From assembly GCA_031263785.1 (NCBI GenBank), contig JAISFC010000026.1, positions 2,922 to 66,921 on the forward strand: a stretch of 64,000 bases of DNA. The letters run 5' to 3'. The translations under genes and the position numbers were made by a program. The notes under the pieces are model-generated. The model made no database searches, was not told where the DNA came from, and was given only the letters and a program-made list of their open reading frames with translations. The stretch comes from Clostridiales bacterium. Lineage in GTDB: Bacteria; Bacillota; Clostridia; Monoglobales; WRBX01. Of the stretch, positions 1 through 64,000 are shown in pieces. How positions within the stretch are numbered: the first letter of the stretch is position 1; each line of letters opens with the position of its first letter.

Positions 1-992
1 ACAACCTTATTCGCCGCGGTCACGCCAGTGATTTCGTAGTTATAGCCGCCCGTTAGGATGACCGTGTTGTCCGCGTATATATAGCCGTCGCCATCCCCGC
101 TAACCGTGCCGATATTTATGTGCGTCGTCGTCGTCCCCGCCGCCTTTTCGTTGCAGACAAATTGCCAATTGGAAAACGCGGGTCCAAAATGCTCCGCCGT
201 GTAGTTCACGCCCCCGAGCGGATATTCGATTACACAGCTCGAATCATTCGGAATATTGGGGAACATCGCGCTCCAATCGCCGTTCGGCGCAACGTCCGTC
301 GTAAAAATCATGCGGGTCAATTCCGGCATACGCGGGAAAATTACGCCACGCTCTAAAACCGCGTTCCCCCAATATATTTGCGTGACAGCCGAATTGTACG
401 GAGTTTCCACCATTTCCGGCTTTTCCATAGGTTCGCCCTCGCCATAAAGCAAATAATCCATATAAGCCGCATATTCTTCCTCGTCCACCGGGAGCGATAT
501 CGTATCAGTCCACGGGCTCATCGGTATCGACATGTATACGGGCATGGGATCCGTCCGATTGCTACTGCCCCTGCTAAAATCCCATGTGTACAACTTCATG
601 ATATTTGGCGCGCCGGGGGGTCTGCCGCTTATCTCATTAAACATTTCCATGTTGCCGTAGCAGAACGCCCAAATGAGATATTCCCATATTAACGCGGAGG
701 ATAAGTCGCCGCTAAACGCATTGATAATATTATCGTCACTTTGCATCAAGGTAATAGCATCTTGTACTTCAGCATCATTACCCAGATAATCCATAAGGAT
801 TCCCATGCGAATGTCCGTTTTTTCATCTTCCCATCCAATGTAATTCAAATCACTAATCATACCCACCATACCTATGTCACGCGCCTGTACACGCAACGGG
901 AACGCAAAATGCGAAAAGCTTGTTAAAAACAATGTCAGCACAAGCGTTAAGCTTAAAGCCTTCTTTGAGAAATCACCAAATATCTTCCCCAT
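1..992 (-). CDS. secreted hypothetical protein, 3' end cut by window edge (first ~330 aa present)
   Basis: Minus-strand frame is open from ATG (990-992) to position 1. It is absent from the ORF track because no stop lies in the window. AAGGAG sits ~9 nt upstream. The N-terminus MGKIFGDFSKKALSLTLVLTLFLTSFSHFAFPLRVQA looks like a signal peptide. Confidence 0.6.
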   Translation of the reverse strand, partial: MGKIFGDFSKKALSLTLVLTLFLTSFSHFAFPLRVQARDIGMVGMISDLNYIGWEDEKTDIRMGILMDYLGNDAEVQDAITLMQSDDNIINAFSGDLSSALIWEYLIWAFCYGNMEMFNEISGRPPGAPNIMKLYTWDFSRGSSNRTDPMPVYMSIPMSPWTDTISLPVDEEEYAAYMDYLLYGEGEPMEKPEMVETPYNSAVTQIYWGNAVLERGVIFPRMPELTRMIFTTDVAPNGDWSAMFPNIPNDSSCVIEYPLGGVNYTAEHFGPAFSNWQFVCNEKAAGTTTTHINIGTVSGDGDGYIYADNTVILTGGYNYEITGVTAANKV

Positions 993-1131
993 AATCCAAC
1001 ACTCCTTTTCCGACTTTCCATCGGTAGCTTTTGCATTTTCGCTTTTGCGTTTAATACAGCTGCTTTTCATTTTTGTTAAGCGCGAATATTCTCAATCACA
1101 CTATATCATAAAAAACCGGTAACGTTGTATT

Positions 1132-1175
1132 TGTAACACAAATGTAATATAAATGTAACATAAATGTAATATTTC
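1132..1175. promoter_or_regulatory. four direct TGTAAYA repeats phased at 11 bp, upstream of the 1-992 gene
   Basis: TGTAA starts at 1132, 1143, 1154 and 1165, an exact 11-bp period. The repeats lie 140-180 nt upstream of the minus-strand ATG at 992. Confidence 0.45.
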
Positions 1176-1234
1176 TCTGAACGCAAAGACAAAAAGCGCG
1201 CGCTTCTGCCATTTTTTATAATCAATACGTCATT

Positions 1235-4200
1235 TTAATTGCTAACCACCAACGGAATGGGCTGGAGTTTTTCTTTACCGACATATCGGAGGACGGTGGT
1301 GTAATCCGCGGCGTCGACACCGAGATATTCATTAATATTGAAGATTGTCGTGACACCCGCGATGTCTGTGTTGCCAACTTGTCCCTTGATTGTGTTTAAA
1401 TCCGACGTTGTTAATGCGAATTTGTCCGCGGTGGGCAAGTAGAATGCTCCCGCGTACAGGTACGCTGTCCCGCCGACCGTCAGTGGCATAGATTCGTTGA
1501 TTGCCCCTATATTTACGCTCGTTCCGTCGAGGTAGATGTCCGCCCAAAGATAGCTTTCTTCGCGAACCGTCCCGACCACACTTCCGCCGTTGTCGCCAAA
1601 TCGCGAGAATCGGAGCATATATTTCGGCGAAGATTGGTTCGGGTCGCTGCTGACTAAATCATTCGCCACTGTTTGCGGGATTTTCAGCGTATAATTATAC
1701 AGCGTCGAAGCCGCGTCGCCGATTGCCGCCGTCATGTTCATTTCTTGCGTGTATGCCACGCTCCCCACCTGCTTCACAATCACGCCAACACCGTCAACCT
1801 CATACATCTCCACCCGAATCCCCGCGTCCATTTTATCTAAATCGGGCGTGTATCCAATCGCGGAAATAGGAGTCCGTTGCTTGCCAGTGAGCATCGCCCG
1901 CCCCTGCAAACTGATGCTATTCACATCGCCGCTAATCTCGACCGCGGGCATATCCTCAACCGTTATACTTACGTATTCCTGCGTCAAAATCCCGTATTCG
2001 CCGTCCACAAGCAGATACGCGCCAAAGTCGTCCTGATTACTGCATAGGACTCCCAGCCCGTCGATTCCAAAAATTTGGTCGCCCGTGATTCCGTTGGTGT
2101 CATTGTACTCCCCGATAGCAAAACTCGCGCTGGTAGGCACATTTTCCTTGACCCTATAGTGGATTCTAAAGTACACATCTTCGGTTAAAGTGTGGGGCGT
2201 AAGCGGAACATTTTCCTCAACCGTCCAGCTAAGTAGAAATTTCCCTTCCGAATTAATCACGCTCAAAACCTCGCTCGACGAATCGTAATCCATCGCGCTT
2301 TTCAGGAACGTGCCGTTGACGAGCAGTCCCTCAAGACCCTTGGCGTCAAAATCAACTGTTTCAAGACTAGTTATTTCTATAGTATCATTGTCAAAAATCA
2401 TTGGAATCGCGAGGGCGTACGCGTCATAGCCAGTTGCGTCGTCGAAGGATACGTCAATATGCCCGTCATATCCCGCGTTTTTCGAGGTCGCGTCGGGAGT
2501 GAGAATCACCTTCACATCGTCCGCGCCCGCTATTTTCGCGAGTGTTGAGGCATTATTGTTATCCGCCGCGCGGATGTAGGTGTTTTTATACGTTTTTCCG
2601 CCCGCCTTCACGATTACCTCTTCGTCGTCGCTGCCGCTGTCGGGGAGCCACGCGTATATAATGCCCGATTCATCGGCATAAACTCCATTCGTTCCATACT
2701 CCCCCGCCATAATCGCAGACGCCGAACCCGCAACCGCCGCGGTGGTCAGACTCGTCACTCGCGCATTCACCGCCGACGGGTCGTCGAGAGTAAGCGTGTT
2801 CAAATAAACATTCTTCAGCTCACTATTTTTCGGCTGTGGACCACTAAAATTATTGACCTTAACACTTCCCCCGTCGATTGTCACCGTCCCTGTAGCTAGA
2901 TAGATATATCCGCCGCCTATTGCCGCACCATATGAGCCACTTGTCGCCGTTATAGTTCCGCCGGTTATGGTAATTTCACCAAGGTAATCACCGTCACCAT
3001 ATCCGTAGCCTTCATCATAGTCTTTACTGCCGTCTCCGATGCCTGCGCTGTAATATCCGCCTGTTGCTGTTACTTTTCCACCGGTTATGGTTATCGTACC
3101 GCCATTTCCATTTAGACCGCAACCAATTCCTGCAGCTCCATAACCGCCAGTTGTGGCTATCGCACCACCGTTTATGGTGATTTCACCGCCACCGCCATTC
3201 CCTTCATTGCCACCGTTTCCACCACCGATTCCTGAGCCGCCACTCCCGCCAGTAGCGATTATTGTACCACCGTTTATGGTAATTTCTCCCCCACTAGTAC
3301 CATTGCCGCCGCCAATTCCTGCTCCGTTACCGAAGCCGTCGTTGCTACCAACCGCTTCCAGACTTCCCATGCCGTCTATAGTGAGAGTTGAGCCGCCAGA
3401 GGCTTGTAACCCCGCCTTATACCGCCCGCTTTTAAGAGAGTTTTCGCCCACGAGCGTCAAATTCACCGTCGCGCCCGTCATGTCGAACGCACACGCATTT
3501 CCCGTCCCCGAAACATCTATTTTCACGCCGTTTAGCGTAATATTCGCCGTCACTCCCTGCGCAACCTTAACACTATCGTCGGACACATAATTCACCCCGT
3601 CTTGCAGGGATATCGTGTACGTGCCGTCCCGCAAAATCTCCACGGTGTTCCCATTTCGATTGACATAATCCGCATTATCCGCGTTCTCGCCCGTCACCTC
3701 GAGAGGTCGCACCAGCGCGTTTATGTAGAACTCCACAGCCGCCGACGTCGCCGCGTTGTAATTTTCCGTCGCCTCCGTGTTCCCGCGTACCTCGTAATGC
3801 CCCACCGTATTCGGCGCCTCCGCCGCCCACAAATCCAACCCATAGCCCGTGTATTCGTACGTCACCGCCGCCCCACTCGTGTTGCTCGTAACAACCGCGT
3901 CAGGCAGGGTCGTGCCGTAAGTCGTCCCCGATTGCGCAATTTCCAGCGTCGAATTCGCCTTACTTATCGTAAACGCAACTTCGGCGGACATACACCGCGC
4001 ATAGCTCTCGGTCGCCGCCACAATCCCGCGAATCTTATGGATTCCTACCGCCGTCGGCTGCTCCGCGACCCACTCCCCCGCCGAATTATGTTGGTATTCG
4101 TACGTAATCGCGCCGTTGCCGTAGCCCGCCTCAACAATCGGCGCGTCCAAAGCCACCCCAAACACCGTGTCCGCCTGCGAAATTACAAAAGGTGAGTTCG

Positions 4201-5854
4201 GGATATCGACATACACTTGCCGCCACGCCGTATTCCCGGTGTACCGATTCCCCGCGCCGTAAATCACCAAATAAACCCTGTGCTCCGCGTACTTCGGCAG
4301 CAGCTCCAAGGTGTAATTTTTGCTCAAAATAGGTCCGCTCACGGAATCCAGCCGAAACTCCGACGCGTAATTCGTGCCGTAATAAAGCCCCGTCGAGTTA
4401 TAATACAGGTTCGACACCCTTATCGTGTTCCCTATCTGCGGCACGCCAATTATCGAAACGTTAATCTCCGATATGTCATATTTAGCGGGGATAACGGGCG
4501 TTTCCGCGGGTAGCTGAATGTCAAACTTAAGCTGCGTTCCCTGATATTGCACGTTGGAAACCACAATTCCCGTATTAACTCCCGCCGAATCATAAATCGT
4601 ATTCACGGTCTCGTTCCCATCCGCGCTGCCCAACGTGTCGCCCGGGTTCAACGCCGCGTTGCGCAAAATCCCGCCGGCGCTGTTCACGCTAGCCTCTCCC
4701 GGGCGAAAAACGTAGATTTCATCGTCGTTATGCAGCTCCAGATTGCTCCCCTTGCCGCTGTACCCGCGATTCACACGATACACTAAAAGCCCCGTCTCAG
4801 GCGCATTATCCGTCCTGCTACGCACCACAAGGTTGTCCGACGACTTCCTGTACTCAAAATAATATTCATCCGCGTCCGTCGCACTGAACTTAACCCGATA
4901 CAAAATCGTACCGTCCACGCTGTCTACGGGGTCCAAAGTATACGTCCCGCTCTCGGTGATTTGAACGGACGTAATCCAATCCAGCTTTTCCCGCTCATAT
5001 CCCGTGGGGAAGTTGGGGTCTTTCCCGTTGTGATTGTTCATAATGCTCCACTGCCCCACCCCTGCGGCGTCCAGGTCGGGCAGGTTCAAAGTGTGCATAA
5101 ACTCGTGCATAATCGTCGTGCGGAGGACGTCCACATTCATGGAACCGTCGCCGAAAAGCGGTATGTAATTGTAGTCAATCCGCTTGCAGCCGTTGTAATT
5201 GAAGGTCACGCCGTTCTGCCCGTCGGTAATCGACCACCGATGCCCCCAAAGCGACATATTGCCCACTTCCATGTTGCCGCCGTAGAAAAACACCACGTTA
5301 TCCACCGACCCGCCGCGGTCACGGTCAATATCAATATCGCTCAAATCCACCGTGTTCAGCGCGTCAATCTGCATCCGTTTAAACCGCTCGTTGCGCTCCG
5401 CCTCGCTCGTGTACCCGATGGGATTCGTCTGCTCATCATACGCTCGGTGATAATTACGCGGGTGCGAGTCCTGATACGATATCGGAATCGCGCTCCCGTT
5501 GGGATACAGAAAATAGTTGTCCATGCGGAATTTTCCGCGAGAAATTGCGTCATAATATTCATTGGAGCTCGTGTTATCCGCGCCATCGTAATACGCCGCG
5601 AAGTCCACCCCACGCACCGTCGGATGGTCAGCCATCCCGCTCACGAATTCCTCTTCGTCAGAAAAGCGCACAAACATCGACAAATTCGTCATGACACCCT
5701 CATCCGGCGGCGGAGTCCCTATCGGCTCGCTTGCCTGCACACGCGCCTTCGTCAGCCCGTTAAGCGCAATTAGCGGGATATCCTCTATGCCGACGCCAGC
5801 CGACGACGACATAACTAACCAAAAAGACAGCAACCCGGAAAGCATTTTCTTCAC
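1235..5854 (-). CDS. large secreted surface protein: N-terminal M6 (immune inhibitor A-like) zinc metalloprotease domain, central Gly-rich repeat region, degenerate dockerin-like C-terminus
   Basis: ORF 1235-5929. The likely start is GTG at 5854, with AAGGAG 9 nt upstream, giving a signal peptide KKMLSGLLSFWLVMSSSAG. HEFMH is encoded at 5093-5107, followed by LNLPDLD and preceded by LWGHRW, as in M6 peptidases. ITI(N/T)GG...GGxG repeats are encoded ~2880-3330. Confidence 0.75.
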   Translation of the reverse strand: MKKMLSGLLSFWLVMSSSAGVGIEDIPLIALNGLTKARVQASEPIGTPPPDEGVMTNLSMFVRFSDEEEFVSGMADHPTVRGVDFAAYYDGADNTSSNEYYDAISRGKFRMDNYFLYPNGSAIPISYQDSHPRNYHRAYDEQTNPIGYTSEAERNERFKRMQIDALNTVDLSDIDIDRDRGGSVDNVVFFYGGNMEVGNMSLWGHRWSITDGQNGVTFNYNGCKRIDYNYIPLFGDGSMNVDVLRTTIMHEFMHTLNLPDLDAAGVGQWSIMNNHNGKDPNFPTGYEREKLDWITSVQITESGTYTLDPVDSVDGTILYRVKFSATDADEYYFEYRKSSDNLVVRSRTDNAPETGLLVYRVNRGYSGKGSNLELHNDDEIYVFRPGEASVNSAGGILRNAALNPGDTLGSADGNETVNTIYDSAGVNTGIVVSNVQYQGTQLKFDIQLPAETPVIPAKYDISEINVSIIGVPQIGNTIRVSNLYYNSTGLYYGTNYASEFRLDSVSGPILSKNYTLELLPKYAEHRVYLVIYGAGNRYTGNTAWRQVYVDIPNSPFVISQADTVFGVALDAPIVEAGYGNGAITYEYQHNSAGEWVAEQPTAVGIHKIRGIVAATESYARCMSAEVAFTISKANSTLEIAQSGTTYGTTLPDAVVTSNTSGAAVTYEYTGYGLDLWAAEAPNTVGHYEVRGNTEATENYNAATSAAVEFYINALVRPLEVTGENADNADYVNRNGNTVEILRDGTYTISLQDGVNYVSDDSVKVAQGVTANITLNGVKIDVSGTGNACAFDMTGATVNLTLVGENSLKSGRYKAGLQASGGSTLTIDGMGSLEAVGSNDGFGNGAGIGGGNGTSGGEITINGGTIIATGGSGGSGIGGGNGGNEGNGGGGEITINGGAIATTGGYGAAGIGCGLNGNGGTITITGGKVTATGGYYSAGIGDGSKDYDEGYGYGDGDYLGEITITGGTITATSGSYGAAIGGGYIYLATGTVTIDGGSVKVNNFSGPQPKNSELKNVYLNTLTLDDPSAVNARVTSLTTAAVAGSASAIMAGEYGTNGVYADESGIIYAWLPDSGSDDEEVIVKAGGKTYKNTYIRAADNNNASTLAKIAGADDVKVILTPDATSKNAGYDGHIDVSFDDATGYDAYALAIPMIFDNDTIEITSLETVDFDAKGLEGLLVNGTFLKSAMDYDSSSEVLSVINSEGKFLLSWTVEENVPLTPHTLTEDVYFRIHYRVKENVPTSASFAIGEYNDTNGITGDQIFGIDGLGVLCSNQDDFGAYLLVDGEYGILTQEYVSITVEDMPAVEISGDVNSISLQGRAMLTGKQRTPISAIGYTPDLDKMDAGIRVEMYEVDGVGVIVKQVGSVAYTQEMNMTAAIGDAASTLYNYTLKIPQTVANDLVSSDPNQSSPKYMLRFSRFGDNGGSVVGTVREESYLWADIYLDGTSVNIGAINESMPLTVGGTAYLYAGAFYLPTADKFALTTSDLNTIKGQVGNTDIAGVTTIFNINEYLGVDAADYTTVLRYVGKEKLQPIPLVVSN

Positions 5855-5978
5855 AATGAACAGCTCCTTTGTATTTTCATTTTTATATGAATTGCTTATA
5901 TATTCAGGTTTTTTATTGATAACGCTCATTTCGGCTCCGCGTTTGCCGTGAGGCGCACCGTGCGGCTCAAAAAATTTG

Positions 5979-6007
5979 TTGACAAACCGTCCAATTTTTG
6001 ATATACT
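5979..6007 (+). promoter_or_regulatory. sigma-A type promoter for tRNA-Met
   Basis: TTGACA (5979-5984), 17-nt spacer, TATACT (6002-6007). The tRNA starts 26 nt downstream. Confidence 0.7.
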
Positions 6008-6032
6008 AGATTAGCGATAATTCCTCTTGAAT

Positions 6033-6109
6033 GGCGGCGTAGCTCAGCCGGTTAGAGCATACGGTTCATACCCGTAAGGTCGGGCGTTCGATTCGCCCCG
6101 CCGCTACCA
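6033..6109 (+). tRNA. tRNA-Met (anticodon CAU), elongator type, CCA encoded
   Basis: The cloverleaf was read by hand. Acceptor GGCGGCG/CGCCGCT, anticodon stem TACGG/CCGTA with loop TTCATAC, T-arm GGGCG-TTCGATT-CGCCC. It has no three G-C pairs in the anticodon stem, so it is not an initiator. It is very similar to the Bacillus elongator tRNA-Met. tRNA-Ile2 (lysidine) is not formally excluded. Confidence 0.9.
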
Positions 6110-6110
6110 C

Positions 6111-6272
6111 GTCGGAACAAAGTTCGCTTACTCCGTTTTCGAGCAAAACCCGCTCGAAAACATCCGCGCGCTTCCTTGTTCCTCCTTCTCGCAAAAAGGC
6201 ACGCTGCTGCGTCGCCTAAGCCCTTGCAAGCGCGGGCTTTTTACGGCGACTTGCGCTACCACCTTTTTGCGG
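6111..6272. ncRNA. copy A of an unnamed ~165-nt structured element (transcribed strand unresolved)
   Basis: Aligns end to end with 48873-49036 and 57242-57413 (reverse complement). Five helices are maintained by compensatory changes (see findings). It starts 2 nt after the tRNA-Met CCA. Confidence 0.6.
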
Positions 6273-6490
6273 CTAAACCACCTTCAAAATAGATATATGT
6301 ATATGGAAGATTTGTGAAATCTTCTTCTTTTTTTCCTTAAAACCACCTTCAAAATAAATATTTATATTTAAGAGTTTTATGAAAACTCATTCTTTTCGCT
6401 TTAAAACCACCTTCAAAATAGATAAATATATGTGAAAGTTTTGCGAAAACTTCTTCTTTTTTTCTTAAAACCACTTTCAAGTCACATAAA
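6273..6490. repeat. 3.5 tandem 64-65-bp modules (AAAACCACCTTCAAAATA box, AT-rich segment, 8-9-bp hairpin, T-run)
   Basis: The CCA of the conserved box is at 6278, 6343, 6407 and 6471. Each unit has a hairpin such as GAAGATTT-GTG-AAATCTTC followed by TTCTTTTTTT. Confidence 0.8.
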
Positions 6491-6560
6491 CGTATTTAGT
6501 TAAATTGCTTACGCATTTATTTTATTTCATTCAAAGATTTTCGCAAGAAAATCTTCCACA

Positions 6561-6614
6561 CCTGTTCCCTGTTACCTGTTACCTCTTACCTCTTACGCCT
6601 GTCCCTGTTCCCTC
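6561..6614. repeat. heptanucleotide microsatellite (CCTGTTA/CCTCTTA, ~7 units)
   Basis: Reads cctgttc cctgtta cctgtta cctctta cctctta cgcctgtc cctgttc cctc. It lies immediately 3' of the SEDS gene stop. Confidence 0.8.
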
Positions 6615-6623
6615 AAGCCAAAA

Positions 6624-7718
6624 TCATCGTTTACCCACAGTATTTGCGGCGAGGGAAATTGCAATTAGCGCGGTGAGCATTGAGGTGCCTCCGTAGGAAA
6701 TTAGCGGTAGGGGGATTCCCGTGACGGGGGCTAAGCCCAGCGTCATAAGGATATTTTCGATTGTATGGAAGAAAAGCAGCGCGGCAACTCCCACACAAAT
6801 CAGCGAGCCCAATCGGTTGGACGAGCGTTTGGCGAGGATTATGCACCGCCACACTATGCAAAACAGCAGCCCCGCCAGCAAAATACACCCAATTATCCCC
6901 AATTCTTCGCCCGCCACCGCGAATATAAAGTCCGTGTGCTTCGCGGGGAGCAATTCCAGTTGCGTCTGCAGCCCGTTAAAAAGCCCGCTTCCCGCGATTT
7001 GCCCGCTCCCTATCGCCACTTTGGATTGCAACACTTGATAGCTCGCGTCCAGCGGCGACGACCCGGGGTTGAAAAACTCGAGGATTCGGGCGCGCTGATA
7101 GTCGTGCAATATAAAGAAGTAAATCAGCGGCGAGGCAAGGAGAAATGCGCTGAATCCGTAGGCGAGGTACCGCCAGTCGATGCCCGCGATGAACACCATC
7201 GTTAGGAACACGAACGCAAACGAGACCGCCGTACCCGCGTCCGGCTGCATGATAATCAAAATAATCGGAACCAGCGCGTGGAGGAACAGCAATCCCGCGT
7301 TTTTTATGTAGTTTATGTCGTCGCCCACCTTGTCGAGGTGCTTCGCGAGCGTGATGATGAAGCACACTTTGACGACCTCCGCCGGCTGGAACCCGAATGA
7401 GCCGAAGCGTATCCAGCGGTTTGTCCCCGTCTCGCCCTCGCCGATGCCGATGACCAAAACCGCCGCCAGCAGCACGATATTGAATATGTAAATCCATTTC
7501 CAGTAGTACGCGATATTCTCGTAATCCAGGAGCGAAATGACGTACATCGCCGCCAGCCCCAGCGCCATGGCTATAAGTTGGATGAATACGTACCTCAGCC
7601 CCTCCTCGTAGCTCGCCGACGCGCTCGCGATTAGTAGCAACCCGAAAAGCGCCGCTGTTATCGATAGAATCAGCAGTGTGACGTCGATTCCTTTTAAAAA
7701 TCTTTTGAATGAGTTCAT
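6624..7718 (-). CDS. FtsW/RodA/SpoVE (SEDS) family cell-wall polymerase
   Basis: 364-aa polytopic membrane protein with the SEDS C-terminal signature GLAPVTGIPLPLISYGGTSMLT. Confidence 0.85.
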   Translation of the reverse strand: MNSFKRFLKGIDVTLLILSITAALFGLLLIASASASYEEGLRYVFIQLIAMALGLAAMYVISLLDYENIAYYWKWIYIFNIVLLAAVLVIGIGEGETGTNRWIRFGSFGFQPAEVVKVCFIITLAKHLDKVGDDINYIKNAGLLFLHALVPIILIIMQPDAGTAVSFAFVFLTMVFIAGIDWRYLAYGFSAFLLASPLIYFFILHDYQRARILEFFNPGSSPLDASYQVLQSKVAIGSGQIAGSGLFNGLQTQLELLPAKHTDFIFAVAGEELGIIGCILLAGLLFCIVWRCIILAKRSSNRLGSLICVGVAALLFFHTIENILMTLGLAPVTGIPLPLISYGGTSMLTALIAISLAANTVGKR

Positions 7719-7779
7719 TTGCCGCTCCTCTGCGTTTATCCGCGCATTTATGCGGTTATTCCGTTGCTTCGGGACGCGC

Positions 7780-9162
7780 TCAATCCATTTTTACGCGCGT
7801 GCCGCCGGGGGTGTCCTCGATTGTGACGCCCATTTGCGTGAGTTTATCGCGAATTTGGTCGGCGAGCGCAAAATTACGCGCCGCCCGCGCCGCCTCACGC
7901 TCGGACACCAGCCGCGTTATTTCCCCGTCCCCGTCCGCTCCGTTTGCCGCTTCATCGGGGAGAATTCGCAATATTCCCGCAAGCTCTCGCATGAGTAAAA
8001 GCGTCTGCACGATTGTCTCCGCAGACGCGCCCTCCGCAAGCGTGTTGATTTCGCGCGTTAAATCGAACAAAACCGCTATCGCCGCAGCTGTATTGAAGTC
8101 GTCGTCCAGCGCGGCTAGGAACTTTTGCTTGTACGCCGCCGTATCCAGCGTTTGCGTGCCGTTTGTGCCGTTTTCCCGCAGGAATTCAAGATTACTCACG
8201 CAACTTTTCAGCCGCTCCAGCCCCGCCTCCGCCTGTTTGATTAGGTCAAACGAAAAATTAATAGGGCTGCGGTAGTGCGCGCTCAGCATGAAAAACCGCA
8301 CCGCGTCCGCACTTACCTGCTTCAAAATATCCCGCACTGTGAAAAAATTCCCCAAAGACTTGCTCATTTTGCGATTATCCACATTAATATACCCATTATG
8401 CAGCCAAAAATTTGCGAATTGGCGCCCGTTCGCCGCCTCACTCTGCGCGACTTCGTTCTCGTGATGCGGAAATATCAAGTCCTGCCCGCCGCTGTGTATG
8501 TCGATATTCGCGCCCAAAAACTTGTTCGCCATCGTGGAACACTCGATGTGCCACCCCGGACGCCCCTCGCCCCACGGACTGTCCCACGCAATTTCGTCCG
8601 CCTCTTTCCGCCGCTTCCAGAGCGCAAAATCCGCAGGCGCGCGCTTCTCTTCGCCCACCTCTATCCTCGCGCCCGCCTCCAGCTCGTCCAGCGGCTGATG
8701 CGAAAGCTTGCCGTATTCCGCGAATTTTTCCGTAGCGAAGTACACATTCCCCGCCATCTCGTACGCGTACTCCTTGTCGACAAGCCGCTGAATAAACTCG
8801 ATAATTTCGGGGATTGTGTCGGTCGCCTTGGGCGCATACGTGGGCTTGCGAATTTTCAGCGCCTCTGCGTCCTTTTGGTACTCCCCGATGTACTTCTCCC
8901 CCAATTCCCGCACCGTAATGCCCTCTTCACGCGCGCGGTTTATCATCTTGTCGTCGACATCGGTAAAATTCTGCACATATATGACCTTGTTCCCCAAATA
9001 TTCAAAATAGCCGCGCAGTGCGTCAAAAATAATGAACGGTCGCGCGTTGCCTATGTGAAAAAAATTATAGACGGTCGGTCCGCAAGAATAAAAGCGCACC
9101 TCGCCCTCTTTAATCGGGATAAATTCCTCTTTTTTCCGCGTTAGCGAATTATACAATTTCAT
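7780..9162 (-). CDS. cysS: cysteine--tRNA ligase
   Basis: 460 aa. HIGH motif (FHIGNARP), KMSKS motif (KMSKSLGNF), and the WHIECS zinc site typical of CysRS. Confidence 0.95.
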   Translation of the reverse strand: MKLYNSLTRKKEEFIPIKEGEVRFYSCGPTVYNFFHIGNARPFIIFDALRGYFEYLGNKVIYVQNFTDVDDKMINRAREEGITVRELGEKYIGEYQKDAEALKIRKPTYAPKATDTIPEIIEFIQRLVDKEYAYEMAGNVYFATEKFAEYGKLSHQPLDELEAGARIEVGEEKRAPADFALWKRRKEADEIAWDSPWGEGRPGWHIECSTMANKFLGANIDIHSGGQDLIFPHHENEVAQSEAANGRQFANFWLHNGYINVDNRKMSKSLGNFFTVRDILKQVSADAVRFFMLSAHYRSPINFSFDLIKQAEAGLERLKSCVSNLEFLRENGTNGTQTLDTAAYKQKFLAALDDDFNTAAAIAVLFDLTREINTLAEGASAETIVQTLLLMRELAGILRILPDEAANGADGDGEITRLVSEREAARAARNFALADQIRDKLTQMGVTIEDTPGGTRVKMD

Positions 9163-9196
9163 ATTATTCCCCCCGTTATCGGTTTGATTGCGACTC

Positions 9197-9510
9197 GTGT
9201 CGATTGTTCGATTTTTTTGCGATTGCTTTCTCTATTGTCGATTCTTCGATTTTTTTGCGGTTGACGTTGTCGATTGTTCAATTTTTTTGCGATTGTCGTT
9301 CCCGTTGTCGATTCTTCGATTTTTTTGCGATTACTTTGTCGATTCTTGAATTTTCTTGCGGTTGGCTTTGTCGATTGTTCGATTTTCCTGCGGTTGACTT
9401 TGTCGATTCTTCGATTTTCTTGCGGTTGGCTTTGTCGATTGCTCAATTTTTTTGCGGTTGGAACTCCTATTGTCGATTCTTCGATTTTTTTGCGATTCGC
9501 GTTTATCCCA
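9197..9510. repeat. 9-unit tandem array (units 31-38 bp; core TGTCGATTSTTCGATTTTTTTGCGRTTG) filling the cysS upstream region
   Basis: The TCGATT anchor is at 9200, 9238, 9270, 9308, 9339, 9371, 9403, 9435 and 9473. Confidence 0.9.
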
Positions 9511-9519
9511 TAATAGCGG

Positions 9520-11370
9520 TCATTCCTCGACGTCAAACTGGCTGTTATACAGCTTAGCGTACGCCCCACTCTTGGCGAGCAGCTCCGCGTGCTTGCCCTG
9601 CTCCACTATGTCGCCCTCTTCCATGACCAAAATCAGGTCGGCGTCGCGTATCGTAGACAGCCTGTGCGCGATTATAAAGCTCGTGCGCCCCTCCATAAGG
9701 TTGCTCATCGCCTTCTGAATCAGCACCTCCGTGCGCGTGTCGACACTGCTGGTTGCCTCGTCCAGAATCAGGATTTGCGGGTCCGACAAAATGGCGCGCG
9801 CAATGGTTATAAGCTGCCTTTGCCCCTGCGACACGTTGTTCGCCTCCTCGTTGAGCACCATGGAATAATCGCCGGGGAGCGCGTGTACAAAATGGTCCAC
9901 CTGCGCCGCTTTTGCCGCCGCTCGCACCTCGTCGTCACTCGAGCTAAGCCGCCCGTAGCGTATATTTTCGGCGATGGTCCCGTTGTACAGCCACGTGTCC
10001 TGCAGCACCATGCCCAGCAGCGAATGCAGGTCGTCTCGGCGAAAATCGCGAATATCCACCCCGCCAATCATTATCGCCCCGCCCGTGACGTCATAAAACC
10101 GCATGAGCAGCTTGATAACCGTCGTCTTCCCCGCTCCCGTATGCCCGACTATGGCTATCCTCTGCCCCGCCTGAATCTTGGCGTTAAAGTCCTTGATTAC
10201 CACCTTTTCCGGCGTGTACCCAAACCTCACGTGCCGGAATTCCACGCTCCCGTACTCCCGCTCCGACGCGTCTTTTAGGCTTATCGCCGCCACTTTGTCG
10301 GGGGTCTCGTCCTGCTCCTCGATAAACTCGAACACCCGCTCGCTCGCCGCCGCCAGCTGCTGGAGTATGTTGGAGATGTTCGCCACCTGCATCAGCGGCT
10401 GGTTAAATTGCTTCACATACTGCAAAAACGCCTGCACGCCGCCCACCGTCATGAGCGACGACGCCGCGAACCACCCGCCCAACACGCACACCGCCACATA
10501 TCCTATATTATTAATCACCGCCGTCAGCGGCCATACTATGCCCGAAAAGAATCCCGCCTTCCACGCGGAGTGATACAGTCGGTCGTTTATCTTGTTGAAT
10601 TGCTCCACGCTCGCCGCCTCGCCGTTGAACGCCTTGACCACGGCATGCGCGCTGTACATCTCCTCGACATGCCCGTTCACATGCCCCAAATACTCCTGCT
10701 GGCTGAAAAAATATTTCTGCGACGCCCGAAAAATCAGCCCCGTGCACCCAAGCACAACGGGCACCACAAGCAACGCCGCCAGCGTGAGCTGCCAGCTGAT
10801 AGTCAGCATCATGACCGCGATTCCGACAATCGTCGTAAGCGAGGTGATTATCTGCGTTATGCTCTGCGAAAGCGACTGCCCGATAGTGTCAATATCATTT
10901 GTGATTAGCGAAAGTACCTCTCCATGCGTGACCTTGTCGAAATACGAAAGTGGCAAACTGTGGATTTTATCGTCCGCTTCCTTGCGTATTCGGTACGTGA
11001 CCTTAGTCGCCACGCCCGTCATCATGTAGCTCTGCACAAACGCGCACGCGGCGGACACCACATACATCCCCAAAATCATCAGCAGAATTTCGGCTATTTT
11101 CCCGAAGTTTATGCCCCCGCCCTCGCCCGACATCATAGCCATAAAGCCGCTTAACAGCTCGTCGGTCGCTCTGCCCAATATCAGCGGACCCGCCACCATA
11201 AAAATCGTGGAGGCAATCGCCAGCAGGAACGCGAAAAACGCCGCCCATCTATACCGTCCGATGTATTGTATCAGCTTTAATACAGCCCTTTTGAAGTTGC
11301 GCGCCTTCTGCGTCGGCAGCCCCATCTCTTGCGACGGCACGCGCTTTCTCGCTCTCGTTGATTGCGGCAT
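9520..11370 (-). CDS. ABC transporter permease/ATP-binding protein (type I exporter half-transporter)
   Basis: 616 aa. N-terminal six-TM domain, Walker A GHTGAGKTT, signature VSQGQRQ, Walker B ILILDEATS. Confidence 0.9.
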   Translation of the reverse strand: MPQSTRARKRVPSQEMGLPTQKARNFKRAVLKLIQYIGRYRWAAFFAFLLAIASTIFMVAGPLILGRATDELLSGFMAMMSGEGGGINFGKIAEILLMILGMYVVSAACAFVQSYMMTGVATKVTYRIRKEADDKIHSLPLSYFDKVTHGEVLSLITNDIDTIGQSLSQSITQIITSLTTIVGIAVMMLTISWQLTLAALLVVPVVLGCTGLIFRASQKYFFSQQEYLGHVNGHVEEMYSAHAVVKAFNGEAASVEQFNKINDRLYHSAWKAGFFSGIVWPLTAVINNIGYVAVCVLGGWFAASSLMTVGGVQAFLQYVKQFNQPLMQVANISNILQQLAAASERVFEFIEEQDETPDKVAAISLKDASEREYGSVEFRHVRFGYTPEKVVIKDFNAKIQAGQRIAIVGHTGAGKTTVIKLLMRFYDVTGGAIMIGGVDIRDFRRDDLHSLLGMVLQDTWLYNGTIAENIRYGRLSSSDDEVRAAAKAAQVDHFVHALPGDYSMVLNEEANNVSQGQRQLITIARAILSDPQILILDEATSSVDTRTEVLIQKAMSNLMEGRTSFIIAHRLSTIRDADLILVMEEGDIVEQGKHAELLAKSGAYAKLYNSQFDVEE

Positions 11371-13629
11371 TTATCCCACCTCCCCTGACGTTATTTGTGA
11401 TTCCGCTATTTCCCTGTATTCAAGGCAGTTTTTCATCAGCTGCCCGTGCGTTCCTCTTCCGACTATTTTCCCCTCGTCCAGCACGATTATCTGGTCGGCG
11501 TTCATGATGGTGCTGACCCGCTGCGCCACGATTATTAGCGTCGCCTCCGCCATGTTGGCTTTCAACGCGCGTCGTAAATCGCTGTCCGTCTGGAAGTCCA
11601 GCGCGGAGAAACAGTCGTCAAACACGTAAATCGGGGCTTTTTTCACCAGCGCGCGCGCAATGGATAACCTCTGCTTTTGCCCTCCCGACACGTTTGCGCC
11701 GCCCTGCGCTATCTCGTCGTCAAATTGCTTCGGCTTCGCCTCGATAAACGGCAACGCTTGCGCTATCTCCGCCGCCGCCCTTATATCCTCAAACGAGGCG
11801 TTTTCGTCAGCATATTTGAGGTTGGACGCTATCGTCCCGGACATCAACACGCCCTTTTGCGGGACGTAACCGATTACGCTCCTCAGCTCCGCCTGCGTAC
11901 ATTTGCGCACGTCAATCCCGCACACCTCCACCGCGCCGCCCGTCACCTCGTAATACCGCAGAATCAGGTTCAACAGCGTACTTTTCCCCGCTCCCGTCGG
12001 TCCTATTATCGCGGTCGTCTGCCCCGGCAGGGCGGTGAACGTAATCCCGCTCAAAGCGTCTGTGTCCGCGTTGTGGTACCTGAACGACACGTCCTTAAAG
12101 CTCACGACACCCCGCATTTCCGGGCGTAATTCCCATGCCTCAAGGTCCCGAATCGAGCTTTCCGTGGTCAGCACCTCGTCAATTCGCTCCGCCGACACCG
12201 CCGCGCGCGGCAGAAACATGAACAGCATCGAGATAAACATAAAGCTCATTATAATTTGCAGTGCGTATTGCATAAACGCCATCATATCGCCGATTTGTAT
12301 CTCCGACGCCGCGATGTGTTTCGCCCCCACCCACACGATTAAAAGCGTGATTAAGTTGGTGAGCATCATCATTAGCGGCATCATCGCGGACATTGTGCGC
12401 CCGATAAATAAATACGTGTCGGTTAGCTCCGTGTTTGCGCGGTCAAAACGCCGTTTTTCAAAAAAGCGTGTACCGAACGCGCGGATTACCATCGTCCCCG
12501 AGAGATGCTCGCGCGCGACCAGATTCACCTTGTCCGTGAGCTTTTGCAGCGATTTAAATTTCGGGAGCGTGACGGAAAATGTTATGACCATCAGCAGCGC
12601 GATTAATATGCACGCCAGCGCGATTACCCAGCTCATAGACGGCGATTTGTTGATCGCCATCACTATCCCGCCCACCGCCATGATGGGCGCGAAAAACACC
12701 ATGCGTATGCCAATCATGAGCGTGTTTTGCATCTGCGTGATGTCGTTGGTGGAGCGGGTTATAAGCGTAGATACCGAGAATTTATCCATTTCGTCGTTCG
12801 AGAAGCTCTGCACTTTAACGAAGATTTTGCGGCGGAGCTTGCGCGCCATCCCCGCGGACAAACGCGTCACAAGGAACCCCACGAGTATCGCCGCCAATCC
12901 GCCTAATATCGAGATTATAAGCATCGTCATCCCCGTGCGCAAGATGTAATTCGACTGCAATTGCGCCAGCGAGCCGCCCAATTCCGTGTGGAAAACGCCC
13001 GCCATAAACGCGCCCGTTTGCAAGCGCAGCGGCTCGTCGAGCGCCAACGCCGCGTCACGCGCTTCGGAAATCAACTCAGGCGGCGCCAACTCCCACGTGC
13101 TCTGCATGGCGTATAATTGCGCTATTTCTATGTCCTGCACGCCGAATTCCCCCGCCTCGCCCGACGGCAACGCTTGCCCCGTCTGCGCGCGGTATTCCTT
13201 CATTATATTGATGAGCGTCCACGTCGCGTTGGAAAAAATAACGTCCAGCTCCGCGCGGGTTTGCTCATCCACCCGACTGTCCAGAAAATACACCCGAGCC
13301 TCCTCGCCCTGCGGCGCGCTGCCGTTGCGAATAATCGGCGTACGCGCGCTGTCTATGCCCGCGTCGAACCCCAAAACATAGCGGTCGCTCACCTTTATGC
13401 GCTCCAGCGGCGACATAAACACCTTCATCAGCCGCAGCCCTTCCCTGCTTATCACCGGCGGCGACGCGTGCTCCACCCCGCTCTGCTGAATCCCTATATT
13501 CACAATCCCCGACATGTACCCCGGCAAGCACAAATCGCACATCGCCTGCCCGAAAAGCACGATAAACACTATGATTAGCGTATATTTATACGGTCGCAGA
13601 TACTTCAGTAATTTACCCAACCATGACAT
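11371..13629 (-). CDS. ABC transporter permease/ATP-binding protein (partner half-transporter, long loop after TM1)
   Basis: 752 aa. Walker A GPTGAGKST, signature VSGGQKQR, Walker B IYVFDDCFS. It abuts the downstream ABC gene, consistent with a heterodimer arrangement. Confidence 0.9.
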   Translation of the reverse strand: MSWLGKLLKYLRPYKYTLIIVFIVLFGQAMCDLCLPGYMSGIVNIGIQQSGVEHASPPVISREGLRLMKVFMSPLERIKVSDRYVLGFDAGIDSARTPIIRNGSAPQGEEARVYFLDSRVDEQTRAELDVIFSNATWTLINIMKEYRAQTGQALPSGEAGEFGVQDIEIAQLYAMQSTWELAPPELISEARDAALALDEPLRLQTGAFMAGVFHTELGGSLAQLQSNYILRTGMTMLIISILGGLAAILVGFLVTRLSAGMARKLRRKIFVKVQSFSNDEMDKFSVSTLITRSTNDITQMQNTLMIGIRMVFFAPIMAVGGIVMAINKSPSMSWVIALACILIALLMVITFSVTLPKFKSLQKLTDKVNLVAREHLSGTMVIRAFGTRFFEKRRFDRANTELTDTYLFIGRTMSAMMPLMMMLTNLITLLIVWVGAKHIAASEIQIGDMMAFMQYALQIIMSFMFISMLFMFLPRAAVSAERIDEVLTTESSIRDLEAWELRPEMRGVVSFKDVSFRYHNADTDALSGITFTALPGQTTAIIGPTGAGKSTLLNLILRYYEVTGGAVEVCGIDVRKCTQAELRSVIGYVPQKGVLMSGTIASNLKYADENASFEDIRAAAEIAQALPFIEAKPKQFDDEIAQGGANVSGGQKQRLSIARALVKKAPIYVFDDCFSALDFQTDSDLRRALKANMAEATLIIVAQRVSTIMNADQIIVLDEGKIVGRGTHGQLMKNCLEYREIAESQITSGEVG

Positions 13630-13882
13630 CTCCTTTAGAGGTTATTTTATAACAACGTGAACAAAAAATCAAGAAATATTTTTAGATTGCCGCAAAGTTT
13701 TTTTAGCGCATAACCGCGAAAACGAAAATTTGAGCTTAAAATTTCAAACACAATCGCACAGACAAAAGCAAGCGCGGCAAGGCATATGTACTTAAAATCG
13801 CCGCGGAATTTCAACGCGGGAAGCTCTCTTTCAGGCGCAAATGCGTTATTTTCACGCTCCCCGTCAGCATTACGAATTATTT

Positions 13883-14329
13883 CTACGCGGGCTTCTCGCC
13901 CAGCAACGCCGAACGCCACCTTTTATTATCTTTAAAAAGATTTAACTTAAATATACTTCCGTCTTTGAACTTCACCTCGAGCATTCTACGCACTCCACGC
14001 TCCACGCCCACGTCGATAATTTCCTCGCGCGGGAATTCAAATTCCGCCGTTTTGTCGGCTGTTTCCGCCTTCTTAGAGGCGCGCTTTTTAGCAGCGGACG
14101 CAAAAAGCCTAAGCAGCAAGCCGCCGACCGCCCCGAACATCACCAACATCAATATGCCCGCCTGCGCGCTGCGCGATACTTGCCTTATAATCAGCCGCTT
14201 GTTGGTCAAAAAAATTTCTCCCGTCACGGGCGCTATCGCTTTACCGAGGCAAAAATCGCCCATCTCCCGCAGCTCAATAATTTCGCCTTCTTGCAGAGTC
14301 GGCTCCGTCATCCGCGCACTCCCTTTCAC
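13883..14329 (-). CDS. hypothetical membrane protein with PH/GRAM-like motif
   Basis: 148 aa. GEIFLTNKRLII is a bPH/GRAM-like strand motif, followed by a hydrophobic segment AGILMLVMFGAVGGLLLRLF. Confidence 0.5.
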   Translation of the reverse strand: MKGSARMTEPTLQEGEIIELREMGDFCLGKAIAPVTGEIFLTNKRLIIRQVSRSAQAGILMLVMFGAVGGLLLRLFASAAKKRASKKAETADKTAEFEFPREEIIDVGVERGVRRMLEVKFKDGSIFKLNLFKDNKRWRSALLGEKPA

Positions 14330-14407
14330 CCGCCTATTATATCACTTTAATTTTACAAAGTCAATCGCCCTCGGAGCAAAATTTATCCGCAAACGCGCCC
14401 GCGTCCG

Positions 14408-15085
14408 TCAGCCCGTTATTCGGCTTATCCCCGCGATATCGCTCACCGGCATGGAATAGCATATCCCGCGCCCCTCCCGCGTCAGCCCCGCCGCCTTCAC
14501 TATCGCCTGCATTATTTCGCCCTTTTCCTCCTGCCTCACCAAAATATACAGCACGTCCTTTTCCGCCTGAATCGGAACCCCCAAGAACTCCGCCTCGTCG
14601 TTTTCCTTTGTGCCGCGCGCCTTGATAATCGTCCCGCCCTGCGCCCCCGCGTCTTTCGCCGCTTGCATCGCGGTTTCCGCATACCCCCTGTTAAATACCG
14701 CCACAATCAACTCATACTTATTTTCCATCTTCTTCTCCGCTCCCTTCGCCTGATTCTCCGCCCTGCCTCTTATCATCTCCGCCGCGTTCCCGCCGACAAC
14801 GCCCGACAGCGGAACCGCAAACGCTATCCCGTGCCCCTCCTTGCTTATCTTCAAATCGGTGCGTAAAACGCTGATAATTTCCTGCACAATCCCGTCCTCC
14901 GCAAGGAACGTGATAAGCGCCTTCTCCGTTTCGCCCAGCCCTAATTTCGCCAGCCGCCTTGAGCTCGCCGTCCCCTTGCAGACCGTGATAGTCTTGTAAA
15001 TCGCCCCGCACGACGCCCCGAGCCTCGAAACTTTGTCCGCAAAATCCCTGTCTATTATAACATTTAATTGTTTTGGCGCGTTCAT
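14408..15085 (-). CDS. P-II-like (nitrogen regulator fold) family protein, two tandem domains
   Basis: ATG at 15083-15085 with GGAGG 8 nt upstream. The C-terminal half (YELIVAVFNRGYAETAMQAAKDAGAQGGTIIKARG) resembles the P-II fold family. It overlaps the upstream gene's stop. Confidence 0.65.
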   Translation of the reverse strand: MNAPKQLNVIIDRDFADKVSRLGASCGAIYKTITVCKGTASSRRLAKLGLGETEKALITFLAEDGIVQEIISVLRTDLKISKEGHGIAFAVPLSGVVGGNAAEMIRGRAENQAKGAEKKMENKYELIVAVFNRGYAETAMQAAKDAGAQGGTIIKARGTKENDEAEFLGVPIQAEKDVLYILVRQEEKGEIMQAIVKAAGLTREGRGICYSMPVSDIAGISRITG

Positions 15086-16581
15086 AGCGTCTCCCTCCAA
15101 TCGAACTCAATAATCTCGACATCTTCGGCTATCGCAACGGTTTCTACCGGTTTCATCCTGCTCGCCAGCCCCAAAACCTGAATGGCGACGAGCGGAGTCA
15201 GCGCAACCAACGCGACCAATCCAAAGGCATCGCGCAATATATTCCCGCCGATTCCGTTCGATGCCCCCAACGAGAACGCCAAAAGAAACGTGGACGTCAT
15301 GGGTCCCGATGCGACGCCGCCGCTGTCGAAGGCTATCGCCGTGTAAATTGGCGGGACGAAAAACGAGATAATCAGCGCTAAAATGTACCCCGGCAGTATT
15401 ATCCACCACAAATTAAGCCCCGTGTACACCCGCAGCATCGCCAACGCGACCGAAATCCCAATACCTATGCTAAGCGCGGTGATTATCGCCCTTTCGCTTA
15501 TCGCGCCGTTGGTTACCTCCTCGACCTCCTGCTTCAAAACGTGTATCGCGGGTTCAGCCATGACGACGACGAACCCCATCAAAAACCCGAGGGGGATTAT
15601 GCTCCAGGCGTACGGCGACGTTGCGATGCTCGCGCCCATGATTTGCCCGATTGGGATGAACCCCACATTTGCGCCCATCAAGAACAACACTAAGCCAAAA
15701 TATGTGAAAATCAAGCCTATACCTATCGAAATCAGCTTTCGCGGCGGCAACTTGACGGCGAAAATTTGGAACAATATAAATAGCAGCACGATGGGGCTCA
15801 GCGCGACCGCCACTTCTTTTAAGTATTCGGGGAAGGCGCGCAGGTAGACGGAGACGGCGTCGCTAAAGCCCGCAATTTCCGTTATTCCCGTGCTTTCGTA
15901 GGAATTTTCGCCCTTAAACAGCAAGCTCAATATCAACACCGAAAGAATCGGTCCGATGGAGCACAACGCAACCGCCCCGAAGCTCTCTTCGCCTTTGTCC
16001 TTCGTGTCGCGAACCGCCGCAACGCCCGCTCCCAGCGCAAGAATAAACGGTACGCTGACGGGTCCGGTCGTGACGCCCCCGCTGTCAAACGCTATCCCCA
16101 AAAAGTCCTGCGGAATCACGCTCGCGATTGCGAATATAACCCCGTAAAACCCTAATAATATCCACTGTAGCTTGATTTTGAAAAGCGTCCGCAGGAAGGA
16201 CACCACCAAAAATGCCCCGACTCCTATCGCGATGGTCAGCGTCAAAGTCCGCGTCGGGACGGACGGCACAAGCCTAGACAGCACCGCCAAATCCGGCTCC
16301 GCGACCGTGATAAACACGCCGATTATGAACCCGCCCAGCAGAATCAGCCATATCTTTTTCGACCGCGACAAATACGCGCCTATGCTCTCGCCCATCGGCA
16401 TTGTCGCGCTGTCGGCTCCGAAGGTGAAGAGAAACATGCCGATAATCAGCGAAAATACCCCTATTATAAACACCGCCATTATGCCGTCGCTCACCGGAAC
16501 GGCAATGAGCGAAAGTAGTATTATAATGATTGACAGCGGCAAAACCGCCGATAATGCCTCCTGCAGCTTTTGTTTCAACAA
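15082..16581 (-). CDS. polytopic membrane protein, DUF1538-like (usually paired with a P-II-like gene)
   Basis: 499 aa and highly hydrophobic, with an internal duplication (AFDSGGVTTGP / AFDSGGVASGP). The family name is recalled from memory, not searched. Confidence 0.65.
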   Translation of the reverse strand: MLKQKLQEALSAVLPLSIIIILLSLIAVPVSDGIMAVFIIGVFSLIIGMFLFTFGADSATMPMGESIGAYLSRSKKIWLILLGGFIIGVFITVAEPDLAVLSRLVPSVPTRTLTLTIAIGVGAFLVVSFLRTLFKIKLQWILLGFYGVIFAIASVIPQDFLGIAFDSGGVTTGPVSVPFILALGAGVAAVRDTKDKGEESFGAVALCSIGPILSVLILSLLFKGENSYESTGITEIAGFSDAVSVYLRAFPEYLKEVAVALSPIVLLFILFQIFAVKLPPRKLISIGIGLIFTYFGLVLFLMGANVGFIPIGQIMGASIATSPYAWSIIPLGFLMGFVVVMAEPAIHVLKQEVEEVTNGAISERAIITALSIGIGISVALAMLRVYTGLNLWWIILPGYILALIISFFVPPIYTAIAFDSGGVASGPMTSTFLLAFSLGASNGIGGNILRDAFGLVALVALTPLVAIQVLGLASRMKPVETVAIAEDVEIIEFDWRETL

Positions 16582-16620
16582 ATCACCCTTTCGATGTACG
16601 TTTTGTGCGTTTTATGCATT

Positions 16621-17226
16621 TTACAGGTTCTCCTCCTGCATGTCTATCTCTTCGCCCGCCCAAATAATCAGCCTGTTCGGCGCTCGCCACCTCGTCACCT
16701 TCTCGCGGGAGAACAGATTCAGCGGTTGCGTGTGTATCGGGACGTTGTGCCTCGCGCCGATAACCGCCGCTATAGCCGCGCTTTCAGCGAGCGGAATTGT
16801 AAATACGTCGTCCGTGTTGAAAATAGCGTAATCAAACCGGCGGTCCGCAAACGTCTTCATCTGTTCGGTGACGCCCGTGTCGCCCGTGCAGTAAGTTTTC
16901 AAGCCGTCAAACTCCAGAATATATCCCACGCATTCATCTTTTTCGTGATTCTTATTGTACGCCTCCGTCGCCTCAATTCTCAAGCCGTCAAACTCAAAAA
17001 CCTTGTACTCCCCGTCAACAAGCGCGTTTTCATTCGTGATTACCACGCATTCGGGCTTCTGCTTTATGAGCTTGATTTTATTATGGTCAAAGTGTTGGTG
17101 CGTAATAAGCACAAAATCAGCGGGCAAATCATAGCCTCTGCCGGAAAATGGGTCGAGGTAAATAACCCGCCCGTCGTCAAGCGTAAATCGGAGCGAGCCA
17201 TGCCCCTGAAACAATAATTTACTCAT
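16621..17226 (-). CDS. MBL-fold metallo-hydrolase
   Basis: HQHFDH (HxHxDH) motif. ATG at 17224-17226 overlaps the upstream gene's end. Confidence 0.8.
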   Translation of the reverse strand: MSKLLFQGHGSLRFTLDDGRVIYLDPFSGRGYDLPADFVLITHQHFDHNKIKLIKQKPECVVITNENALVDGEYKVFEFDGLRIEATEAYNKNHEKDECVGYILEFDGLKTYCTGDTGVTEQMKTFADRRFDYAIFNTDDVFTIPLAESAAIAAVIGARHNVPIHTQPLNLFSREKVTRWRAPNRLIIWAGEEIDMQEENL

Positions 17227-18010
17227 TTTCCGCCTCCTTTTGGTTGTTCGCCGCAATTATCCCGTCAAGGCTGACGGCGGCGTTGCGAAAACGCGAGCTA
17301 CTCTTCTCATTTTTAAGGTGAATCGCATTTTGCGGGCACAAATGCACGCAACCCAAGCACCCCTCGCACCTGTCCGCGAAGCGCACCTCATCATCAACCA
17401 CGATATTTCCGCTCGGGCACACTTTGGCGCAAACGCCGCATTTAATGCACTTTTCGTCGACGATATATCCCTGCGCCTGCCTCCCGTTAATTACGAACCT
17501 CTCTCCCGCGCGCATGAGGGATGTCGCGATTTTCCAGCCGATAGCGGCTTTTTCAACGAAATGCCGCCGCGCCGCAATGTCCGCAAGGATTTTATCCAGA
17601 TTTTCCTCAATATTTTTCTCTTTCGTGCGCTCCGTTTCTTTGCCCACCTCAAACATCGGCAGATAATTGTCGAACATAAGTAAACTTTTCGCGTAATCAA
17701 ACCCGCCGATATCTCCCGATTTTCCCCGCCTTTGAGCGAGTTTTGCAACGTTCTCCATCGCCGCCCCCGGCAAATTCCCGTACGTGCCGATTGCAAAAGT
17801 GTAGTCCGCCGCGAACCGCGCGTTTGTTATGAATCGCCGCACCATTTTAGGCGTACCGAAGCCATAAATGGGGAAAATCACGCCGATAACATCATCTTGA
17901 TATTCCTGCGTTCCGCCCCCGACCACTTGCGGTATCGAAACCAGCTCCCCGCCCATTTTTTTCGCCACAGCAAGGCAGTTCCCCGTCGACGTAAAATAAA
18001 ATATCGTCAT
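17219..18010 (-). CDS. flavodoxin-like domain fused to a 2x[4Fe-4S] ferredoxin domain (EFR1-type)
   Basis: N-terminal MTIFYFTSTGNC flavodoxin-like start. Two CxxCxxCxxxCP motifs (CIKCGVCAKVCP, CEGCLGCVHLCP). Confidence 0.75.
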   Translation of the reverse strand: MTIFYFTSTGNCLAVAKKMGGELVSIPQVVGGGTQEYQDDVIGVIFPIYGFGTPKMVRRFITNARFAADYTFAIGTYGNLPGAAMENVAKLAQRRGKSGDIGGFDYAKSLLMFDNYLPMFEVGKETERTKEKNIEENLDKILADIAARRHFVEKAAIGWKIATSLMRAGERFVINGRQAQGYIVDEKCIKCGVCAKVCPSGNIVVDDEVRFADRCEGCLGCVHLCPQNAIHLKNEKSSSRFRNAAVSLDGIIAANNQKEAENE

Positions 18011-18088
18011 TTTGTCCCCCCATTTCACTTTATTTCGTCTTATTCCATATTTCCGCTTCTTAAATGTCCCATTAAATCGGCTTAATCC

Positions 18089-18694
18089 CTAAATCTTCCC
18101 GCGGACCTCAATCGCCTCGCCTATTATCTCAAGCCCGCCGCCCCGCGTGTATCTAACCCCGTCGTTCTCGTCCCCGCCAAACGGATAAAGCCTAATCTCG
18201 CCGCTTTCCTCCCGCTTCACCTTTTTCAGCGTCACCTCCGCGCCTCCTGTCATAACCGCCGCCGTCCCGCCCGACGCAACCGCCGATTGCCGCCTTATAA
18301 TCACTATATCGCCGTCCCGCACCCGCGGCTCCAGCCCGTCCCCGCTCACCCGCAGGGCAAAATACCGCCCGGTCCCCGCCATCTCCGCGCTTATTTCCTC
18401 ATACCCCAATATATCCCGCATCGCCTTCGCCGCTCCCGTCGTTATCATGGAAAAAATCGGTATCAAAACCCCTCGCGGATGCTTATTAATTTTGTCGTCC
18501 GTCATGCCCTCCAGATATTCTATTGACACATTGAAATAGTCCGCTATCTTAACGAGCGCTCCGTGTGAGGGTTTTGCCAGCCCTTTTTTCCAGCCGTTTA
18601 TGGAGCTATGGTTTATTCCTATGGCTTTTGTCAGTTGCGAAGCGTTAATATTGTTAATTTTCATAAGCTCCAAAATCCGCTCAATCACAAACAA
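18089..18694 (-). CDS. XRE-family HTH repressor fused to an S24 (LexA/CI-like) self-cleaving peptidase domain
   Basis: 201 aa. HTH SQLTKAIGINHSSINGWKKG. C-terminal S24-like region (ALRVSGDGLEPRVRDGDIVIIR...). It lacks the LexA winged-helix N-terminus. Confidence 0.75.
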   Translation of the reverse strand: MFVIERILELMKINNINASQLTKAIGINHSSINGWKKGLAKPSHGALVKIADYFNVSIEYLEGMTDDKINKHPRGVLIPIFSMITTGAAKAMRDILGYEEISAEMAGTGRYFALRVSGDGLEPRVRDGDIVIIRRQSAVASGGTAAVMTGGAEVTLKKVKREESGEIRLYPFGGDENDGVRYTRGGGLEIIGEAIEVRGKI

Positions 18695-18737
18695 AACGCC
18701 TTTCCTGAAAATTTTTTTCTAAATTTTAAAAAAAATG

Positions 18738-18766
18738 TTGACAAATCTAAAATTTAGATATATAAT
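18738..18766 (+). promoter_or_regulatory. consensus promoter with embedded palindromic operator, divergent from the repressor gene
   Basis: TTGACA (18738-18743), 17 nt, TATAAT (18761-18766). The palindrome TCTAAAATTTAGA (18746-18758) lies in the spacer, and a related TCTAAATTTTA is at 18718-18728. Confidence 0.65.
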
Positions 18767-18892
18767 ATATTCGTAAAGCGTGTTCATTTTCCACAGAGAT
18801 GCGGAAATGATGGGCGTTGTTTAAGTCCATTATAACACGCAATGTATTCATTTGTCAACAAAATCGAGTAAAAATTTTAGGAGGTCATTTTA

Positions 18893-19108
18893 ATGGGAAC
18901 TTTTGTTAAGGAGCAGGAAGAAATAACGGCGGAACTGCTGAAAATAGCCGACTTATTAAAGGTCGCGTCCCTTGTGGGCGAGTGCGGCAGTGATTCCACG
19001 CACGAATTGACGTCTGTAGCCGAAATTGTGTGCGACAAATTAGAAGAAATAATCGATAGACAAAAAAGGCTTGTGGAAAGCCCCGCAATGCTTGAGTTAG
19101 TGATTTAG
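18893..19108 (+). CDS. hypothetical 71-aa acidic protein
   Basis: ATG preceded by TAGGAGG. Divergent from the XRE/S24 repressor. Confidence 0.5.
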   Translation: MGTFVKEQEEITAELLKIADLLKVASLVGECGSDSTHELTSVAEIVCDKLEEIIDRQKRLVESPAMLELVI

Positions 19109-19186
19109 TACATCATAAGTATTTTGTTTTTGTAGATATTTTGTTTTTTCAGCGCGGGGGCAGGTCTTTACGTGCCTCCACCTCCG

Positions 19187-20836
19187 CTACATGCCAAAAT
19201 TCACTACCAAAAAGGGTCCCGTATCCAAAATGTAGCCGCGGTTGGGGAACATAGGCATGCTAATTGCCGCTTCTTGCGCTTCTTTTAGGTAGTCGCCGCC
19301 CTCCATGCACTCAAAACCCAGCCCTCGCAAAAATTCAAACACAAAATAATTAGGGTCGTAGGCGTAATCAAAATCCAGCCCTTTGGTCACCACGCCCCAT
19401 GAAGAAAATGTCCCCTCCAGCAATTTGCAGGACTGCATGACATATTTCTTTTTTTTGGTCGATTCCGGGATATAATCCGTCTTTTCGCATAGCCAACGCC
19501 CGATATTGCTGTCCGCGAGCACCCCGACATACCTCATCACACTGTCCGTGTAGCGGTACAGCCCGACGAAAACCACCGGCTTGGCTTCATAGTTGTCGCG
19601 GAGGTCGTTGCCTATTTTGGTAAAGTTCCGCACATCCTCGTTGTACCGCAGATTATTCACAAAAAACCACTTATTCATGTCGTTTATCTGATAAAATAGC
19701 AGGAGTAAAATCAATGCCGCCGCGCCTATTCGCGCCTTGCGCCACCTCATCGTCGACACGCTCTGCGCCAAAATCATCAGCACAAACGCCGCGAAAAAGC
19801 CGAACACTTGGCACGCGCGGTACAACATGCTTTGCCCCAAAAACACGGGCATGGCAAAATTCGTCAATATAATCACCGCGAATAACACCGCAATCAGCTT
19901 ACTTTTGCGCCTAATCGCCAATACCAGCCCGCACACGAACGCCGCGATTAATGCCCCGTCGAAAATGGCGATGGGCAGGTAATACGCGCCGGCTATGAAA
20001 TAATTCAGCCAAACCGTCGAGAAAAACGTGTGCAACGCCTCGAGGAACGGGCGGTCGTGCCAATTGATGTACGACGTCGTGTATTCGGAGTAGCCCGGGA
20101 GAATCGGCTGCATGTAGTTTTTTAGCAGCGCGCCCACGATATATCGGAAGGCAATCGCCAGCACGAGCGCCTCCAGCGTCAGCCACAGTCGGTTCCACAC
20201 TATCCGCTTGGAATGCGCGGTGCCGTACAGGCGGCGGACCAGAAAGCAACACATTAACCCGCTTATAAACACCGCCACGAAGGATTCGTAAATCGCAAGC
20301 ACAAGCGTCAGCGCGGCAATCGCCCAATACATGTTGGCGCGGCTCTCCTGCCACTCGTCGATTAGGATTATGCTCACCGTGACGAGGAAAAAGCACAGCG
20401 GGATGCTGAAACTTTGATTGGTGTAAATCAGCACCTCGTTCAATAGCGGCGCGGCGATGAAAAAACACGCGAAGATGACATAGGTGAATCGGGAAAGCGA
20501 ATCCCCGCTGATTTTTTTGAATTGGCAGCACCATAAAATTGCCGTCGCCACCAGCGTCATTATCCCCAAAAACGGCATAATCATCGGGCGGAAGGCGTAT
20601 ATGTTCAGCACCTTATCCAGAATCACCGTGCCGAACCTGCCTGCCGACACAAGCAGATTGTTGGACCCATAATATAGGTCGAAGGACAAATCCTCTACGT
20701 TCGGCGAAAAATTGAATACAAAAAAGGAATATGCCAACACTGCCGTGACTGAAACCGCCAACATAAACCATTTGTCTTTTAAAAATCGCAGAAATAAGGT
20801 TTTGTAACGCTGCAGCATATTCCTTCCCTTCTCCAA
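19187..20836 (-). CDS. polytopic membrane protein, possibly a GT-C-type glycosyltransferase (GtrII/ArnT-like)
   Basis: 549 aa with more than 10 predicted TM segments and a soluble C-terminal domain. The family assignment is by architecture only. Confidence 0.4.
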   Translation of the reverse strand: MEKGRNMLQRYKTLFLRFLKDKWFMLAVSVTAVLAYSFFVFNFSPNVEDLSFDLYYGSNNLLVSAGRFGTVILDKVLNIYAFRPMIMPFLGIMTLVATAILWCCQFKKISGDSLSRFTYVIFACFFIAAPLLNEVLIYTNQSFSIPLCFFLVTVSIILIDEWQESRANMYWAIAALTLVLAIYESFVAVFISGLMCCFLVRRLYGTAHSKRIVWNRLWLTLEALVLAIAFRYIVGALLKNYMQPILPGYSEYTTSYINWHDRPFLEALHTFFSTVWLNYFIAGAYYLPIAIFDGALIAAFVCGLVLAIRRKSKLIAVLFAVIILTNFAMPVFLGQSMLYRACQVFGFFAAFVLMILAQSVSTMRWRKARIGAAALILLLLFYQINDMNKWFFVNNLRYNEDVRNFTKIGNDLRDNYEAKPVVFVGLYRYTDSVMRYVGVLADSNIGRWLCEKTDYIPESTKKKKYVMQSCKLLEGTFSSWGVVTKGLDFDYAYDPNYFVFEFLRGLGFECMEGGDYLKEAQEAAISMPMFPNRGYILDTGPFLVVNFGM

Positions 20837-21484
20837 TTTGCCCCGACGGAATTGCGCAACTACCTCCGCTTTTTACCTCGAAAATGCAGATAAAATGCCA
20901 CGCAACCCCGTCTTATGTTCTTTTCTATTTTTCCGAATCGCCCCGAGCTTGAGTGTACTCGCCGACATCGCGTACGCCCGCGCAATTTCCGCGCCGACCT
21001 CTCACGCACCGACTCACTCGCGTGCCGACCCACTCACTCACCGGCGCAAATCACACCGGTCGAAACAATCGGAAATATCACTGCTTGTCCGACGCCTCCC
21101 CTCCCGTCGAACTCACACGGAATCTCTTTGCCAAAAGCTGCCCGATTTCTCGGGATTTAGCGCAACCTTGCTACGTGCCTTGCCGTTCCGCCATCCCAAA
21201 ACTTTTCTAAGGCGGACACACACGTATTTCAATCGCCCGACGCACTCCCCCGCGCCCGCAACAATTGATTGGATTAAAGGGTTTTTCATTTTTTAAAGGT
21301 GTGCAATGCAAACCGATACGTCATACATGTGTCCCCACATATATTCCGCGGCGAATCGGACTTATCCCTGCACGTGTACGGTTTCTCCAGTCGCACACGT
21401 GCCTTCCTGCGCTTTCACGCATTTCTTGCGCTAACAAGCTTTCGGCAAACAACAACGACTTCCCACACCACCCACCACGAAGCG
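20837..21484. other. 648-bp non-coding region between rplQ and the next gene
   Basis: No minus-strand ORF of 60 aa or more. The plus-strand ORFs look like low-complexity shadows. Contains repeated CCGAC / GAGTGAGT motifs (20961-21046) and several GC-rich hairpins. Confidence 0.6.
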
Positions 21485-21838
21485 TTATTCTACCAGCTCT
21501 AATATTGCCTTTTCAGCCGCGTCACCCCTGCGGGCGCCCAGCTTTAAAACACGCGTGTATCCGCCGTTGCGTTCAGCAAATTTCGGCGCAATTTCCGTGA
21601 AAAGCTTAGTCACTACGTCCTCTTTTGTGATGAACGCCAATGCCCTGCGGCGGCTATCCAACGTACCGCGCTTGCCCCACGTTATCATACGCTCTGCTGC
21701 GCGCTGCGTCTCCTTTGCCCTCGCAAAGGTCGTCTCTATGCGCCCCTTCTCCAAAAAAGACGTCACCAATCCCTTAATCATCGCCACACGCTGATCCGTC
21801 GGCTTCCCAAGTTTCCTCCTGTGAACTGCCATATGCAC
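21485..21838 (-). CDS. rplQ: 50S ribosomal protein L17
   Basis: 117 aa with a typical L17 sequence ([15 protein letters not shown]...), downstream of rpoA. Confidence 0.95.
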
Positions 21839-21846
21839 TCCTCCTC

Positions 21847-22815
21847 TTACGTGGTTTGCTCTTCCGGCTCCTTTAATTTAAGCCGCATAGCTCCCAACTT
21901 TTCCACTACCTCATCCAGCGATTTCCGCCCCAAATTGCGGACGCGCACCAATTCCTCCGCCGTATAGCTCACGAGGTCCTCGACGGTGCTGATGTTCGCC
22001 CGCTTCAGGCAATTGTACGACCGCACCGAAAAATCCAGCTCCTCAATAGACATCGTAAGCAGCTTCTCGTCCATCTTTTTCACTTCGGGCGCGATTTTTA
22101 TTTCCGTCTTTATTTTGCTTTCGGTAATTTGCGCCAACAAATTAATGTGCTCGCCGAGGATATTCGCCGCGACGCTCACCGCTTCGTCGGGTCTTATGGT
22201 GCCATTAGTCCACACTTCCAGCGTCAGGCGGTCAAAATCCGTCACCTTGCCCACGCGCGTGTTCTCCACCGTGTAGTTCACCTTTTGCGTCGGCGTGTAT
22301 ATCGAGTCTATCGCCATCACCCCGGGCTGCGCCGCCATCTGCTGCTTGTTGCGCTCCGCCGAAACATACCCGCGCCCCGAATTAACCGTCACTTCCACGT
22401 ACAAGCGCCCTTCCTTGTTCAGGCTCGCAATGTACGCGTCAGGGTTGATAACCTCCACCTCGCTGTCGCACTTCAAATCCTTCCCCGTGATTACGCACGG
22501 TCCCTTCGCGTCGATGAAAATCACGTGCGTGCCGTCGCCCTCCATGCGAATCGCAAGATTCTTAATGTTGAGCATTAGCTCGCTTACGTCCTCTTTCACG
22601 CCCTCAATGGTCGAAAATTCATGCAATACCCCGTCAATTTTGATAGAAGTCGCCGCCGCTCCCGGTATGGACGAAAGCAACACGCGCCGCATAGAATTCC
22701 CCAAAGTCGTCCCGTAGCCGCGCTCCAGCGGTTCAATCCTAAACTTCCCATACTTGCCGTTTTCGCTTATTTCCACAACTTCTACAACAGGCTTTTCAAT
22801 GTTAATGACATTCAT
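21847..22815 (-). CDS. rpoA: DNA-directed RNA polymerase subunit alpha
   Basis: 322 aa with NTD and alpha-CTD ([16 protein letters not shown]). Position is rpsD-rpoA-rplQ. Confidence 0.95.
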
Positions 22816-22931
22816 AACTCTTCCCCCTCAAAACTCACTTAATTTGTGCTTCATTTATGCTTTTTCGAAGCTTTAATCCTCGAAATTGCGAATTCCCCGA
22901 CTTTGCCATCGGGTACCCCGCGTTTCCAGCC

Positions 22932-23558
22932 TTATTTCGAGTACAATTCCACTATCAAATGCTCCTCAACGTCCAAATCAATCCCCTCGCGGTTGGGCAA
23001 GTGCACAACAACCCCCGAATTCGCGGTTGCATCCTTCTCCAGCCATTCCGGCACCACGCGCGCGGCAGTCGTCTCCAGCACCGCCTTCAACTTCGCCGTG
23101 GACGCGCTCTTTTCGCGCACCGCTATCGTATCGCCTTCCTTGACCAAATATGACGGAATGTTCACTCGCTTGCCGTTCACCGTGAAATGCCTGTGCAGCA
23201 CCAACTGACGCGCCTCGGGACGCGACGTAGCGAATCCCAAACGATACACCACATTATCCAGCCGACTTTCCAGCAGTTGCAGGAGGTTTTCACCCGTGAT
23301 TCCCGTCTTTTTGGACGCCAAAGTGAAATACTTAGAAAACTGCCGCTCCAACACGCCGTAAAACCTCTTCGCCTTTTGCTTGGCGCGGAGCTGCAACGCA
23401 TATTCCGACGGTTTTCGCCGCCCCTGCCCATGCTGCCCCGGCACGGTCGAACGCCGCTCAATCGAACACGCCCCGCCGTAACAGCGCGTGCCCTTTAAGA
23501 ATAATTTCTGCCCTTCCCGCCTGCACAGCCTGCAAACGGCTCCTCTATATCTCGCCAT
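22932..23558 (-). CDS. rpsD: 30S ribosomal protein S4
   Basis: [16 protein letters not shown]... ATG at 23556-23558. Confidence 0.95.
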
Positions 23559-23560
23559 TA

Positions 23561-23956
23561 TTACACTCTCCTTCTCTTGGGCGGTCTGCAACCGTTGTGC
23601 GGCACGGACGTAACGTCGGAAATTTTGGTGATTTCCAGCCCCGCCGCCTGTAGCGCGCGTATTGCCGCCTCGCGACCCGCTCCCGGTCCCTTTACATACA
23701 CTTCCACAATTTGCAGACCGTGCTCCATCGCCGCCTTAGCCGCCGTGTCCGACGCCATCTGCGCCGCAAACGGTGTGCTCTTGCGCGAGCCCTTGAAGCC
23801 CATTTCGCCCGCGGATGCCCACGAAATCGTGTTCCCCGCCACGTCGGTCATCGTTATGAGCGTGTTATTAAACGTACTCTGTATGTGCGCCACGCCCTTT
23901 TGAATGTTCTTGCGCTGGCGGCGCTTTGTTCTTTTTACCTGCGTTTTAGCTGCCAT
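23561..23956 (-). CDS. rpsK: 30S ribosomal protein S11
   Basis: 131 aa with a typical S11 sequence. Confidence 0.95.
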
Positions 23957-23986
23957 GTTTTCTAAATCATTCCTTTCGTTTCCGCA

Positions 23987-24352
23987 TTATTTCTTTTTGT
24001 TGGCAATCGTCTTGCGCTTGCCCTTACGCGTCCGCGCGTTGTTCTTGGTGCTCTGCCCTCGGACCGGCAATCCCTTACGGTGCCGAATCCCGCGATAACA
24101 GCCAATTTCCTGCAGCCGTTTTATATCCAGCGCTATCTCCCTGCGCAAATCGCCTTCCACCTTGTAATTTTCTAGCTCCTTACGAAGCTTGGATACGTCA
24201 TCGTCACTCAGATTCTTGACGCGCGTGTCGGGATTTACTCCCGTCTTCTCCAAAACTTTGTCCGCCACATTTCTGCCCACGCCAAAAATATAGGTCAACC
24301 CTATCTCGATTCGCTTCTCTTTCGGTAAATCCACTCCCGCTATTCGTGCCAT
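23987..24352 (-). CDS. rpsM: 30S ribosomal protein S13
   Basis: [14 protein letters not shown]... 121 aa. Confidence 0.95.
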
Positions 24353-24470
24353 ACAACAACCTCCGCTATTATCATTTTCATATGTCTCTCCATTAAAGCC
24401 TCGTAAAAATCCCCTGAATCCGCAAGCTCCCTGCCCGCGTCCCCACGCTTATCCCGCGCCCCGCCGATTG

Positions 24471-24584
24471 TCAGCCCTGCGCCTGCTTGTGCTTGGGATA
24501 CACGCAAATCACCATGACCCTGCCCTTGCGTTTTATAACCTTGCATTTCTCGCATATCGGTTTTACTGACGGTCTTACCTTCAT
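24471..24584 (-). CDS. rpmJ: 50S ribosomal protein L36
   Basis: Hand translation gives [37 protein letters not shown]. Too short for the ORF track. It lies between infA and rpsM. Confidence 0.9.
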
Positions 24585-24604
24585 CACTGCTCGCCTCCTG
24601 TTTT

Positions 24605-24826
24605 CTATTGCTTGCCGCGCCACACAATTCTGCCCTTTGTGAGGTCATACGGCGTCATTTCCACGCGGACCGTGTCGCCGGGAAGTATCCGAATGTAATT
24701 GCTGCGGAGCTTCCCCGAAATATGACCCGTTATCCTGTGCCCGTTTTCCAATTCGACGATAAAAGTCGCGTTCGGCAACGCTTCCATTATTACCCCTTCG
24801 ACTTCAATCATGTCATCCCTCGCCAC
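24605..24826 (-). CDS. infA: translation initiation factor IF-1
   Basis: 73 aa with an S1-like fold sequence ([24 protein letters not shown]). Confidence 0.95.
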
Positions 24827-24864
24827 AGACGTCCACGCCCTTTCCTAAATACATATATAATCGC

Positions 24865-25131
24865 TTATTGCTCGTATTTTTGCAACGTTATTCTCATTTC
24901 CGCATTCGTCACCTTTTCGCCCGCCTCAAGCTTGTGCGCGATATGCTCCGAATGCCCGATGTCCGCCTGCAGATGCTTAAGCTTTTTCTTTTTGGGATTG
25001 TCGCTTTTGCGGTGCTTCCCGTTGGCAACATACGCGTACCCGTCCTCCATGCGCGTTACCACAAAGTATACACCCTTAAACCGCCCGTTTTTCGAGCAAA
25101 CAACATCGCCCATTTTTAAATTTTCTTCCAT
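24865..25131 (-). CDS. KOW-domain RNA-binding protein (small protein found between map and infA in Clostridia)
   Basis: ATG at 25129-25131 with AAGGAG 6 nt upstream. Sequence MEENLKMGDVVCSKNGRFKGVYFVV. Confidence 0.75.
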   Translation of the reverse strand: MEENLKMGDVVCSKNGRFKGVYFVVTRMEDGYAYVANGKHRKSDNPKKKKLKHLQADIGHSEHIAHKLEAGEKVTNAEMRITLQKYEQ

Positions 25132-25386
25132 TGTACACTCCTTGCAGAACAAATGCAACACTCTCAAATGCCTCGCGACACACTCAACGCCTCACGGCAC
25201 ACTTAATGCCCTGCGGCACACTTGCGGCGCCGACCGCCCATCTGTGAACGCGCCCCTTCACGACCAATTGTCGAAAAGCGCTTTCACACATGGGCAGCGG
25301 CATTTAAGCCTCCGGACGGACAATCGCCGCTCTATAACGGCTGACGTCCGCCTACCCTCTTATTGTTGTCATCTAAAATTTATATG

Positions 25387-26136
25387 TTATAATGCCGTCA
25401 ACACTATGGGGTCATCTTTTGTCACCAAAATCGTGTTCTCGTGGTGCGCCGACCACTTCCCGTCACGCGTAACCACCGTCCAGCCGTCATCCAGCGTCAC
25501 AACCTCGTCCGACCCGCGGTTCACCATCGGCTCAATCGCAATCGTCATCCCCGCGTACAGCCTCGGTCCCTTGTGCCCGTTGTCATAATTAGGCACCTCC
25601 GGGTCCTCGTGCAGCTCTCTGCCCACTCCATGCCCGACGAAACTGCGAACAACTCCGCACCCCGCCGCTTGCGCCACCGCCTCGACAGCGCGCGATACGT
25701 CCTGAACCCGGTTGCCCTCCCGTGCATTATCCATGCCGGCACGGAAGCTGTTCCTCGTCACTTCAATCAACTCGGCTGCCTCGACGGATATTTCCCCCAC
25801 TCCGTGAGTCCGCGCCGCGTCCCCATGAAATCCGCGAAAACATACGCCTATATCTACACTAACAATATCCCCCTCGCGCAAAATGCGCCTTTTTGAGGGG
25901 ATACCGTGGATAATCTCATCATTGACGGATATGCACGCCGCTTCGGGGAACCCTTGATACCCCTTAAACGACGGCGTCGCCCCCGCGGCACGAATCAATT
26001 CCTCCACCATGAGCGAGAGTTCCATCGTGGACACTCCCTCGCGCACCGCGTTCCGCACCGCTTCATGCGCCTGCGCGCAAATGCGCCCCGCCTGCCTCAT
26101 TATCTGTATTTCTTCGTTGCTTTTGATATATATCAT
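25387..26136 (-). CDS. map: type I methionine aminopeptidase
   Basis: 249 aa with typical metal-ligand context (DIVSVDIG..., HGVGRELHE). Confidence 0.95.
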   Translation of the reverse strand: MIYIKSNEEIQIMRQAGRICAQAHEAVRNAVREGVSTMELSLMVEELIRAAGATPSFKGYQGFPEAACISVNDEIIHGIPSKRRILREGDIVSVDIGVCFRGFHGDAARTHGVGEISVEAAELIEVTRNSFRAGMDNAREGNRVQDVSRAVEAVAQAAGCGVVRSFVGHGVGRELHEDPEVPNYDNGHKGPRLYAGMTIAIEPMVNRGSDEVVTLDDGWTVVTRDGKWSAHHENTILVTKDDPIVLTAL

Positions 26137-26153
26137 TAGGCTCCCTTTGCTCT

Positions 26154-26807
26154 TTACGCGTACATTCTCAACAACACAAGCTCAAGCGCGCCGATTACAT
26201 GGGTGTGAACATCTTCAATCGACTGCGTGCCGTCGATTTTAGTCACTCCCGTCTTGCCTTGATAGAACTCCGCTATCGGCTCGGTCTGCTCGTGATAATT
26301 TTTCAGGCGACTTTGCACTGTTTCGGGGCTGTCGTCCGTGCGCGTTATTAGGTCCGCCCCGCAAATGTCACATTTGCCGTCATTTTTCGGCTTTTTCGTC
26401 TCCACGTGATATGTGGCTCCATCCTCCGGGCACACTCGCCGCCCCGCCATACGCTTGATTATCGCGTCGTCGTCCGTCTCAATCACCAAAACCTCATCCA
26501 CTTGCAAGCCGTTAGCTTCCATCATTTCCGCCTGACGCACCGTCCGCGGCACGCCGTCCAAAACGAACCCTCTCTCGCAATCGTCCTGCTTCACCCGCTC
26601 GGTGAGCATATTAATTATTATATCGTCGGACACAAGCCCGCCCGCTTCCATTATTTCCTTCGCTTCCTGCCCCAATGGCGTGTTCGCCGCGACGTTCTCC
26701 CGCAGCATGTCGCCTGTCGAAATCTTGGGGATTCCAACCTCTTTTGCGACAAAACCCGCTTGCGTACCCTTGCCCGACCCCGGCGCGCCCATTATTATAA
26801 CCTTCAA
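26154..26807 (-). CDS. adk: adenylate kinase
   Basis: TTG start at 26805-26807 with GGAGG 8 nt upstream. P-loop GAPGSGKGTQ. Zinc lid CPEDG...CDICG. Confidence 0.95.
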   Translation of the reverse strand: MKVIIMGAPGSGKGTQAGFVAKEVGIPKISTGDMLRENVAANTPLGQEAKEIMEAGGLVSDDIIINMLTERVKQDDCERGFVLDGVPRTVRQAEMMEANGLQVDEVLVIETDDDAIIKRMAGRRVCPEDGATYHVETKKPKNDGKCDICGADLITRTDDSPETVQSRLKNYHEQTEPIAEFYQGKTGVTKIDGTQSIEDVHTHVIGALELVLLRMYA

Positions 26808-26876
26808 AATATCAACCTCCAATTATTATCCGCCGCCATTTTCAGCCGCCTCGTCTGCCCTTGTATCTTGCCACCG

Positions 26877-28148
26877 CTACTCCATAAAGCCCTTGTAGCT
26901 TCGCATTAACATCAAGCTCTCCAGCTGTCTGGTCGTTTCCATCGCAACACCCACTACGATAAGTATCGACGTTCCGCCTATGTTTATGTTCAGCGTACCC
27001 ATCATGCTTAGGAAAATCGGAAGCACCGCCATCAGCCCTAAGAATGTCGCCCCCGCGATGGTCAACCGCGAGAGTACCCTTGCGATGTAATCGCTTGTCG
27101 GCTTGCCCGCTCGTATCCCCGGGAAAAATCCGCCGTTGCGCTTCATCCCGTTCGCAATTTCCACGGGGTTGAACTGGATTGTCGTGTAGAAAAACGTGAA
27201 GAACACAATAAGCAAGAAGCATAGCACTCCGTATATCCAGCCGCTGGGTGAAATGTATTTCAGCAGCGTCCCAACCCAGCCCGCGCTGGACTCATTGACG
27301 TTAAAGAATTGCGCTATCGTCGACGGGAAGGTGAGTATGCTCATCGCGAAGATAATCGGCATAACGCCCGCTGCAAGCAGCTTTATCGGGATGTGCGAGC
27401 TTTGCCCGCCGTACATCTTCCGCCCCACCACTCGCTTCGCGTATTGCACCTGCAACCGCCGCTCACTGTCGTTCATCAGCACGACCGCCGCCACGATTAA
27501 CAGCGCGCCTATCACGATTGCCGCCAGCACAAACCAACTGCCGTCCGCCTCCATGTACTTGGACAGCCCGTCAATCATCGCCGGAGCGCGGGACACGATG
27601 CCCGCAAAGATAATCACGGATATGCCGCTGCCTATGCCCTTTTCGCTTATCTGCTCGCCCAGCCACATCAAGAATGCCGTGCCCGCCGTGAACGTCATCG
27701 TCATCACGAAAAAGCTCAACACGCCGCGTGAGGCTTCGTTGCTCACGAGGAAATACAGCCCCGTCGCCTGGAGAAAGCCAAGAGTCGTCGCGAGGTACCT
27801 TGTGTACTGGTTCATGCGCTGCCGCCCCTGTTCGCCTTCCTTTTGGATGCGCTCCAATGCCGGGATTACCACCGTCATCAGCTGCATTATGATGGACGCG
27901 TTGATGTACGGCGTCACACTCATGGCAAAGATGGTCGCTTGCGCAAACGCGCCTCCTGAGAACGTGTTAAGGAAATCAAGAAGCGAGTTCGCCCCGCTCG
28001 TGTCTAGCAGCTGCTGCATCGTTTCCTGGCTCAAATACGGGACAGGAATGAACGTTCCCAATCGGAACACGATGATTAGCATTACCGTGTAGAAAATTTT
28101 CCTTCGCAGTTCCGGAATTTTCCATGCATTCTTTAGCGTCTGTAACAT
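26877..28148 (-). CDS. secY: preprotein translocase subunit SecY
   Basis: 423 aa, 10-TM SecY sequence, between rplO and adk. Confidence 0.95.
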   Translation of the reverse strand: MLQTLKNAWKIPELRRKIFYTVMLIIVFRLGTFIPVPYLSQETMQQLLDTSGANSLLDFLNTFSGGAFAQATIFAMSVTPYINASIIMQLMTVVIPALERIQKEGEQGRQRMNQYTRYLATTLGFLQATGLYFLVSNEASRGVLSFFVMTMTFTAGTAFLMWLGEQISEKGIGSGISVIIFAGIVSRAPAMIDGLSKYMEADGSWFVLAAIVIGALLIVAAVVLMNDSERRLQVQYAKRVVGRKMYGGQSSHIPIKLLAAGVMPIIFAMSILTFPSTIAQFFNVNESSAGWVGTLLKYISPSGWIYGVLCFLLIVFFTFFYTTIQFNPVEIANGMKRNGGFFPGIRAGKPTSDYIARVLSRLTIAGATFLGLMAVLPIFLSMMGTLNINIGGTSILIVVGVAMETTRQLESLMLMRSYKGFME

Positions 28149-28239
28149 TTCCTCACCTTTCCTCTCAAAATCTATAATTCATCCGTCTTTTTCGCAATAC
28201 CGACCTTCGTCTCCCCTTCGGGTAACCTTCCGCGACCGC

Positions 28240-28740
28240 TCACTCCGCCTTAGTCTTCTTCGCGCGGTCCTCTTTGCTCTGCTTTTTCGCGCTTCTTTCG
28301 CGGCGTTTCGGCTTGCGCGTCTCAATCACCGTGCCGCCCGCCTTCTCTATCTTTGCCTTTGCCGACGCCGAAACACGCTCCGCCTCAACCGTCAGCGGCT
28401 TTGTCAACTCGCCGCGCCCTAAAATCACGACACCGTCTTTTATAGCCGAAATAATGCCCGATTCTTTAAGTAGTTCCGCCGTCACCTTTGTGTTCGGCTC
28501 CAGCTTTTCCAGCCGCTCAACGTTAATCGAAACATACTTCTTGCCGAATATATTGTTAAATCCAACCTTTGGCATACGTCTGTAAATGGGCATTTGTCCG
28601 CCCTCAAACCCCGGACGCACTCCTCCGCCCGACCGCGCGTTCTGCCCCTTATTCCCCTTGCCGCAGGTCTTGCTCCCGCGAAAGTGACGGTGGCTCTTTG
28701 TTACCGCGCCTGCCGCCGGTGATAATTCATGCAGTTTCAC
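28240..28740 (-). CDS. rplO: 50S ribosomal protein L15 (Lys/Arg-rich C-terminal tail)
   Basis: GTG at 28738-28740 with AAAGGAGG upstream. Sequence (M)KLHELSPAAGAV... Confidence 0.9.
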   Translation of the reverse strand: MKLHELSPAAGAVTKSHRHFRGSKTCGKGNKGQNARSGGGVRPGFEGGQMPIYRRMPKVGFNNIFGKKYVSINVERLEKLEPNTKVTAELLKESGIISAIKDGVVILGRGELTKPLTVEAERVSASAKAKIEKAGGTVIETRKPKRRERSAKKQSKEDRAKKTKAE

Positions 28741-28815
28741 CGATATTCCTCCTTTGATTCCATGCTTTGTTTGCACCGCTTCCTCGCTGCCCCGCTTGCC
28801 GTCTCTCCCCGCCGC

Positions 28816-29019
28816 CTACTTTTCCGCCGCCGCTTTCTCGACGGTCACCAGATGACTCACCTTTCTTATCATCCCCTGCACGCACGGGTTGTCAGCCAGC
28901 ACGTTAGCGCCGCCCATCTTGTGCAAGCCCAATGCCTCCATTACCGCCCGCTGCTTCGGCGTTGCGCCAATAATGCTCTTTTTCTGCGTGATTACTATCT
29001 GTTCCGATTTCTTCGGCAT
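28816..29019 (-). CDS. rpmD: 50S ribosomal protein L30
   Basis: 67 aa with L30-like sequence, positioned between rpsE and rplO. Confidence 0.9.
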   Translation of the reverse strand: MPKKSEQIVITQKKSIIGATPKQRAVMEALGLHKMGGANVLADNPCVQGMIRKVSHLVTVEKAAAEK

Positions 29020-29098
29020 AATAATTTCCCTCTCTCGCTCACTTGTTCTTACTATTAATATCTTTAATTACCTCTGCATCTTTTCAACGCGCGCGTCT

Positions 29099-29641
29099 CT
29101 ACATCACATCCGCGCCGCGAAAGACTTGGTCCAAACGAAGACCGCGGCATTTCGCCACCTGCTCCGCGCTACGCAATGCCTTCAGCCCCTCAATAGTCGC
29201 CAGCACGACATTACGCGGGTTTTTGGACCTCAGCGACTTCGTGCGGATATCGTGCACGCCTACCATCTCCATCACCGCGCGCACCGGTCCCCCCGCAATG
29301 ACGCCCGTCCCCTCTTTCGCGGGCTTGATAATCACGCGCCCACTGCCAAACTCGCCAATCACCTCATGCGGGACAGTCGTGCCAACCAGCGGGATTTCCA
29401 CTATCGCCTTCTTCGCCGCGTCAATGCCCTTGCGGATTGCATCGGGAATTTCCGCCGCTTTGCCGGTCCCACAACCAACGCGCCCCTTCTCGTCGCCAAC
29501 CACAACAAGCGCGCTGAACCTAAACGTCCGCCCGCCCTTGACAACCTTCGCCACGCGGTTAAGGCTGACCACTTTCTCTTTTATTCCGTCGTCCGCCTGC
29601 ATCTTCCTGTTCGGCGTCCTTCTCTCCCGTTTTTCTGCCAT
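29099..29641 (-). CDS. rpsE: 30S ribosomal protein S5
   Basis: 180 aa ([27 protein letters not shown]). Confidence 0.95.
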
Positions 29642-29762
29642 ATATGAACTCCTCCCGAAATTTCGGACTTACACACGATACCTCGGCTTCGCCCCTCGGG
29701 CGCCGACCGCACTGCCAAAATCCCCTATTAAACTGCTTAAAACTGCTTGATAATCGGCTTTC

Positions 29763-30131
29763 CTAAAATTCCAGCCCGCCTTTTCGCGCGCCCTCCGCCA
29801 CTTGCTCCACTCGCCCGTGGTACAGGTACCCGCCTCTGTCAAAAACGACCTCCGTAATCCCCGCTTGTTTAGCGCGTTTTGCCACCAACTCGCCTATCGC
29901 CAACGCCGCCGCCTTGTTGCCGCCGTTCTTCGTCTTTGCCCTAAAATCCTTCTCCATCGTGGACGCGCTCGCAATAGTCGCGCCCTTTTCGTCGTCGATG
30001 ACCTGCGCGGTTATGTTCTTCAAGCTCCGGAACACGTTCAGCCGCGGTACGCCCGCCGTCCCCGACACCTTTTTGCGCACCCTCGCTTGCCGCCTCTTTC
30101 TCGATATGTTACTGCCTTCTTTTTTTATCAT
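29763..30131 (-). CDS. rplR: 50S ribosomal protein L18
   Basis: ATG at 30129-30131. Sequence [22 protein letters not shown]. Confidence 0.93.
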
Positions 30132-30174
30132 AAACGCCATTCCTTTCACGCGTATATATCACATTTATAACGTA

Positions 30175-30720
30175 TTATTTCTTGCTGCCCGTCTTGCCTT
30201 CCTTGCGTCTAACATGCTCATAATCGTACTTTATACCCTTGCCCTTGTACGGCTCCACAGGGCGCTGCTTACGTATGTTCGCCGCGAACTCGCCCACCTT
30301 TTGCTTGTCACAGCCGATAACCACTATCTCGTTGGGCGTCGGCACCTCCACCTTGATTTCGTCCGTCTCGCTAAACGTCACGGGGTGCGACTTCCCTATC
30401 GTCAGCGTCAGCGTTTTTCCGCTTTTCGCCGCGCGATACCCCACGCCGTTGACCTCCAGCCGCTTCCTGAATTGCTCCGTCACGCCCACGACCATGTTGT
30501 TCACCAACGTGCGCGTAAGCCCGTGCTTGCAGCGGTCATCCTTTGCGTCGGTCGGTCGGCTGACCCGAACCTCTCCCGCTCTTATATCCACTATCATGCG
30601 CTCGGGTACGCGCTGTTCCAGCTCGCCCTTGGGTCCCTTGACATGCACCACATGCCCCTCCCGCATTTCTATTTCAACGCCTTCCGGCACTGTTATCGGC
30701 GCTCTTCCTATTCTGGACAT
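30175..30720 (-). CDS. rplF: 50S ribosomal protein L6
   Basis: MSRIGRAPITVPEGV... 181 aa. Confidence 0.95.
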   Translation of the reverse strand: MSRIGRAPITVPEGVEIEMREGHVVHVKGPKGELEQRVPERMIVDIRAGEVRVSRPTDAKDDRCKHGLTRTLVNNMVVGVTEQFRKRLEVNGVGYRAAKSGKTLTLTIGKSHPVTFSETDEIKVEVPTPNEIVVIGCDKQKVGEFAANIRKQRPVEPYKGKGIKYDYEHVRRKEGKTGSKK

Positions 30721-30915
30721 TCATTTCAACTCCCTTTTTGCACTATATTCGCCCCGTCGGGGCATTCGCTTGCTACGCAATTCGCAAATTTCCCGCAAAT
30801 TCGACAGCCCGGTAAACCCGCCATATATCATGCCTACATCTGCACAACTCTCCCACACAGCCCGCGTCCGTCAACCGCCAATAGCCCCAATTCCGCCGCG
30901 TTCCCGCGCATCGGG

Positions 30916-31314
30916 CTACCACACGAAGGCAAGCACTTCCCCGCCTACATGTTCGCGACGCGCCGTCTTGTCCGTCATAATCCCCTTGGACGTCGACACA
31001 ATCGCTATGCCCAACCCCTTGAGCACCCGCGGCAACTCGTCGTGAGACGCGTACACCCTCAAGCCCGGTTTCGACACACGTTTCAGCCCTTTTATCACCT
31101 TTTTCTTGCCCTCGTTGTACTTGAGCCAGACGCGTATATACCCCTGCTTGTCGTCTTGCGAACATTTATATTCCTTAATGTACCCTTCGTCAAAAAGTAT
31201 CTTGACTATCGACTTTTTCACATTCGACGCCGGAATATCCACGATGTCATGACGCGCCCCGCTGGCGTTTCTTATCCGCGTTAAAAGGTCCGCTATAGGG
31301 TCCGTTATTTGCAT
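30916..31314 (-). CDS. rpsH: 30S ribosomal protein S8
   Basis: ATG at 31312-31314 with GGAAGGTG upstream. Sequence [17 protein letters not shown]. Confidence 0.93.
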
Positions 31315-31344
31315 GTGATTCACACCTTCCTTTGTTAATTTGCT

Positions 31345-31530
31345 CTACCATGACGCCTTTTTTACCCCCGGAATCAGCCCGCGATACGCAAGCTCCCGGA
31401 AGCAAATTCTGCAAATTCCATATTTCCTAAGGTAACCGTGCGGACGTCCGCAAATTTTGCATCGGTTGTACTCCCGCGCACTGTATTTCTGCTCCTTTGC
31501 CCACTTCGCTACCATTGATTTCTTCGCCAA
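31345..31530 (-). CDS. rpsN: 30S ribosomal protein S14 type Z (zinc-binding)
   Basis: TTG start at 31528-31530 with GAGGTGA upstream. 61 aa with [20 protein letters not shown]. Confidence 0.9.
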
Positions 31531-31569
31531 AATAATCACCTCTTAATGAATCTTTGTAAATCTTTTTCC

Positions 31570-32109
31570 TTAGCTTGCAAACGGCGCTCCAAACCTCGTC
31601 AATAGCTCCTTCGCTTGCTCGTCCGTCGTGGCTGTCGTAACCATTATGATGTCCATGCCGCGGATTTTTTCTACCTTATCATAATCAATCTCGGGGAAAA
31701 TCAGCTGCTCCTTAACGCCCATGCAGTAATTCCCGTGACCGTCAAAGGAGTTCGGGTTTATCCCGCGAAAGTCGCGCACACGCGGCAACGCGAAGCTGAA
31801 CAATCGGTCCAAAAACTCGTACATCCGCTCGCCTCGCAGCGTCACCTTGCACCCGATTGGCATCCCCGTACGCAGCTTGTACGCCGCAATCGACTTCTTC
31901 GCCCTCGTCACAATCGGCTTTTGCCCCGTGATAATCGACAAATCCTGCACCGCGGAGTCAATCGCCTTCGAGTTCTCACGCGCGTCGCCGACCCCCATGT
32001 TGATAACAATTTTCTCCAGTTTGGGTATTTCCATCGCGCTTTTATAGCTGAATTTCTTCATCAGCGCGGGCGCGATATCCTTTTTGTATTCGTCCCTCAA
32101 CCTTGACAT
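31570..32109 (-). CDS. rplE: 50S ribosomal protein L5
   Basis: ATG at 32107-32109. Sequence [20 protein letters not shown]. Confidence 0.95.
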
Positions 32110-32231
32110 CTCAAATATCATTCCTTTCAAGCTCTTTCCGGTCTGCCTCCGTAAATTCCGTCGGAACATACCTCACGTAGATTTCAGCCGTCCGCCGCTT
32201 TATTCCGCGGCTCCTCGCGCTTCCTCCCGCG

Positions 32232-32549
32232 CTAGGCTTCAATCCCACATTTCTTGCAATACCTCGTGCTTTTTCCGTCGTTCAGTTTTCGACGACCCAC
32301 CCGCGTCGGCTTGCCGCAATGCGGACATACAAACATCACTTTGCTCGCGGCTAGCGGCATCGCCACCTTGACAATCCCGCCGCTCTCGCCCTGCTTACGC
32401 GGTTTTTTATGCTTCGTCGCCATATTTATGCCATCAACCAATACCTTGCCGACCTTAGGGAAAGACGTTACGACCTTGCCGGTCTTGCCTTTGTCCTTGC
32501 CCGCGAGGATTTGTACTTTATCGTCTTTTCGGACGTGCAATTTACCCAT
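32232..32549 (-). CDS. rplX: 50S ribosomal protein L24 (with CxxC...CxxC C-terminal segment)
   Basis: ATG at 32547-32549. KOW motif GKDKGKTGKV. C-terminal CPHCGKPTRVG...CKKCG. Confidence 0.93.
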   Translation of the reverse strand: MGKLHVRKDDKVQILAGKDKGKTGKVVTSFPKVGKVLVDGINMATKHKKPRKQGESGGIVKVAMPLAASKVMFVCPHCGKPTRVGRRKLNDGKSTRYCKKCGIEA

Positions 32550-32608
32550 TATATCCATTCCTTTCGGCTCCCGCTATCAAAAGCCCTAAGTATACCTCAA
32601 TTTTGCGT

Positions 32609-32977
32609 TTACACCACTTCCGGAGCCAGCGACAGAATCCTCATGTACTCCTTATCGCGCAGTTCACGTGCGATTGGTCCAAAAATTCTGGTGCCGCGCG
32701 GCGTCTTATCGTCGCGGATAATCACTGCCGCGTTCTCGTCGAACCGCAGGTGTGAGCCGTCCTTCCGCGCAATATCGCCCTTCGTGCGGACTATAACCGC
32801 CTTGACGACGTCGCCTTTCTTAACCATGCCTCCCGGCGCGGCTTTCTTCACCGACGCCACGATAACATCGCCCACTCCTCCGTAAAATCGTTTTGACCCG
32901 CCCAATACGCGTATGCACATCAGCACTTTGGCGCCGGTGTTGTCCGCGCATGTGAGCAGCGTTTGTTGCTGTATCAT
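32609..32977 (-). CDS. rplN: 50S ribosomal protein L14
   Basis: ATG at 32975-32977. Sequence [17 protein letters not shown]. Confidence 0.95.
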
Positions 32978-33116
32978 TACAAAATTCACCTCGTTCATTC
33001 TCTGCCGGGGCTCTAATCTAAGCCGCCGTCGTGTTGTTTATCGCACGGTCACCGTCTTTTGCGATGCCGCTTATCCGCCGTCCACCTGCACTCCACAGCC
33101 CGCCTCTATCCGCGGA

Positions 33117-33383
33117 TTACTTCGCTCTTTCCAAAATTTCTATTAGCCGCCAACGCTTCTCTTTCGATAACGGACGGGTTTCCATAACCTTAACCACATC
33201 GCCTATATTACAGTCATTTTTCTCGTCATGCGCCTTCAATCGGCGTGTGCGCTTTACAATCTTTTTGTACAGTGCGTGAGGAACGCTGTCCTTCACGGCA
33301 ACTACGACGGTCTTATCCATCTTGTTGCTCACCACCGTACCTATGCGGGTTTTCCGCGCGTTACGCGTCTGCTCAGTTTCCAT
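33117..33383 (-). CDS. rpsQ: 30S ribosomal protein S17
   Basis: 88 aa ([21 protein letters not shown]). Confidence 0.95.
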
Positions 33384-33603
33384 AGGTCCGCTCGCCTCCC
33401 ATCTTGCCCTTTTGCGAGATTTCCGCCTGCCGCGCTATAAGCTTCACGCGCGCAATATCCTTCTTAACCGCGCGAATCTGCATCGGGTTTTCAAGACTGT
33501 TAGTCGCCTGCTGAAACCGCAAGTTGAACAGCTCCTTTTTGAGGTCGCTAAGCTTTTCCGCCAAATCAACCTCGGACAGCTCTCTTAACTCTCTAGCTTT
33601 CAC
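33373..33603 (-). CDS. rpmC: 50S ribosomal protein L29
   Basis: GTG at 33601-33603 gives (M)[30 protein letters not shown]. It overlaps the rplP stop by 11 nt. The start is inferred. Confidence 0.85.
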
Positions 33604-34165
33604 TTGGCTCACCTGCCGTTTCCGCTTTTGTACCCGCTTCTTTTGCGGCATTATCGCCTTCGCTAGCCGCTCCTGCCTCCGGCTCCTTAGCCTTCGGCGG
33701 TTCCTCTTCAAAATATGGTATATTACTCGCGTAAATGCTCACTTCGCCCTCAACGAGCGAATCGCGCTTAATAAACTTGCACCGAACCGGCAATTTATTC
33801 GCCGCCAGCCGCATAGCTTCACGCGCAACGTCCTCCGCAACTCCCGCAAGCTCAAACATCACACGCCCGGGCTTGACCACCGCCACCCAATATTCGGGCG
33901 AGCCTTTACCGCTACCCATGCGCACTTCCGCGGGCTTTTTCGTGACCGGCTTGTCGGGGAAAATCTTAATCCACACCTTGCCTCCGCGCCGAATATAACG
34001 GGTCATCGCTATACGCGCCGCCTCTATCTGGTTCGCGGTCACCCAGCGCGCATCCAGCGACTGCAATCCGTAATCACCATACGCAACAAAGTTGCCGCGG
34101 CTTGCCTTCCCCTTCATTCTGCCGCGAAACGTCTTTCTATGTTTAACACGTTTTGGAGACAGCAT
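33593..34165 (-). CDS. rplP: 50S ribosomal protein L16 (with ~45-aa acidic C-terminal extension)
   Basis: [19 protein letters not shown]... 190 aa. Confidence 0.93.
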
Positions 34166-35049
34166 TATTCTTCCCCTCCTTCAGTCGTTTTGCCTTTGAC
34201 AATCTTCGGGCTTTGAGGCTTAATGAACTCCCCGTCCAGCCCGATATCCGTCTTCTTCTTTCTGTTCGGCGCGTTCGACGCCTCCGTTGCCTCGCTTATT
34301 TCCTGCCCGTTCACCGTCACGCCGCTTCCCGCTCTGCCCGCCGCGCCACGTCCACCCGCGTTGCGAGCCGCTCCGTCCGCCCCCGGCTTTGTCCCCTTCG
34401 ACGAGGACCGCTTGTTGCTCTCCGTCAAAATTTCACCTTTATATATCCACGCTTTCACGCCTATCTTCCCGTAAGTTGTGTTCGCCTCCGCAAACCCGTA
34501 GTCAATATCCGCCCGCAATGTCTGCAACGGAATAGTCCCCTCGTGATAATGCTCACTGCGCGCGATTTCCGCGCCGCCCAGCCGCCCAGCGCAATTCGTC
34601 TTGATTCCCTTCGCCCCTGCCTTCATCGTCCGCGCCATCGCCTGTTTCATCGCCTTGCGATACGAGATACGCCGCTCCAGTTGCGCCGCTATGCTCTCCG
34701 CCACCAATTGCGCCGACAGGTCCGGGCTCCTGATTTCCATGATATTTACCTGCACTTCTTTCTTGACAAACTTCTGCAAATCCTTCTTAATCCGCTCAAT
34801 TTCCGCGCCGCCGCGCCCGATAATCATGCCCGGCTTAGCCGCGAACAGCAAAATCACCACTTTGTTCGCCTTTTTCTCAATCTCAATGCGGTCAATTGCC
34901 GCCGCGAACAACGCCTTTTTGATGAATTTACGTATATTATAGTCCTCTACGATTGAGTCGCCGAAAGACTGATTGTCCGTAAACCAACGCGACCGCCAAT
35001 CCTTGATAACCCCTACTCGCAACCCGTGCGGATGAACCTTCTGCCCCAT
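34165..35049 (-). CDS. rpsC: 30S ribosomal protein S3 (with ~70-aa low-complexity C-terminal extension)
   Basis: [18 protein letters not shown]... 294 aa. Confidence 0.93.
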
Positions 35050-35120
35050 TACATTACCTCCAAAATCTTGCTTAACTTGCTTCGTTCGTTACTTATCTTC
35101 CTTATTATTCCCGCTCCCCG

Positions 35121-35462
35121 CTATTCCCTCTCCGCCACAACCACCGTGACGTGGCTCATGCGCTTCAAAATCGGGTACGCCATGCCCTTTGCCCGCGGTT
35201 GCATACGCTTTAACGTCGGTCCCGCGTTGGCGTAAACCTCCTTGACGTACAGCAATTCGCGGTTGAGGCTAAAGTTATTTTCCGCATTCGCCGCCGCGGA
35301 GTTCAATAGCTTCTCCATCATGCCGCTCGCCGCCTTGGGTGTGTGGCTCAAAATCGCCAACGCCTCATTAAGCGGCTTGTTTCGGATTAAGTCTATTACA
35401 ATCTTCACCTTGCGGGACGAAATCCGCGCATACGTGAGAGTTGCTTTCGCCTGATTCATCAT
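35121..35462 (-). CDS. rplV: 50S ribosomal protein L22
   Basis: 113 aa (ARISSRKVKIVIDLIRNKPLNEAL). Confidence 0.95.
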   Translation of the reverse strand: MMNQAKATLTYARISSRKVKIVIDLIRNKPLNEALAILSHTPKAASGMMEKLLNSAAANAENNFSLNRELLYVKEVYANAGPTLKRMQPRAKGMAYPILKRMSHVTVVVAERE

Positions 35463-35636
35463 ATTACCTCTTTTCCTTCTTTTGTCGTTTTTTAATCCCT
35501 GCTCTTCAATATCTTCCCCGTTTCCGCCGCCCTATCCCACACGCGACGCCTGTTTCGGACTGACCGCCGCTCCCCCGGCAGCCCCCTTGTAGTCCAAAAC
35601 AACAACGAAAAAACGAGTTACTGCTATATGTCAATC

Positions 35637-35702
35637 AATTGTGTCCTAAGTTAATGTTGCTTATTTTATTGGATTGTGTCCTAAATTAATATTGCTTATT
35701 AT
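35637..35702. repeat. two AT-rich ~33-bp direct repeats (ATTGTGTCCTAARTTAATRTTGCTTATT) abutting the rpsS stop codon
   Basis: Copies start at 35638 and 35673. The second copy overlaps the rpsS stop (35699-35701). Confidence 0.8.
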
Positions 35703-35971
35703 CTGTTGGTTTTCGCGCCCGCGTGCCCTTTAAAAACCCGCGTCGGCGCAAATTCGCCTAGTTTATGCCCTACCATGTCCTCCGTGATGTAGACCGGCAC
35801 GTGCTTTCGCCCGTCATGCACCGCGAATGTATGCCCTACAAAGTCCGGGAATATTGTGGAACGCCGCGACCATGTGCGTATGACCTTCTTCTCTTTGTTC
35901 TTGTTCATCTCCTGAACCTTCGCCATCAATTTTTCCGCGACATACGGTCCTTTTTTTAATGAACGCCCCAT
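35699..35971 (-). CDS. rpsS: 30S ribosomal protein S19
   Basis: [15 protein letters not shown]... 90 aa. Confidence 0.95.
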
Positions 35972-35975
35972 AATT

Positions 35976-36809
35976 CTACCCCTTTCTGCGTCTTACGATA
36001 AATTTGTTCGTCTTCGCTTTGCCGTTGCGCGTTTTCAGCCCCAACGCTGGCTTGCCCCACGGCGTCACCGGCTCACTTCTCCCGACGGGCGCCTTGCCCT
36101 CGCCGCCTCCATGTGGATGGTCGCAAGGATTCATCGCCGACCCGCGCACGGTGGGTCGCCAGCCCATGTGCCGTTTGCGCCCCGCCTTGCCTATCGATAT
36201 ATTTTGATGCTCCGCGTTGCCTATTTGCCCGATTGTCGCCCTGCATTCCAGCCTTATCAGTCGCACCTCGCCCGACGGCAACCTCACCTGCGCGTAACCG
36301 CCTTCCTTCGCCATCAGTCGAGCCGAATTGCCCGCCCCGCGCACCAGCTGTGCGCCTCTTCCGGGGTAGATTTCTATGCAATGCAGCATCGTTCCGTCCG
36401 GGATATCCTGCAGCTTCATCGCGTTCCCGACTATTATGTCGGCGCCCTCGCCCGAGATTATCCTGTCGCCCTTCTTCATGCCGATTGGCGCGGGAATATA
36501 CCGCTTTTCCCCATCCTCATACACCAGCAGCGCAATGTTCGCCGTCCGATTGGGGTCGTACTGCACGGAATCTACCTTCGCCCACACGCCGTCTTTGTTG
36601 CGCTTCCAGTCGATAATGCGATATTTCCGCTTGTTCGCCCCGCCGCGATGACGGACCGTAATCCGCCCGTTCGCGTTGCGCCCCGCGTTGTTCTTTTTGC
36701 CTGTGATCAGGCTCTTTTCTACCTCGTACCCGGGTGTCAATTCGGAAAAGTCCGAAACTGTCATGAACCTGCGCGACGGTGTAGTCGGTCTATATGCTTT
36801 TATTGCCAT
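35976..36809 (-). CDS. rplB: 50S ribosomal protein L2
   Basis: 277 aa ([15 protein letters not shown]...). Confidence 0.95.
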
Positions 36810-36878
36810 ATTGCGCCTCCTTAATTTCCGGCTCGTTTCCGGCGTTTTTGAGCCTTTAACATGCGTCTTGCGATTTGC

Positions 36879-37172
36879 TTATCCCTCAAATATTTCTATG
36901 GACTTGCTGTCCTTTTTAAGCGTCACAATCGCTTTTTTCCAGTCCGGACGCTTGCCCGAATGCTTCCCCTGCCGCTTAACCTTGCCGTGTACCCTCATGG
37001 TGTTGACCTTGTCGACGCTCACCCCGCTAAAAACGGCTTCAATCGCCTGCTTAACCTGAATCTTCCCCACGCCTAACGGGACCTCAAACGTATACTTCTT
37101 GCCCTCGCCCTGCGCCATGGTTTTCTCCGTGATAATCGGTCTTTTTATGATATCATACGGGTTCATGCTCAT
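36879..37172 (-). CDS. rplW: 50S ribosomal protein L23
   Basis: 97 aa (PYDIIKRPIITEKT). Confidence 0.95.
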   Translation of the reverse strand: MSMNPYDIIKRPIITEKTMAQGEGKKYTFEVPLGVGKIQVKQAIEAVFSGVSVDKVNTMRVHGKVKRQGKHSGKRPDWKKAIVTLKKDSKSIEIFEG

Positions 37173-37795
37173 GCGTACACCTCCTGCAGCTTTTCAACCG
37201 CCTCTTCGGTTATGACAAAACTGTCGTGTTTCAGCACGTCGTACACGTTCAGCGAGCCCAAAATCGTGGTGCGCACATTCGGGATGTTCCCGCCCGACCG
37301 CACGACGTTCTCGTTCTTCACCGCTGTCACAATCAATGTTTTTGCACTTGCTCCTATATTAGAAAGAATTTCTACCATGCTCTTTGTTTTTATCTCCGGC
37401 AAGTCCAATTTATTCACGACAATAAGCTTGTTTTCCTGCAGCTTCATGGTCAGCGCGGATTTCATCGCCACGCGCCTCAGCTTTTTATTGACCGAGAATC
37501 TATAACTGCGCGGCTTAGGACCCAGCGCAACGCCGCCGCCCTTCCACTGCGGTGAACGAATACTGCCCTGCCTCGCGCGCCCCGACCCCTTTTGACGCCA
37601 CGGTTTACGCCCGCCGCCGCGCACCTCTGTACGCGTACGCGTGTTCTGCGTGCCCTGCCGCTGATTCGCCAAATAGTTGACCACCATCGTGTGAATCGCC
37701 GCCTCATTGACCTCCGCGCCAAAAATCTCGTCCTTCAGGTCTATATCTTTAATTGTCTTGCCTGTTTGATAATCAATTACGCTCACTTTTGCCAT
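37169..37795 (-). CDS. rplD: 50S ribosomal protein L4
   Basis: 208 aa (GGGRKPWRQKGSGRARQGSIRSPQW). Confidence 0.95.
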   Translation of the reverse strand: MAKVSVIDYQTGKTIKDIDLKDEIFGAEVNEAAIHTMVVNYLANQRQGTQNTRTRTEVRGGGRKPWRQKGSGRARQGSIRSPQWKGGGVALGPKPRSYRFSVNKKLRRVAMKSALTMKLQENKLIVVNKLDLPEIKTKSMVEILSNIGASAKTLIVTAVKNENVVRSGGNIPNVRTTILGSLNVYDVLKHDSFVITEEAVEKLQEVYA

Positions 37796-37879
37796 TGAAT
37801 TTCAATCCCTTTCGTTTTCGTCCGCCGTCCTCTCAATTTCCGTCAACCGCTTCGCGTTCGCTCGCCTTCCGCGTCGGCT

Positions 37880-38497
37880 CTAAACCGTCACTTCCACCAA
37901 GCCGCCGTCCGCTCCCGGAACCGCCCCGCGAATCAGCAACAAACGCCGCTCTGCATCCACATTGACAAGCTCCAAATTCTTGACGGAAACCCGCTCCGCT
38001 CCCATGTGCCCCGGCTGTTTTTTGCCCTTAAACACACGCGAAGGGTCCGAGCACGCGCCAAGCGAACCCGCCCTGCGATGATAGTGCGAGCCGTGCGACA
38101 TTGGTCCGCGATGGCTCCCGTGCCGCTTAATCGCCCCGGCAAACCCTTTTCCCTTGCTAATGCCGGAAACCTTCACCTTCTCGCCCGCTTCAAACTGCTC
38201 AACGCCCAGCTCCGCGCCTACCTCCAGCGCCTCGATGTCGTCCAGACGCATCTCGCGCAAATGCCGCATAGCCTTCACGCCCGCCTTAGAAAATTGCCCG
38301 CCTTTAGGTCTGTTTACAAGCTTCTCGCGGATTTCCCCATAGCCCACCTGGACCGCCGCATAGCCGTCCGTTTCAGCGGTTTTCTTCTGAATCACCACAT
38401 TCGGCGTCTCAACGTGAATAACCGTCACCGGAATCATCATGCCGTCTTTTATAAATTGGGTCATCCCTATTTTGTGCCCTAATATTGCCTTTTTCAA
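37880..38497 (-). CDS. rplC: 50S ribosomal protein L3
   Basis: TTG at 38495-38497 with GAGGAGAGG upstream gives (M)[13 protein letters not shown]. The ORF-track start at 38560 is probably too far upstream. Confidence 0.9.
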
Positions 38498-38757
38498 GTC
38501 TTTCCTCTCCTCTGCGATTGGTTGGTCCCGTCCCTGCGGACTGTTCTCCAACTTCGCCAATATATTTACGAAACCGCGTTTGCTTTTTTATGAAGCCGCT
38601 CAATTTCCGTCCTATTATAATGTAATAATTAAAGCGTTCTCACAATCCAGCCGCCCTTGCGGGGCTTTGCCGCAGTTTCCTACGCGCCAACGCGCGCTTA
38701 ACATCGTCTGATTATTGCTATGTTTTCGCCACTTACTCTCAAGCGTCCGCGCCCAAA

Positions 38758-39090
38758 TCACTGGCTGCCGCTCAGCTTAATTTCAAAGTCCACACCCGCG
38801 GGCAAGTCCAGCCTCATAAGCGTTTCGACGGTCTTTTGCCCCGGCGCGTAGATGTCAATCAGCCTCTTGTGTGTGCGCCGCTCAAATTGCTCACGGCTGT
38901 CCTTATACTTGTGCACCGCGCGCAAAATCGTCACGATTTCCCGCTTTGTCGGCAACGGAATCGGTCCGCGTACCTTCGCGCCCGTCCCTATCACCACGCG
39001 TATTATGCGCTCGCAAGAATCGTCTAGCATGGACGTGTCGTACGACCTCACCTTAATTCTAATTTTTTCATTTGATTTGTCTGCCGCCAT
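38758..39090 (-). CDS. rpsJ: 30S ribosomal protein S10
   Basis: 110 aa ([10 protein letters not shown]...[13 protein letters not shown]). Confidence 0.95.
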
Positions 39091-39264
39091 GCTTTTTCCT
39101 CCAATATCAAATAGCTTTTGTGAAACTCGTGTGCAGTGTCCGCGGCTGTCATCCGCATTTTACGCCTAATCCATTCCCGTCTGCACTCGCAAAAAACCTT
39201 CCACGTATTCGGGCGTTCGCAGAGCTTTCAACAAAACCACTGCCGCATTTTCGCCGCACTTGAT

Positions 39265-39293
39265 ATTATATAACGCTTTTGTTAATTTGTCAA
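39265..39293 (-). promoter_or_regulatory. consensus promoter of the S10 operon
   Basis: On the minus strand: TTGACA (39288-39293), 17 nt, TATAAT (39265-39270). This leaves a ~170-nt leader before rpsJ. Confidence 0.7.
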
Positions 39294-39312
39294 GACTTTT
39301 TTTAAAAAAATA

Positions 39313-39341
39313 TTGACAAATTTAAAATTTTATGTTATGAT
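39313..39341 (+). promoter_or_regulatory. promoter of rplJ-rplL
   Basis: TTGACA (39313-39318), 17 nt, TATGAT (39336-39341). It is back-to-back with the S10 promoter. Confidence 0.65.
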
Positions 39342-39349
39342 AATAATTG

Positions 39350-39559
39350 TTCCACAGACAACAGGTGGCGCAAACGCGCATAAACCCTGTCGAGGAAGCG
39401 AGAATTACAACACAGTGGCGGAGAATTTCGGTTGAGAATTTTTCAGGTCGCCGTGCGTTACATCAAGGTTGAGCGTTTCTTCTTCTTTTCGTGAGTTATG
39501 TGGAAGGGAGATTTTTTTATGTCTTTGCAACAGACTATCTTAATTATGGAGGTGATTTT
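39350..39559 (+). promoter_or_regulatory. rplJ 5' leader (candidate L10(L12)4 autoregulatory leader)
   Basis: ~210-nt untranslated leader between the promoter and the rplJ start. L10 leaders are established in Firmicutes, but I did not verify the fold. Confidence 0.4.
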
Positions 39560-40087
39560 TTGCCAAACAAAAAGGTTCTCGCAAGCAAGAAAAAGACCGT
39601 CAAGGATTTAGCGGCGCTTATGCAGTCCGCCAAAATCGGTGTGCTGGTCGACTATCGCGGGCTGACCGTCGCGGAGGATACCGAGCTCCGCAACAAATTC
39701 CGCGCTGAAGGCGTTAAATACAGCGTCATCAAGAACACAATGGCGCGGCTTGCCATCAAGGGAATCGGGCTGGAGGAGCTGGAGCCCGTCTTGAGCGGTC
39801 CCACCTCGCTGGCGACCGGCGATTCCGACCTCATTGCCCCCGCGCGCATTTTGTTCGACTTTGCCAAGGATAACGAGGCGATCGAGATAAAAGGCGGTTT
39901 TCTCGAGGGGAAAGTGGTGGACGCAAACGTTATCAAGCGGCTGGCGTCGTTGCCGCCGAAAGAGGTTCTCATCGCAAAAATGCTGGGCAGCATGAACGCC
40001 CCCGTTTCAGGGCTCGTCAACGTACTCAACGCGAACATTACAGGGCTGGTGCGTGTGTTAGGGCAAATCCGCGATAAAGCGGCGTAA
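39560..40087 (+). CDS. rplJ: 50S ribosomal protein L10
   Basis: TTG at 39560 with GGAGGTG upstream gives (M)PNKKVLASKKKTVKDLAAL. Confidence 0.9.
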   Translation: MPNKKVLASKKKTVKDLAALMQSAKIGVLVDYRGLTVAEDTELRNKFRAEGVKYSVIKNTMARLAIKGIGLEELEPVLSGPTSLATGDSDLIAPARILFDFAKDNEAIEIKGGFLEGKVVDANVIKRLASLPPKEVLIAKMLGSMNAPVSGLVNVLNANITGLVRVLGQIRDKAA

Positions 40088-40162
40088 ACCCACGCGCGGA
40101 GGCTGAATTGAAAAATTGTTACTATTAAAATGCAGAAAAATTAATTAAAAGGAGAGATTTAA

Positions 40163-40543
40163 ATGGCTTCAAACGTAGAAAAGCTTATTGAAAGCGTAAA
40201 ATCATTGACGGTATTGGAATTGTCGGAATTAGTTAAGGCTTTGGAGGAAGAATTCGGCGTATCAGCGGCTGCTCCGGTAGCAGTTGCAGCGGCGGCTCCG
40301 GCAGCTGGCGGCGCGGCTCCCGCGGACGAAAAGAGCGAGTTTAACGTGGTTCTTAAGGAGTCCGGCGCGGAGAAGATTAAGGTCATCAAGGTTGTTCGCG
40401 AGATTACCGGATTAGGGCTTAAAGAGGCGAAAGACCTCGTGGACGGCGCGCCCAAAGCCGTCAAGGAGAACGTGAACAAAGAGGAAGCCGACGGCTTGAA
40501 GGCGAAGCTCGAAGAGGTCGGCGCAACCGTGGAGCTGCAATAG
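40163..40543 (+). CDS. rplL: 50S ribosomal protein L7/L12
   Basis: 126 aa with Ala-rich hinge and C-terminal domain ([26 protein letters not shown]). Confidence 0.95.
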
Positions 40544-40738
40544 TAGGCGTTCAGCGCGATTTTACAGCTCGCAAATAATGCGGGGCATGTAGAATATATC
40601 TAGACGATAAGGTTTGGTTTGGTTTGTTTTAGTGTCCGAAGGCGCGGGGGCGGTCCGTGAAAATGCCGACCGTCCCCTCCAAAGGACCCGAATGCCGCGG
40701 TTTTTAGCGGTTTTTATCGGATAGAAAGGAGCGCCGTT

Positions 40739-41368
40739 TTGGACGTTTTGGACATTCCGAACATTAAAAATTTAATGCGGGTACAAGCCGCAAACGGCGT
40801 CGGCGAAAAGTTTTTGCTGCACAGCTGCTGCGCCCCCTGTTCTACGCATGTTATCAACATTTTAAAATCTTTTGACCTCACGGTCCTTTATTTTAATCCC
40901 AATATTTTGCCCGAGGCTGAATATCAACGCAGGCTTTCGGAGCAGAAGCGATTTTTAGCAATCAAAAATATCCCCATGATAGATTTCGGCTACGATAATT
41001 CCGCCTTTATTCAGCATGTTTTGCGCGGTCGCGAGGGCGAACGCGAAGGCGGCGAGCGGTGCGCTTTGTGCTACGAAATGCGCATGAATCAGGCTGCCGA
41101 CGTCGCCAAAACTCTCGGCGCGACGTGGTTCGGGACTACACTGTCCGTCAGTCCTCACAAAAACGCGGATATTATCAACAATATCGGCAGGCGTCTGCAA
41201 GAAAAATACGGCGTGCGCTTTTTCGCGGCGGACTTCAAAAAGGACGACGGATATAAAAAATCGGTCGCGATTTCCCACGAATACGGGCTGTACAGGCAGA
41301 ATTACTGCGGTTGCACCGCGCCGTCAATCGATACCAAAATCGCACAAAATAAAGGGGTGACGATATGA
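40739..41368 (+). CDS. queH: epoxyqueuosine reductase QueH (DUF208)
   Basis: LLHSCCAPCS motif and C-terminal YRQNYCGC. AAAGGAG lies 7 nt upstream of the TTG start. Confidence 0.75.
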   Translation: MDVLDIPNIKNLMRVQAANGVGEKFLLHSCCAPCSTHVINILKSFDLTVLYFNPNILPEAEYQRRLSEQKRFLAIKNIPMIDFGYDNSAFIQHVLRGREGEREGGERCALCYEMRMNQAADVAKTLGATWFGTTLSVSPHKNADIINNIGRRLQEKYGVRFFAADFKKDDGYKKSVAISHEYGLYRQNYCGCTAPSIDTKIAQNKGVTI

Positions 41369-42117
41369 ACAAAATCGTGTTTGAAGAGGTCACAAAGTCG
41401 TTTGGCACGGTAATAGCCATCAACGGCTTAAATCTGTGTGTTGCGGAGGGCGAGGTCCATGCGCTTCTCGGGCACAACGGCGCGGGGAAAACCACAACGC
41501 TCCGCTTGCTCCTCGGGCTTTTGGAGCCGGACAACGGAAATATCGCAGTTTTTGGGCATAATCCACTCAAAGACGGTCACGCCGTGCGCTCCATGTGCGG
41601 CGTCTTGTCGGAAGATGTGGGGCTGTACGAACCCTTGACCGTGTACGATAATTTGCTGTATTATGCGGATATTTACGGCATGAACCGCGTGGAGTCCAAT
41701 AAGCGCATAGATGAATTGCTCGGCAGATTTGACCTCTTTGATAAAAAGGGATTGATTATTAAGGGCTTTTCCACAGGCATGAAAAAGAAAGTCGCCCTAA
41801 TCCGCGCCATGCTGCACCGACCGCGCATTTTGCTGCTGGACGAGCCGACGAACGGGCTTGACCCTGTAAGTACCACGGATTTAAGAAATATGTTGTCCGA
41901 GCTGGCGAAGCAGCAGGGTGCGACTATTATTATGACAACGCACAATCTGGAAGAGGCGCAGAAAATGTGCGATAAAATCAGCATTTTCCGTCATGGGCAA
42001 AATATTTTTACGGATTCAATTTCCGCCCTCAAAGACAGCGCCCAATACATGGATAACGGGCAATTCAGCCTCGAAAAGCTATATATGGAGCTTGAAACGG
42101 CGGGGGCGCGGCAATGA
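41365..42117 (+). CDS. ABC transporter ATP-binding protein
   Basis: Walker A GHNGAGKTT, signature FSTGMKKK, Walker B ILLLDEPTNGLD. Confidence 0.9.
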   Translation: MNKIVFEEVTKSFGTVIAINGLNLCVAEGEVHALLGHNGAGKTTTLRLLLGLLEPDNGNIAVFGHNPLKDGHAVRSMCGVLSEDVGLYEPLTVYDNLLYYADIYGMNRVESNKRIDELLGRFDLFDKKGLIIKGFSTGMKKKVALIRAMLHRPRILLLDEPTNGLDPVSTTDLRNMLSELAKQQGATIIMTTHNLEEAQKMCDKISIFRHGQNIFTDSISALKDSAQYMDNGQFSLEKLYMELETAGARQ

Positions 42118-43538
42118 GTAAATCAAATCTTGTGTTCCGCATTCAATTTGCGGGATTCATGCGGGAAAAAGGCATGATTGTATTTTATTGTCTATCTATT
42201 GCAATTATCGGCGTTGTCGCTCCGCTTTTTTTGCGCGGGGCAACTTCATCCTTGACAATGACGGCGGTATTTGCGGTTTTGTTCCTAAAACCGATACTCG
42301 CTGACAGTTTGGCGGGAGCGCGGGAACGCAGAACGCTTGAACCGTTACTTTCCTCTCCAATAAGCGGGAAAAGCATTGTTTGGGGGAAGTTTAAGTTTTG
42401 CCTGTGGTTTGCGGTCTGCTTTTTCGCTTTAGCCGTCTTATGCGCCGCATTGACCGCTCGGCTTGTCGGTTCTCCAATCGCATTAACCGCCGTGCAATGG
42501 GTAAGCATCGCGCTGCTGGCTGTGCTTAATTTCAGCGCGATTTCCATCTCGGGCGTTCACGCTTCCGCAACGTCGGGCGACACGCGCTCCGCTAACCGCC
42601 GTATATCGCGCATTTCCTATCCTCTTGGGCTATCGTTTGCCGTGTATCCGGCGGTTATCGTGTCCGCAGATATTGTCCCCGCGCTCATCGTAGGCGGCGC
42701 TTTAATGCTTATCTACCTTTGTGTTTTGCTGACTTTCGTCGTTAAGACAAGTAAAATGAAACCGTCGGATTTTTTTGAGAACATGCAAACGAAGAACACA
42801 GTGAACCCGCATGAGCAATCCACTTCTTTCACGCCCAAATCACAGTTTGCAATTGTATTAGGGTTTGAATTAAAGTATCTGCGGTCGCTTAAAACGCTGC
42901 TCGTAAATTTCGGGATTTTGTGCCTTGCCCCCGCCCTTTTTGCGTGGATCTTCGCATATTACTCCGGGGGAAGAATCGACCTAAACTATGCCGTGTTTGT
43001 AACCGTGTTTATGATCCCGCGAGCGCCGACAAACTTAATCGCTTACTCAATCGGCGGCGAAAAAGCCTACAAAACAGGTGAATCTTTGCTGTCCGCCCCG
43101 TTACACATCAGCCCTATTTTCCTAGCGAAGTGCATGGTTCCGATTCTTGTATCCGCGGTTATGCTTATAGTATCGGCATTGGTCACGTTGATGGGCGCAA
43201 GCATTCTCGGCTGGACCTCGCCCGATATCGCCCCACTTGTCGGATACACCGCCGCGCAGCTTGTTTTGCTGTTCCCCGTCAGCATTATGGCGTCCGGGAT
43301 GATGACGTTTATATCGGCTATCCTTTCCGTGATTCTAAAAACGCCGCGCCACGGATTATACGCAACCAGCATTATATCAATCGTTTTTCTATTCCCTGCA
43401 TTGGCGATTGTGTATCTCGCGCAAAACATATTGTTGTGGTCGGTAATATATTTTGCGGTTTTGCTTATCGGGAACGCAATTTGCATCAAGCGTATTTCCG
43501 ACAAAATCACCCGACCTCAAATAATGAGGCTGCTATAA
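42114..43538 (+). CDS. ABC-2-type polytopic permease (two fused 6-TM halves)
   Basis: 474 aa and very hydrophobic. Translationally coupled to the ATPase (ATGA overlap). Confidence 0.7.
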   Translation: MSKSNLVFRIQFAGFMREKGMIVFYCLSIAIIGVVAPLFLRGATSSLTMTAVFAVLFLKPILADSLAGARERRTLEPLLSSPISGKSIVWGKFKFCLWFAVCFFALAVLCAALTARLVGSPIALTAVQWVSIALLAVLNFSAISISGVHASATSGDTRSANRRISRISYPLGLSFAVYPAVIVSADIVPALIVGGALMLIYLCVLLTFVVKTSKMKPSDFFENMQTKNTVNPHEQSTSFTPKSQFAIVLGFELKYLRSLKTLLVNFGILCLAPALFAWIFAYYSGGRIDLNYAVFVTVFMIPRAPTNLIAYSIGGEKAYKTGESLLSAPLHISPIFLAKCMVPILVSAVMLIVSALVTLMGASILGWTSPDIAPLVGYTAAQLVLLFPVSIMASGMMTFISAILSVILKTPRHGLYATSIISIVFLFPALAIVYLAQNILLWSVIYFAVLLIGNAICIKRISDKITRPQIMRLL

Positions 43539-43587
43539 ACCTGAACGCATGCGGTGGGGAACGGTAAAATTGCGGAATAAATTTTTC

Positions 43588-43616
43588 TTGACAAGCTTAT
43601 AAACGAGTGTTAGAAT
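43588..43616 (+). promoter_or_regulatory. promoter of the lipoprotein gene
   Basis: TTGACA (43588-43593), 17 nt, TAGAAT (43611-43616). Confidence 0.6.
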
Positions 43617-43706
43617 ACAAGTAGAACAATCGCAAATGTCAGCCGCGCGCGCGTCGTAATGCCGTTTTCGCGGCTGTAAAATAAAAAAAGAATAGGAGCT
43701 AATTTT

Positions 43707-44267
43707 ATGAGGAAATTTGTGAGTTTTATGTTTGCGGCAGCGCTGGTGGTTGCCCTCGCAGGCTGTGGAACGACAGAAAACGGCGGTGAACCGTCCGGCT
43801 CCATCGTTCCCCCGCTGGGCGACTACCCGAATTATGTAGCCGTGTTTCAGGCGTTTTCCACCGACGAAACCCTTGATAGTTTCAACAATAAGTTGGGCGT
43901 GACGGGTGTGCTTGCCAATCCCGAAGTTTCGCAAGTGTCCTATTTGTGGGATATCGACGGCGGACACGGCGTCACCGCCTCGGTTTCCTCCTCGGGCAGA
44001 ATAGCCTCCGCGGAGCTAATTTACGACGAGAAACAGGTCACAAACTCCAACATTTCCATAAGTCAGACAGGGCTCGACGAGCTTCGGGCAAAAGACGACG
44101 CCACATACGATTACATTAAATCAAGATGCGGCGATAACGGGCTATTGGTGCGCTTTTCCGCCAGCGGCACACGTACATACGTTTGGCTTAGCGACGACTA
44201 TAAATTGTCCGCCACCTTCGACGCGGCAAATATATCAACCAATATAACCGGCGGTCCGCGAATATAA
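43707..44267 (+). CDS. lipoprotein, function unknown
   Basis: Signal peptide with lipobox (VVALAGC). 186 aa. Confidence 0.75.
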   Translation: MRKFVSFMFAAALVVALAGCGTTENGGEPSGSIVPPLGDYPNYVAVFQAFSTDETLDSFNNKLGVTGVLANPEVSQVSYLWDIDGGHGVTASVSSSGRIASAELIYDEKQVTNSNISISQTGLDELRAKDDATYDYIKSRCGDNGLLVRFSASGTRTYVWLSDDYKLSATFDAANISTNITGGPRI

Positions 44268-44370
44268 CCTCGTGAAAATTAACACTTAGAGTGATTTCAT
44301 CGGCACTTTCTTGTTAATGACCACTTTCCGCGGCAAAATGAGTGGTAGCTTTCTGCGACAGTATGATTTA

Positions 44371-47346
44371 TTAAAGAGCTTTCCCTAAATTTAGTTTTGC
44401 CCCTGCCGCTTTAACCGCTCCGTCAACCACTTGCTGTGGCGCGGAAACGGCATGACCGGGCGCGGGCGCAATTTCTTTTTGATGTCTGATTTCCGCCATG
44501 GTTCCGTGTAAAGTTGCTTGCCCCCGTTCGCCGCCCCTATCGGCTATGCCCTCTTTTACCCGCATAGTTTCACCTCTTTTAGTCTTCATGAACTCATAAT
44601 GACTGTCCCGCATAAGAGTGCAATCATCTATGAATTTTTCTACACTTTCAGCGCACGTCGCACGCATTTCGGGATTTTCTCCGTGCGCAGATTTTATGGC
44701 TTGAAGCACGTTTTCCACCCTGTCCCCAATGCCCTCTTTTGTCAGAAATTCATCACCTTTCGGCGTATTTCCCGTTTCCCACGCGTACCCGCTTGTGTAG
44801 GAGGTCAACGAATACAAATACTCCTTGACATTTTCGGGCGTCGGATTCCGCACTGCCGCGCCCTCTTGCGCAATAATCCGCTCCCGATGCAAACGTTTAT
44901 ACTCGGGAACATTCACCTTGACTATGGGCACACTCAAGTCGGGTCCGCCCAACTCTTGAGCGGCTTGCCTGTGCGCATCGTTCACCTCGGGTGAAAAGCA
45001 CAACACGCAATTAGGCTTTATTTTATCGCCGTTCGCCGCTTCCCTGTAAATCACAAACTCGTTATGTATGTATATTGTCCGCTTGGATGTTTCCGAGGAC
45101 GTCATATAATCCATTCCGCCTTTTGACGTGAGGAAACGGCTGTTATCCTTGCCCTGCGAGAAAACATCACGCGGTGCGGACATAGCAAATTGATCCGGGC
45201 TGATTTCCACGAACCCCAACTTTACCACCTCCGCGTTATTCTCGCCGCGGTCGGCATGCCCCATGTTGTAATTCGTCACCAAAGACGTGCATAAGTAGGA
45301 CTTTCCGCGCTCACGACCGTCAAAATCCGCCACCGTCCCTCCCCCGCCATAGGCATTGAGCGTGTGGTTCAAAATAGAGAAATCTTCGCCGTTTAGCTGC
45401 AATACTTTAACTCCGGAGACCTCGTCTATGCTCCTGTCTTTGATTGCGTCAAGGTTCGTCAGGCTCGCCTTTAATTCTTGCCCGTACAGCCCCCGAATAT
45501 CTTTTTCCATGGTGAAAAGATTTAGTCCACTGTGCAAATTCCCGCTTTTGAAGTCAGCCATCGTCTTTTCCGCCATTTGGGTCAATTGCGCCAAATCGGT
45601 CATTTCATTGATTCGCTCCCATTCGGCAACCACGGGTTTGAATTCACCCACCGCCTCCCTGCCGATTGCTTTTTCTATCTCTCCGAGCTTTTTGCTGTCG
45701 ATATGGTGTTTTAAGTAATATGAAATAGTATCCCTTAATTCTTTACGGTCAAAATCGAACCCCGCATAGTCGCATCCATACTTCAAGGCGCAGATAATAT
45801 TCTTGCAAGCCTGCACTTTCGCCCGCTCCGTCCCAATGAGCGTCTTTTCTTTCATGCGGCTCGCCCATGTATCGGTTAAATCCGCAAGTCCGCCAACGTT
45901 TTTGACTTCTTCATACCCTTTTAAGTTCAGCTTCATAAATATTTGCATGTTGCTCCGCTCCGCAGGAGAAAGGTTGTCTCTGCCCAAAAATTCGGTCATA
46001 ACCTCCTTATTGCTGTTAAACCTATCGGTGACCACACGAAACAGATTCTCATTGAATTTTTCCATGGAGCCGCCGAGTTTTTTATACGTGTCAACGATAT
46101 TTTCCAACGACGTTTTTTCTAACGCGTCGTTCAGCTTAAATTTAAGCTTAGGAGCTTCCACATATTTCAGCAGAATGTCCACATTTTTTGCGCCAATCAA
46201 ATCCCGTGCTTTTTGGGAATACAGCTCGGAATTTCCGCTTTTAAGAATACCAAACCCATATTTGGCGACAGCCTGCTCAGCAAATTCGCCGTGTCGGATG
46301 CCATAAACCGCAAATACAGCGGATTTATGCCGCTCCATGAATTGCTCGTAGGCTTCTTTTTGCTCCCCGAACGCTGATTCATACATGCGGGTCAAGAGCT
46401 TCTTCATATCAATCGTGCCTTTTAAGCCCGCATATGCGCCTTTTCCTGTAATCACACTTTCGGCAATCGCGCGGCAGTTTGCAAAATTCAGCATATGATA
46501 AGTACCCTCCGACAGCCGTTTTATGTTGACGCGGAAGGCCCTTTTGTCCTTAATATTTGCATGAATTCTATTCCACATCGGTAGCTTTTCATTAATAAAA
46601 TCAACCGCGTTTCCGCCACGCTTGACAATCCCCGTTCCTATCTCCCTTAAAGCGTTTTTCGCCACATAGCCAACGCTCCCGCGGATTTTTGCAAAACCGT
46701 CAAAGATGTTTTGTCCCTTTTCGGGCTCCTTGCGCTTATATCCTTTCTTTTCAGCAGCTGTCGCAAATGTCGGATTATCAAACAAATAGTTATGCGCCCT
46801 ACCCAAATATTCTCCATGCCAATCCAGGAATTTATTCGATATTTCCGCGTCAAATAATTTGTGCGGCAAACGGCATAACAATTCATTTCTATCCCCCTGC
46901 TCCTGCTTCACGACAGCTTTCAGAATTACCGCTTTTTCCGCTTGCATTTCCTGCGGCAATTTATAAAACGGCATGTTGACACCTATCGCTTCAAGCGCAC
47001 CGTCAACGCTGTTTAGGTTCGTATTTTTTATTTGCCCAAGCCATTCCTGCATACGCTTTTCTTCGGATTGCCGTATTTCAGGCGTAAACGCCTCCTCCGC
47101 GAAATAATAGACAGAATCCGCCCACTTCTGATACAGTTTTTCCGCAAGCTCGGGGTTTGTAACGATTATTCGATTCTCCGGATTCCCTTGATCCAGATTA
47201 CCCGCTGCAAGAACACTCGCAAACTCATCAAAATACATGCTGTTACGGGGGTCATTTAAGGTATCAGAAAAAACGCCTAAATTGCCATTGGCAATCAACA
47301 GCTGATGTTCAAATCTGTCAAAATCATTTTTGCTTTTTAACCACAT
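44371..47346 (-). CDS. large (991 aa) cytoplasmic hypothetical protein, no recognisable family
   Basis: Long uninterrupted ORF with no signal peptide or TM segment. GGTGATGAG lies upstream of the ATG. A candidate promoter TTGACG-17-TATTAT lies ~100 nt upstream. Confidence 0.7.
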   Translation of the reverse strand: MWLKSKNDFDRFEHQLLIANGNLGVFSDTLNDPRNSMYFDEFASVLAAGNLDQGNPENRIIVTNPELAEKLYQKWADSVYYFAEEAFTPEIRQSEEKRMQEWLGQIKNTNLNSVDGALEAIGVNMPFYKLPQEMQAEKAVILKAVVKQEQGDRNELLCRLPHKLFDAEISNKFLDWHGEYLGRAHNYLFDNPTFATAAEKKGYKRKEPEKGQNIFDGFAKIRGSVGYVAKNALREIGTGIVKRGGNAVDFINEKLPMWNRIHANIKDKRAFRVNIKRLSEGTYHMLNFANCRAIAESVITGKGAYAGLKGTIDMKKLLTRMYESAFGEQKEAYEQFMERHKSAVFAVYGIRHGEFAEQAVAKYGFGILKSGNSELYSQKARDLIGAKNVDILLKYVEAPKLKFKLNDALEKTSLENIVDTYKKLGGSMEKFNENLFRVVTDRFNSNKEVMTEFLGRDNLSPAERSNMQIFMKLNLKGYEEVKNVGGLADLTDTWASRMKEKTLIGTERAKVQACKNIICALKYGCDYAGFDFDRKELRDTISYYLKHHIDSKKLGEIEKAIGREAVGEFKPVVAEWERINEMTDLAQLTQMAEKTMADFKSGNLHSGLNLFTMEKDIRGLYGQELKASLTNLDAIKDRSIDEVSGVKVLQLNGEDFSILNHTLNAYGGGGTVADFDGRERGKSYLCTSLVTNYNMGHADRGENNAEVVKLGFVEISPDQFAMSAPRDVFSQGKDNSRFLTSKGGMDYMTSSETSKRTIYIHNEFVIYREAANGDKIKPNCVLCFSPEVNDAHRQAAQELGGPDLSVPIVKVNVPEYKRLHRERIIAQEGAAVRNPTPENVKEYLYSLTSYTSGYAWETGNTPKGDEFLTKEGIGDRVENVLQAIKSAHGENPEMRATCAESVEKFIDDCTLMRDSHYEFMKTKRGETMRVKEGIADRGGERGQATLHGTMAEIRHQKEIAPAPGHAVSAPQQVVDGAVKAAGAKLNLGKAL

Positions 47347-47582
47347 GACTCATCACCTCTGCTTTTCCCCACCCAATGGCTGAAATCCGCACTTGCTTCA
47401 ACTATTTGCCATGTGTGCATTCGCCTTTTTTGCAAATGGGCATAACTCACCCATTCTATTATAATAATAGCACTTTTTAAGCTTGCCGTCAATGGGGAAA
47501 CATTAATAGAGTGTTAAGTTTTTGTAAAGAAACCGCCGTGTAATGTTAGGAATACTCCCTAATTCGGATTACATACGCGCTG

Positions 47583-48140
47583 TCATCCCTGTGATTTACG
47601 CTGTTTTATCCATAATTTCCACAGCCCATATCCCGCTGCCACACCTAAAATATTGAGTATGTAGTCGTCAATATCCGCCGTTCGTCCTATGAAATACTGA
47701 ATGGTTTCGATGGTAATTATCATAATTGTGCCGATAGCGAGTGTTTTCCACAATGAGCGGAGGTTCCGCCACAGCAACGGCAGAAAAAGCCCAAACGGGA
47801 CGAATATCAGAATATTGGCGAGTATATTTATAACCGTCACCTCGTCGAACAGCCCAAAACCCATAATAAACTTCGATATGCTTTTAAACGGCACAAGGTT
47901 TGTGGGGAGTTTTTCGCCTATTTCATAAAAAAACATTTTGCCGCTCACAAAAATCCAACGGGGGATTATGGTCTGCGAGACGATAACCGTCATATATTCC
48001 ACGAATAATAAAAGCAAAATCTCGCGCCGCCAATCGATTTGTGCGTCTTTCTTTTTTACCCACAACCACCGCAGCACCGCGTATATTACAGTGACAAAAA
48101 CGCAATATTTGAGCGCGTCTGATATAAATCGCAGCGTCAT
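47583..48140 (-). CDS. VanZ-like family membrane protein
   Basis: 185 aa with 5 TM segments. C-terminal RTADIDDYILNILGVAAG is typical of VanZ-like proteins. Confidence 0.75.
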   Translation of the reverse strand: MTLRFISDALKYCVFVTVIYAVLRWLWVKKKDAQIDWRREILLLLFVEYMTVIVSQTIIPRWIFVSGKMFFYEIGEKLPTNLVPFKSISKFIMGFGLFDEVTVINILANILIFVPFGLFLPLLWRNLRSLWKTLAIGTIMIITIETIQYFIGRTADIDDYILNILGVAAGYGLWKLWIKQRKSQG

Positions 48141-48153
48141 TTACATCGACCCC

Positions 48154-48402
<249 letters not shown>

Positions 48403-48406
48403 GCAA

Positions 48407-48535
48407 TCACTCCTTATGTGCCGTAATTATCGTATAACTTCGGGCGTTTATCGTGATAACGCAATTATCGACATAAACGTACCAATTTTTGCCTTTGCGC
48501 TGCATTTTGTCGATATTTTCAAGCAATTCCTTCAC
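48407..48535 (-). CDS. possible 42-aa small protein
   Basis: GTG at 48533-48535 gives VKELLENIDKMQRKGKNWYVYVDNCVITINARSYTIITAHKE*. It ends 4 nt before the HhH gene ATG. No homology was assessed. Confidence 0.3.
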   Translation of the reverse strand: MKELLENIDKMQRKGKNWYVYVDNCVITINARSYTIITAHKE

Positions 48536-48744
48536 TTTTATGCTCCCTCAAACAATTTACTTCCATCTCGATAACTCGCGCAACCCACAATTACTAAAAT
48601 TCCTTCCATATAATAAGAATATAACACATTATCAAACAAATTGCAACCTTTTTCGCGGACAAAATTCGCAGTTGTACGTTTTTCGCAACAAAAAAGCCGT
48701 CAAATGACCTATCTTATTCATTATTCATTTGCTTGCCTGCAGAG

Positions 48745-48872
48745 TTTTCCGTCAAAAATGAAACTGCATCAAATTCCCAAATGCATTTATTGATTTTGGA
48801 GTGGTTTTTAACGCAAAAAAGGAGTTTTCACCAAACTCCCAAATACATTTATTTCTTTTTAGGTGGTTTTAA
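48745..48872. repeat. two tandem ~61-bp modules related to those at 6273-6490
   Basis: Contains GGTGGTTTTAAA (48861-48872) and GAGTGGTTTTTAA (48800-48812), each preceded by CCCAAATRCATTTAT and a hairpin (GGAGTTTTCACCAAACTCC). Confidence 0.7.
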
Positions 48873-49036
48873 ACCGCAAAAAGGTGGTAGTGAGTAAGTT
48901 TGCGTAAAGACGGCGCGTTTACAAGCCGTTAGCAAACGCGAACGTGCCTTTTTGCGGAGAAGGAGGAGCAAGGGAGCGGGCGGATGTTTTCTTTTGCGTA
49001 CAAAAGAAAACGGAGCAAAGCGGACTTTGCTCCTCC
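48873..49036. ncRNA. copy B of the unnamed structured element, directly abutting the 3' end of tRNA-Ser
   Basis: See findings. H1 48873-48883/48946-48956, H2 48897-48902/48931-48936, H3 48909-48913/48924-48928, H5 48985-48995/49000-49010, H4 48960-48970/49026-49036. Confidence 0.6.
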
Positions 49037-49130
49037 TTGGCGGAGAATGAGAGATTCGAACTCTCGCGCCGGGATTCCCCGACCTAACGGTTTAGCAAAC
49101 CGTCCTCTTCAACCAACTTGAGTAATTCTC
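49037..49130 (-). tRNA. tRNA-Ser (anticodon GCU), class II with long variable arm, CCA encoded
   Basis: Reverse complement is GGAGAATTACTCAAGTTGGTTGAAGAGGACGGTTTGCTAAACCGTTAGGTCGGGGAATCCCGGCGCGAGAGTTCGAATCTCTCATTCTCCGCCA. Acceptor GGAGAAT/ATTCTCC, anticodon loop TTGCTAA, T-arm GAGAG-TTCGAAT-CTCTC. Confidence 0.9.
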
Positions 49131-49172
49131 CACAAGTTTTTATGAACTTTTATCTATATTATTTATACATTA

Positions 49173-49201
49173 AGTATACCTTAAGTCCGAACCGGTGTCA
49201 A
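49173..49201 (-). promoter_or_regulatory. promoter of tRNA-Ser
   Basis: On the minus strand: TTGACA (49196-49201), 17 nt, TATACT (49173-49178). This is the same -35/-10 pair as the tRNA-Met promoter. Confidence 0.7.
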
Positions 49202-49309
49202 GATTTTTTACAACAAGCTTTTTTATATAATTTTGACAAGCGGAACTGTAATTGATCGGCTCTCATCTGACTTCCCGCGGCGGCAGCGGATTCCAACCCC
49301 TATCCGCCA

Positions 49310-50596
49310 TTAATCGTCCAACGCAAATTCCTTCAAACCCAGCGCATGTATATCCTTTTGCGCTATCGTCACTTCAAACACGGTGCCCTCGTCCGTGAAT
49401 TCCTTCTTTTCCACTTGAGCGGCGGCGTAAATTTTCGCCACCATATCGCTGTTTTCGTACGGAATCAGCAAATTAGCCTTCACGCGTTTGTCGGGCAGCC
49501 GCTGCAAAATCCGCGCCAGCAGTTCGTCGATTCCCGCCCCTGTTTTCGCCGAAATCGCGACAGCATCATCACGATTGAGCGCGCCACTCCCTCCGTCATC
49601 CTCCGCGCCACTCAACAAATCCGCCTTATTATACACCTTCAGCACGGGCTTCCGCTCGGTGTTCAGCTCGCCAATCAGCGCATCCACCACCTGCTCATGC
49701 CCCTCCCGCTCCGCCGAAAATGCGTCAATCACGTGCAAAATCACATCGCACAGCATGGACTCCTCCAGCGTGGAGCTAAACGCGCGTACAAGATGGTGCG
49801 GCAGCTTGCGAATAAACCCCACCGTATCTATAAAAATCACCTGCGCGCCGTCGGGCATGGTCAGCTTGCGCGCGATGGGGTCGAGGGTTGCAAAAAGCAT
49901 GTCTTTCGCCGTCGTATTCGCGTTTGTGAGGGCATTGAGCAGGGTCGACTTGCCCGCGTTGGTGTACCCCAAAAGCGCGACTTGCTGCGCCCCGTCCTTC
50001 GTGCGCGAACGCCGCATGGTGACGCGATTTTTCGCGACCTCGTCCAGCTGCTCCTCCAACGCGGAAATGCGCTTGCGGATGCGTCGACGGTCAGTTTCCA
50101 GCTTAGTCTCGCCCGGTCCACGCGCCCCGACACCCACGCCCGCCCGCGAAATCCCCTCGTCCAGCGCACTTCCTGCAAGCCTCGGCAGCATGTACCTCAA
50201 TTGCGCCAGCTCCACCTGCAGCTTCCCCTCGTTGCTCTCAGCGCGGCTCGCAAAAATATCCAAAATCAGGCAGCTTCGGTCGATAATCGGCACACCCAAG
50301 CTCCCGTTCAAATTGCGCGTCTGTATGCCCGTCAGCTCCTCATCAAAAATCGCGACATCAACGGCATTTTGTCTAATAAACTCCGCCACCTCGTCCAGCT
50401 TGCCCTCGCCGATGTACGTCGCCCCCTCTGGCGCGTGACGATTTTGCACAAACGTGCCGACAACCTCCAGCCCCGCCGTCTCCGCAAGGTCGCCCAGCTC
50501 GCTCATGGACTCCTCCGTCGTATCCCGCATGCGGTCGCGCAGCCCCAAATGCACCCCCACCAAAACCGCTTTATCCCGCTTGTCCTGCATATCCAT
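49310..50596 (-). CDS. hflX: GTPase HflX
   Basis: G1 GYTNAGKSTLLN, G3 DTVGFI, and an HflX N-terminal domain. ATG at 50594-50596. Confidence 0.9.
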   Translation of the reverse strand: MDMQDKRDKAVLVGVHLGLRDRMRDTTEESMSELGDLAETAGLEVVGTFVQNRHAPEGATYIGEGKLDEVAEFIRQNAVDVAIFDEELTGIQTRNLNGSLGVPIIDRSCLILDIFASRAESNEGKLQVELAQLRYMLPRLAGSALDEGISRAGVGVGARGPGETKLETDRRRIRKRISALEEQLDEVAKNRVTMRRSRTKDGAQQVALLGYTNAGKSTLLNALTNANTTAKDMLFATLDPIARKLTMPDGAQVIFIDTVGFIRKLPHHLVRAFSSTLEESMLCDVILHVIDAFSAEREGHEQVVDALIGELNTERKPVLKVYNKADLLSGAEDDGGSGALNRDDAVAISAKTGAGIDELLARILQRLPDKRVKANLLIPYENSDMVAKIYAAAQVEKKEFTDEGTVFEVTIAQKDIHALGLKEFALDD

Positions 50597-50643
50597 AAAA
50601 TTATCCTCTCCGCTCGTTATTCCCGCCAACTCCGCTACTTTCG

Positions 50644-51786
50644 TCAAGCGCCTTGGTGATTCCAATAATAAATAGTTCTTGACGGGAAATCTATGCTTTC
50701 ATTTTTTACCGAATTATTAAATAGATTCTCATTCGTTTTATATCTTTCAAACATCGCAATATTCTCGCCGAAAAACTTCAGCGGAATATCGCCCCTATTA
50801 TATTGAACATCCACAAAAATGCGGTCATCCTTCTCCGGCACGTGTGTGTATGCGAAGAAAACATCTCCTTCTTTTGTATAGGGGAAGCCCGTTATTAATA
50901 AACCACAATATAATTTATCATTATTGTCACCGATTAAGATACCGGTCGGCGTTAATAGAAACATTTTATCGTAATTGAAAGCTTTAATCCGCGGACTCTC
51001 GTTCAAAAAGCTTCGATATTCCAAATACTTAGACAGCTCCGCTTTATAATCGACATCATCGGCAAAAACATCTTTCAAGGTAATTTGCTCGCCTGTGCGC
51101 GCGTCAAAATTCATCCCGAAGCGGTATAACGCGTGATGAACCACCACCCCTTGAGCCATCCTCTCAACTCTTTTATCCGGGACCGAAAAATCTATAGAAT
51201 AGGCAATTATATTATTAAAAGCATATCTGCATACGCCAATAGTCATATCATTGCCACCGGGATTGTAGATGCTGCCATATTCACCGTTAGGCGCTATTCC
51301 GTACACAATTTCGTAATCATCGAGAATATCGTCAGTATCAATTAATTCTCCTACGCGGTCCTCTTTCAGTTTATATATTTCAACGCCGTACCTATCGGGA
51401 TTTTTAGCAATATCATTAACCTTATCTATAACTTTCCGCCCTATACCGCTTGCTATTGCGGAGTCTTTCAACGGCACGGGATTTTTATACAAATAAGTCT
51501 TAACCTTTCCGTACTTATTATCGACGCTGCCTTCCACGTGAGGAGCGTAGATGTCTATATCGTATAAATAGATGTGATCATTTACAAAATAATCAGAAAG
51601 CCCCTCCGCCTTTTGCAATATAAATTCTTTGGGTTGGACTATCGGCGATTTATACTTATATTCTATTTGTTGCGCGTTGTTTGCCGACGAATCGGGTGTC
51701 TCTACAGGTGCCGTATCATTAGTGCCACAGCCCGTCAGCGCAATAACAAACACGGCTGTTAAAGCCACTTTATTAAATTTTAACAT
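50644..51786 (-). CDS. lipoprotein, function unknown
   Basis: ATG at 51784-51786 with GAGGAGG upstream. Sequence MLKFNKVALTAVFVIALTGCG includes a lipobox. Confidence 0.7.
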   Translation of the reverse strand: MLKFNKVALTAVFVIALTGCGTNDTAPVETPDSSANNAQQIEYKYKSPIVQPKEFILQKAEGLSDYFVNDHIYLYDIDIYAPHVEGSVDNKYGKVKTYLYKNPVPLKDSAIASGIGRKVIDKVNDIAKNPDRYGVEIYKLKEDRVGELIDTDDILDDYEIVYGIAPNGEYGSIYNPGGNDMTIGVCRYAFNNIIAYSIDFSVPDKRVERMAQGVVVHHALYRFGMNFDARTGEQITLKDVFADDVDYKAELSKYLEYRSFLNESPRIKAFNYDKMFLLTPTGILIGDNNDKLYCGLLITGFPYTKEGDVFFAYTHVPEKDDRIFVDVQYNRGDIPLKFFGENIAMFERYKTNENLFNNSVKNESIDFPSRTIYYWNHQGA

Positions 51787-52711
51787 ATCCCGCCTCCTCG
51801 ACAACCGCCTTCCCCTCGTCGGACAAAACCAGTTGCATGAATCGGCGCGCGAATGAATTTTGCGGTTCATCCGCCCGAATCACAACGTAATATTGCGCAA
51901 CAAACGGATATGTGCCATTGGCAAAATTCGCGGGGTTAGGCTGGACGCCGTTTATCGCGAGCAACTTCGTATTTTCCTTGATATATTGCACATCGGTGAA
52001 GTAATAATAAGAATAGCCTATCGAATATTTAGAATTCTCATAATTAGCGATAACGTCCACCAATCCCTGCATCGACTCGGCAAGCTCCGTAACCATGTTG
52101 TCGATTTCCGTCTTACCCATGACTAAATCCAGCATTCCGTCCTGCGACCCGCTATTTTCGTTCCGCTGATACGCAATGATTTTGGCATCGTCGCCGCCGA
52201 CATTCTTCCAGTTCGTAATTTTTCCGCTATATATATCGACGATTTGCTGCTTGGTTAAGGATTTAACGGGGTTGTCTTTGTTGACAAGAAAAACGAGACC
52301 GTCACGCGCAATGGGTTGGCTTTCCACTTCGACATCGACGTGTTGGTATACCCCCGCGCTCGGACTCGTGGTAAAAATAATATCCTTTTTAGCTCCTCTT
52401 AAAGCGTCAAAAGCGAGATAGGTTCTGTCGTGTTTCAGATTTTCGTCAATTTCGTCCTGTGTCGCGCCGGTAGTTTTTAGCGCAAATAACTGCGTTAGGG
52501 GCAGCGTCACAGTTGAGCCGCTTACCCTCTGAAAATCGGCTATGTTAAACCTTGTCGCAAGCGCAATCGGAGTAGCGGCAGCAGACGATGTCACGTTCGG
52601 GCTTTCCGCAATTTGTTGAGTGCCGGACTTATTCCACTGAACAAAATAAACATAAGCCCCTATCGCCACAATCGCGACCGCAATAATCGTAATTACAATT
52701 GATTTTTTCAT
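51773..52711 (-). CDS. PstS-like (phosphate-binding-type) substrate-binding protein with N-terminal membrane anchor
   Basis: ATG at 52709-52711. The TM anchor is MKKSIVITIIAVAIVAIGAYVYF. The body resembles type 2 periplasmic binding proteins (ISGSTVTLPL-type SGSTV motif). No pstCAB genes are adjacent. Confidence 0.55.
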   Translation of the reverse strand: MKKSIVITIIAVAIVAIGAYVYFVQWNKSGTQQIAESPNVTSSAAATPIALATRFNIADFQRVSGSTVTLPLTQLFALKTTGATQDEIDENLKHDRTYLAFDALRGAKKDIIFTTSPSAGVYQHVDVEVESQPIARDGLVFLVNKDNPVKSLTKQQIVDIYSGKITNWKNVGGDDAKIIAYQRNENSGSQDGMLDLVMGKTEIDNMVTELAESMQGLVDVIANYENSKYSIGYSYYYFTDVQYIKENTKLLAINGVQPNPANFANGTYPFVAQYYVVIRADEPQNSFARRFMQLVLSDEGKAVVEEAGYVKI

Positions 52712-52753
52712 TGACCTCGCCCCCGTATAAAAGCCATCCAATATCCAAATTCC

Positions 52754-53335
52754 TCACGCCTGCCGCTTGCCCGCGCGCCCCGGCGAAACAAGGGGGATTT
52801 TCCCCTCTTTGCACAGCGGACACTCTGCCGCCTCGTAGGACTCCACTTTCGTGCTATACACCGCTTTAAACGGTACGCCGAAGTCAATTTCGCCCGCGGT
52901 GCGGTCCACAATCGCGCCCACTCCCACGACGTTTCCGCCCGCCGCGCGCACCACCTCCATCACCTCGCGCACACTGCCGCCCGTCGTGGTGACGTCCTCG
53001 ACTACCAGCACGTTTTCGCCGCCTTTGAGCGCGAATCTCTTCAGCCGCATCTCGCCGTCGACCCGCTCCGCAAAAAAGTCCCGCACGTCCAGCTGCCGCG
53101 CCATTTCATAGCTCATAATCACCGCGCCAACCGCCGGACCAACTACCACATCAATCGGCACATCCGCCCATTTCGCCGCCAGCTCCGCGCACAATACCTT
53201 CGCCACCAACGGCGTACAAAAAATATTGGCGCATTGCATGTATTTATCGCTGTGCCGCCCGCTCGTGAGCAAAAAATGCCCCTCCAGCAGCACGCCGTTC
53301 CGCTTGAGGATTCCCTCAATTTCCCTTTTATCCAC
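52754..53335 (-). CDS. pyrE: orotate phosphoribosyltransferase
   Basis: 193 aa with PRPP-binding motif VLVVEDVTTTGGS. Confidence 0.9.
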   Translation of the reverse strand: MDKREIEGILKRNGVLLEGHFLLTSGRHSDKYMQCANIFCTPLVAKVLCAELAAKWADVPIDVVVGPAVGAVIMSYEMARQLDVRDFFAERVDGEMRLKRFALKGGENVLVVEDVTTTGGSVREVMEVVRAAGGNVVGVGAIVDRTAGEIDFGVPFKAVYSTKVESYEAAECPLCKEGKIPLVSPGRAGKRQA

Positions 53336-53662
53336 GCTAACAACCCCTTCCCCCTAACTATATACAATTTTTACTCATTTGTCAAGAGGTACCCACGGAC
53401 GTCTCCGAACGCCAAAAAAGCGTCCTTTTATTACAGAAACATTGCGGGGGCATTGCAAATACATTGCGCATCCTTTAATTTTCTGTTACATTCCCCCTTT
53501 ATCGACATTTTGCTTGTATAATATGAAGTAGGGGAGTCTGCGGATTTGTTTCCTCGGGAATATTCTGCTCCAACGCATTACGGCTCTTGCGAAAAACGGT
53601 CGCCACCCCGGCGGATTCAATCTCCCCACGGCTCCTCAATAAAATTTTAAGGATGTGATTAG

Positions 53663-56443
53663 ATGTTAAAAAAAGTTGTAACCCTCTGCCTCCTATTCTC
53701 CCTCATGATTACAGGGGTACTATCGTTTTTCCCCTCATTAAGCAACTCGGTTCAGGCTCCGAATTTCGCGCAGGCGGCTTCCGCGGACTTCAACGGCAAA
53801 TTTTTCATCAACAAGGATTTTTCCGGTTATAAAGCATCGGACTATTCTTTGGTCAAAACAACGATATACAGCTCCGCGGACATGGAATCGGCGAACATTC
53901 CGCTTTCCACATGGGCAGCTCCCGCGGACCAGCTCAAATACTGCTCGCAAAACGGCTATGTGCCTTCCGGTACCACCGTTTACAACGTAACCATCCACTA
54001 CACTTATGCGGGTCAGAATCAATATGAGCGACTGGGGTACGGCGTGTCGGGCGCATACAAGCAGGTTTGGTCTACGTCCGCCACCACCTTCAACAGCTCG
54101 ACTCTCGCGTATAATGAGCCCGTATCCGCCTCGCTTCCCGCTTCCGACGTCGGCTCAAAGGGCACCGGCACAGTTTCATCGCCCTACTTCCCCGGGATTC
54201 AGGCAGCCGCGCCCACTCCAACGCCCACCTCCGCGTCGCAAAGTTCCATGCCCGGCACCGGCAAATTCTTCTTCCGCACCACCGGCGCAGCTGAACACTT
54301 CCAATCATTATACGTCGGCTCGCAATTGGCGGGTACAATCGCCGCGTACGACTGGCAGACAGGGGCATCGCTGGGGTATTCCACACCAATGTACTACCTG
54401 TACGTGCAGACGAATACGGGGCAGAACGACTCATCGCTGAGCTATGTCGTCGACGGAAGTACAGGGCATTTCGTCAACATTTTCACCACGTCCGCTACCT
54501 CCACCTCGCAGTCCTATTGGGTGACGTCCGTCAACTCGACAAACGGGCTGTACCTCTCCCACTTATCCTCGAACGGCTATTCGACATACCTCGGCAACGG
54601 CTCGCTTTCCAACCCGTATTCCTTGGGACAAAGCGCACCTGCAGTGACTGCCGCGCCCAATCCCAGCCCCACCGTCGGGACGCCGTCAAACATAACATAC
54701 TCCTCGCTGACCTATGCCGGCTATTTATACGCACCATCCACTCCGACGGGCGCAACCTTAACGCGCTGGGAATACAAAACCACGTCAAACGGAACGTGGT
54801 CCGATACCGGTTCCAACAACTCATATTACGCGCCTTCCGTCACGGAGTTTGGCTACTTCTTCCGAATCCGCTATGACGCCCTTTCAGGCTATCAAGGCGG
54901 ACCCGTGTATACAGCGCAAGTTGGTCCGATAACAGTTCCTCCGACACCCTCACCGACACCTTCACCCTCACCGACGCCTTCACCGACTCCATCACCCACA
55001 CCGTCACCCACTCCGTCGCCCACTCCGTCTCCGACACCTTCACCCACTCCGTCTCCGACGCCTTCACCCACTCCTTCGCCCACGCCTTCACCAACTCCAT
55101 CACCGACGCCATCTCCCACACCGTCACCTACACCCTCACCAACTCCTTCACCTACACCATCTCCCACTCCATCTCCGACTCCGTCGCCCTCTCCCATCCC
55201 AAAATACAACGTATCATTCAACACAAACGGCGGCGCACCCACCCCCCCAACTCAGCTCATATCGCTGAACGGACTCGTACAAAAGCCGACAAGTCCGCTC
55301 AAGGCGGGGCTAACCTTCGCGGGCTGGTTCACCAACAACTCATTCGTAACGCTGTGGAATTTCACCTCCAACGTCGTGACCGGGGCGATGACCCTGTACG
55401 CGCGGTGGATTTCGGAAATTTCCGTGGACGTGATTCCCGACCAAATATTCACGGGCGGTCCGCGGGAACCCGCAATAATCGTTCGCAGCGGCTCGGACGT
55501 CCTGAAGAAAAACGTGGATTACACGGTGGATTACGGCAATAATTCCAACATCGGCAAGGCGACGGCGGAGATACGCTTTATCGGGAATTATTTGGGGACG
55601 GAGCCTATTGCGGTGCAGTTTAACATCATTGTAAGCTCGCCGACTCCCACACCCACCTCGAACGTTTCGCCCACGCCCACCTCGAGCGTTTCACCCACGC
55701 CCACCTCAAGCGCACAGCCTACACCTACGGGAAGCCCGTCTCAACCGTCGGCTCCGTTATTGTCCCCCTCGCCAACCGGCAACTCCACTCCGACGCCCAC
55801 GAACAACGGCGGCGGCAACGGCGGCAGCAGCGGCAAAGCGACCCCATCACCGTCTCCGACAGCGGCAAATCCGAGCCCGACCTCCAACAAGCCCTCCATA
55901 CTTTTCGACGATGTGTACGGGCATTGGGCGGAGGACGAAATTTACGACATGGTGGAGCGGGGCATCGCGGAAGGCATGGGCGACGGCACATTCGCCCCGA
56001 ACAGGGCAATAACGCGGGCAGAAATGGTGAAAATGCTCGCGATTATGAGCGGCGACCCACTCGGCGGACGCGAGCCGTTTTTGGACGTGTCGATTGGCGA
56101 CTGGCACGCGCCATATATCGCTTGGGGCTGGAATAAAGGGGTCGTTAAGGGCTATGACGCCATAACCTTCTCGCCGAACCAAACGATTACACGGCAGGAA
56201 ATGATAACGATGACCGCGCGATATTTGCAGTATAAGGGCATAATCCTGCCCGAAGCAGATGTAAATTTCGAGTTCGCGGACAAAGCTAACATCAGCGATT
56301 GGGCAGCGGACGCCGTGGAGGTTGCGAGGAAAACCGGGCTTGCGGAAGGCTTTTACGAGACATTCGGACGCCGATTCTTCTACCCGAACGAATACGCAAC
56401 CCGCGCAGAAGCTGTGGTAATCCTACTTCGCATATTAAGCTAA
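53663..56443 (+). CDS. S-layer-homology (SLH) anchored cell-surface protein with PT-rich linkers and a Listeria-Bacteroides (Flg_new) repeat
   Basis: Signal peptide present. About 20 PTPS repeats are encoded at ~54937-55200. [10 protein letters not shown]...FAGWF...LYARW is a Flg_new-type repeat. There are three C-terminal SLH repeats ([41 protein letters not shown]...). Confidence 0.85.
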
Positions 56444-56700
56444 TCTCTCAAAAAATCCGCAAATGCGGCAGTGCAATACCTCGACCAAACGAATACCAAC
56501 CCACGTGGAAGCTGTGGTAATCCTACTTCGATATTACATTAATCTCTCAAAAAATCCACAAAAATTCGCAAATGCTGCAGCGCAACGCTCCGACCGACCG
56601 AATACCAACCCACGTGGAAGCTGTGGTAATCCTACTTCGCATATGACATTAATCTCTTTAAAAATCCGCAAATGCGGCGGCTCAATGCTCCGAGGCTTGT
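56386..56700. repeat. three tandem 101-109-bp copies of the SLH gene's 3' end plus a small palindrome
   Basis: AATAC anchor at 56391, 56492 and 56601. Each copy contains GAAGCTGTGGTAATCCTACTTCG and a palindrome: CCGCAAATGCGG in copies 1 and 3 (first at 56457-56468), the variant TCGCAAATGCTG in copy 2. Confidence 0.85.
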
Positions 56701-56876
56701 TGCAAAGCGGGATTTCAGCTGAATTTTCACGCTGAACCCGCGATGCCTCGGCTGCGTTGCGTCCCCGCATTTTCTTTTTTAAGACCTAACAACGCCGCCG
56801 CTTGAGATTTTCCGGTTGCTAATCCCGCTCATCTATTAAACTGCCTGAACTTATGTAGAACCAAAGAAGTATGAAC

Positions 56877-57053
56877 CTAAATCACTTTAATAATTTTTAT
56901 TTCATCACAATATATTTCCATATTTCCCAAATAAAAACTTTCTCTGCCGTCATTTTCGTCAGCAGGGTTATATTGGTCAATAAAACCGCTTATGGTTTCA
57001 CCATTTTTAAACGTTACAGTTACATTTTTTTCTTCATATTGTAACCAATCCAT
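56877..57053 (-). CDS. possible 58-aa protein
   Basis: AAGGAGG lies 7 nt upstream of the ATG (57051-57053). Sequence MDWLQYEEKNVTVTFKNGETISGFIDQYNPADENDGRESFYLGNMEIYCDEIKIIKVI*. Below the ORF-track length cutoff. Confidence 0.45.
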   Translation of the reverse strand: MDWLQYEEKNVTVTFKNGETISGFIDQYNPADENDGRESFYLGNMEIYCDEIKIIKVI

Positions 57054-57175
57054 ATTTTTTCCTCCTTATGCGGGTTTTTTCGTGATTTTCGCCTCAATTT
57101 TCGGCTCCGACGCAAAATCAAGCCCTTCCCATCCGTACTTTTCGTTGCGCATAATGCTTTTTTTCTGTTTATGTC

Positions 57176-57204
57176 TTGACATTTGCCCCAAATAATGTTA
57201 TAAT
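57176..57204 (+). promoter_or_regulatory. perfect consensus sigma-A promoter reading into element copy C
   Basis: TTGACA (57176-57181), 17 nt, TATAAT (57199-57204). Confidence 0.75.
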
Positions 57205-57241
57205 GAATGTGTAGGAAATAGAGGCTTCGGCTTATGGTTTT

Positions 57242-57413
57242 ACCGCAAAAGGGTGATAGTGAGCAAGTTTGCGTAAAGACGGCGCGCTTGCAAGCCGTTA
57301 GCCAGAGGGGTCCCCGCAAACGCTTGCGTTTGTGGTGAAGAGGAGGAACAAGGAAGCGTACGGATGTTTTCGAGCGATTTTGCTCGAAACCGTAGTAAGC
57401 GACCTTCGCTCCG
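57242..57413. ncRNA. copy C of the unnamed structured element, located in the 5' leader of a two-gene operon
   Basis: H1 57242-57249/57329-57336 (contains a G-T pair), H2 57267-57273/57315-57321, H3 57279-57283/57294-57298, H5 57366-57375/57382-57390. ~90% identical to copy B over the first 60 nt. Confidence 0.6.
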
Positions 57414-57431
57414 ACGAGGAGTGTGTACAAT

Positions 57432-57800
57432 ATGGATATGCTTTCGGCTACTGAAACCTTGCAAAACGAGGTAAGCGCCGGCGCGGGAGAGCTATCGCGT
57501 GTTATTCGTGTCGGCGGCGAACATTTGGCGTCCGCAATTGAATCGCCAAAGACCTCGTCGACGGAAATTCTTGCAATTTCCAACACATTGATAAGCGATA
57601 TATCGCGCACGGCAAACCGCTTGTCCTCACGCATAAACGAGCTCGCGGACCAAACCGTCGCGCGGCAGGAACCCAACGCGGAGGATATTTCGTCGTCAGT
57701 GAGCCACTCGCTGGAGAAACTAATGGAAAACGTCAGCGCGACCATCATAAATATTAAAGACGTCGTACACAACACTTTAAAGAATTTTATCGAAAATTAG
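57432..57800 (+). CDS. hypothetical 122-aa helical protein
   Basis: GAGGAG (57416-57421) lies 10 nt upstream of the ATG at 57432. The sequence is rich in heptad-like S/T/L/I segments (SNTLISDISRTANRLSSRINELADQ). Confidence 0.6.
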   Translation: MDMLSATETLQNEVSAGAGELSRVIRVGGEHLASAIESPKTSSTEILAISNTLISDISRTANRLSSRINELADQTVARQEPNAEDISSSVSHSLEKLMENVSATIINIKDVVHNTLKNFIEN

Positions 57801-57812
57801 GAGGGGATTAAC

Positions 57813-58031
57813 ATGGCTAAGGAACCGAATCAAAAAACAAGAGCTACTCTCGCGGAATCTGTGCGCGGGCTTACTTCTTCGCTGTCCGAGCGGGTTTCCC
57901 AAATATTCAATTCCATGTTCAAAACAATAAGCTATGCGGGGCGCGAAAGTGTGCGTAATAAAACCGCTAAGTTTCAAAATGGCGGCGGGCGCAAGGGCGA
58001 TATACAGAATATTCCGCCACAAGCCCGCTAA
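57813..58031 (+). CDS. hypothetical 72-aa basic protein
   Basis: AGGAGGGG lies 8 nt upstream of the ATG, and the gene starts 12 nt after the previous stop. Confidence 0.55.
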   Translation: MAKEPNQKTRATLAESVRGLTSSLSERVSQIFNSMFKTISYAGRESVRNKTAKFQNGGGRKGDIQNIPPQAR

Positions 58032-58271
58032 CAGGCTGAAGACTTTGTCTTCAGCCTCACAAGGGGCACCGAGGTTCCCCTTGTGTTATCCCCTCCGCAA
58101 TTTTCCGCGCTCCGCGCATAAATGCGCTCACCGCACGAAAAATTAGCGGTATCGCTTCGGCGAAATGAATTCGCCTTCGCGATGGGATTTCAACTAAAAC
58201 CCCTTTCAGGGAAGTTTTTTTACAGTCCAAACCCGTGTTCCTAATGCGGGCTTACAGCAATATAGTTTAAT

Positions 58272-58301
58272 AAGCCGTTTCCAAACCGGGACGGCTTTTT
58301 T
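58272..58301 (+). terminator. intrinsic terminator
   Basis: AAGCCGT...ACGGCTT stem followed by TTTTTT. An A-rich tract on the other side means it may also serve the convergent mtaB. Confidence 0.6.
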
Positions 58302-58305
58302 GCGT

Positions 58306-59721
58306 CTATCCCGCTGTCTTTTTTTCAATCAATTTCCCCAAACACGCGTCGCCGTCAGAAGTCACACCGAAAATTTGCACCTTCACGGTCTCTCCCTTCG
58401 CGGGTCGGCATTTCGCCCTATTTTTCCGCGTTTTCAGCGTGCGCATTTTTATAGCAGTAAAGTCCTTAATTTGTGAAGCCGCGAGCTTAATTATGCAAGT
58501 AACAAGCTTAACTTTTGTGTAATTCCGCGTGTATCCCCCGTCTTTTTCTATGATTATCTCTTCCGTCCTGCCCGCTTGCGCCGCAAGAAACTCCGCCCTC
58601 GTCTTTGCCGCGACTTCACGCATGATGCCCGCACGCGCCCTTTTCACCTCATTGCGCACCTCGCCGCCATGTTTTGCAAGAAAGTCTGCCTTCCCCGCCG
58701 CCGTGATTTTCCGCGCAGAATAAGGGAAAACATGTATTTTTCCGAATCCGCACTTCCGCACGTTCGCCAAACTTTCGGCAAACTCCGCGTCCGTCTCGCC
58801 GACAAACCCCACAATAACATCGGTCGTTATACAACTATTCGGCATTTTCCGCAATTCTTCCACTATATGCCGATATTCCGCAAATGTGTACTTCCTCCCC
58901 ATTCGCCTCAACACGGAATCGCTTCCGCTCTGCAAAGAAACATGGAAATGTGGGCACAATTTCGGCTGTTTTAGCAACTGTGCTATGAACCCGTCATTTA
59001 AATCGTGCGGCTCTAACGAACCCAACCGAATCCGTTCTATGCCCTTTATTTCGGCAATTTTCCCGACTAACTGCGGCAAACGCGCCTCACCGTCCGCATA
59101 TGACGAGATGTGAATCCCGACAAGCACAAGCTCGGAAAACCCGCTGTCCGCCATGGTTTTTGCCTCATCCAGAACCTCGCTCATCGGACGGGACTTCTCT
59201 CGACCTCTCGCATGTGGAATAATGCAATATGTGCAAAAATCATCGCAACCATCCTGTATTTTCAGCACCGCGCGCGTCCTTTCGTGCAAACCACCGATAT
59301 CCTCTCCGCGATTTGCAAAGAACGGCGCATCTTCCGCAAAAGACATGCGCTCCAACACCCTATTTACAACCTCATCCTTGTCGCTCGTACCGCAAATTAC
59401 GTCCGCCATTGCCCTAATATCCCGCATTTTTTCATTCCGTTTTATTGCATTTTCCGCCGACTCCCCTTGCTTCCTCAACACCTCTGCGTAACACCCCACC
59501 ACGCCAATAATCGCCTCCGGATTCATGCGTCGCGCCGCGGCAACCGCCTTCCGCGACTTCGCGTCACTCAAAGACGTGACGGAACACGTGTTAATCACAT
59601 ACACGTCCGCCACCTCGCCGAACGGCACAATTTCAAACCCGCGCGCCATAAAATCCCGCATTATACGCTGCGTTTCATACGCATTGACCTTGCACCCCAA
59701 AGTATAAAAAGCCGCTGTCAT
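58306..59721 (-). CDS. mtaB: radical-SAM methylthiotransferase, MtaB-like (tRNA ms2t6A)
   Basis: N-terminal UPF0004 domain (FYTLGCKVNAYE), radical-SAM CDDFCTYC, and a C-terminal TRAM-like region. MiaB versus MtaB cannot be settled without a search. Confidence 0.7.
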   Translation of the reverse strand: MTAAFYTLGCKVNAYETQRIMRDFMARGFEIVPFGEVADVYVINTCSVTSLSDAKSRKAVAAARRMNPEAIIGVVGCYAEVLRKQGESAENAIKRNEKMRDIRAMADVICGTSDKDEVVNRVLERMSFAEDAPFFANRGEDIGGLHERTRAVLKIQDGCDDFCTYCIIPHARGREKSRPMSEVLDEAKTMADSGFSELVLVGIHISSYADGEARLPQLVGKIAEIKGIERIRLGSLEPHDLNDGFIAQLLKQPKLCPHFHVSLQSGSDSVLRRMGRKYTFAEYRHIVEELRKMPNSCITTDVIVGFVGETDAEFAESLANVRKCGFGKIHVFPYSARKITAAGKADFLAKHGGEVRNEVKRARAGIMREVAAKTRAEFLAAQAGRTEEIIIEKDGGYTRNYTKVKLVTCIIKLAASQIKDFTAIKMRTLKTRKNRAKCRPAKGETVKVQIFGVTSDGDACLGKLIEKKTAG

Positions 59722-60503
59722 CCCCGATTCCCCCATCCCCCCGCAAACTTGTCGTCCAATATTACCTCATGCAGAAATAATCCGTGGGGAGGGAGCGTTA
59801 TGCCCGCTTTTGTGCGGTCGCGCCCCTCAATTATCCGCGGAATTTCGGCTGGATTCAATCTGCCGTTGCCGCACTCCACCAGCGTCCCCGCGATTATGCG
59901 AACCATGTTATACAGGTAAGAATCGGCATTTATGCGTATTTCCACCATTTTCTCCCTCTTATCCGCCACGCGCACGTCCAGAAAATTGACCGTGCGGACG
60001 TGATTTTCCCGACGTTCCCCTCTCGCCGTGAAACATGAAAAATCGTGCTTTCCAATTATATTTTTCGCCGCCTTGCGCATTAATTTGACGTCCAAGGCGT
60101 ACGGAAAATGGAACGAGTGCCCCGCCTTGAACGGGTCGGCGATTCTCTCGTTGTTTATGCGGTAAATATACGTTTTGCTCCTGCAATTAAACCGCGATTG
60201 AAACTCATCGTCCACCAAACGCGCCGCCAACGCACTAATATCCCGCGGCAACCACGAATTCAGCGCGTACGGAATGTTATTTATCGGCACAGACACCGCG
60301 GTTTGGAAGTTGCAAATATACTCCCGCGCATGGACCCCCGCGTCGGTGCGGCTACACCCAAAAACCTTCTCGACATCGCCAAAAATCCGCTTGCAAGCGG
60401 CAAATACCCGCGCCTGAACCGTGTCCGCGTTTTGCTGAACCTGCCAACCATGATAATTAGCGCCGTCAAACGCCAATTTCAGCATTATATTCGTGTTCCC
60501 CAC
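59718..60503 (-). CDS. truA: tRNA pseudouridine(38-40) synthase
   Basis: 261 aa with the catalytic motif GCSRTDAGVHA. Follows ecfT as in many Firmicutes. Confidence 0.9.
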   Translation of the reverse strand: MGNTNIMLKLAFDGANYHGWQVQQNADTVQARVFAACKRIFGDVEKVFGCSRTDAGVHAREYICNFQTAVSVPINNIPYALNSWLPRDISALAARLVDDEFQSRFNCRSKTYIYRINNERIADPFKAGHSFHFPYALDVKLMRKAAKNIIGKHDFSCFTARGERRENHVRTVNFLDVRVADKREKMVEIRINADSYLYNMVRIIAGTLVECGNGRLNPAEIPRIIEGRDRTKAGITLPPHGLFLHEVILDDKFAGGWGNRG

Positions 60504-60528
60504 CGCCTTTCGCCCGCCGAAGCCACGC

Positions 60529-61317
60529 TCAAATCATCACCAATCCCGTGATTAACGCCACGCACACCGTCGCCGCCAGCCAGTCCGCCGCCCGCACCCG
60601 CAGCCGTATCATAGACGTGCGCCCCTCGCCGCCCCTATAACAGCGGCTTTCCATGGCGACCGCAAGCTCGTCCGCACGGTGAAACGCGCTCACAAACAGC
60701 GGAATCAGCACGGGAACCAGCGCCTTTATGCGCTTAATCAGCCCGCCACTCTGGAAGTCAATCCCCCTCGCCGACTGCGCCTTAATGATTTTGTCCGCCT
60801 CCTCGATGAGCGTGGGAATGAATCGCAGCGCAATCGTCATCATCATAGCCACATCGTGCGACGGAAAACGCACCCATTTAAGCGGGCGCATCAAGCTTTC
60901 CAGCCCGTTTGTGAGCTGTATGGGGGACGTCGTGTATGTGAGCAAAGAGCTGATAAACACTAGCAAAATCACGCGTATCATCATCAGCCCCGCCAGCGTA
61001 ATCCCCTCGCGCGTTATCCTGAAAATCCACCATTGCGCCAGAATCTCACCGTCGGCGGAAAAAAGGTTGATTATGCAGGTGAAAACGATGAAAAACGCCA
61101 GAGGCTTGAGCGTTTTTAGGTATAGTGAAATCGGCACGCGCGCCAGCAACACCACCGCCAGCACGAATCCCGATAAAATGGCGTATTCCACGGCGTTTTG
61201 CGCAATGAGGCACGCGGAAATCATCGCCGTCATGAGCGCTATTTTCATGCGCGGGTCCATTCTGTGTATCACGGACTCACGCGGGAAATATTGACCTAAC
61301 GTTATATCTCTTAACAT
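60529..61317 (-). CDS. ecfT: energy-coupling factor transporter transmembrane protein
   Basis: CbiQ/EcfT family sequence with ARG motif (AQSARGIDF). ATG at 61315-61317. Confidence 0.88.
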   Translation of the reverse strand: MLRDITLGQYFPRESVIHRMDPRMKIALMTAMISACLIAQNAVEYAILSGFVLAVVLLARVPISLYLKTLKPLAFFIVFTCIINLFSADGEILAQWWIFRITREGITLAGLMMIRVILLVFISSLLTYTTSPIQLTNGLESLMRPLKWVRFPSHDVAMMMTIALRFIPTLIEEADKIIKAQSARGIDFQSGGLIKRIKALVPVLIPLFVSAFHRADELAVAMESRCYRGGEGRTSMIRLRVRAADWLAATVCVALITGLVMI

Positions 61318-62114
61318 GCCGCCTCCTTGAGTTTTTCCGTTGCCTGCTCCACCGTCCAGCAATCGTGATACCCCAAACGCCTCATAAGTTGGGCTATTTC
61401 GGGGATATCCAGCCCCATTTCCAGAAGCTCATCTTCGTGCGAAAATACCTCCGTAACCGTCCCGATATGCGCCACTTTCCCGTCGCGCATCACCAAAATA
61501 CGGTTGCAGGTCCGCGCTATTTCTTCCATAGAATGCGACACCAAAATAACGGTCACGCCGTGCTCTCGGTTAAGCGTGAGAATCGTGTCTATAAGGTGGT
61601 TTTTCGCGCGAGGGTCCAGCCCCGCCGTCGGCTCGTCAAAAATAATCGTCCCCGGCTCCATGGCAAGTATCCCCGCAATCGCTATCCGCCGCTTCTGCCC
61701 GCCCGACAAAAAATGCGGCGATTTCTTCATGATTTCCGCGGGAATATCCATAATTTCCGCCGTTTTTGCCACGCGCCGCTCAAGCTCCTCGCCGCCCATG
61801 CCCATGTTCGCGGGACCGAACGCGATTTCCTTGTAGACGGTCTCTTCAAAAATCTGATTCTCGGGATACTGAAAAACCATGCCTATCTGCGGCAAAACCC
61901 GCTCCACCTTGTTGCCCTCCACGCGCACCTCGCCCTTAGTCGGCGTGAGCAGCCCGTTCATAAGCTGCACCAACGTACTTTTTCCGCTACCCGTATGCCC
62001 GATTATCCCCAAAATCTCGCCCTTTTCCACAACCAGGTCGACGCCCGCCACCGCCTCTTTTTCAAACGGCGTGTCCTTGGAATAGGTATATGTCACGTTT
62101 TTCAGCTCAATCAT
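61311..62114 (-). CDS. ecfA2: ECF transporter ATPase (second, A')
   Basis: Walker A GHTGSGKST, signature LSGGQKRR, Walker B IIFDEPTAGLD. Confidence 0.88.
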   Translation of the reverse strand: MIELKNVTYTYSKDTPFEKEAVAGVDLVVEKGEILGIIGHTGSGKSTLVQLMNGLLTPTKGEVRVEGNKVERVLPQIGMVFQYPENQIFEETVYKEIAFGPANMGMGGEELERRVAKTAEIMDIPAEIMKKSPHFLSGGQKRRIAIAGILAMEPGTIIFDEPTAGLDPRAKNHLIDTILTLNREHGVTVILVSHSMEEIARTCNRILVMRDGKVAHIGTVTEVFSHEDELLEMGLDIPEIAQLMRRLGYHDCWTVEQATEKLKEAAC

Positions 62115-62920
62115 GCGCGACAACCCTCTTTCTGCAAAATTGCGGCAGCTTCGTCAACCGTAAGCGCGACCTGCTTGCCCAAATTGCTCATTAACTGCGC
62201 TATTTGCGGCAATTCCAGCCCCGCCCGCGTTAGCACCTCCGTCCGGGCGTACACCTCGCGCGGTGTGCCGCTCATTGCAATTTCGCCGCTGTTCATGATG
62301 ATTATCCGCTCCGCCAGCGTCGCCTCGTGCATATTGTGGGTGATAATCACTATGGTGAACCCCCGCTTATGCAAGCTTTCCAGCGTGTTTAGCACACTTT
62401 TCCGCCCCCGCGGGTCCAGCATTGCGGTAGGCTCGTCCAGCACAATACACGACGGCTGCATCGCAAGCACCCCCGCAATCGCCACCCGCTGTTTTTGCCC
62501 GCCGCTAAGCAGATGCGACGCATGTTTAGCGTATTCTCTCATGCCGACAACGTCCAGCGCATCGTCGACCCGTCGGCGAATTTCCTCCGGGGGTACCCCC
62601 AAATTTTCCGGCGCGAAGGCGACATCCTCCTCCACAACGCTGGAAACTATCTGATTATCGGGGTTTTGGAACACCATCCCCACATTGGAGCGCACGTCAA
62701 AAACCCGCGATTCCTCCGCGGTATCAATCCCGTCAACGACACATTTGCCGTCCGTCGGCGTCAGGAGCGCGTTAAAGTGCTTGGCGAGAGTGCTTTTCCC
62801 GCTCCCGTTATGCCCCAAAATCGCCACAAATTCGCCCTTTTTAATGTGCAGGCTGACGCCCTTTAAAGCCTCCACGGACGCCCCCTCATATTTGTACGTA
62901 AGGTTCTCGGTTATAATCAC
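62111..62920 (-). CDS. ecfA1: ECF transporter ATPase (first, A)
   Basis: Walker A GHNGSGKST, signature LSGGQKQR, Walker B IVLDEPTAMLD. Confidence 0.88.
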   Translation of the reverse strand: MIITENLTYKYEGASVEALKGVSLHIKKGEFVAILGHNGSGKSTLAKHFNALLTPTDGKCVVDGIDTAEESRVFDVRSNVGMVFQNPDNQIVSSVVEEDVAFAPENLGVPPEEIRRRVDDALDVVGMREYAKHASHLLSGGQKQRVAIAGVLAMQPSCIVLDEPTAMLDPRGRKSVLNTLESLHKRGFTIVIITHNMHEATLAERIIIMNSGEIAMSGTPREVYARTEVLTRAGLELPQIAQLMSNLGKQVALTVDEAAAILQKEGCRA

Positions 62921-63294
62921 GTTGTTTCAACATCTTCTTTCTTGCGTGTCTTTGCCACGAATTCCTCCAGCTTTTCCAGTCCCATCCGCCGCAAAATGGC
63001 GAAGTTTTGGAACAGTCTGGTGCCGAACGCCACAATCGCCGCTAAAAACAAGTCCACGCCGATGAGCTTGCCAATGTACGCCAATCCCGCAGCAAGCACC
63101 GCGTTGCAGAACAGCCCCGTCACGAAAATTTTCAGCTTAAATCTGTGGTTCATGCTGGCGACGAATCCGCCGAAAATGGAGTCCAACCCCGCGAGAATCG
63201 CCACGGCGACATAGGGGGAGTTCGCGCTCGATATGTTGTACGGCAGCCATATTCCCGCCGCAATTCCGATTAGCAAAGCAATTACCTGTATCAT
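62917..63294 (-). CDS. small basic membrane protein (DUF1290/Sbp-like)
   Basis: 125 aa with 4 TM segments and a basic C-terminus. Coupled to the upstream DUF881-like gene. Confidence 0.6.
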   Translation of the reverse strand: MIQVIALLIGIAAGIWLPYNISSANSPYVAVAILAGLDSIFGGFVASMNHRFKLKIFVTGLFCNAVLAAGLAYIGKLIGVDLFLAAIVAFGTRLFQNFAILRRMGLEKLEEFVAKTRKKEDVETT

Positions 63295-64000
63295 TGTGAA
63301 CCTCCTTGCGGGGCGTCCGCCGCAGACACCGGGACCGCATATTTAAAATCTATCACTCCACTGTAGCGCGGCACTTGCAAATGGTCGCTCTTTTTCAACG
63401 CCATCTCAATGCCGTAAAACTCCAGCGCCTTCACGACTCCCCCGGGCATCTGGAGCGCGGTTTCAAGCTGGGTAGGGTCGCCAATCGCGGTAATCACGTA
63501 CGGCGGCGCATACGGCTGCCCGTTCACCATCACCACTGACCCCACGCAGCGCACATAACTCGTCGCCAGCAGCCGCTCGCCATTGAGCGACAACGCCTCC
63601 GCCCCCGCGTTTCGCAGCTCGTTTATCACAAGCAGCAAATCTTGGTCATGAATCAGATACGCGTTGATATTTTCGCCGCTGTCCTTGATTTTGCTGTCGT
63701 TCATCGTGAAAACCACGCCCGGACCCTCCACATCGGCAAGCCCCGCGCTGATTTCCGCCTTGCGCAGCTGTTCGGCAAGAAGCTTCGCGCTGTCGGACTG
63801 CTCCGCCGCCATGTCCTGATACTGCTCCAGCTGGCTTTTGTACTCCATCGCCTGCTGGAAAAGCCCTTGATTCTTGTCTTTTTCCTTAATAAGGTCGGCA
63901 ACGAGCGTCTCAACGCGCTGAGCAGACGTCGCGTCCAACTGTGTATTTCGCACCACGCTTTTTATTTGCAACGATATCACAAGCCCCACAATCAGGCAAA
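63291..64000 (-). CDS. DUF881-like protein (5' end probably beyond window)
   Basis: LLLVINELRNAGAEALSLNGERL and GPGVVFTMND motifs are typical of the DUF881 family. The frame is still open at 64000. Confidence 0.6.
   Translation of the reverse strand, partial: CLIVGLVISLQIKSVVRNTQLDATSAQRVETLVADLIKEKDKNQGLFQQAMEYKSQLEQYQDMAAEQSDSAKLLAEQLRKAEISAGLADVEGPGVVFTMNDSKIKDSGENINAYLIHDQDLLLVINELRNAGAEALSLNGERLLATSYVRCVGSVVMVNGQPYAPPYVITAIGDPTQLETALQMPGGVVKALEFYGIEMALKKSDHLQVPRYSGVIDFKYAVPVSAADAPQGGSQ

Follow-up and report, generated by a model that had tools for sequence, protein, structure and literature searches.

A family of short, non-coding, hairpin-rich cassettes with terminator features at the CCA ends of tRNA and tmRNA genes

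Results

Three copies of a structured element

The window analyzed, a contiguous stretch of 64 kb, contains three copies (A, B and C) of a non-coding element, with housekeeping genes as neighbors. Copy A follows a tRNA-Met (CAT) gene on the plus strand (6033..6109; ARAGORN; Rfam tRNA, 67.4 bits), which has an encoded CCA end (6107-6109) and is preceded by a promoter of the form TTGACA-17-TATACT (5979-6007, plus strand; promoter scan). Read in the tRNA sense, it spans positions 6110..6276 (plus strand), as delimited by the sequence, the alignment and a covariance-model match (6107-6191, 59 bits), and comprises a local hairpin, P6 (6114-6134), weakened on the plus strand by A-C mismatches, a helix, H5 (6135-6144/6152-6161), a conserved pyrimidine-rich block, ATCCGCGCGCTTCCTTGTTCCTCCTTCTC (6162-6190), and a type-1 distal domain with helices H1-H3 (6191-6272), followed by CTAAA and a second CCA (6277-6279). 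Behind it, three and a half tandem 64-nt units (6277..6534, plus strand) were recognized by TRF (period 64, 3.2 copies), a repeat search and inspection of the sequence; each of them starts with CCACCTTCAAAATA, continues with a hairpin and T run that are terminator-like in the tRNA sense and ends with TTAAAA.

Copy B has its tRNA sense on the minus strand (48873..49037; sequence; covariance-model match at 48956-49040, 85 bits) and adjoins a tRNA-Ser (GCT) gene (49038..49131, minus strand; encoded CCA; ARAGORN, Rfam), which is again preceded by a TTGACA-17-TATACT promoter (49201-49173, minus strand; promoter scan). Its P6 hairpin (49012-49033) is followed on the minus strand by GTTTTCTTTT, forming a predicted intrinsic terminator straight after the tRNA, and the same structure was called by the terminator scan (49033-49012, minus strand; GGAGCAAAGTCCGCTTTGCTCC GTTTTCTTTT). 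Further downstream, all on the minus strand, lie H5 (48986-48996/49001-49011; the original coordinates were one base off), the conserved block (48958-48985) and the type-1 distal domain (48874-48957). Distal to copy B, we identified from the sequence two units (48740..48872, minus strand) that belong to the same family of CCA-initiated terminator cassettes and form an inverted repeat with the array behind copy A in the repeat search; a terminator-like hairpin was detected at 48840-48820 (minus strand; terminator scan).

Copy C (57242..57419, minus strand; sequence; covariance-model match at 57336-57419, 47 bits) is oriented like copy B. Its type-1 domain has a 9-nt insertion, its H5 resembles that of copy A, its P6 is degenerate, and it ends with GACGAGG in place of GACGTGG. 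There is a distal CCA at 57237-57239 on the minus strand, and no adjoining tRNA was detected by ARAGORN or Rfam. A consensus sigma-70-type promoter, TTGACA-17-TATAAT with TG (12/12 matches; 57176..57204, plus strand; promoter scan), would transcribe copy C in the Shine-Dalgarno (SD)-like sense. It is peculiar to this copy, since promoter scans revealed nothing comparable at A or B or in the rest of the family. Downstream of copy C, a candidate gene in the form of an orphan ORF of 122 aa (57432..57800, plus strand; ORF list) has an SD sequence, GAGGAG, that overlaps the end of the copy; it showed no Pfam family above cutoff and no homologue among 5.8 billion proteins.

With their limits re-set as given above, the three copies lie where originally predicted and are alignable across ~165-175 nt at a mean column identity of 80%. 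The conserved core pattern GGAGGANCAAGGNAGCGNNNGGATG occurs three times in the window, compared with an expectation of 0.03, and a core covariance model, applied without filters, retrieved exactly these copies, with the next-best match in the 64 kb scoring 13.5 bits. Copy B directly adjoins the CCA of tRNA-Ser, as proposed previously; the proximity of copy A to tRNA-Met is likewise real, but the supposed 2-nt gap does not exist, as the element starts directly after the CCA.

RNAalifold predicted 52 pairs for the three copies, 12 of them with changes on both sides, in good agreement with the earlier count of at least ten compensatory changes, and both the alignment and structure prediction supported the invariant unpaired blocks. 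The long-range helix H4 (GGAGCAA/TTGCTCC) shows compensatory changes in only 8 cells and is broken whenever P6 changes; this competing local hairpin, GGAGCAAAG-loop-CTTTGCTCC, is better supported, covarying strongly in 126 family members. P6 had not been described in the earlier reading and was named in this analysis. In the family alignment of H5 and P6, 95.2% of the cells are paired, with double changes in 23 of 24 pairs, values that none of 500 shuffles reached, which upholds the proposal that the helices are selected for pairing.

Distribution and architecture of the family

A 20-base core pattern identified at least 120 further loci, which, among the matches listed, belong nearly all to Oscillospiraceae, Oscillibacter, Flavonifractor, Intestinimonas, Dysosmobacter and similar gut Clostridia, represented by both MAGs and isolates. 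Among the isolates with the element are Oscillibacter valericigenes An890 (L054), Intestinimonas aquisgranensis CLA-AA-H199 (L042), Flintibacter porci P01025 (L073) and Dysosmobacter sp. HCP28S3_G4 (L049). Among 2.9 million viral contigs, there was one match. The association with tRNA 3' ends noted for the window turned out to be general: a full antisense tRNA or tmRNA 3' end adjoins 83 of 121 copies, and TGG plus a fragment adjoins 18 more. In about 85% of the copies among the matches listed, the TGG end is followed by an antisense tRNA or tmRNA 3' end, with ACGTGG as the junction in 82 of the 121 copies listed and 30 anticodon types plus tmRNA represented at the element. It always has one orientation relative to the tRNA or tmRNA and occupies the site between the encoded CCA and the native terminator; where tRNA genes form an array, it is confined to the last of them (e.g., at locus L045). 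The three copies are members of an undescribed, large family of hairpin-rich, short non-coding cassettes at tRNA and tmRNA CCA ends; neither the supplement of a catalogue of structured RNAs from the human microbiome (PMC8040213) nor full-text literature searches yielded a description of it.

The cassettes measure ~130-250 bp and, in the tRNA sense, follow a common plan. The GC-rich P6 hairpin at or beside the CCA is followed by a U tract, which H5 pairs with a downstream A tract. Next comes a conserved pyrimidine-rich block of ~29 nt, AUCCGCCCGCUCCCUUGCUCCUCCUUUCC, which is unpaired, contains ~52% C and 10% G and represents the most conserved sequence of the element, in the center rather than at its ends. 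The distal domain behind it is exchangeable and exists in three kinds: the multi-stem form of the window copies (type 1), a long hairpin with an apical CCAGCGNAGCGG (type 2) and a short GC hairpin (type 3). It is usually succeeded by another terminator and a subfamily-specific tail, often with a second CCA at its end. The same architecture, with analogous hairpins, is kept across sequence-divergent families, including one with a second core, GAGGAGCAGCAGAATGAGCG, and there are hybrid cores and domain swaps among the copies. Clean covariation of H2 and H3 is confined to the window-like type-1 subtype (A, B, C, L034 and L111). Within the block, the P6 3' strand is repeated, so that the block can alternatively pair with the P6 5' strand, and the segment CUCCUCCUUUCC includes 9 nt identical to the anti-SD tail of 16S rRNA.

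Rfam searches gave no match for the element, in line with the original failure to assign it to known RNA classes. With Rfam 15 and gathering thresholds, the whole window returned only two tRNAs and an L10 leader, and the region of copy A contained nothing relevant at E<=10. The same thresholds detected only tRNA, tmRNA and abiF in 16 family loci, and nothing fell on the element in type-1, type-2 and family-2 loci at E<=1; the families tested included T-box, 6S, SRP, tmRNA, the IS605-orfB motifs, HEARO, raiA and ROOL. A relation to T-boxes was rejected, because the similarity of GGTGGTAGCG in type-1 domains to GGUGGUACCGCG is purely local and types 2 and 3 lack this motif; there is also no RF00230 match, and the element follows tRNA genes instead of preceding genes for synthetases. 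Two other candidates were dismissed as well: a small ORF starting at the conserved GGAUG, in which the variable length of H5 shifts frames and stops from copy to copy, and a CsrA sponge based on the several GGA motifs, which is at odds with a P6 loop that often reads CGAA, CGTA or TCCG and leaves the tRNA linkage unexplained.

Terminator features and the question of the strand

Of 100 copies read in the tRNA sense, 99 have at least five T in the 8 nt behind P6. The combination corresponds to the definition of an intrinsic terminator, with a GC-rich hairpin and a U tract on the transcribed strand at the end of a transcription unit, and is thus predicted to be a canonical one. Terminators in the tRNA sense are also found in the distal flanks of 73 of 113 copies, compared with 2.8 in shuffles, and all terminator features of the family share this sense. 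At L062, P6 and the U tract occur alone. Those tRNAs of the same loci that carry no element have ordinary terminators directly behind them.

These features raise the possibility, which we regard as unlikely, that the element is a composite module selected by the host, with a terminator/insulator or 3'-processing role in tRNA and tmRNA units. P6 and its U tract would then terminate transcription, the C-rich, G-poor block could serve as a fail-safe Rho-loading or protein-binding site, the distal hairpin and U run would provide a back-up terminator, and gene conversion, not transposition, would keep the copies alike. Apart from the uniform sense of the terminator features, such a role would fit the restriction to the last tRNA of an array, the base composition and unpaired state of the block, the preservation of the architecture across divergent families, including the one with the second core, together with the existence of hybrids, and the compensatory evolution among copies of the same genome, which suggests that each copy is maintained. 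However, many tRNAs of the same genomes do with a plain terminator, the native terminator still present behind the element makes the module redundant, and a stretch of 20 or more invariant bases exceeds the needs of a rut site. Moreover, conversion accounts neither for the first arrival at an unoccupied tRNA end nor for the occurrence of one subfamily at tmRNA and several tRNAs.

Alternatively, the cassette could encode a trans-acting sRNA released from the tRNA 3' trailer, which, judged from the sequence, appears distinctly unlikely. Read-through of P6 would yield a precursor of tRNA, element and terminator, from which cleavage at the CCA would liberate an RNA of ~130-170 nt; its single-stranded CU-rich block might pair with ribosome-binding sites or other G-rich RNAs, and the alternative pairing X/X'' could gate the accessibility of the block. 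Firmicute sRNAs such as RsaE/RoxS use C-rich seeds against SD regions, and E. coli has a regulatory RNA derived from a 3'ETS. Beside these precedents, the co-orientation with the tRNA, the frequent distal terminators, the position of the predicted unpaired block as the most conserved part and the covariation of the block/P6 5'-strand pairing (present in copy A and L025, strong in the L005 variant, weak overall) argue in favor of such an RNA. Conversely, most transcripts should end before the block, at the canonical terminator that directly follows the tRNA, the tRNA-sense strand has no excess of G-U over A-C pairs (53 vs 59), and dozens of anti-SD mimics per genome would be expected to be costly.

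A further reading, a structured RNA from the SD-like strand, i.e., the plus sense of B and C, was not borne out by strand-specific criteria. In the covariance-model alignment, the core hairpins contain 59 G-U and 53 A-C pairs on that strand, hence no strand signature, and a neutral palindrome test was likewise free of bias; however, 170 ordinary terminators of the same loci, used as a control, gave 43 G-U and 24 A-C pairs, indicating that this strand test has low power and leaves room for an RNA reading. Promoter-like sites directed into the SD-like strand are at background (9 of 113 vs ~10 in shuffles), with none at A or B. We therefore judge it very improbable that this strand specifies a cis-leader, a decoy for ribosome binding or an RNA of the guide type that would extend at its 3' end into tRNA antisense. 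RNAalifold does favor this strand, both for the window copies (-59.8 vs -45.7 kcal/mol) and for the type-1 domains (-24.0 vs -13.3), H1 shows 53 G-U vs 3 A-C pairs, copy C is situated between its 12/12 promoter and an ORF, and a conserved 3' module next to a variable flank is reminiscent of a scaffold-plus-guide layout. Yet the G-U signal of H1 stems from two invariant sites, which are perhaps just unpaired, no homologue was detected for the ORF behind copy C, and no reading frame is kept from the conserved AUG. In addition, there is no terminator on this strand, so that transcription would collide head-on with that of the highly expressed tRNA genes, and we found neither a TnpB/IscB-like gene near any of the 121 loci nor a match to omega-RNA or other Rfam families.

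Insertion-like behavior

Several observations are reminiscent of insertion. At L041 and L012, the full tRNA-Pro is empty (GGACCA/GCAA[GA]ACGCAGAGTG..., leading into the terminator), whereas tRNA-Pro 3'-end copies, located downstream in the same two loci and at L004, are filled (GGACCA/CGT[CG]G...element.../CAAA[CT]GCAG[AC]GTG..., with the same terminator), a comparison between tRNA-Pro 3'-end copies rather than between orthologous sites of closely related strains. Tails ending in CCA are followed by native-looking terminators at L016, L075, L027, L084, L077 and L087 and by another copy at L006, L108 and L020, in keeping with tandem accretion, and tandem arrays of copies are present. With the search pattern disregarded, 26 pairs of elements share 88-96% identity, and 24 of these pairs adjoin different tRNAs or tmRNA; one tail subfamily is found next to Leu, Gly, Arg and Thr tRNAs as well as tmRNA. 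CCA flanks the element on both sides in all three window copies, in 8 of 10 members of tail subfamily b and in 4 of 6 members of subfamily c; it is absent from L004 and L015.

A comparison of orthologous loci via HflX was uninformative, with the nearest relative being 67% identical and synteny lost, and targeted metagenome scans for the empty L016 site and the 64-nt cassette gave zero matches and then 18 chance matches. Terminal inverted repeats are lacking, and the subfamily ends (e.g., AAGGGACGG... and ...CTCCGACGTGG) are not complementary. When all ORFs of at least 120 aa within 8 kb of the element were clustered, no ORF family recurred across the 121 loci except for housekeeping families, leaving no linked protein gene and no transposase-bearing autonomous relative in these loci; split copies enclosing genes were not found either. 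As to the MITE- or BOX-like repeat envisaged earlier as an alternative, the copies do not reside within a larger mobile element, as judged from the 121 loci and the window neighbors, but the element itself resembles an insertion cassette, given its site between the CCA and the native terminator, its modularity with hybrids, its tandem arrays and its near-identical copies at different tRNAs.

tRNA and tmRNA 3' ends are classic integration sites. The element might be a remnant of integrase-dependent, tRNA-targeting islands, either an attP arm (attL side) or a miniature element mobilizable in cis, a derivation that we consider the least probable of the explanations discussed here. In addition to the choice of target, it could explain loci in which tRNA 3' fragments and island ends lie beside copies or in which tandem mini-units are bounded by 11-32 nt copies of tRNA 3' ends; at L077, L079 and L087, these fragments are unlike the adjoining tRNA. 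Genes for serine or tyrosine recombinases are present in a few of the 121 loci. However, integrases are missing from almost all of them, the flanking repeat is at most CCA, and the family is essentially absent from viral contigs. Furthermore, a sequence-specific integrase would not allow one subfamily to occupy many tRNAs (five or more genes), and arm-type binding sites are not expected to show hairpin covariation.

Discussion

Our results describe a family of elements with a fixed position and orientation at tRNA and tmRNA CCA ends, for which we see an even chance that they are gene-less insertion cassettes specific for tRNA ends, carrying a built-in terminator. Such cassettes would spread as DNA from tRNA end to tRNA end, copied either by an unlinked enzyme that recognizes both the hairpins and their setting at a tRNA end or through conversion among already occupied loci. 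The P6 terminator of the cassette may take over from the displaced native one, and hosts might tolerate the cassettes because they terminate tRNA transcription themselves. The constraint on hairpins and sequence would then reflect the needs of copying and termination, not those of a free-standing regulatory RNA. It is tempting to go further and picture a mobile cassette capable of structure-directed homing to CCA ends, whatever the tRNA or tmRNA gene, with the help of an unlinked host or element enzyme and with the 29-nt block as recognition site, a scenario that we consider doubtful at present. In this case, homing could involve the recognition of single-stranded DNA hairpins or an RNA that has the flanking tRNA as template for its 3' end, and the whole would constitute a hitherto undescribed system for tRNA-end-specific transposition or recombination.

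Several findings count against an insertion cassette. No transposase, integrase or reverse transcriptase linked to the element was found in the 121 loci, so that its spread lacks a mechanism, and besides the missing inverted repeats, the sole candidate for a target duplication is the 3-nt CCA, with its exceptions at L004 and L015. Conservation that peaks in the central block, not at the ends, fits a functional RNA or a site bound by protein better than it fits transposon termini. Likewise, the many compensatory changes among the three copies of one genome point to long-term maintenance of each of them rather than a recent burst, and two G-T/T-G positions of the type-1 H1 helix, both nearly invariant, can pair on the SD-like strand but not on the other.

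The element shares features with several known systems. REP/BIME, Neisseria Correia, ERIC, pneumococcal BOX/RUP and Bacillus cereus bcr1 repeats are also short, non-coding, multi-copy and hairpin-rich, with compensatory variation, modular subfamilies and hybrids, a capacity to supply terminators and no gene of their own. Unlike the element, however, they have no fixed tRNA/tmRNA CCA junction or orientation, whereas it differs from REP/Correia/BOX-type repeats in having no terminal inverted repeats, no TA-type duplication and a central 29-nt pyrimidine-rich block as its most conserved part. The intrinsic terminators of tRNA operons are matched by P6 and its U tract after the last tRNA and also by the distal hairpin and U run, but the element is 4-6 times longer and contains a conserved unpaired block and exchangeable distal domains, with a native terminator behind it. 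With IS200/IS605 PATEs and omega/reRNA, it shares subterminal hairpins, the absence of inverted repeats and a conserved module beside a variable flank, and its near-perfect Watson-Crick stems without strand bias are compatible with single-stranded DNA hairpins. In contrast to PATEs, it has no TnpA or TnpB within 8 kb in the 121 loci and no IS605-associated Rfam motif; its target would be the tRNA-end context, not a motif of 4-5 nt, and its left and right hairpins are unrelated.

Integrative elements that target tRNA and tmRNA genes, such as the ssrA islands of Dehalococcoides with their tandem accretion (PMC3146451), resemble the cassettes in their preference for 3' ends and in forming tandem arrays delimited by copies of gene 3' ends. 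The cassettes differ from them in the absence of an integrase, the duplication of only CCA and the presence of one subfamily at many tRNAs. RNAs of the 3'ETS-leuZ type, finally, are also located in the tRNA 3' trailer, whereas the element has a predicted terminator before the conserved block and is multi-copy and insertion-like.

In structure-based screens, the element could pass for a novel non-coding RNA. Should the block indeed act as part of a tRNA trailer RNA, a multi-copy anti-SD RNA coupled to growth rate would represent new translation-control biology. If, on the other hand, the family consists of tRNA-end cassettes, it would imply that the ends of tRNA genes are recognized by an activity yet to be discovered, one that handles DNA or RNA in a site- or structure-specific way; such activities have repeatedly been turned into tools, as in the case of tRNA-targeting integrases, TnpB/IscB and bridge RNAs. 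It would also account for a class of unannotated conserved intergenic sequences in Oscillospiraceae genomes and mean that a major family of gut bacteria carries dozens of unannotated copies per genome of an element that is specific, with base-pair precision, for the ends of tRNA and tmRNA genes of all kinds.

The element and its three copies

The element described in the original prediction is real, carries no annotation and is far more widespread than the window could reveal. Its three copies were located as described and align at 80% mean column identity. In the sense of the adjoining tRNA (tRNA sense), copy A lies on the plus strand (6110-6276) and copy B on the minus strand (48873-49037), with copy C (57242-57419) oriented as copy B. 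Their likeness exceeds chance: a repeat search of the window recovered all pairwise links as inverted and direct repeats, a 20-base core pattern (GGAGGANCAAGGNAGCGNNNGGATG) has three occurrences where 0.03 would be expected, and a core covariance model run with filters off has B, A and C as its sole window matches (85, 59 and 47 bits, respectively). RNAalifold predicts 52 pairs for the three copies, 12 of them changed on both sides, bearing out the proposed compensatory double changes.

ARAGORN and Rfam place a tRNA-Met at 6033-6109 (plus strand) and a tRNA-Ser at 49038-49131 (minus strand). Copies A and B therefore begin directly after the encoded CCA, as had been predicted for copy B, and both are oriented alike with respect to their own tRNA. 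Neither tool detects a tRNA adjoining copy C. Each copy is followed by (T)AAAA-CCA and, in the case of the two tRNA-linked copies, by 64-nt tandem units of CCA, hairpin, T run and TTAAAA (3.5 units after copy A, 6277-6534; two after copy B, 48740-48872). These units form a separate small repeat family, whose conserved 20-mer gave chance matches only in the metagenome scan.

The window also contains a tandem array of about eight copies of a 32-nt unit (TTGTCGATTCTTCGATTTTTTTGCGGTTGACT; 9165-9503). It immediately precedes the gene for cysteinyl-tRNA synthetase (7780-9162, minus strand), at a place where a T-box leader would be expected but none was detected by Rfam. Three copies of about 100 nt (56397-56693), comprising the last codons of a surface-protein gene (53663-56443) and a small hairpin (AAATCCGCAAATGCGGC), look like a gene 3' end that was duplicated serially along with its terminator. 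Pfam domains are absent from two large proteins (44371-47346, 991 aa; 50644-51870, 408 aa). Phylogenetically, the organism stands apart: among 5.8 billion proteins, the nearest HflX shares 67% identity with its own (49310-50665), and the gene order there is not conserved.

Anatomy and covariation

In tRNA sense, the CCA is followed by hairpin P6 (CGUCGGAGCAAAG-loop-CUUUGCUCCGACG), a U tract, hairpin H5, in which the U tract pairs with a downstream A tract and the apical part is variable, a conserved unpaired block (AUCCGCCCGCUCCCUUGCUCCUCCUUUCC) and a distal domain. The latter has three forms: type 1, present in the window, in which H1 (CCGCAAAAAG.../...CUUUUUGCGG) surrounds H2, H3 and the loop GCGYUURCAA; type 2, which consists of a long hairpin carrying CCAGCGNAGCGG at its apex; and type 3, CCCCGCAAAG...CUUUGUGGGG.

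A covariance-model alignment of 126 copies shows 95.2% pairing in H5 and P6. Of their 24 pairs, 23 have double changes (360 cells); these values were reached by none of 500 shuffles and lie far above those of slid controls. The H5 helix proposed for copy B stands, with its coordinates corrected by one base. H4, a proposed long-range helix between the block and the 3' strand of P6, covaries in copy A, L025 and the L005 variant; it shows only eight compensatory cells overall and is disrupted in every GGTCGC-type P6. It may represent an alternative pairing rather than an established helix.

As anticipated, no known RNA family accounts for the element. In the window, the matches of Rfam 15 were limited to the pair of tRNAs and an L10 leader; it gave nothing on the element at E<=10 and nothing on it in related loci of other subtypes. 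No description was found in the literature searched, including the supplements of a human-microbiome structured-RNA catalogue (PMC8040213).

Distribution and position at tRNA ends

A core-pattern scan of one-genome-per-species contigs matched at least 120 stretches. Among the matches listed, nearly all hosts are Oscillospiraceae-like (Oscillibacter, Dysosmobacter, Flavonifractor, Pseudoflavonifractor, Intestinimonas, Flintibacter, Limivicinus and others), and four are cultured isolates; 2.9 million viral contigs gave a single match. In 83 of the 121 copies that could be evaluated, the element end (...CTTTGCTCCGACGTGG) runs into an antisense acceptor stem and T loop, and a further 18 show TGG together with either a fragment of a tRNA or a tRNA overlooked by the regular expression. 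The adjoining genes represent 30 anticodon types (ARAGORN) and tmRNA (confirmed by cmscan), and the element is decoupled from tRNA identity. In a five-tRNA array (L045), it occurs at the last tRNA only.

Broken junctions usually contain an unrelated island inside the tRNA, leaving an 8-12 nt 3' tRNA fragment on the element, as in L116. Such islands, integrated in the element-adjoining tRNA, lie at L116 1-330, with a ParB-like nuclease gene at the start, and downstream of the element in L024 and L021; in two islands of this group, a large serine recombinase gene starts within ~100 nt of the displaced fragment. L026 carries an abiF RNA match (RF03085, 4798-4834; 40.8 bits, gathering score 37). 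The copies could themselves be remnants of integrase-dependent islands, the least likely account considered. No recurrent protein family was found near the element among the ORFs of the fetched loci, and no copy was found to enclose a gene.

A second core family, divergent in sequence and of the same architecture, adjoins copies of the first in L089, L106, L017, L021, L040, L025, L115 and L085. It has analogous hairpins and, in the sense opposite to the tRNA (SD-like sense), the block GAGGAGCAGCAGAAUGAGCG; its parts include a distal hairpin with CCAGCGAAGCG, the block GAGGAGCAGCAGAATGAGCG, a U/A-tract hairpin and a GC hairpin CGTCGCAAGCGATATGNCGCTTGCGACG that closes with TGG at the tRNA. Hybrids between the two cores occur, as in L069.

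Insertion-like behavior

Element-free tRNAs in the same loci have an ordinary A-tract/hairpin/U-tract terminator directly 3', and L062 has only P6 and the U tract. The full tRNA-Pro of L041 and L012 lacks the element and leads into a terminator (GGACCA·GCAA[GA]ACGCAGAGTG...). Further downstream in both loci, and also in L004, a tRNA-Pro 3'-end copy is followed by it (GGACCA·CGT[CG]G...element...GAA·CAAA[CT]GCAG[AC]GTG...), and the terminator past GAA is that of the element-free tRNA-Pro. Tandem tRNA-Pro(ggg) units of ~150 nt (L041 6440-6780 and L012 5850-6070, minus strand; also L084) each close with a 32-nt T arm/acceptor/CCA copy and then a common terminator; they receive no ARAGORN call and resemble gene-less miniature integrated units.

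Tails are subfamily-specific and often end in a second CCA, followed by a native-looking terminator (L016, L075, L027, L084, L077, L087) or another copy (L006, L108, L020). This duplication is not found in all members, and terminal inverted repeats are absent. In different genomes, one tail subfamily occurs at tRNA-Leu(caa), Leu(gag), Gly(ccc), Arg(ccg), Thr(cgt) and tmRNA, and of 26 element pairs with 88-96% identity beyond the search pattern, 24 adjoin different genes. Window neighbors are housekeeping genes (rodA, cysS, hflX, rpoA, rpsD, truA, a miaB-like gene, ECF and ABC transporter genes). Within single genomes, some pairs are closely alike (L019/L066, 93%) and others are not. A host-selected composite terminator or processing module homogenized by conversion is, in our view, doubtful, albeit the foremost of the alternatives.

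Strand and transcription

RNAalifold favors the SD-like strand for the three copies (-59.8 vs -45.7) and for type-1 domains (-24.0 vs -13.3). On this strand, the type-1 H1 stem has 53 G-U vs 3 A-C pairs, nearly all from two invariant positions; the 59 G-U vs 53 A-C in H5 and P6 speak against a strand signature, and an alignment-free palindrome test concurs. These pair counts have low power, because ordinary terminators in the same loci give only 43 vs 24.

Transcription context is clearer. A U tract follows P6 in tRNA sense in 99 of 100 copies, and a terminator scan identifies P6 of copy B as a terminator. Within 150 nt past the distal domain, 73 of 113 copies have a terminator-like site in tRNA sense, compared with 34 copies in the other sense and 2.8 in shuffles; promoter-like sites into the SD-like strand show no excess in these copies (9 vs ~10 shuffled). 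At copies A and B the tRNA promoters are strong, and the promoter scan found no promoter for the SD-like strand. Copy C is the exception, since a consensus promoter (57176-57204, 12-of-12 match) reads through it in SD-like sense toward an ORF with neither Pfam family nor homolog. An RNA read from the SD-like strand is an improbable reading of the element. Downstream of copy C, in tRNA sense, lies a 58-aa ORF (56877-57053, minus strand) with a strong SD (AAGGAGG) and a weak LSM-like match.

The free-standing structured RNA originally proposed is probably not what the element represents. A tRNA-trailer sRNA, in which the CU-rich block would act as a mimic of the anti-SD tail of 16S rRNA, appears unlikely, if less so than a transcript of the opposite strand; the block has a 9-nt identity to CCUCCUUUC of the 16S rRNA.

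A proposed tRNA-end-specific cassette

The nearest known kind are the small structured repeat elements of bacteria, from which the element is set apart by an exact specificity for CCA ends across all tRNA and tmRNA genes, a property that is, to our knowledge and in the literature searched, undescribed. Its position, architecture, covariation, terminator features and independence of tRNA identity are established. The best-supported account, to which we give about an even chance, is a gene-less, tRNA-end-specific cassette that carries its own terminator and would have spread among tRNA and tmRNA 3' ends, with the conserved block presumably serving in copying or termination.

Follow-up and report, generated by a model that had tools for sequence, protein, structure and literature searches.

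The described systems closest to the repeat array analyzed here are the mycobacterial MIRUs, the iterons and centromere-like arrays (F sopC and R1 parC), the streptococcal BOX elements, the T-box leaders of cysS, and clusters of Spo0A boxes. MIRUs contain an ORF that is coupled to the following gene at -4 (PMC12548453). The array resembles MIRUs in that tandem units of tens of bp lie between co-oriented genes of a probable operon, in that the stop of an ORF through the array overlaps the downstream start codon (ATGA), and in its unit-sized growth steps. On the other hand, MIRUs form a dispersed multi-locus family with units of 46-101 bp and polymorphic copy numbers, whereas the array is found at one known locus, has units of 31-38 bp, and shows no upstream coupling.

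At the F sopC locus, a 43-bp repeat that contains a short inverted repeat is present twelve times. Protein-binding direct-repeat arrays have about nine to twelve copies in a row, and the array has nine. Like iterons, sopC and R1 parC, it has a conserved core, free spacers, and a short inverted element in each unit. Unlike them, it is chromosomal and lies between housekeeping genes, with no rep or par gene nearby and no plasmid or phage similarity, and its period is not uniform in helical phase.

Streptococcal BOX elements contain intergenic tandem boxB modules of about 30-45 bp in variable copy number. The array is likewise an intergenic tandem module between genes, but BOX elements have boxA and boxC flanks, a stable RNA structure, and more than 100 loci per genome, and the array has none of these. 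The T-box leaders of cysS and cysE-cysS in Bacillus and other Firmicutes resemble the array in their place, which is immediately before cysS on the coding strand. They differ from it in their model match, Stem I, specifier loop, and terminator/antiterminator, all absent from the array, the RNA of which is less structured than random.

Base-specific contacts with the 0A box core, TGTCGAA, are made at G2, C4 and G5, and genuine targets often deviate slightly from the consensus (PMC3485338). The sequence TGTCGAT in the array keeps these three bases and has a T on the 5' flank. Position 7 differs in all nine units, and nine evenly repeated boxes are not a known 0A arrangement. Tandem 0A boxes are spaced by 10, as in the abrB site, versus 8 for the half-sites in the array.

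Structure of the array

The first-pass annotation of the window (the whole 64-kb stretch of DNA that was analyzed) had reported nine tandem repeats, which fill the 357-bp gap that separates cysS from an ABC exporter gene. Both the array and its extent were confirmed (Table 1). The gap spans positions 9163-9519. The units (u1 to u9) start at 9197, 9235, 9267, 9305, 9336, 9368, 9400, 9432 and 9470, and every TCGATT anchor listed in the annotation coincides with a unit start plus 3.

On the plus strand, each unit was composed of a 29-nt core, TTGTCGATTSTTCGATTTTTTTGCGRTTG, followed by a linker. The unit reads CAAYCGCAAAAAAATCGAASAATCGACAA on the minus strand, which is the cysS strand, and the core given for the array is the 29-nt sequence TGTCGATTNNTNNATTTTNNTGCGRTT. 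The linker was 2-3 nt long in five units and 9 nt long in three, and the linker lengths fell into only two classes, exactly 6 nt apart. The unit lengths were, in order, 38, 32, 38, 31, 32, 32, 32 and 38 bp, and about 41 bp for the last one (to 9510).

Tandem Repeats Finder assigned a period of 32 to positions 9198-9503 (7.8 copies, score 279), plus periods of 38 and 70, with scores of 279-286 for the array. A separate repeat finder placed the copies in register. The 18-mer TGTCGATTSTTCGATTTT, with up to three mismatches allowed, gave nine matches in the window, all of which were inside the array. In shuffled sequences the mean was 0.18 matches, and none of 100 shuffles reached nine. With direct head-to-tail repeats of 10-100 bp, in non-coding DNA and far above chance (9 versus 0.18), the array has the properties of a minisatellite.

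The sequence TGTCGATT was invariant in all nine units. The sub-motif CGRTT occurred 24 times in the array (26 counting CARTT), with spacings of 8, 11, and 13 or 19. This agreed with the internal half-repeat described in the annotation. The mean recurrence of the sub-motif was once every 10.7 bp, or about one helical turn. The inverted element TCGA-N4-TCGA was present in every unit.

The cores of u4 and u9 were identical, and a higher-order period of 70 bp was formed by 38 + 32. The youngest block of the array is u5-u7. The 70-bp period, the identical u4 and u9 cores, and the substitution common to u5-u7 only suggested that the array grew by stepwise duplication.

Intrinsic DNA curvature from phased A-tracts was also considered and rejected. 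In a rough test under a wedge model with Bolshoy parameters, the array ranked 23,518th of 63,686 windows, an unremarkable place near the middle of the distribution.

Table 1. Coordinates of the array and of the features discussed in the text
Feature	Position	Strand	Description
Nine-unit tandem array	9197-9510	+	direct repeats, head-to-tail; units 31-38 bp
Central units u5-u7	9336-9431	+	all 32 bp; common derived C inside T-run
Orphan ORF (136 aa)	9159-9569	-	open throughout array; TGA overlaps cysS ATG (ATGA)
cysS (cysteine-tRNA ligase, 460 aa)	7780-9162	-	directly downstream of array; Pfam tRNA-synt_1e, E = 7e-132
cysS ribosome-binding region	9163-9174	-	GGGGGG at 9174-9169, spacer AATAAT, ATG at 9162
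ABC exporter subunit (fused permease + ATPase, 616 aa)	9520-11370	-	stop codon 9 nt from array start
Second ABC exporter subunit (752 aa)	11371-13629	-	abuts first subunit
TTGACG-N15-TATTAT	9510-9536	-	overlaps ABC stop codon; sole promoter-like site near gap
Sigma-A-like promoter TTGATT-17-TAAAAT (9/12)	13644-13672	-	just upstream of ABC genes
Other array	6263-6534		three to four 64-bp units between tRNA-Met and rodA end
Other array	56397-56693		threefold ~105-bp duplication: 3' end of 926-aa ORF plus downstream sequence

Assembly support and neighboring genes

An assembler artefact was ruled out. In the independent Logan assembly of SRR14710921, the sole other assembly with the locus, the array sequence was identical base for base, with the same copy number. 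No exact repeat inside the array was longer than 28 nt, and the assembly path is therefore unique at k values of 29 and above. The count of nine units is a minimum, as extra identical units may have collapsed in assembly.

The CysS protein scored 577 bits against the NCBIfam cysS model (cut-off, 340). The GGGGGG ribosome-binding site of the gene was intact, 22 nt past the last core, and a rodA-type gene was located 61 bp behind cysS. The two ABC genes make up a probable operon, transcription of which would continue into the array and cysS.

The genes around the array were cysS, rodA, the ABC exporter genes, and those for a P-II-domain protein and DUF1538. There was no rep or par gene among these neighbors, and no regulator gene adjoined the array. 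A CRISPR array was ruled out by 'spacers' of 2-9 nt and by the absence of cas-like genes from the scanned neighbors. A replication origin or terminus was also rejected, the GC skew being monotonic throughout the window.

Promoters, terminators and RNA of the cysS strand

Recognizable sigma-A promoters were present in the window. Thirteen sites matched at 10/12 or better with a 17-nt spacer, against a chance expectation of about three sites per spacer class. They included the tRNA-Met promoter, the promoter of the gene that precedes the ABC operon, and a divergent pair near the L10 leader.

In the cysS gap, the promoter scan found no promoter with a 16-18-nt spacer. The TTGACG-N15-TATTAT site near the gap was rejected as a cysS promoter. 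It was the one spacer-15 site in the window, versus about three expected by chance, and a 15-nt spacer is atypical here. The 9/12 site upstream of the ABC genes is a candidate source of a transcript that crosses the array.

Between 8900 and 9800, the terminator scan of the minus strand was negative. Since the gap contains neither a terminator nor a convincing promoter, cysS and rodA are probably read through from the ABC operon, as part of one transcript.

The minus-strand RNA of the gap folded worse than 98 of 100 dinucleotide shuffles (z = +1.79). On the cysS strand the array was composed of 50% A, 22% C, 18% G and 11% U, with an AT skew of about -0.65. This is a strong strand asymmetry.

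The ORF that runs through the array (Table 1) is probably a by-product of this T-poor composition, which leaves the cores free of stop codons. At the upstream end of the gap there was only a 6-codon ORF, starting at the ABC stop codon. A protein-coding reading was rejected, as the ORF had no Pfam match and matched only itself among 1.84 billion representative proteins.

The T-box question and the cysS loci of relatives

The annotation had placed the array where a T-box would normally be, and had seen no T-box sequence, Stem I, or terminator/antiterminator on the cysS strand. The second observation held. Rfam gave zero matches in 9050-9650 even at E <= 10, and at the gathering threshold the whole window contained two tRNAs and the L10 leader only. 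There was thus no match to RF00230 at the cysS gap, and no terminator/antiterminator hairpins were seen on the minus strand.

The expectation itself was not apt for this lineage. Five related cysS loci were scanned, and no Rfam family was above threshold in any of them. A T-box is therefore not expected at cysS here.

The nearest other CysS proteins among 5.8 billion proteins were only 74% and 72% identical. The ABC exporter homologues, from Oscillospiraceae, Ruminococcaceae and Saccharofermentanales-type Clostridia, were 61-64% identical. At these distances, there were no close relatives in which the history of the array could be traced.

Seven related cysS loci were read. The CysS identity in the relatives compared was 64-74%, and cysS mostly abutted or overlapped the upstream gene. 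In four of the seven loci this was a CDP-alcohol phosphatidyltransferase gene. In the others, cysS followed prmC by 14 nt, overlapped an uncharacterised short ORF (L134/L135), or was preceded by a 180-bp gap made of ACTGAT/ATCAGT motifs (one locus each).

The most informative relative was L130 (CysS 72% identical), which has the same ABC-to-cysS order. The same ABC exporter gene lies upstream of cysS there, and the last 91 residues of its product are 81% identical. The gap between the two genes is 125 bp and lacks the repeats. It carries a sigma-A promoter close to the consensus, TTGACT-17-TATAAT (11/12 match), and a leader with a long hairpin of -30.2 kcal/mol (z = -4.2).

The L130 gap and the array gap could not be aligned. 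Derivation of the array from the L130 leader was rejected, as the local alignment score of 19 was close to that of shuffles (16.2 +/- 2.4), 78 of 500 of which reached 19 or more. The absence of repeats from the L130 gap and the lack of alignment between the two gaps suggested that the array is specific to its lineage, a novelty placed where L130 keeps a promoter and a structured leader.

Searches for the repeat elsewhere

A degenerate pattern that matches all nine units had no match in 185,579 species-representative genomes and none in viral contigs. In metagenomes it gave two single matches only, both unrelated. With blastn, the array matched nothing in plasmids or phages, and a plasmid or phage origin was rejected accordingly.

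A weight matrix of the core, scanned over the 64-kb window, scored the nine units at 48-53 bits and the next best site below 0 bits. The absence of any further copy of the core ruled out a dispersed regulatory motif in the window.

When the search was relaxed to any three TGTCGATT boxes separated by 28-42 bp, at least 120 loci matched. All were tandem repeats without relation to the array, most of them having coding periods of 30, 33, 36 or 42, and were rejected as homologous arrays. Beyond the nine units there was no copy in the 64-kb window, and none that was related in the public collections searched.

Plus-strand hairpins and other arrays in the window

According to the annotation, each unit forms a 5-bp hairpin on the plus strand followed by a T-run, and the array is a row of mini terminator-like structures. 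The hairpins and T-runs do exist, but the hairpins are weak. The single-unit hairpins (GTCGA-N4-TCGAT) had energies of -4.2 to -5.9 kcal/mol, which were equalled by 10-30 of 200 shuffles.

A terminator scan of the plus strand gave three sites, versus 1.8 +/- 1.4 expected. These sites corresponded to inter-unit stems of nine pairs with T-runs, and the stems depended on G-T pairs. The plus-strand RNA of the whole gap folded better than shuffles (z = -2.6). With stems no better than those of shuffles, on the wrong strand for both flanking genes, the units did not have the properties of intrinsic terminators.

Two other arrays in the window had been cited as signs of a genome-wide habit of amplifying terminator modules. 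In the array at 6263-6534, each unit contained an AT-rich hairpin with a T-run (-2 to -7 kcal/mol), and the stems varied between copies with the pairing kept. To this extent the suggestion was supported. On the other hand, there was no terminator call in the array at 56397-56693, and no sequence was common to the three arrays. A habit of amplifying terminators was not supported, but tandem duplications between genes are frequent in the 64-kb stretch. The presence of these two unrelated arrays indicated that the genome tolerates or generates such arrays.

Conservation of the core

The three units with long linkers (u1, u3 and u8) were compared pairwise. Their cores were identical at 79 of 87 positions, and their 9-nt linkers at 8 of 27, which is the chance level. 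The difference was large (Fisher p ~1e-9), although the pairs are not independent. When shifts were allowed in the alignment of the linkers, the matches rose only to 3-5 of 9.

The core was therefore 91% conserved between units whose 9-nt linkers had chance identity. A conserved core with unconstrained spacers is the arrangement of iteron- and centromere-like arrays. The contrast leaves two explanations, selection on the core or homogenisation confined to the cores. Homogenisation of the cores could proceed by short template switches, those crossing a linker turning a 38-bp unit into a 32-bp one.

Plain recent slippage did not fit this difference between core and linker, as duplication would have copied the linkers too.

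The core was also compared by eye to the motifs of ECF-sigma, sigma-D, LexA, CcpA, CodY, Rex, WalR, ComA and the DnaA-box. None fitted.

Discussion

We interpreted the array as an orphan, lineage-specific intergenic minisatellite, transcribed as a permissive, unstructured spacer, rather than as a riboswitch leader or a terminator array. This is the best explanation that we can offer, and we put about even confidence in it. The array may have arisen by replication slippage or unequal exchange within the spacer that separates cysS from the ABC exporter gene, and may have grown in steps of one unit (32 bp) and two units (70 bp). It would have replaced a promoter-bearing leader in the spacer where L130 has its promoter and hairpin leader. 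At present, the minus strand of the array would be transcribed within an ABC-ABC-cysS(-rodA) message. As an A-rich, unstructured spacer free of terminators, it would let RNA polymerase and ribosomes reach the intact ribosome-binding site of cysS. We infer that it has no dedicated regulatory role.

For an essential-type gene such as cysS, it is not self-evident that a neutral insertion could remove the gene's own promoter without harm. This counts against the minisatellite reading, as do the difference between core and linker, the invariance of TGTCGATT, and the two discrete classes of linker length.

Several other explanations were weighed against the minisatellite. It is scarcely credible that each unit is a small plus-strand terminator, either as a shield from antisense transcription or through amplification of a terminator module. 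The hairpin is followed by T4-T7 in each unit, the whole-gap fold was better than shuffles, and the three scan sites had nine-pair stems with T-runs, all of which would fit such a role; yet 5-15% of shuffles equalled the hairpins, the scan count was within expectation and its stems needed G-T pairs, the T-run was broken in three units, no plus-strand gene or good promoter was present upstream, and the other arrays of the window were unrelated. It is very unlikely that the ORF in the array is a real small protein or is coupled in the manner proposed for MIRUs, with the ATGA overlap delivering ribosomes to the cysS start. The frame is open over the entire gap, there are about eight stop codons in the other two frames, and since 32 and 38 both leave a remainder of 2 when divided by 3, the frame survives the 6-nt difference in linkers. 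However, the ORF has no ATG, and no Shine-Dalgarno sequence precedes any in-frame GTG or TTG. In addition to the negative searches given above, the 31-nt unit shifts the register of the repeat, and the core occurs in each of the three reading frames, which indicates conservation of nucleotides and not of a peptide. An RNA platform, in which the A-rich single-stranded repeats tune the translation, stability or polarity of cysS, is less implausible though still distinctly improbable. The candidate binders are Hfq or an S1-type protein, Rho, or CysRS through GCAAA, which resembles the anticodon loop of tRNA-Cys. The low structure and the composition of the sense RNA (50% A, 11% U) and its skew favor this, as does YCGCAA, which is found on the sense strand of every unit and holds the Cys anticodon triplet GCA followed by A. 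Variation in linker length would also matter less for binding to RNA than for phasing on DNA, and the structured leader at the same position in L130 makes leader-level control of cysS plausible in the clade. Against it, there is no match to a known RNA family (Rfam), the C content of 22% versus 18% G is weakly rut-like at best, and the likeness to the anticodon is a motif of 3-5 nt with no supporting structure.

The array may also serve as DNA sites for a sequence-specific protein, up to nine of them or 27 counting the CGRTT sub-motifs, and act as a roadblock, a repressor or a titration sink in the expression of cysS and rodA. We regard this as possible but rather unlikely. The retention of the core beside linkers at chance identity, the invariance of TGTCGATT in every unit, and the recurrence of CGRTT at about a helical turn (spacings of 8, 11 and 13) are what such sites would show. 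The named candidate is Spo0A, the 0A box of which agrees with the invariant TGTCGAT at 6/7 positions, the three contacted bases being kept in every unit; the spore germination protease family Peptidase_A25 is present in relatives, so the lineage probably sporulates. On the other hand, a 6/7 match is weak and surfaced after mental comparison with many transcription-factor motifs, and position 7 and the spacing deviate as described above. No other copy of the core was found in the 64 kb or in the collections searched, which indicates that there is no regulon for a binding protein, and no regulator gene is beside the array. The 32-bp units are phased at three helical turns, which the 38-bp units interrupt, and gene conversion limited to the core can mimic selection. 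It is likewise doubtful, to a similar degree, that the 29-nt core is a selected recognition element whose nine phased copies make a multivalent platform on DNA (for example, for Spo0A~P) or on unstructured mRNA; we would give no more weight to control of cysS and rodA by such a platform in place of the promoter-plus-hairpin leader of the closest syntenic relative. Taken together, a selected array that binds a protein or an RNA factor is a real, if minority, alternative to the minisatellite, and it stays so because of the contrast between core and linker.

The kind of element, a minisatellite, is already known, and this instance is new. If the array is a neutral minisatellite, its use is chiefly practical. 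It shows that cysS in this Clostridia lineage normally has no T-box in front of it. The locus also carries a warning, as one gene caller made the array into a 125-aa 'protein' that is now in public databases. The array is a possible marker for strain typing, and it provides a natural case in which the promoter and leader of an essential gene appear to have been replaced by repeats with the ribosome-binding site kept. If the core is a binding site, the array would be an unusual and highly multivalent control element for an aminoacyl-tRNA synthetase, and a global regulator could thereby be connected to cysS and to cell-wall growth (rodA).

Position of the array relative to conserved gene order

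In the 74% relative (L002/L003), the gene order was rpoA, a 191-aa gene, GtrII, prmC and cysS. Comparison of 9500-19200 of the window with these loci showed that GtrII (19187-20836) and cysS were about 10 kb apart in the window. This non-syntenic block contained a repressor, an Fer4 protein, DUF1538, a P-II-domain protein, a 142-aa unknown and two ABC genes, and the nine-unit tandem array was located at its cysS-side edge.

The promoter next to the repressor gene was directed at a 71-aa ORF (18893-19108). The repressor gene and this opposed promoter (18089-18766) resembled a phage-type switch in layout; no obvious prophage was found around the pair.

The protein called from the array (P0241) was listed in a public protein collection, and it had no homologues but itself. 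Because the repeats are T-poor, this was probably a spurious gene call.

Features of the window and of the cysS upstream regions of two relatives
Feature	Position	Strand	Remark
125-aa 'protein' P0241	window 9162-9536	-	translated from repeat array
HTH_3 + Peptidase_S24 repressor gene (CI/LexA-like)	window 18089-18694	-	
Sigma-A promoter, perfect 12/12	window 18738-18766	+	adjoins repressor gene, opposite direction
Back-to-back consensus promoters, 12/12 and 11/12	window 39293 and 39313	- and +	
L10 leader	window 39334-39526		adjoined by the promoter pair 39293/39313
tRNA-Met	window 6033-6109	+	
64-bp tandem units, three to four copies	window 6263-6534		between tRNA-Met and rodA 3' end
926-aa ORF	window 53663-56443		
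Coding repeats, 12 nt x 21	window 54939-55194		inside 926-aa ORF
Threefold tandem duplication, ~105 bp	window 56397-56693		starts within last codons of 926-aa ORF, extends downstream
cysS leader of syntenic relative	L130 288-412 (JGI 3300038395, Ga0415639_071610)		
180-bp gap before cysS	L133 304-483 (JGI 3300009784, Ga0123357_10204550)		

Other repeats in the window and elsewhere

In each of the 64-bp units near tRNA-Met, AAACCACCTTCAAAATA was present as a conserved block, and a T-run came after an AT-rich hairpin. The stems varied from copy to copy with the pairing kept (GAAGATTT/AAATCTTC, GAGTTTT/AAAACTC and AAGTTTT/AAAACTT). A small hairpin, CCGCAAATGCGG, was present in every copy of the duplication at the end of the 926-aa ORF.

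In the Myxococcota bacterium BF4_93 (JAVFAO01) MAG, a 36-bp tandem repeat, CTTGTCGATTGGGCGCTTGGCCTGTTCCCCCAACTT, was found on more than 20 contigs in 3-6 copies each (L010, L018, L022, L025, L033-L035, L041, L043 and others). The repeat forms a dispersed family and may be coding, with a period of 12 aa. In a Pseudomonadota MAG (JBCDJX010000094; L074 2500-2900), TGTCGA-N(5-17)-TCGACA palindromes were densely clustered immediately 5' of a gene start. At a further locus (L102), three copies of a 19-mer, GGTAATTTTGTCGATTAAG, occurred at each of 4330-4440 and 5935-6040, and these sites, 1.6 kb apart, resembled the paired termini of a mobile element.

cysS leaders of relatives

The relative with the same ABC exporter upstream of cysS (L130) carried in its leader a sigma-A promoter (11/12) and a long hairpin with imperfect pairing (-30.2 kcal/mol, z=-4.2), which matched no Rfam family. 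This may represent a cysS leader element not described before.

The gap before cysS in another relative (L133) was composed of four direct ACTGAT motifs, then three ATCAGT motifs in inverted orientation; the motifs could fold into a long hairpin. Short repeats seem to have been used repeatedly to rebuild cysS leaders in this clade.

Follow-up and report, generated by a model that had tools for sequence, protein, structure and literature searches.

A candidate structured RNA element with two alternative pairings at the 3' ends of tRNA and tmRNA units in uncultured Clostridia

The 3' flank of a tRNA-Ser gene in the window (the whole 64,000-nucleotide stretch of DNA analysed) carries two helices, a local hairpin (P1) and a long-range helix (H4), which share one strand, cannot form together, and both covary in homologous sequences. 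We consider it an even call that this copy, copy B, is a member of a multi-copy, modular structured RNA element of the 3' flank of tRNA and tmRNA units, in which P1 is a terminator and H4 then forms in the read-through trailer RNA.

Layout of copy B and of the other window copies

The tRNA-Ser(GCU) gene lies on the minus strand at 49038–49131 (ARAGORN; Rfam tRNA model, 56.6 bits). It forms a monocistronic unit with a sigma-70-like promoter, TTGACA-17-TATACT, at 49173–49201 (−), which has 11 of 12 consensus matches and lies ~40 nt upstream of the tRNA. The tRNA ends at 49038 with an encoded 3' CCA, so copy B begins at 49037. The first-pass annotation described this junction correctly in every sequence statement, although each of its coordinates was 1 nt too low. 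On the plus strand, the 9-bp local hairpin is formed by GGAGCAAAG (49012–49020), the loop CGGA (49021–49024) and the tRNA-adjoining segment CUUUGCUCCUCCU (49025–49037), while the distal partner of that segment in H4 is AGGAGGAGCAA (48961–48971). The long-range helix is indeed 11 bp in copy B.

Read in the tRNA sense, on the minus strand, the element starts with a 4-nt spacer between CCA and helix (49034–49037), which is CGUC in the family consensus and AGGA in copy B. Next comes P1, GGAGCAAAG-UCCG-CUUUGCUCC, with a UNCG-type loop (49012–49033). Its 5' arm (49033–49025) can pair locally with CUUUGCUCC (49020–49012) or, in H4, with the distal UUGCUCC(UCCU) (48971–48961), where pairing of the spacer AGGA with UCCU lengthens the helix to 11 bp. 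The P2 hairpin, GUUUUCUUUUG-UACG-CAAAAGAAAAC, occupies 48986–49011, and its 5' arm (49011–49001) doubles as the U tract of the P1 terminator. A C-rich linker, AUCCGCCCGCUCCC (48972–48985), is nearly invariant inside subfamily 1 and has other sequences in other subfamilies. It leads into the distal strand UUGCUCC-UCCU (48961–48971), the 3' strand of H4, in which UCCUCCU is near-invariant family-wide. The P3 domain is a long irregular hairpin (48874–48957) closed by CCGCAAAAAGG and CCUUUUUGCGG, with many compensatory changes in its closing helix and inner pairs. Two tandem units of ~64 nt follow (48740–48872), each with AAAACCACCU, an AT-rich stretch, a hairpin and a U tract; with a terminator-like call at 48840–48820, they resemble back-up terminators placed upstream of the next promoter in this direction (48646–48618).

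When the 165-nt element of copy B was folded and compared with its shuffles, z was −6.0 in the tRNA sense and −8.0 in the antisense, and none of 200 shuffles folded as well. Coding potential over the element was rejected, as the ORFs (e.g. 48984–49121, plus strand) vary in length and frame among copies A, B and C; this includes an antisense reading in which a Shine–Dalgarno-like AGGAGG lies 17 nt from a conserved ATG. Pfam searches of ten window ORFs found only housekeeping genes in the neighbourhood, and a contig search for other strains with the VanZ protein of the window returned one short contig, which ends before the tRNA.

The window carries two further copies. Copy A (6110–6277, plus strand) lies directly 3' of a tRNA-Met (6033–6109) and is followed by four 64-nt units (6263–6534, plus strand). 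Its P1 is degenerate and its H4 is GGAACAA:UUGUUCC, with folding energies of −16.3 kcal/mol for the local and −26.9 kcal/mol for the long-range form. Copy C (57242–57419, minus strand) has no tRNA. It lies antisense within the 5' UTR of an ORF (57437–57800, plus strand), downstream of a perfect promoter (57176–57204, plus strand), from which it is probably transcribed in antisense only. The three copies are mosaic: P2 and the distal strand are common to A and C, and P3 is common to B and C.

Family, covariation and the transcribed strand

About 170 homologues, roughly 140–150 of them distinct, were found in Clostridia metagenome-assembled genomes and in metagenomes. The genome loci, 56 in number, gave 63 copies together with the window, and metagenomes gave 121 more matches. 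Nearly all copies have the strand of the stable-RNA gene before them and start 0–4 nt 3' of it, this gene being the last tRNA or a tmRNA. The feature directly upstream of the 171 detected copies was a tRNA in 96 cases, tmRNA in seven and a previous copy of the element in six, and many of the remaining copies sit after tRNA 3' remnants. The upstream tRNAs have more than 20 different anticodons, and in multi-tRNA clusters the element follows the last tRNA (loci L009, L011 and L043). Tandem copies are common. The 5' junction is constant, while the 3' modules vary widely between copies and may be long, short or truncated. Since it has the orientation of the stable-RNA gene upstream and begins 0–4 nt after the CCA of that gene, the element is most likely transcribed as a 3' trailer from the tRNA promoter.

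Two simple accounts of this distribution were discarded. The element does not supply the CCA, as 192 of 202 tRNAs in these loci encode CCA with or without an element after them; nor is the P1 haplotype fixed per tRNA identity, as pure vertical descent would have it, since tRNA-Arg(CCG) and tRNA-Met carry 4–5 haplotypes each.

A cmscan of the whole window against Rfam 15 at gathering thresholds returned only two tRNAs and an L10 leader, and at E values up to 10 the region 48600–49200 gave noise only, with no riboswitch or leader family and no RtT RNA (RF00391). Sixteen homologous loci and the L041 insert gave nothing beyond tRNAs, and full-text literature searches did not find a description of the element. 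It is apparently an uncatalogued structured RNA, widespread downstream of the tRNA and tmRNA genes of uncultured gut Clostridia. The alignments provide a ready seed for a covariance model of an element that is now invisible to Rfam-based pipelines.

Whether both alternative pairings covary in homologues was the check proposed when the junction was first described; each proved to be conserved and to covary with the 5' arm that they share. In 45 aligned copies P1 is 91% paired and covaries; P2 is 92% paired, with compensatory changes in seven of its eight pairs. The 5' arm and distal strand occur as the matched haplotypes GGAGCA/UGCUCC, GGAACG/YGUUCC, GGAAUG/CAUUCC, GGAGCG/CGCUCC and GGAGUA/UACUCC. 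In an alignment anchored only on CGUCGGA and UCCUCCU, H4 pair 4 is GC in 30 copies and AU in 19, pair 5 is CG in 46 and UA in seven, and pair 6 is AU in 33, GC in nine and GU in eight, giving three covarying pairs in the core. A perfect 6-bp H4 core is present in 129 of 140 distinct copies, against a mean of 84 and a maximum of 95 after shuffling, which ignores phylogeny although the sequences are related. A single strand that covaries with two alternative partners is a rare signature. The family-wide H4 is a core of 6–7 bp; the AGGA:UCCU extension is specific to copy B, being found in 1–4 of the 45 aligned copies. Both collection scans had fixed the motif UCCUCC(U), which accounts for part of its invariance, but it is kept in five of the six first copies found independently of the pattern (about six such copies test the motif).

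With related sequences, the data need at least 4–5 independent haplotype changes, not 140, and template-switch mutation in quasi-palindromes could yield matched changes in the absence of RNA-level selection.

Several copies keep only H4, among them window copies A and C and those at L061 and L070, which makes H4 the more constant helix and lets P1 look like a context-dependent terminator. At L070 the copy is flanked by tRNA-Pro and tRNA-Glu and is only 14 nt away from the tRNA that follows; it lacks a terminator and its P1 is degenerate, while H4, P2 and P3 are intact. A kept H4 without a terminator is also seen at L039 and L061 and in window copies A and C.

The tRNA sense is favoured as the RNA strand of the family. 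P1 carries UNCG or GNRA tetraloops, the 3' hairpin has a C(UNCG)G loop, the U tracts lie 3' of the hairpins, and G.U outnumbers A.C in the tRNA sense by about 30 to 9. These features argue against the antisense as the family RNA strand. On its side are the better in silico folding of copy B in antisense (−77.6 kcal/mol), a conserved A.C in the short-form 3' hairpin that is G.U in antisense, and the G.U pairs seen by eye in copy C. The first-pass annotation had noted that the local hairpin of copy A works only on the opposite strand, and this is right as an observation: GGAACAAAG/CUUACUCC have A.C and C.A mismatches in the tRNA sense which are G.U pairs on the other strand. The further claim that the tRNA-linked copies disagree on strand is not supported. 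Copy A has lost P1 and kept H4 by compensatory change, and with the tRNA sense favoured family-wide the apparent disagreement between copies A and B is largely removed.

Order of folding and termination

A hairpin followed by a U tract immediately after the CCA, which had been read in copy B as intrinsic-terminator geometry, is a conserved property. In the tRNA sense, a terminator scan of copy B called 49033–49012 followed by GUUUUCUUUU as terminator-like, with 9 bp and five G–C pairs. With the U-rich tract required to begin 0–2 nt after the hairpin on the strand of the upstream gene, a hairpin and U tract precede the distal strand in 129 of 149 distinct 5' modules, 115 of them via P1 and 14 via P2; window copies A and C fall outside this rule.

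The 5' module of copy B has calculated energies of −31.2 kcal/mol in the long-range form and −29.0 kcal/mol in the local form, so that the two mutually exclusive folds are nearly isoenergetic. The local-minus-distal difference has a family median of −1.9 kcal/mol, and in 47 of 149 copies the two forms lie within 2 kcal/mol of each other. These near-equal energies, together with the covariation of both helices, are what a conformational switch or expression platform would show, in which the choice between P1 and H4 sets termination or read-through after the tRNA, as the first-pass annotation had proposed. The architecture is present in part: the helices exclude each other and one of them has terminator geometry. 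However, mutually exclusive helices are not sufficient for calling a switch, because the order of transcription matters. In copy B the U tract is complete at trailer nt 36, and the start of the distal strand is 30 nt further on. When trailers of increasing length were folded, P1 was the minimum-energy fold from 26 to 74 nt and H4 became the minimum only at lengths of at least 76 nt. The distal strand lies ~25–35 nt 3' of the U tract across the family, and it is 3' of the U tract in all 129 terminator-bearing copies. Within a unit, the competing strand is not yet transcribed when termination is decided, and therefore cannot decide it.

A sensor is also missing from the expected place. Upstream of the copy B hairpin there is only the tRNA, and no aptamer, leader peptide ORF or T-box-like, tRNA-binding stem was seen; as noted, Rfam gave no riboswitch or leader match even at E values up to 10. 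Terminator-less copies, moreover, still keep H4. The element resembles riboswitch, attenuator and T-box platforms in having two mutually exclusive helices with one common strand, one of them a terminator, but differs in that the competitor comes after the U tract, a sensor domain is lacking, and the module is a 3' trailer rather than a 5' leader. In tandem arrays the distal strand of one unit precedes P1 of the next and, being complementary to its 5' arm, could act as an antiterminator in principle. Overall, a choice between P1 and H4 that sets termination or read-through is very improbable.

We instead prefer a sequence of events in which P1 comes before H4. P1 would fold first and stop the majority of polymerases. 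In a read-through transcript, the distal strand would then displace the 3' arm of P1, and the 5' module would close as an H4–P2 rod. Behind this rod come the pyrimidine tract UCCU(U)n and the P3 rod, and most family members have a further hairpin with a UNCG cap. P1 would thus be a gate or attenuator as well as the operon end, and H4 the fold of the read-through trailer RNA. We infer this course of transcription, termination at P1 and refolding from sequence and calculated folds. The three-way covariation would then follow from a terminator that makes use of the 5' strand of a helix under selection in its own right, and so need not indicate a ligand- or signal-driven decision. If so, the element is a natural system for ordered RNA refolding, first co-transcriptional and then post-termination. 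Displacement of a −13 kcal/mol hairpin by a 6–7-bp competitor may be slow in vivo.

A U-rich tract (at least five U in 8 nt) follows H4 in 95 of 149 copies, and sequences of one subfamily have their own local 5' arm for the distal strand. H4 with its following U-rich tract could be a second terminator, but the kinetics make this doubtful wherever P1 holds the 5' arm.

Ordered refolding of this kind has a precedent in hok mRNA, where metastable 5' hairpins are replaced by a long-range 5'–3' helix and refolding controls translation and antisense binding. In both cases a co-transcriptional local hairpin is later displaced by a distal strand (predicted for the element), and both pairings are conserved and covary. 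Whereas hok is an mRNA, the element is non-coding, and its local hairpin would double as a terminator. The element also resembles the intrinsic (Rho-independent) terminators of stable-RNA operons, including tandem ones: a G+C-containing hairpin with the U tract directly 3', co-oriented with the tRNA, after the last tRNA, and with further hairpin and U-tract units following in the window. Ordinary terminators, however, are not conserved in sequence across orders, and they lack the ~130 nt of additional covarying structure and the second covarying partner of the 5' arm which the element has.

Candidate roles of the read-through RNA

To our knowledge, structured functional tRNA trailers come from a few single loci only, such as RtT and 3'ETS-leuZ. 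The present family is large and occupies the CCA ends of tmRNA and of tRNAs of more than 20 kinds in several orders of uncultured gut and digester Clostridia. It points to an undescribed step in finishing, insulating or processing tRNA operons in these bacteria. As each operon has its own copy, a cis role for the read-through RNA is more likely: processing of the 3' end of the last tRNA, insulation or fail-safe termination.

The first of these could take the form of a cleavage site, for an RNase P-type or another endonuclease, at which the last tRNA or tmRNA would be cut loose from the terminator or from a read-through tail. P1 and H4 have a common first nucleotide, 4 nt 3' of the CCA and behind a conserved spacer CGUC that keeps a precise distance, and the 6–7 bp of H4 are followed by U-C-C, much as an acceptor stem is followed by N73-C74-C75. 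This UCC after the 3' strand of H4 is near-invariant, also in five of the six copies found independently of the pattern. The association with CCA-ending RNAs of any identity, tmRNA included, fits such a site, and so does the presence of one copy per operon, which a cis role accounts for. E. coli RNase P is reportedly able to remove the leuX terminator. Against it, no T-arm-like hairpin lies beside H4 and neither ARAGORN nor the Rfam tRNA model detects a tRNA-like fold; UCCU is paired rather than free in copy B, and the P3 and P4 domains are left without a role. We regard this signal as unlikely. A self-cleaving ribozyme of the HDV or hatchet type, with its cut at the 5' end of the element, was also considered for the exact CCA junction; there is no Rfam ribozyme match, and its probability is low.

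The read-through product might alternatively act in trans, as a non-coding RNA made from tRNA promoters and freed by tRNA processing, with P1 as the attenuator limiting its level. Such a product might sponge RNAs or proteins, or might regulate through the exposed pyrimidine tract, which contains CCUCC. The near-invariant UCCUCCU between two structured domains, the covarying P3 rod and the UNCG-capped 3' hairpin are in keeping with this, and the L070 copy, flanked by two tRNAs, would be excised as a discrete RNA of ~170 nt. There are also precedents. RtT RNA consists of 178-bp tandem repeats downstream of E. coli tyrT which are co-transcribed with the tRNA and freed by processing. Its units, like those of the element, are repeated directly downstream of tRNA genes, but phylum, sequence and fold differ, and a copy of the tRNA 3' end is part of the RtT units, while those of the element at most end in ..YCA. 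The 3'ETS-leuZ trailer is reported to sponge sRNAs in E. coli. It likewise is the 3' external spacer of a tRNA operon that begins right after CCA and includes the operon terminator; it comes from one locus and has its single-stranded seed upstream of the terminator, while the element is multi-copy and bistable, with its conserved single strand past the terminator. A trans role is nevertheless rather unlikely, because a cis role is a better fit to genomes with many copies, each of them linked to a tRNA operon, the 3' modules vary widely, and a generic anti-Shine–Dalgarno-like seed lacks target specificity.

The mosaic window copies, the common tandem arrays, and P1 haplotypes that are not tied to tRNA identity are also what would be expected of a selfish interspersed repeat tolerated at operon ends, either BIME- or MITE-like or a retro-copied RNA joining CCA ends by template switching. 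Copy C and the copy at L031 lie in unrelated contexts in the non-terminating orientation, and the constant 5' junction with variable 3' extent could be read in the same way, as could the ..YCA with which several tandem units finish directly ahead of the following one. Nevertheless, all-versus-all clustering of 710 ORFs from the 56 loci showed no protein family, whether transposase, integrase or reverse transcriptase, that recurs in the neighbourhood of the element, and the window context is one of housekeeping genes. No terminal inverted repeats and no clear target-site duplication were seen in the alignments, the 5' end being constant (CGUCGGAGC..) and the 3' end variable. A search of 2.9 million viral contigs gave one match only, and the UNCG/GNRA loop swaps and multi-helix covariation point to selection on the transcript. 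A selfish repeat is thus improbable. The REP/BIME sequences of E. coli, BOX of pneumococcus and bcr1 of the Bacillus cereus group are similar in being multi-copy, modular or mosaic, often 3' of transcription units, tandem, and rich in stable hairpins. The element is much longer, with covariation in several helices and strict attachment to the CCA ends of tRNA and tmRNA, and no REP-like GTAG palindrome, REP-type unit or nearby RAYT was seen.

Quite improbable, finally, is a further reading, in which the element represents a new class of RNA found at tRNA ends, with a 5' module that imitates an acceptor end as a 6–7-bp helix then UCC, exactly 4 nt after a genuine CCA. The mimic would serve either the maturation of an operon's last tRNA or tmRNA by an RNase P-type cut, or an RNA-level parasite of CCA ends that spreads by reverse-transcriptase template switching. 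In the parasite version, a reverse transcriptase would switch from the 5' end of the element onto the 3' CCA of tRNAs, tmRNA or other copies. This would explain the exact CCA junction with any tRNA, the constant 5' and variable 3' ends, and the tandem units ending in ..YCA.

Layout and distribution of the element

Copy B is one complete element of about 165 nt, whose first base lies directly after tRNA-Ser(GCU) (49131-49038, minus strand, CCA encoded). This tRNA has its own promoter (TTGACA-17-TATACT, 49201-49173, minus strand). Read on the same strand (the tRNA sense), the trailer starts with the spacer AGGA (49037-49034), followed by the local hairpin P1 (GGAGCAAAG-UCCG-CUUUGCUCC, 49033-49012), a second hairpin P2 (GUUUUCUUUUG-UACG-CAAAAGAAAAC, 49011-48986) whose 5' arm doubles as the U tract after P1, a C-rich linker (48985-48972), the distal strand UUGCUCCUCCU (48971-48961) and the 3' rod P3 (48957-48874), closed by the helix CCGCAAAAAGG/CCUUUUUGCGG. 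The 5' arm of P1 can pair instead with the distal strand, giving the long-range helix H4. The pairings listed for this copy in the first-pass annotation are all present in the sequence; its coordinates were without exception 1 nt too low. A terminator scan found P1 and its tail to be terminator-like. In the 5' module, the H4 conformer (11 bp) was predicted at −31.2 kcal/mol and the local conformer at −29.0, a gap of only 2.2 kcal/mol. The 4-bp AGGA:UCCU extension that brings H4 to 11 bp is peculiar to copy B, the family-wide helix being a 6-7-bp core. Both strands of the element folded much better than shuffled sequences (z = −6.0 in the tRNA sense, z = −8.0 antisense).

The window holds three copies: copy B, copy A (6110-6277, plus strand), directly 3' of tRNA-Met, and copy C (57419-57242, minus strand), which has no tRNA. 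A degenerate pattern built from the most conserved stretch and run over species-representative genomes gave 56 loci, nearly all in MAGs labelled Clostridia, Christensenellales, Oscillospiraceae or Monoglobus, and 2.9 million viral contigs contained a single match. A second pattern, which put no constraint on the variable positions in the 5' arm and in the strands it pairs with, gave at least 121 matches (at least 95 distinct sequences) on at least 120 metagenome contigs. Both patterns fixed UCCUCC(U), so the invariance of this motif is only partly tested by them; among six first copies that do not depend on the pattern, five retain it. The element corresponds to no family in Rfam 15, and searches of the full-text literature turned up no account of it. 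Two element-bearing contigs (JBLNCA010000006.1 and JBLNCA010000005.1; loci L011 and L052) belong to one MAG labelled Burkholderiales. Because every other genome match is from Clostridia or Bacillota, the Burkholderiales case probably reflects an error of binning or labelling and not a true proteobacterial occurrence.

Among 171 detected copies, the upstream neighbour was directly a tRNA in 96, tmRNA in seven and another copy in six. Many of the remaining copies sit after a tRNA 3' remnant, as expected of genomic-island integration into a tRNA. More than 20 different anticodons are represented among the upstream tRNAs, and where 5-8 tRNAs form a cluster the element comes after the last one. CCA is encoded in 192 of 202 tRNAs of these organisms, with or without the element. 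Tandem copies, spaced by about 200-250 nt, are common.

Some of this behaviour would suit a selfish repeat, which is a possible reading. Haplotypes are not bound to tRNA identity, the window copies are mosaics of one another, copies occur in unrelated places and in a harmless orientation, and the element has a constant 5' junction but a variable 3' extent. Against this, no mobilising gene lies nearby. Comparison of neighbouring ORFs across loci found no recurring protein family, and the gene content of the window is that of a housekeeping chromosome (FtsW, CysS, HflX, VanZ, SLH protein).

Covariation of the two pairings and the RNA strand

The first-pass annotation had proposed checking homologues for covariation of the two exclusive pairings, and both P1 and H4 do covary. 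Reading haplotypes from pattern-independent positions of the shared 5' arm, we found matched sets of 5' arm, local 3' arm and distal strand: GGAGCA, UGCUCC and UGCUCC; GGAACG, CGUUCC and YGUUCC; GGAAUG, CAUUCC and CAUUCC; GGAGCG, CGCUCC and CGCUCC; and GGAGUAAAUU with no local arm and the distal strand GAAUUUACUCC. The 6-bp core of H4 was perfectly paired in 129 of 140 distinct copies, compared with 84 on average and at most 95 when partners were shuffled between copies (2000 trials); these H4 counts and controls ignore relatedness and imply at least 4-5 separate haplotype changes, not 140. In an alignment without gaps, for which CGUCGGA and UCCUCCU were the only anchors, the core changed at pair 4 (GC 30, AU 19), pair 5 (CG 46, UA 7) and pair 6 (AU 33, GC 9, GU 8), and pairing fell from 92% in register to 43-71% when the partner was slid by 1-3 columns. 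Covariation in P2 is a textbook case, seven of its eight pairs showing compensatory changes. In the element, matched changes of this kind could also arise by template-switch mutation.

The family evidence largely settles the RNA strand as the tRNA sense. In P1 the loop reads UUCG, UCCG or UACG, with GAAA in two loci, and such a UNCG/GNRA exchange is meaningful only in that sense. Most long-form copies have a terminal hairpin of the GCGCC-U[UCAG]CG-GCGC type, that is, C(UNCG)G, and the U tracts fall 3' of the hairpins. In the two helices of the 5' arm, G.U pairs are the commoner, found in about 30 distinct copies against about nine with A.C mismatches. The local hairpin of copy A works only on the opposite strand, as the first-pass annotation had observed, but the disagreement over strand that it drew from this is largely removed by the family evidence; in copy A, two transitions have destroyed P1 and a compensatory change (GGAACAA:UUGUUCC) has kept H4. 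At odds with the tRNA sense is a conserved A.C in the short-form 3' hairpin. Two further caveats are that folding predictions give the antisense of copy B the higher stability, and that the antisense of copy C lies within the 5' UTR of an ORF.

This ORF (57437-57800, plus strand; 121 aa, no Pfam match) is preceded by a sigma-70 promoter with 12/12 consensus (TTGACA-17-TG-TATAAT, 57176-57204, plus strand), just upstream of antisense copy C. The leader, of about 230 nt, is the antisense of copy C and ends at the SD and ATG of the ORF. The SD (GGAG) is complementary to CUCC, the antisense of the element's 5' arm. Copy C is probably transcribed backwards, in what would be the non-terminating orientation. 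At another locus (L031), arranged similarly, the element abuts the start of an antisense gene (AGGAGGAAAATGG).

Termination and the role of the long-range helix

Of 149 distinct copies, 129 carry a hairpin and its U tract 5' of the distal strand. The hairpin is P1 in 115 of these and P2 in the other 14, where it is a G+C hairpin between an A run and a U run. The competing strand is therefore always made after the decision point. In copy B the U tract ends at trailer nt 36, and the minimum-energy fold contains P1 as long as the trailer measures 26-74 nt and H4 only once it reaches 76 nt. Nor was a sensor found upstream of the element. Two exclusive helices exist, as the earlier reading of an expression platform held, with states close in energy across the family (median difference −1.9 kcal/mol; 47 of 149 copies within 2 kcal/mol), but the late competitor and missing sensor do not fit terminator/antiterminator logic.

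Copies without a terminator are informative for the role of H4. One (L070, 5551-5723) is flanked by tRNA-Pro and tRNA-Glu, the latter starting 14 nt further on, so transcription must pass through it. It lacks a U tract or any terminator and its P1 is degenerate; H4, P2 and P3 are intact. Processing of both flanking tRNAs would excise this copy as a discrete RNA. Another copy (L061) has H4 only, 11 bp long, and copies A and C no longer have P1 but retain H4, the long-range form being favoured by 10.6 and 8.3 kcal/mol. In L039 there is no U tract after P1, and a separate terminator can be read about 70 nt further on. Since the terminator-less copies keep H4, the constant fold of the trailer RNA appears to be H4, P2, the pyrimidine tract and the 3' rod. 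P1 would then be a terminator built on the 5' strand of H4 where the operon should end, and the three-way covariation would arise because a change in that strand forces both partners to follow. This arrangement implies ordered folding, in which P1 would form first and stop most polymerases, and H4 would form later in the read-through fraction.

The element would work like an intrinsic terminator combined with a structured tRNA trailer. Its nearest precedents we take to be RtT RNA (the tyrT repeats) and 3'ETS-leuZ; the Rfam RtT model did not match it. The predicted refolding is like that of hok mRNA, which folds sequentially, and the genomic behaviour is similar to that of REP/BIME, BOX and bcr1 repeats. 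Unlike riboswitch and attenuator platforms, it has neither the order of transcription nor the sensor that define them, and the hallmarks of a MITE are absent. On these grounds we file it, from sequence comparison, as a terminator-bearing, structured tRNA-operon trailer or repeat.

Read-through RNA and neighbouring repeats

Because each operon has its own copy, a role in cis appears most likely overall for the read-through RNA, candidates being 3'-end processing of the last tRNA and insulation or fail-safe termination. Some specific features point to processing: P1 and H4 share their start nucleotide, 4 nt past CCA, with a conserved CGUC spacer between, and the U-C-C that comes after H4 gives it the look of an acceptor stem with N73-C74-C75. 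The element has, however, no T-arm. Action in trans through the near-invariant UCCUCCU is also possible.

Tandem units of about 64 nt follow copy A (four units, 6263-6534, plus strand) and copy B (two units, 48740-48872, minus strand). Each contains AAAACCACCU, AT-rich sequence, a hairpin that shows compensatory changes, and a U tract. The arrays look like back-up terminators and may suit insulation of neighbours from strong tRNA promoters; copy B is neighboured by a co-directional promoter (48646-48618) and copy A by the convergent ftsW gene. L061 likewise has the AAAACCACCU motif after its element.

In L010 (~2123-2327), L012 (~3510-3829), L024, L026, L040 and L041 (~195-405), the last tRNA is separated from the element by an insert of another kind, about 150-200 nt long. 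It includes a bidirectional terminator, a conserved stretch (GG..TTCGAACC[CT]TGAGA[AG]GG) and a hairpin (..GCCAGTGGC..) between an A run and a U run, and it closes with a second copy of the last 12-25 nt of the upstream tRNA, CCA included. These inserts, which matched nothing in Rfam, look like a small element family targeting tRNA 3' ends.

Elsewhere in the window, three tandem units of about 100-110 nt (56397-56693), each with CCGCAUUUGCGG and a U run on the minus strand, the sense of copy C, overlap the 3' end of the SLH-protein gene. A 12-nt periodic repeat of at least 18 registers (54909-55232) lies within this gene (53663-56443), which encodes a 926-aa SLH/Flg_new protein, and presumably encodes a 4-residue peptide repeat. 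About ten tandem 32-nt units (TTGTCGATTCTTCGATTTTTTTGCGGTTGACG, 9165-9497), each with a small TCGA..TCGA palindrome and a T run on the plus strand, occupy the intergenic region between cysS and the next minus-strand gene. A ribosomal protein L10 leader (Rfam RF00557, 56.1 bits; 39334-39526, plus strand) upstream of rplJ is an ordinary feature.
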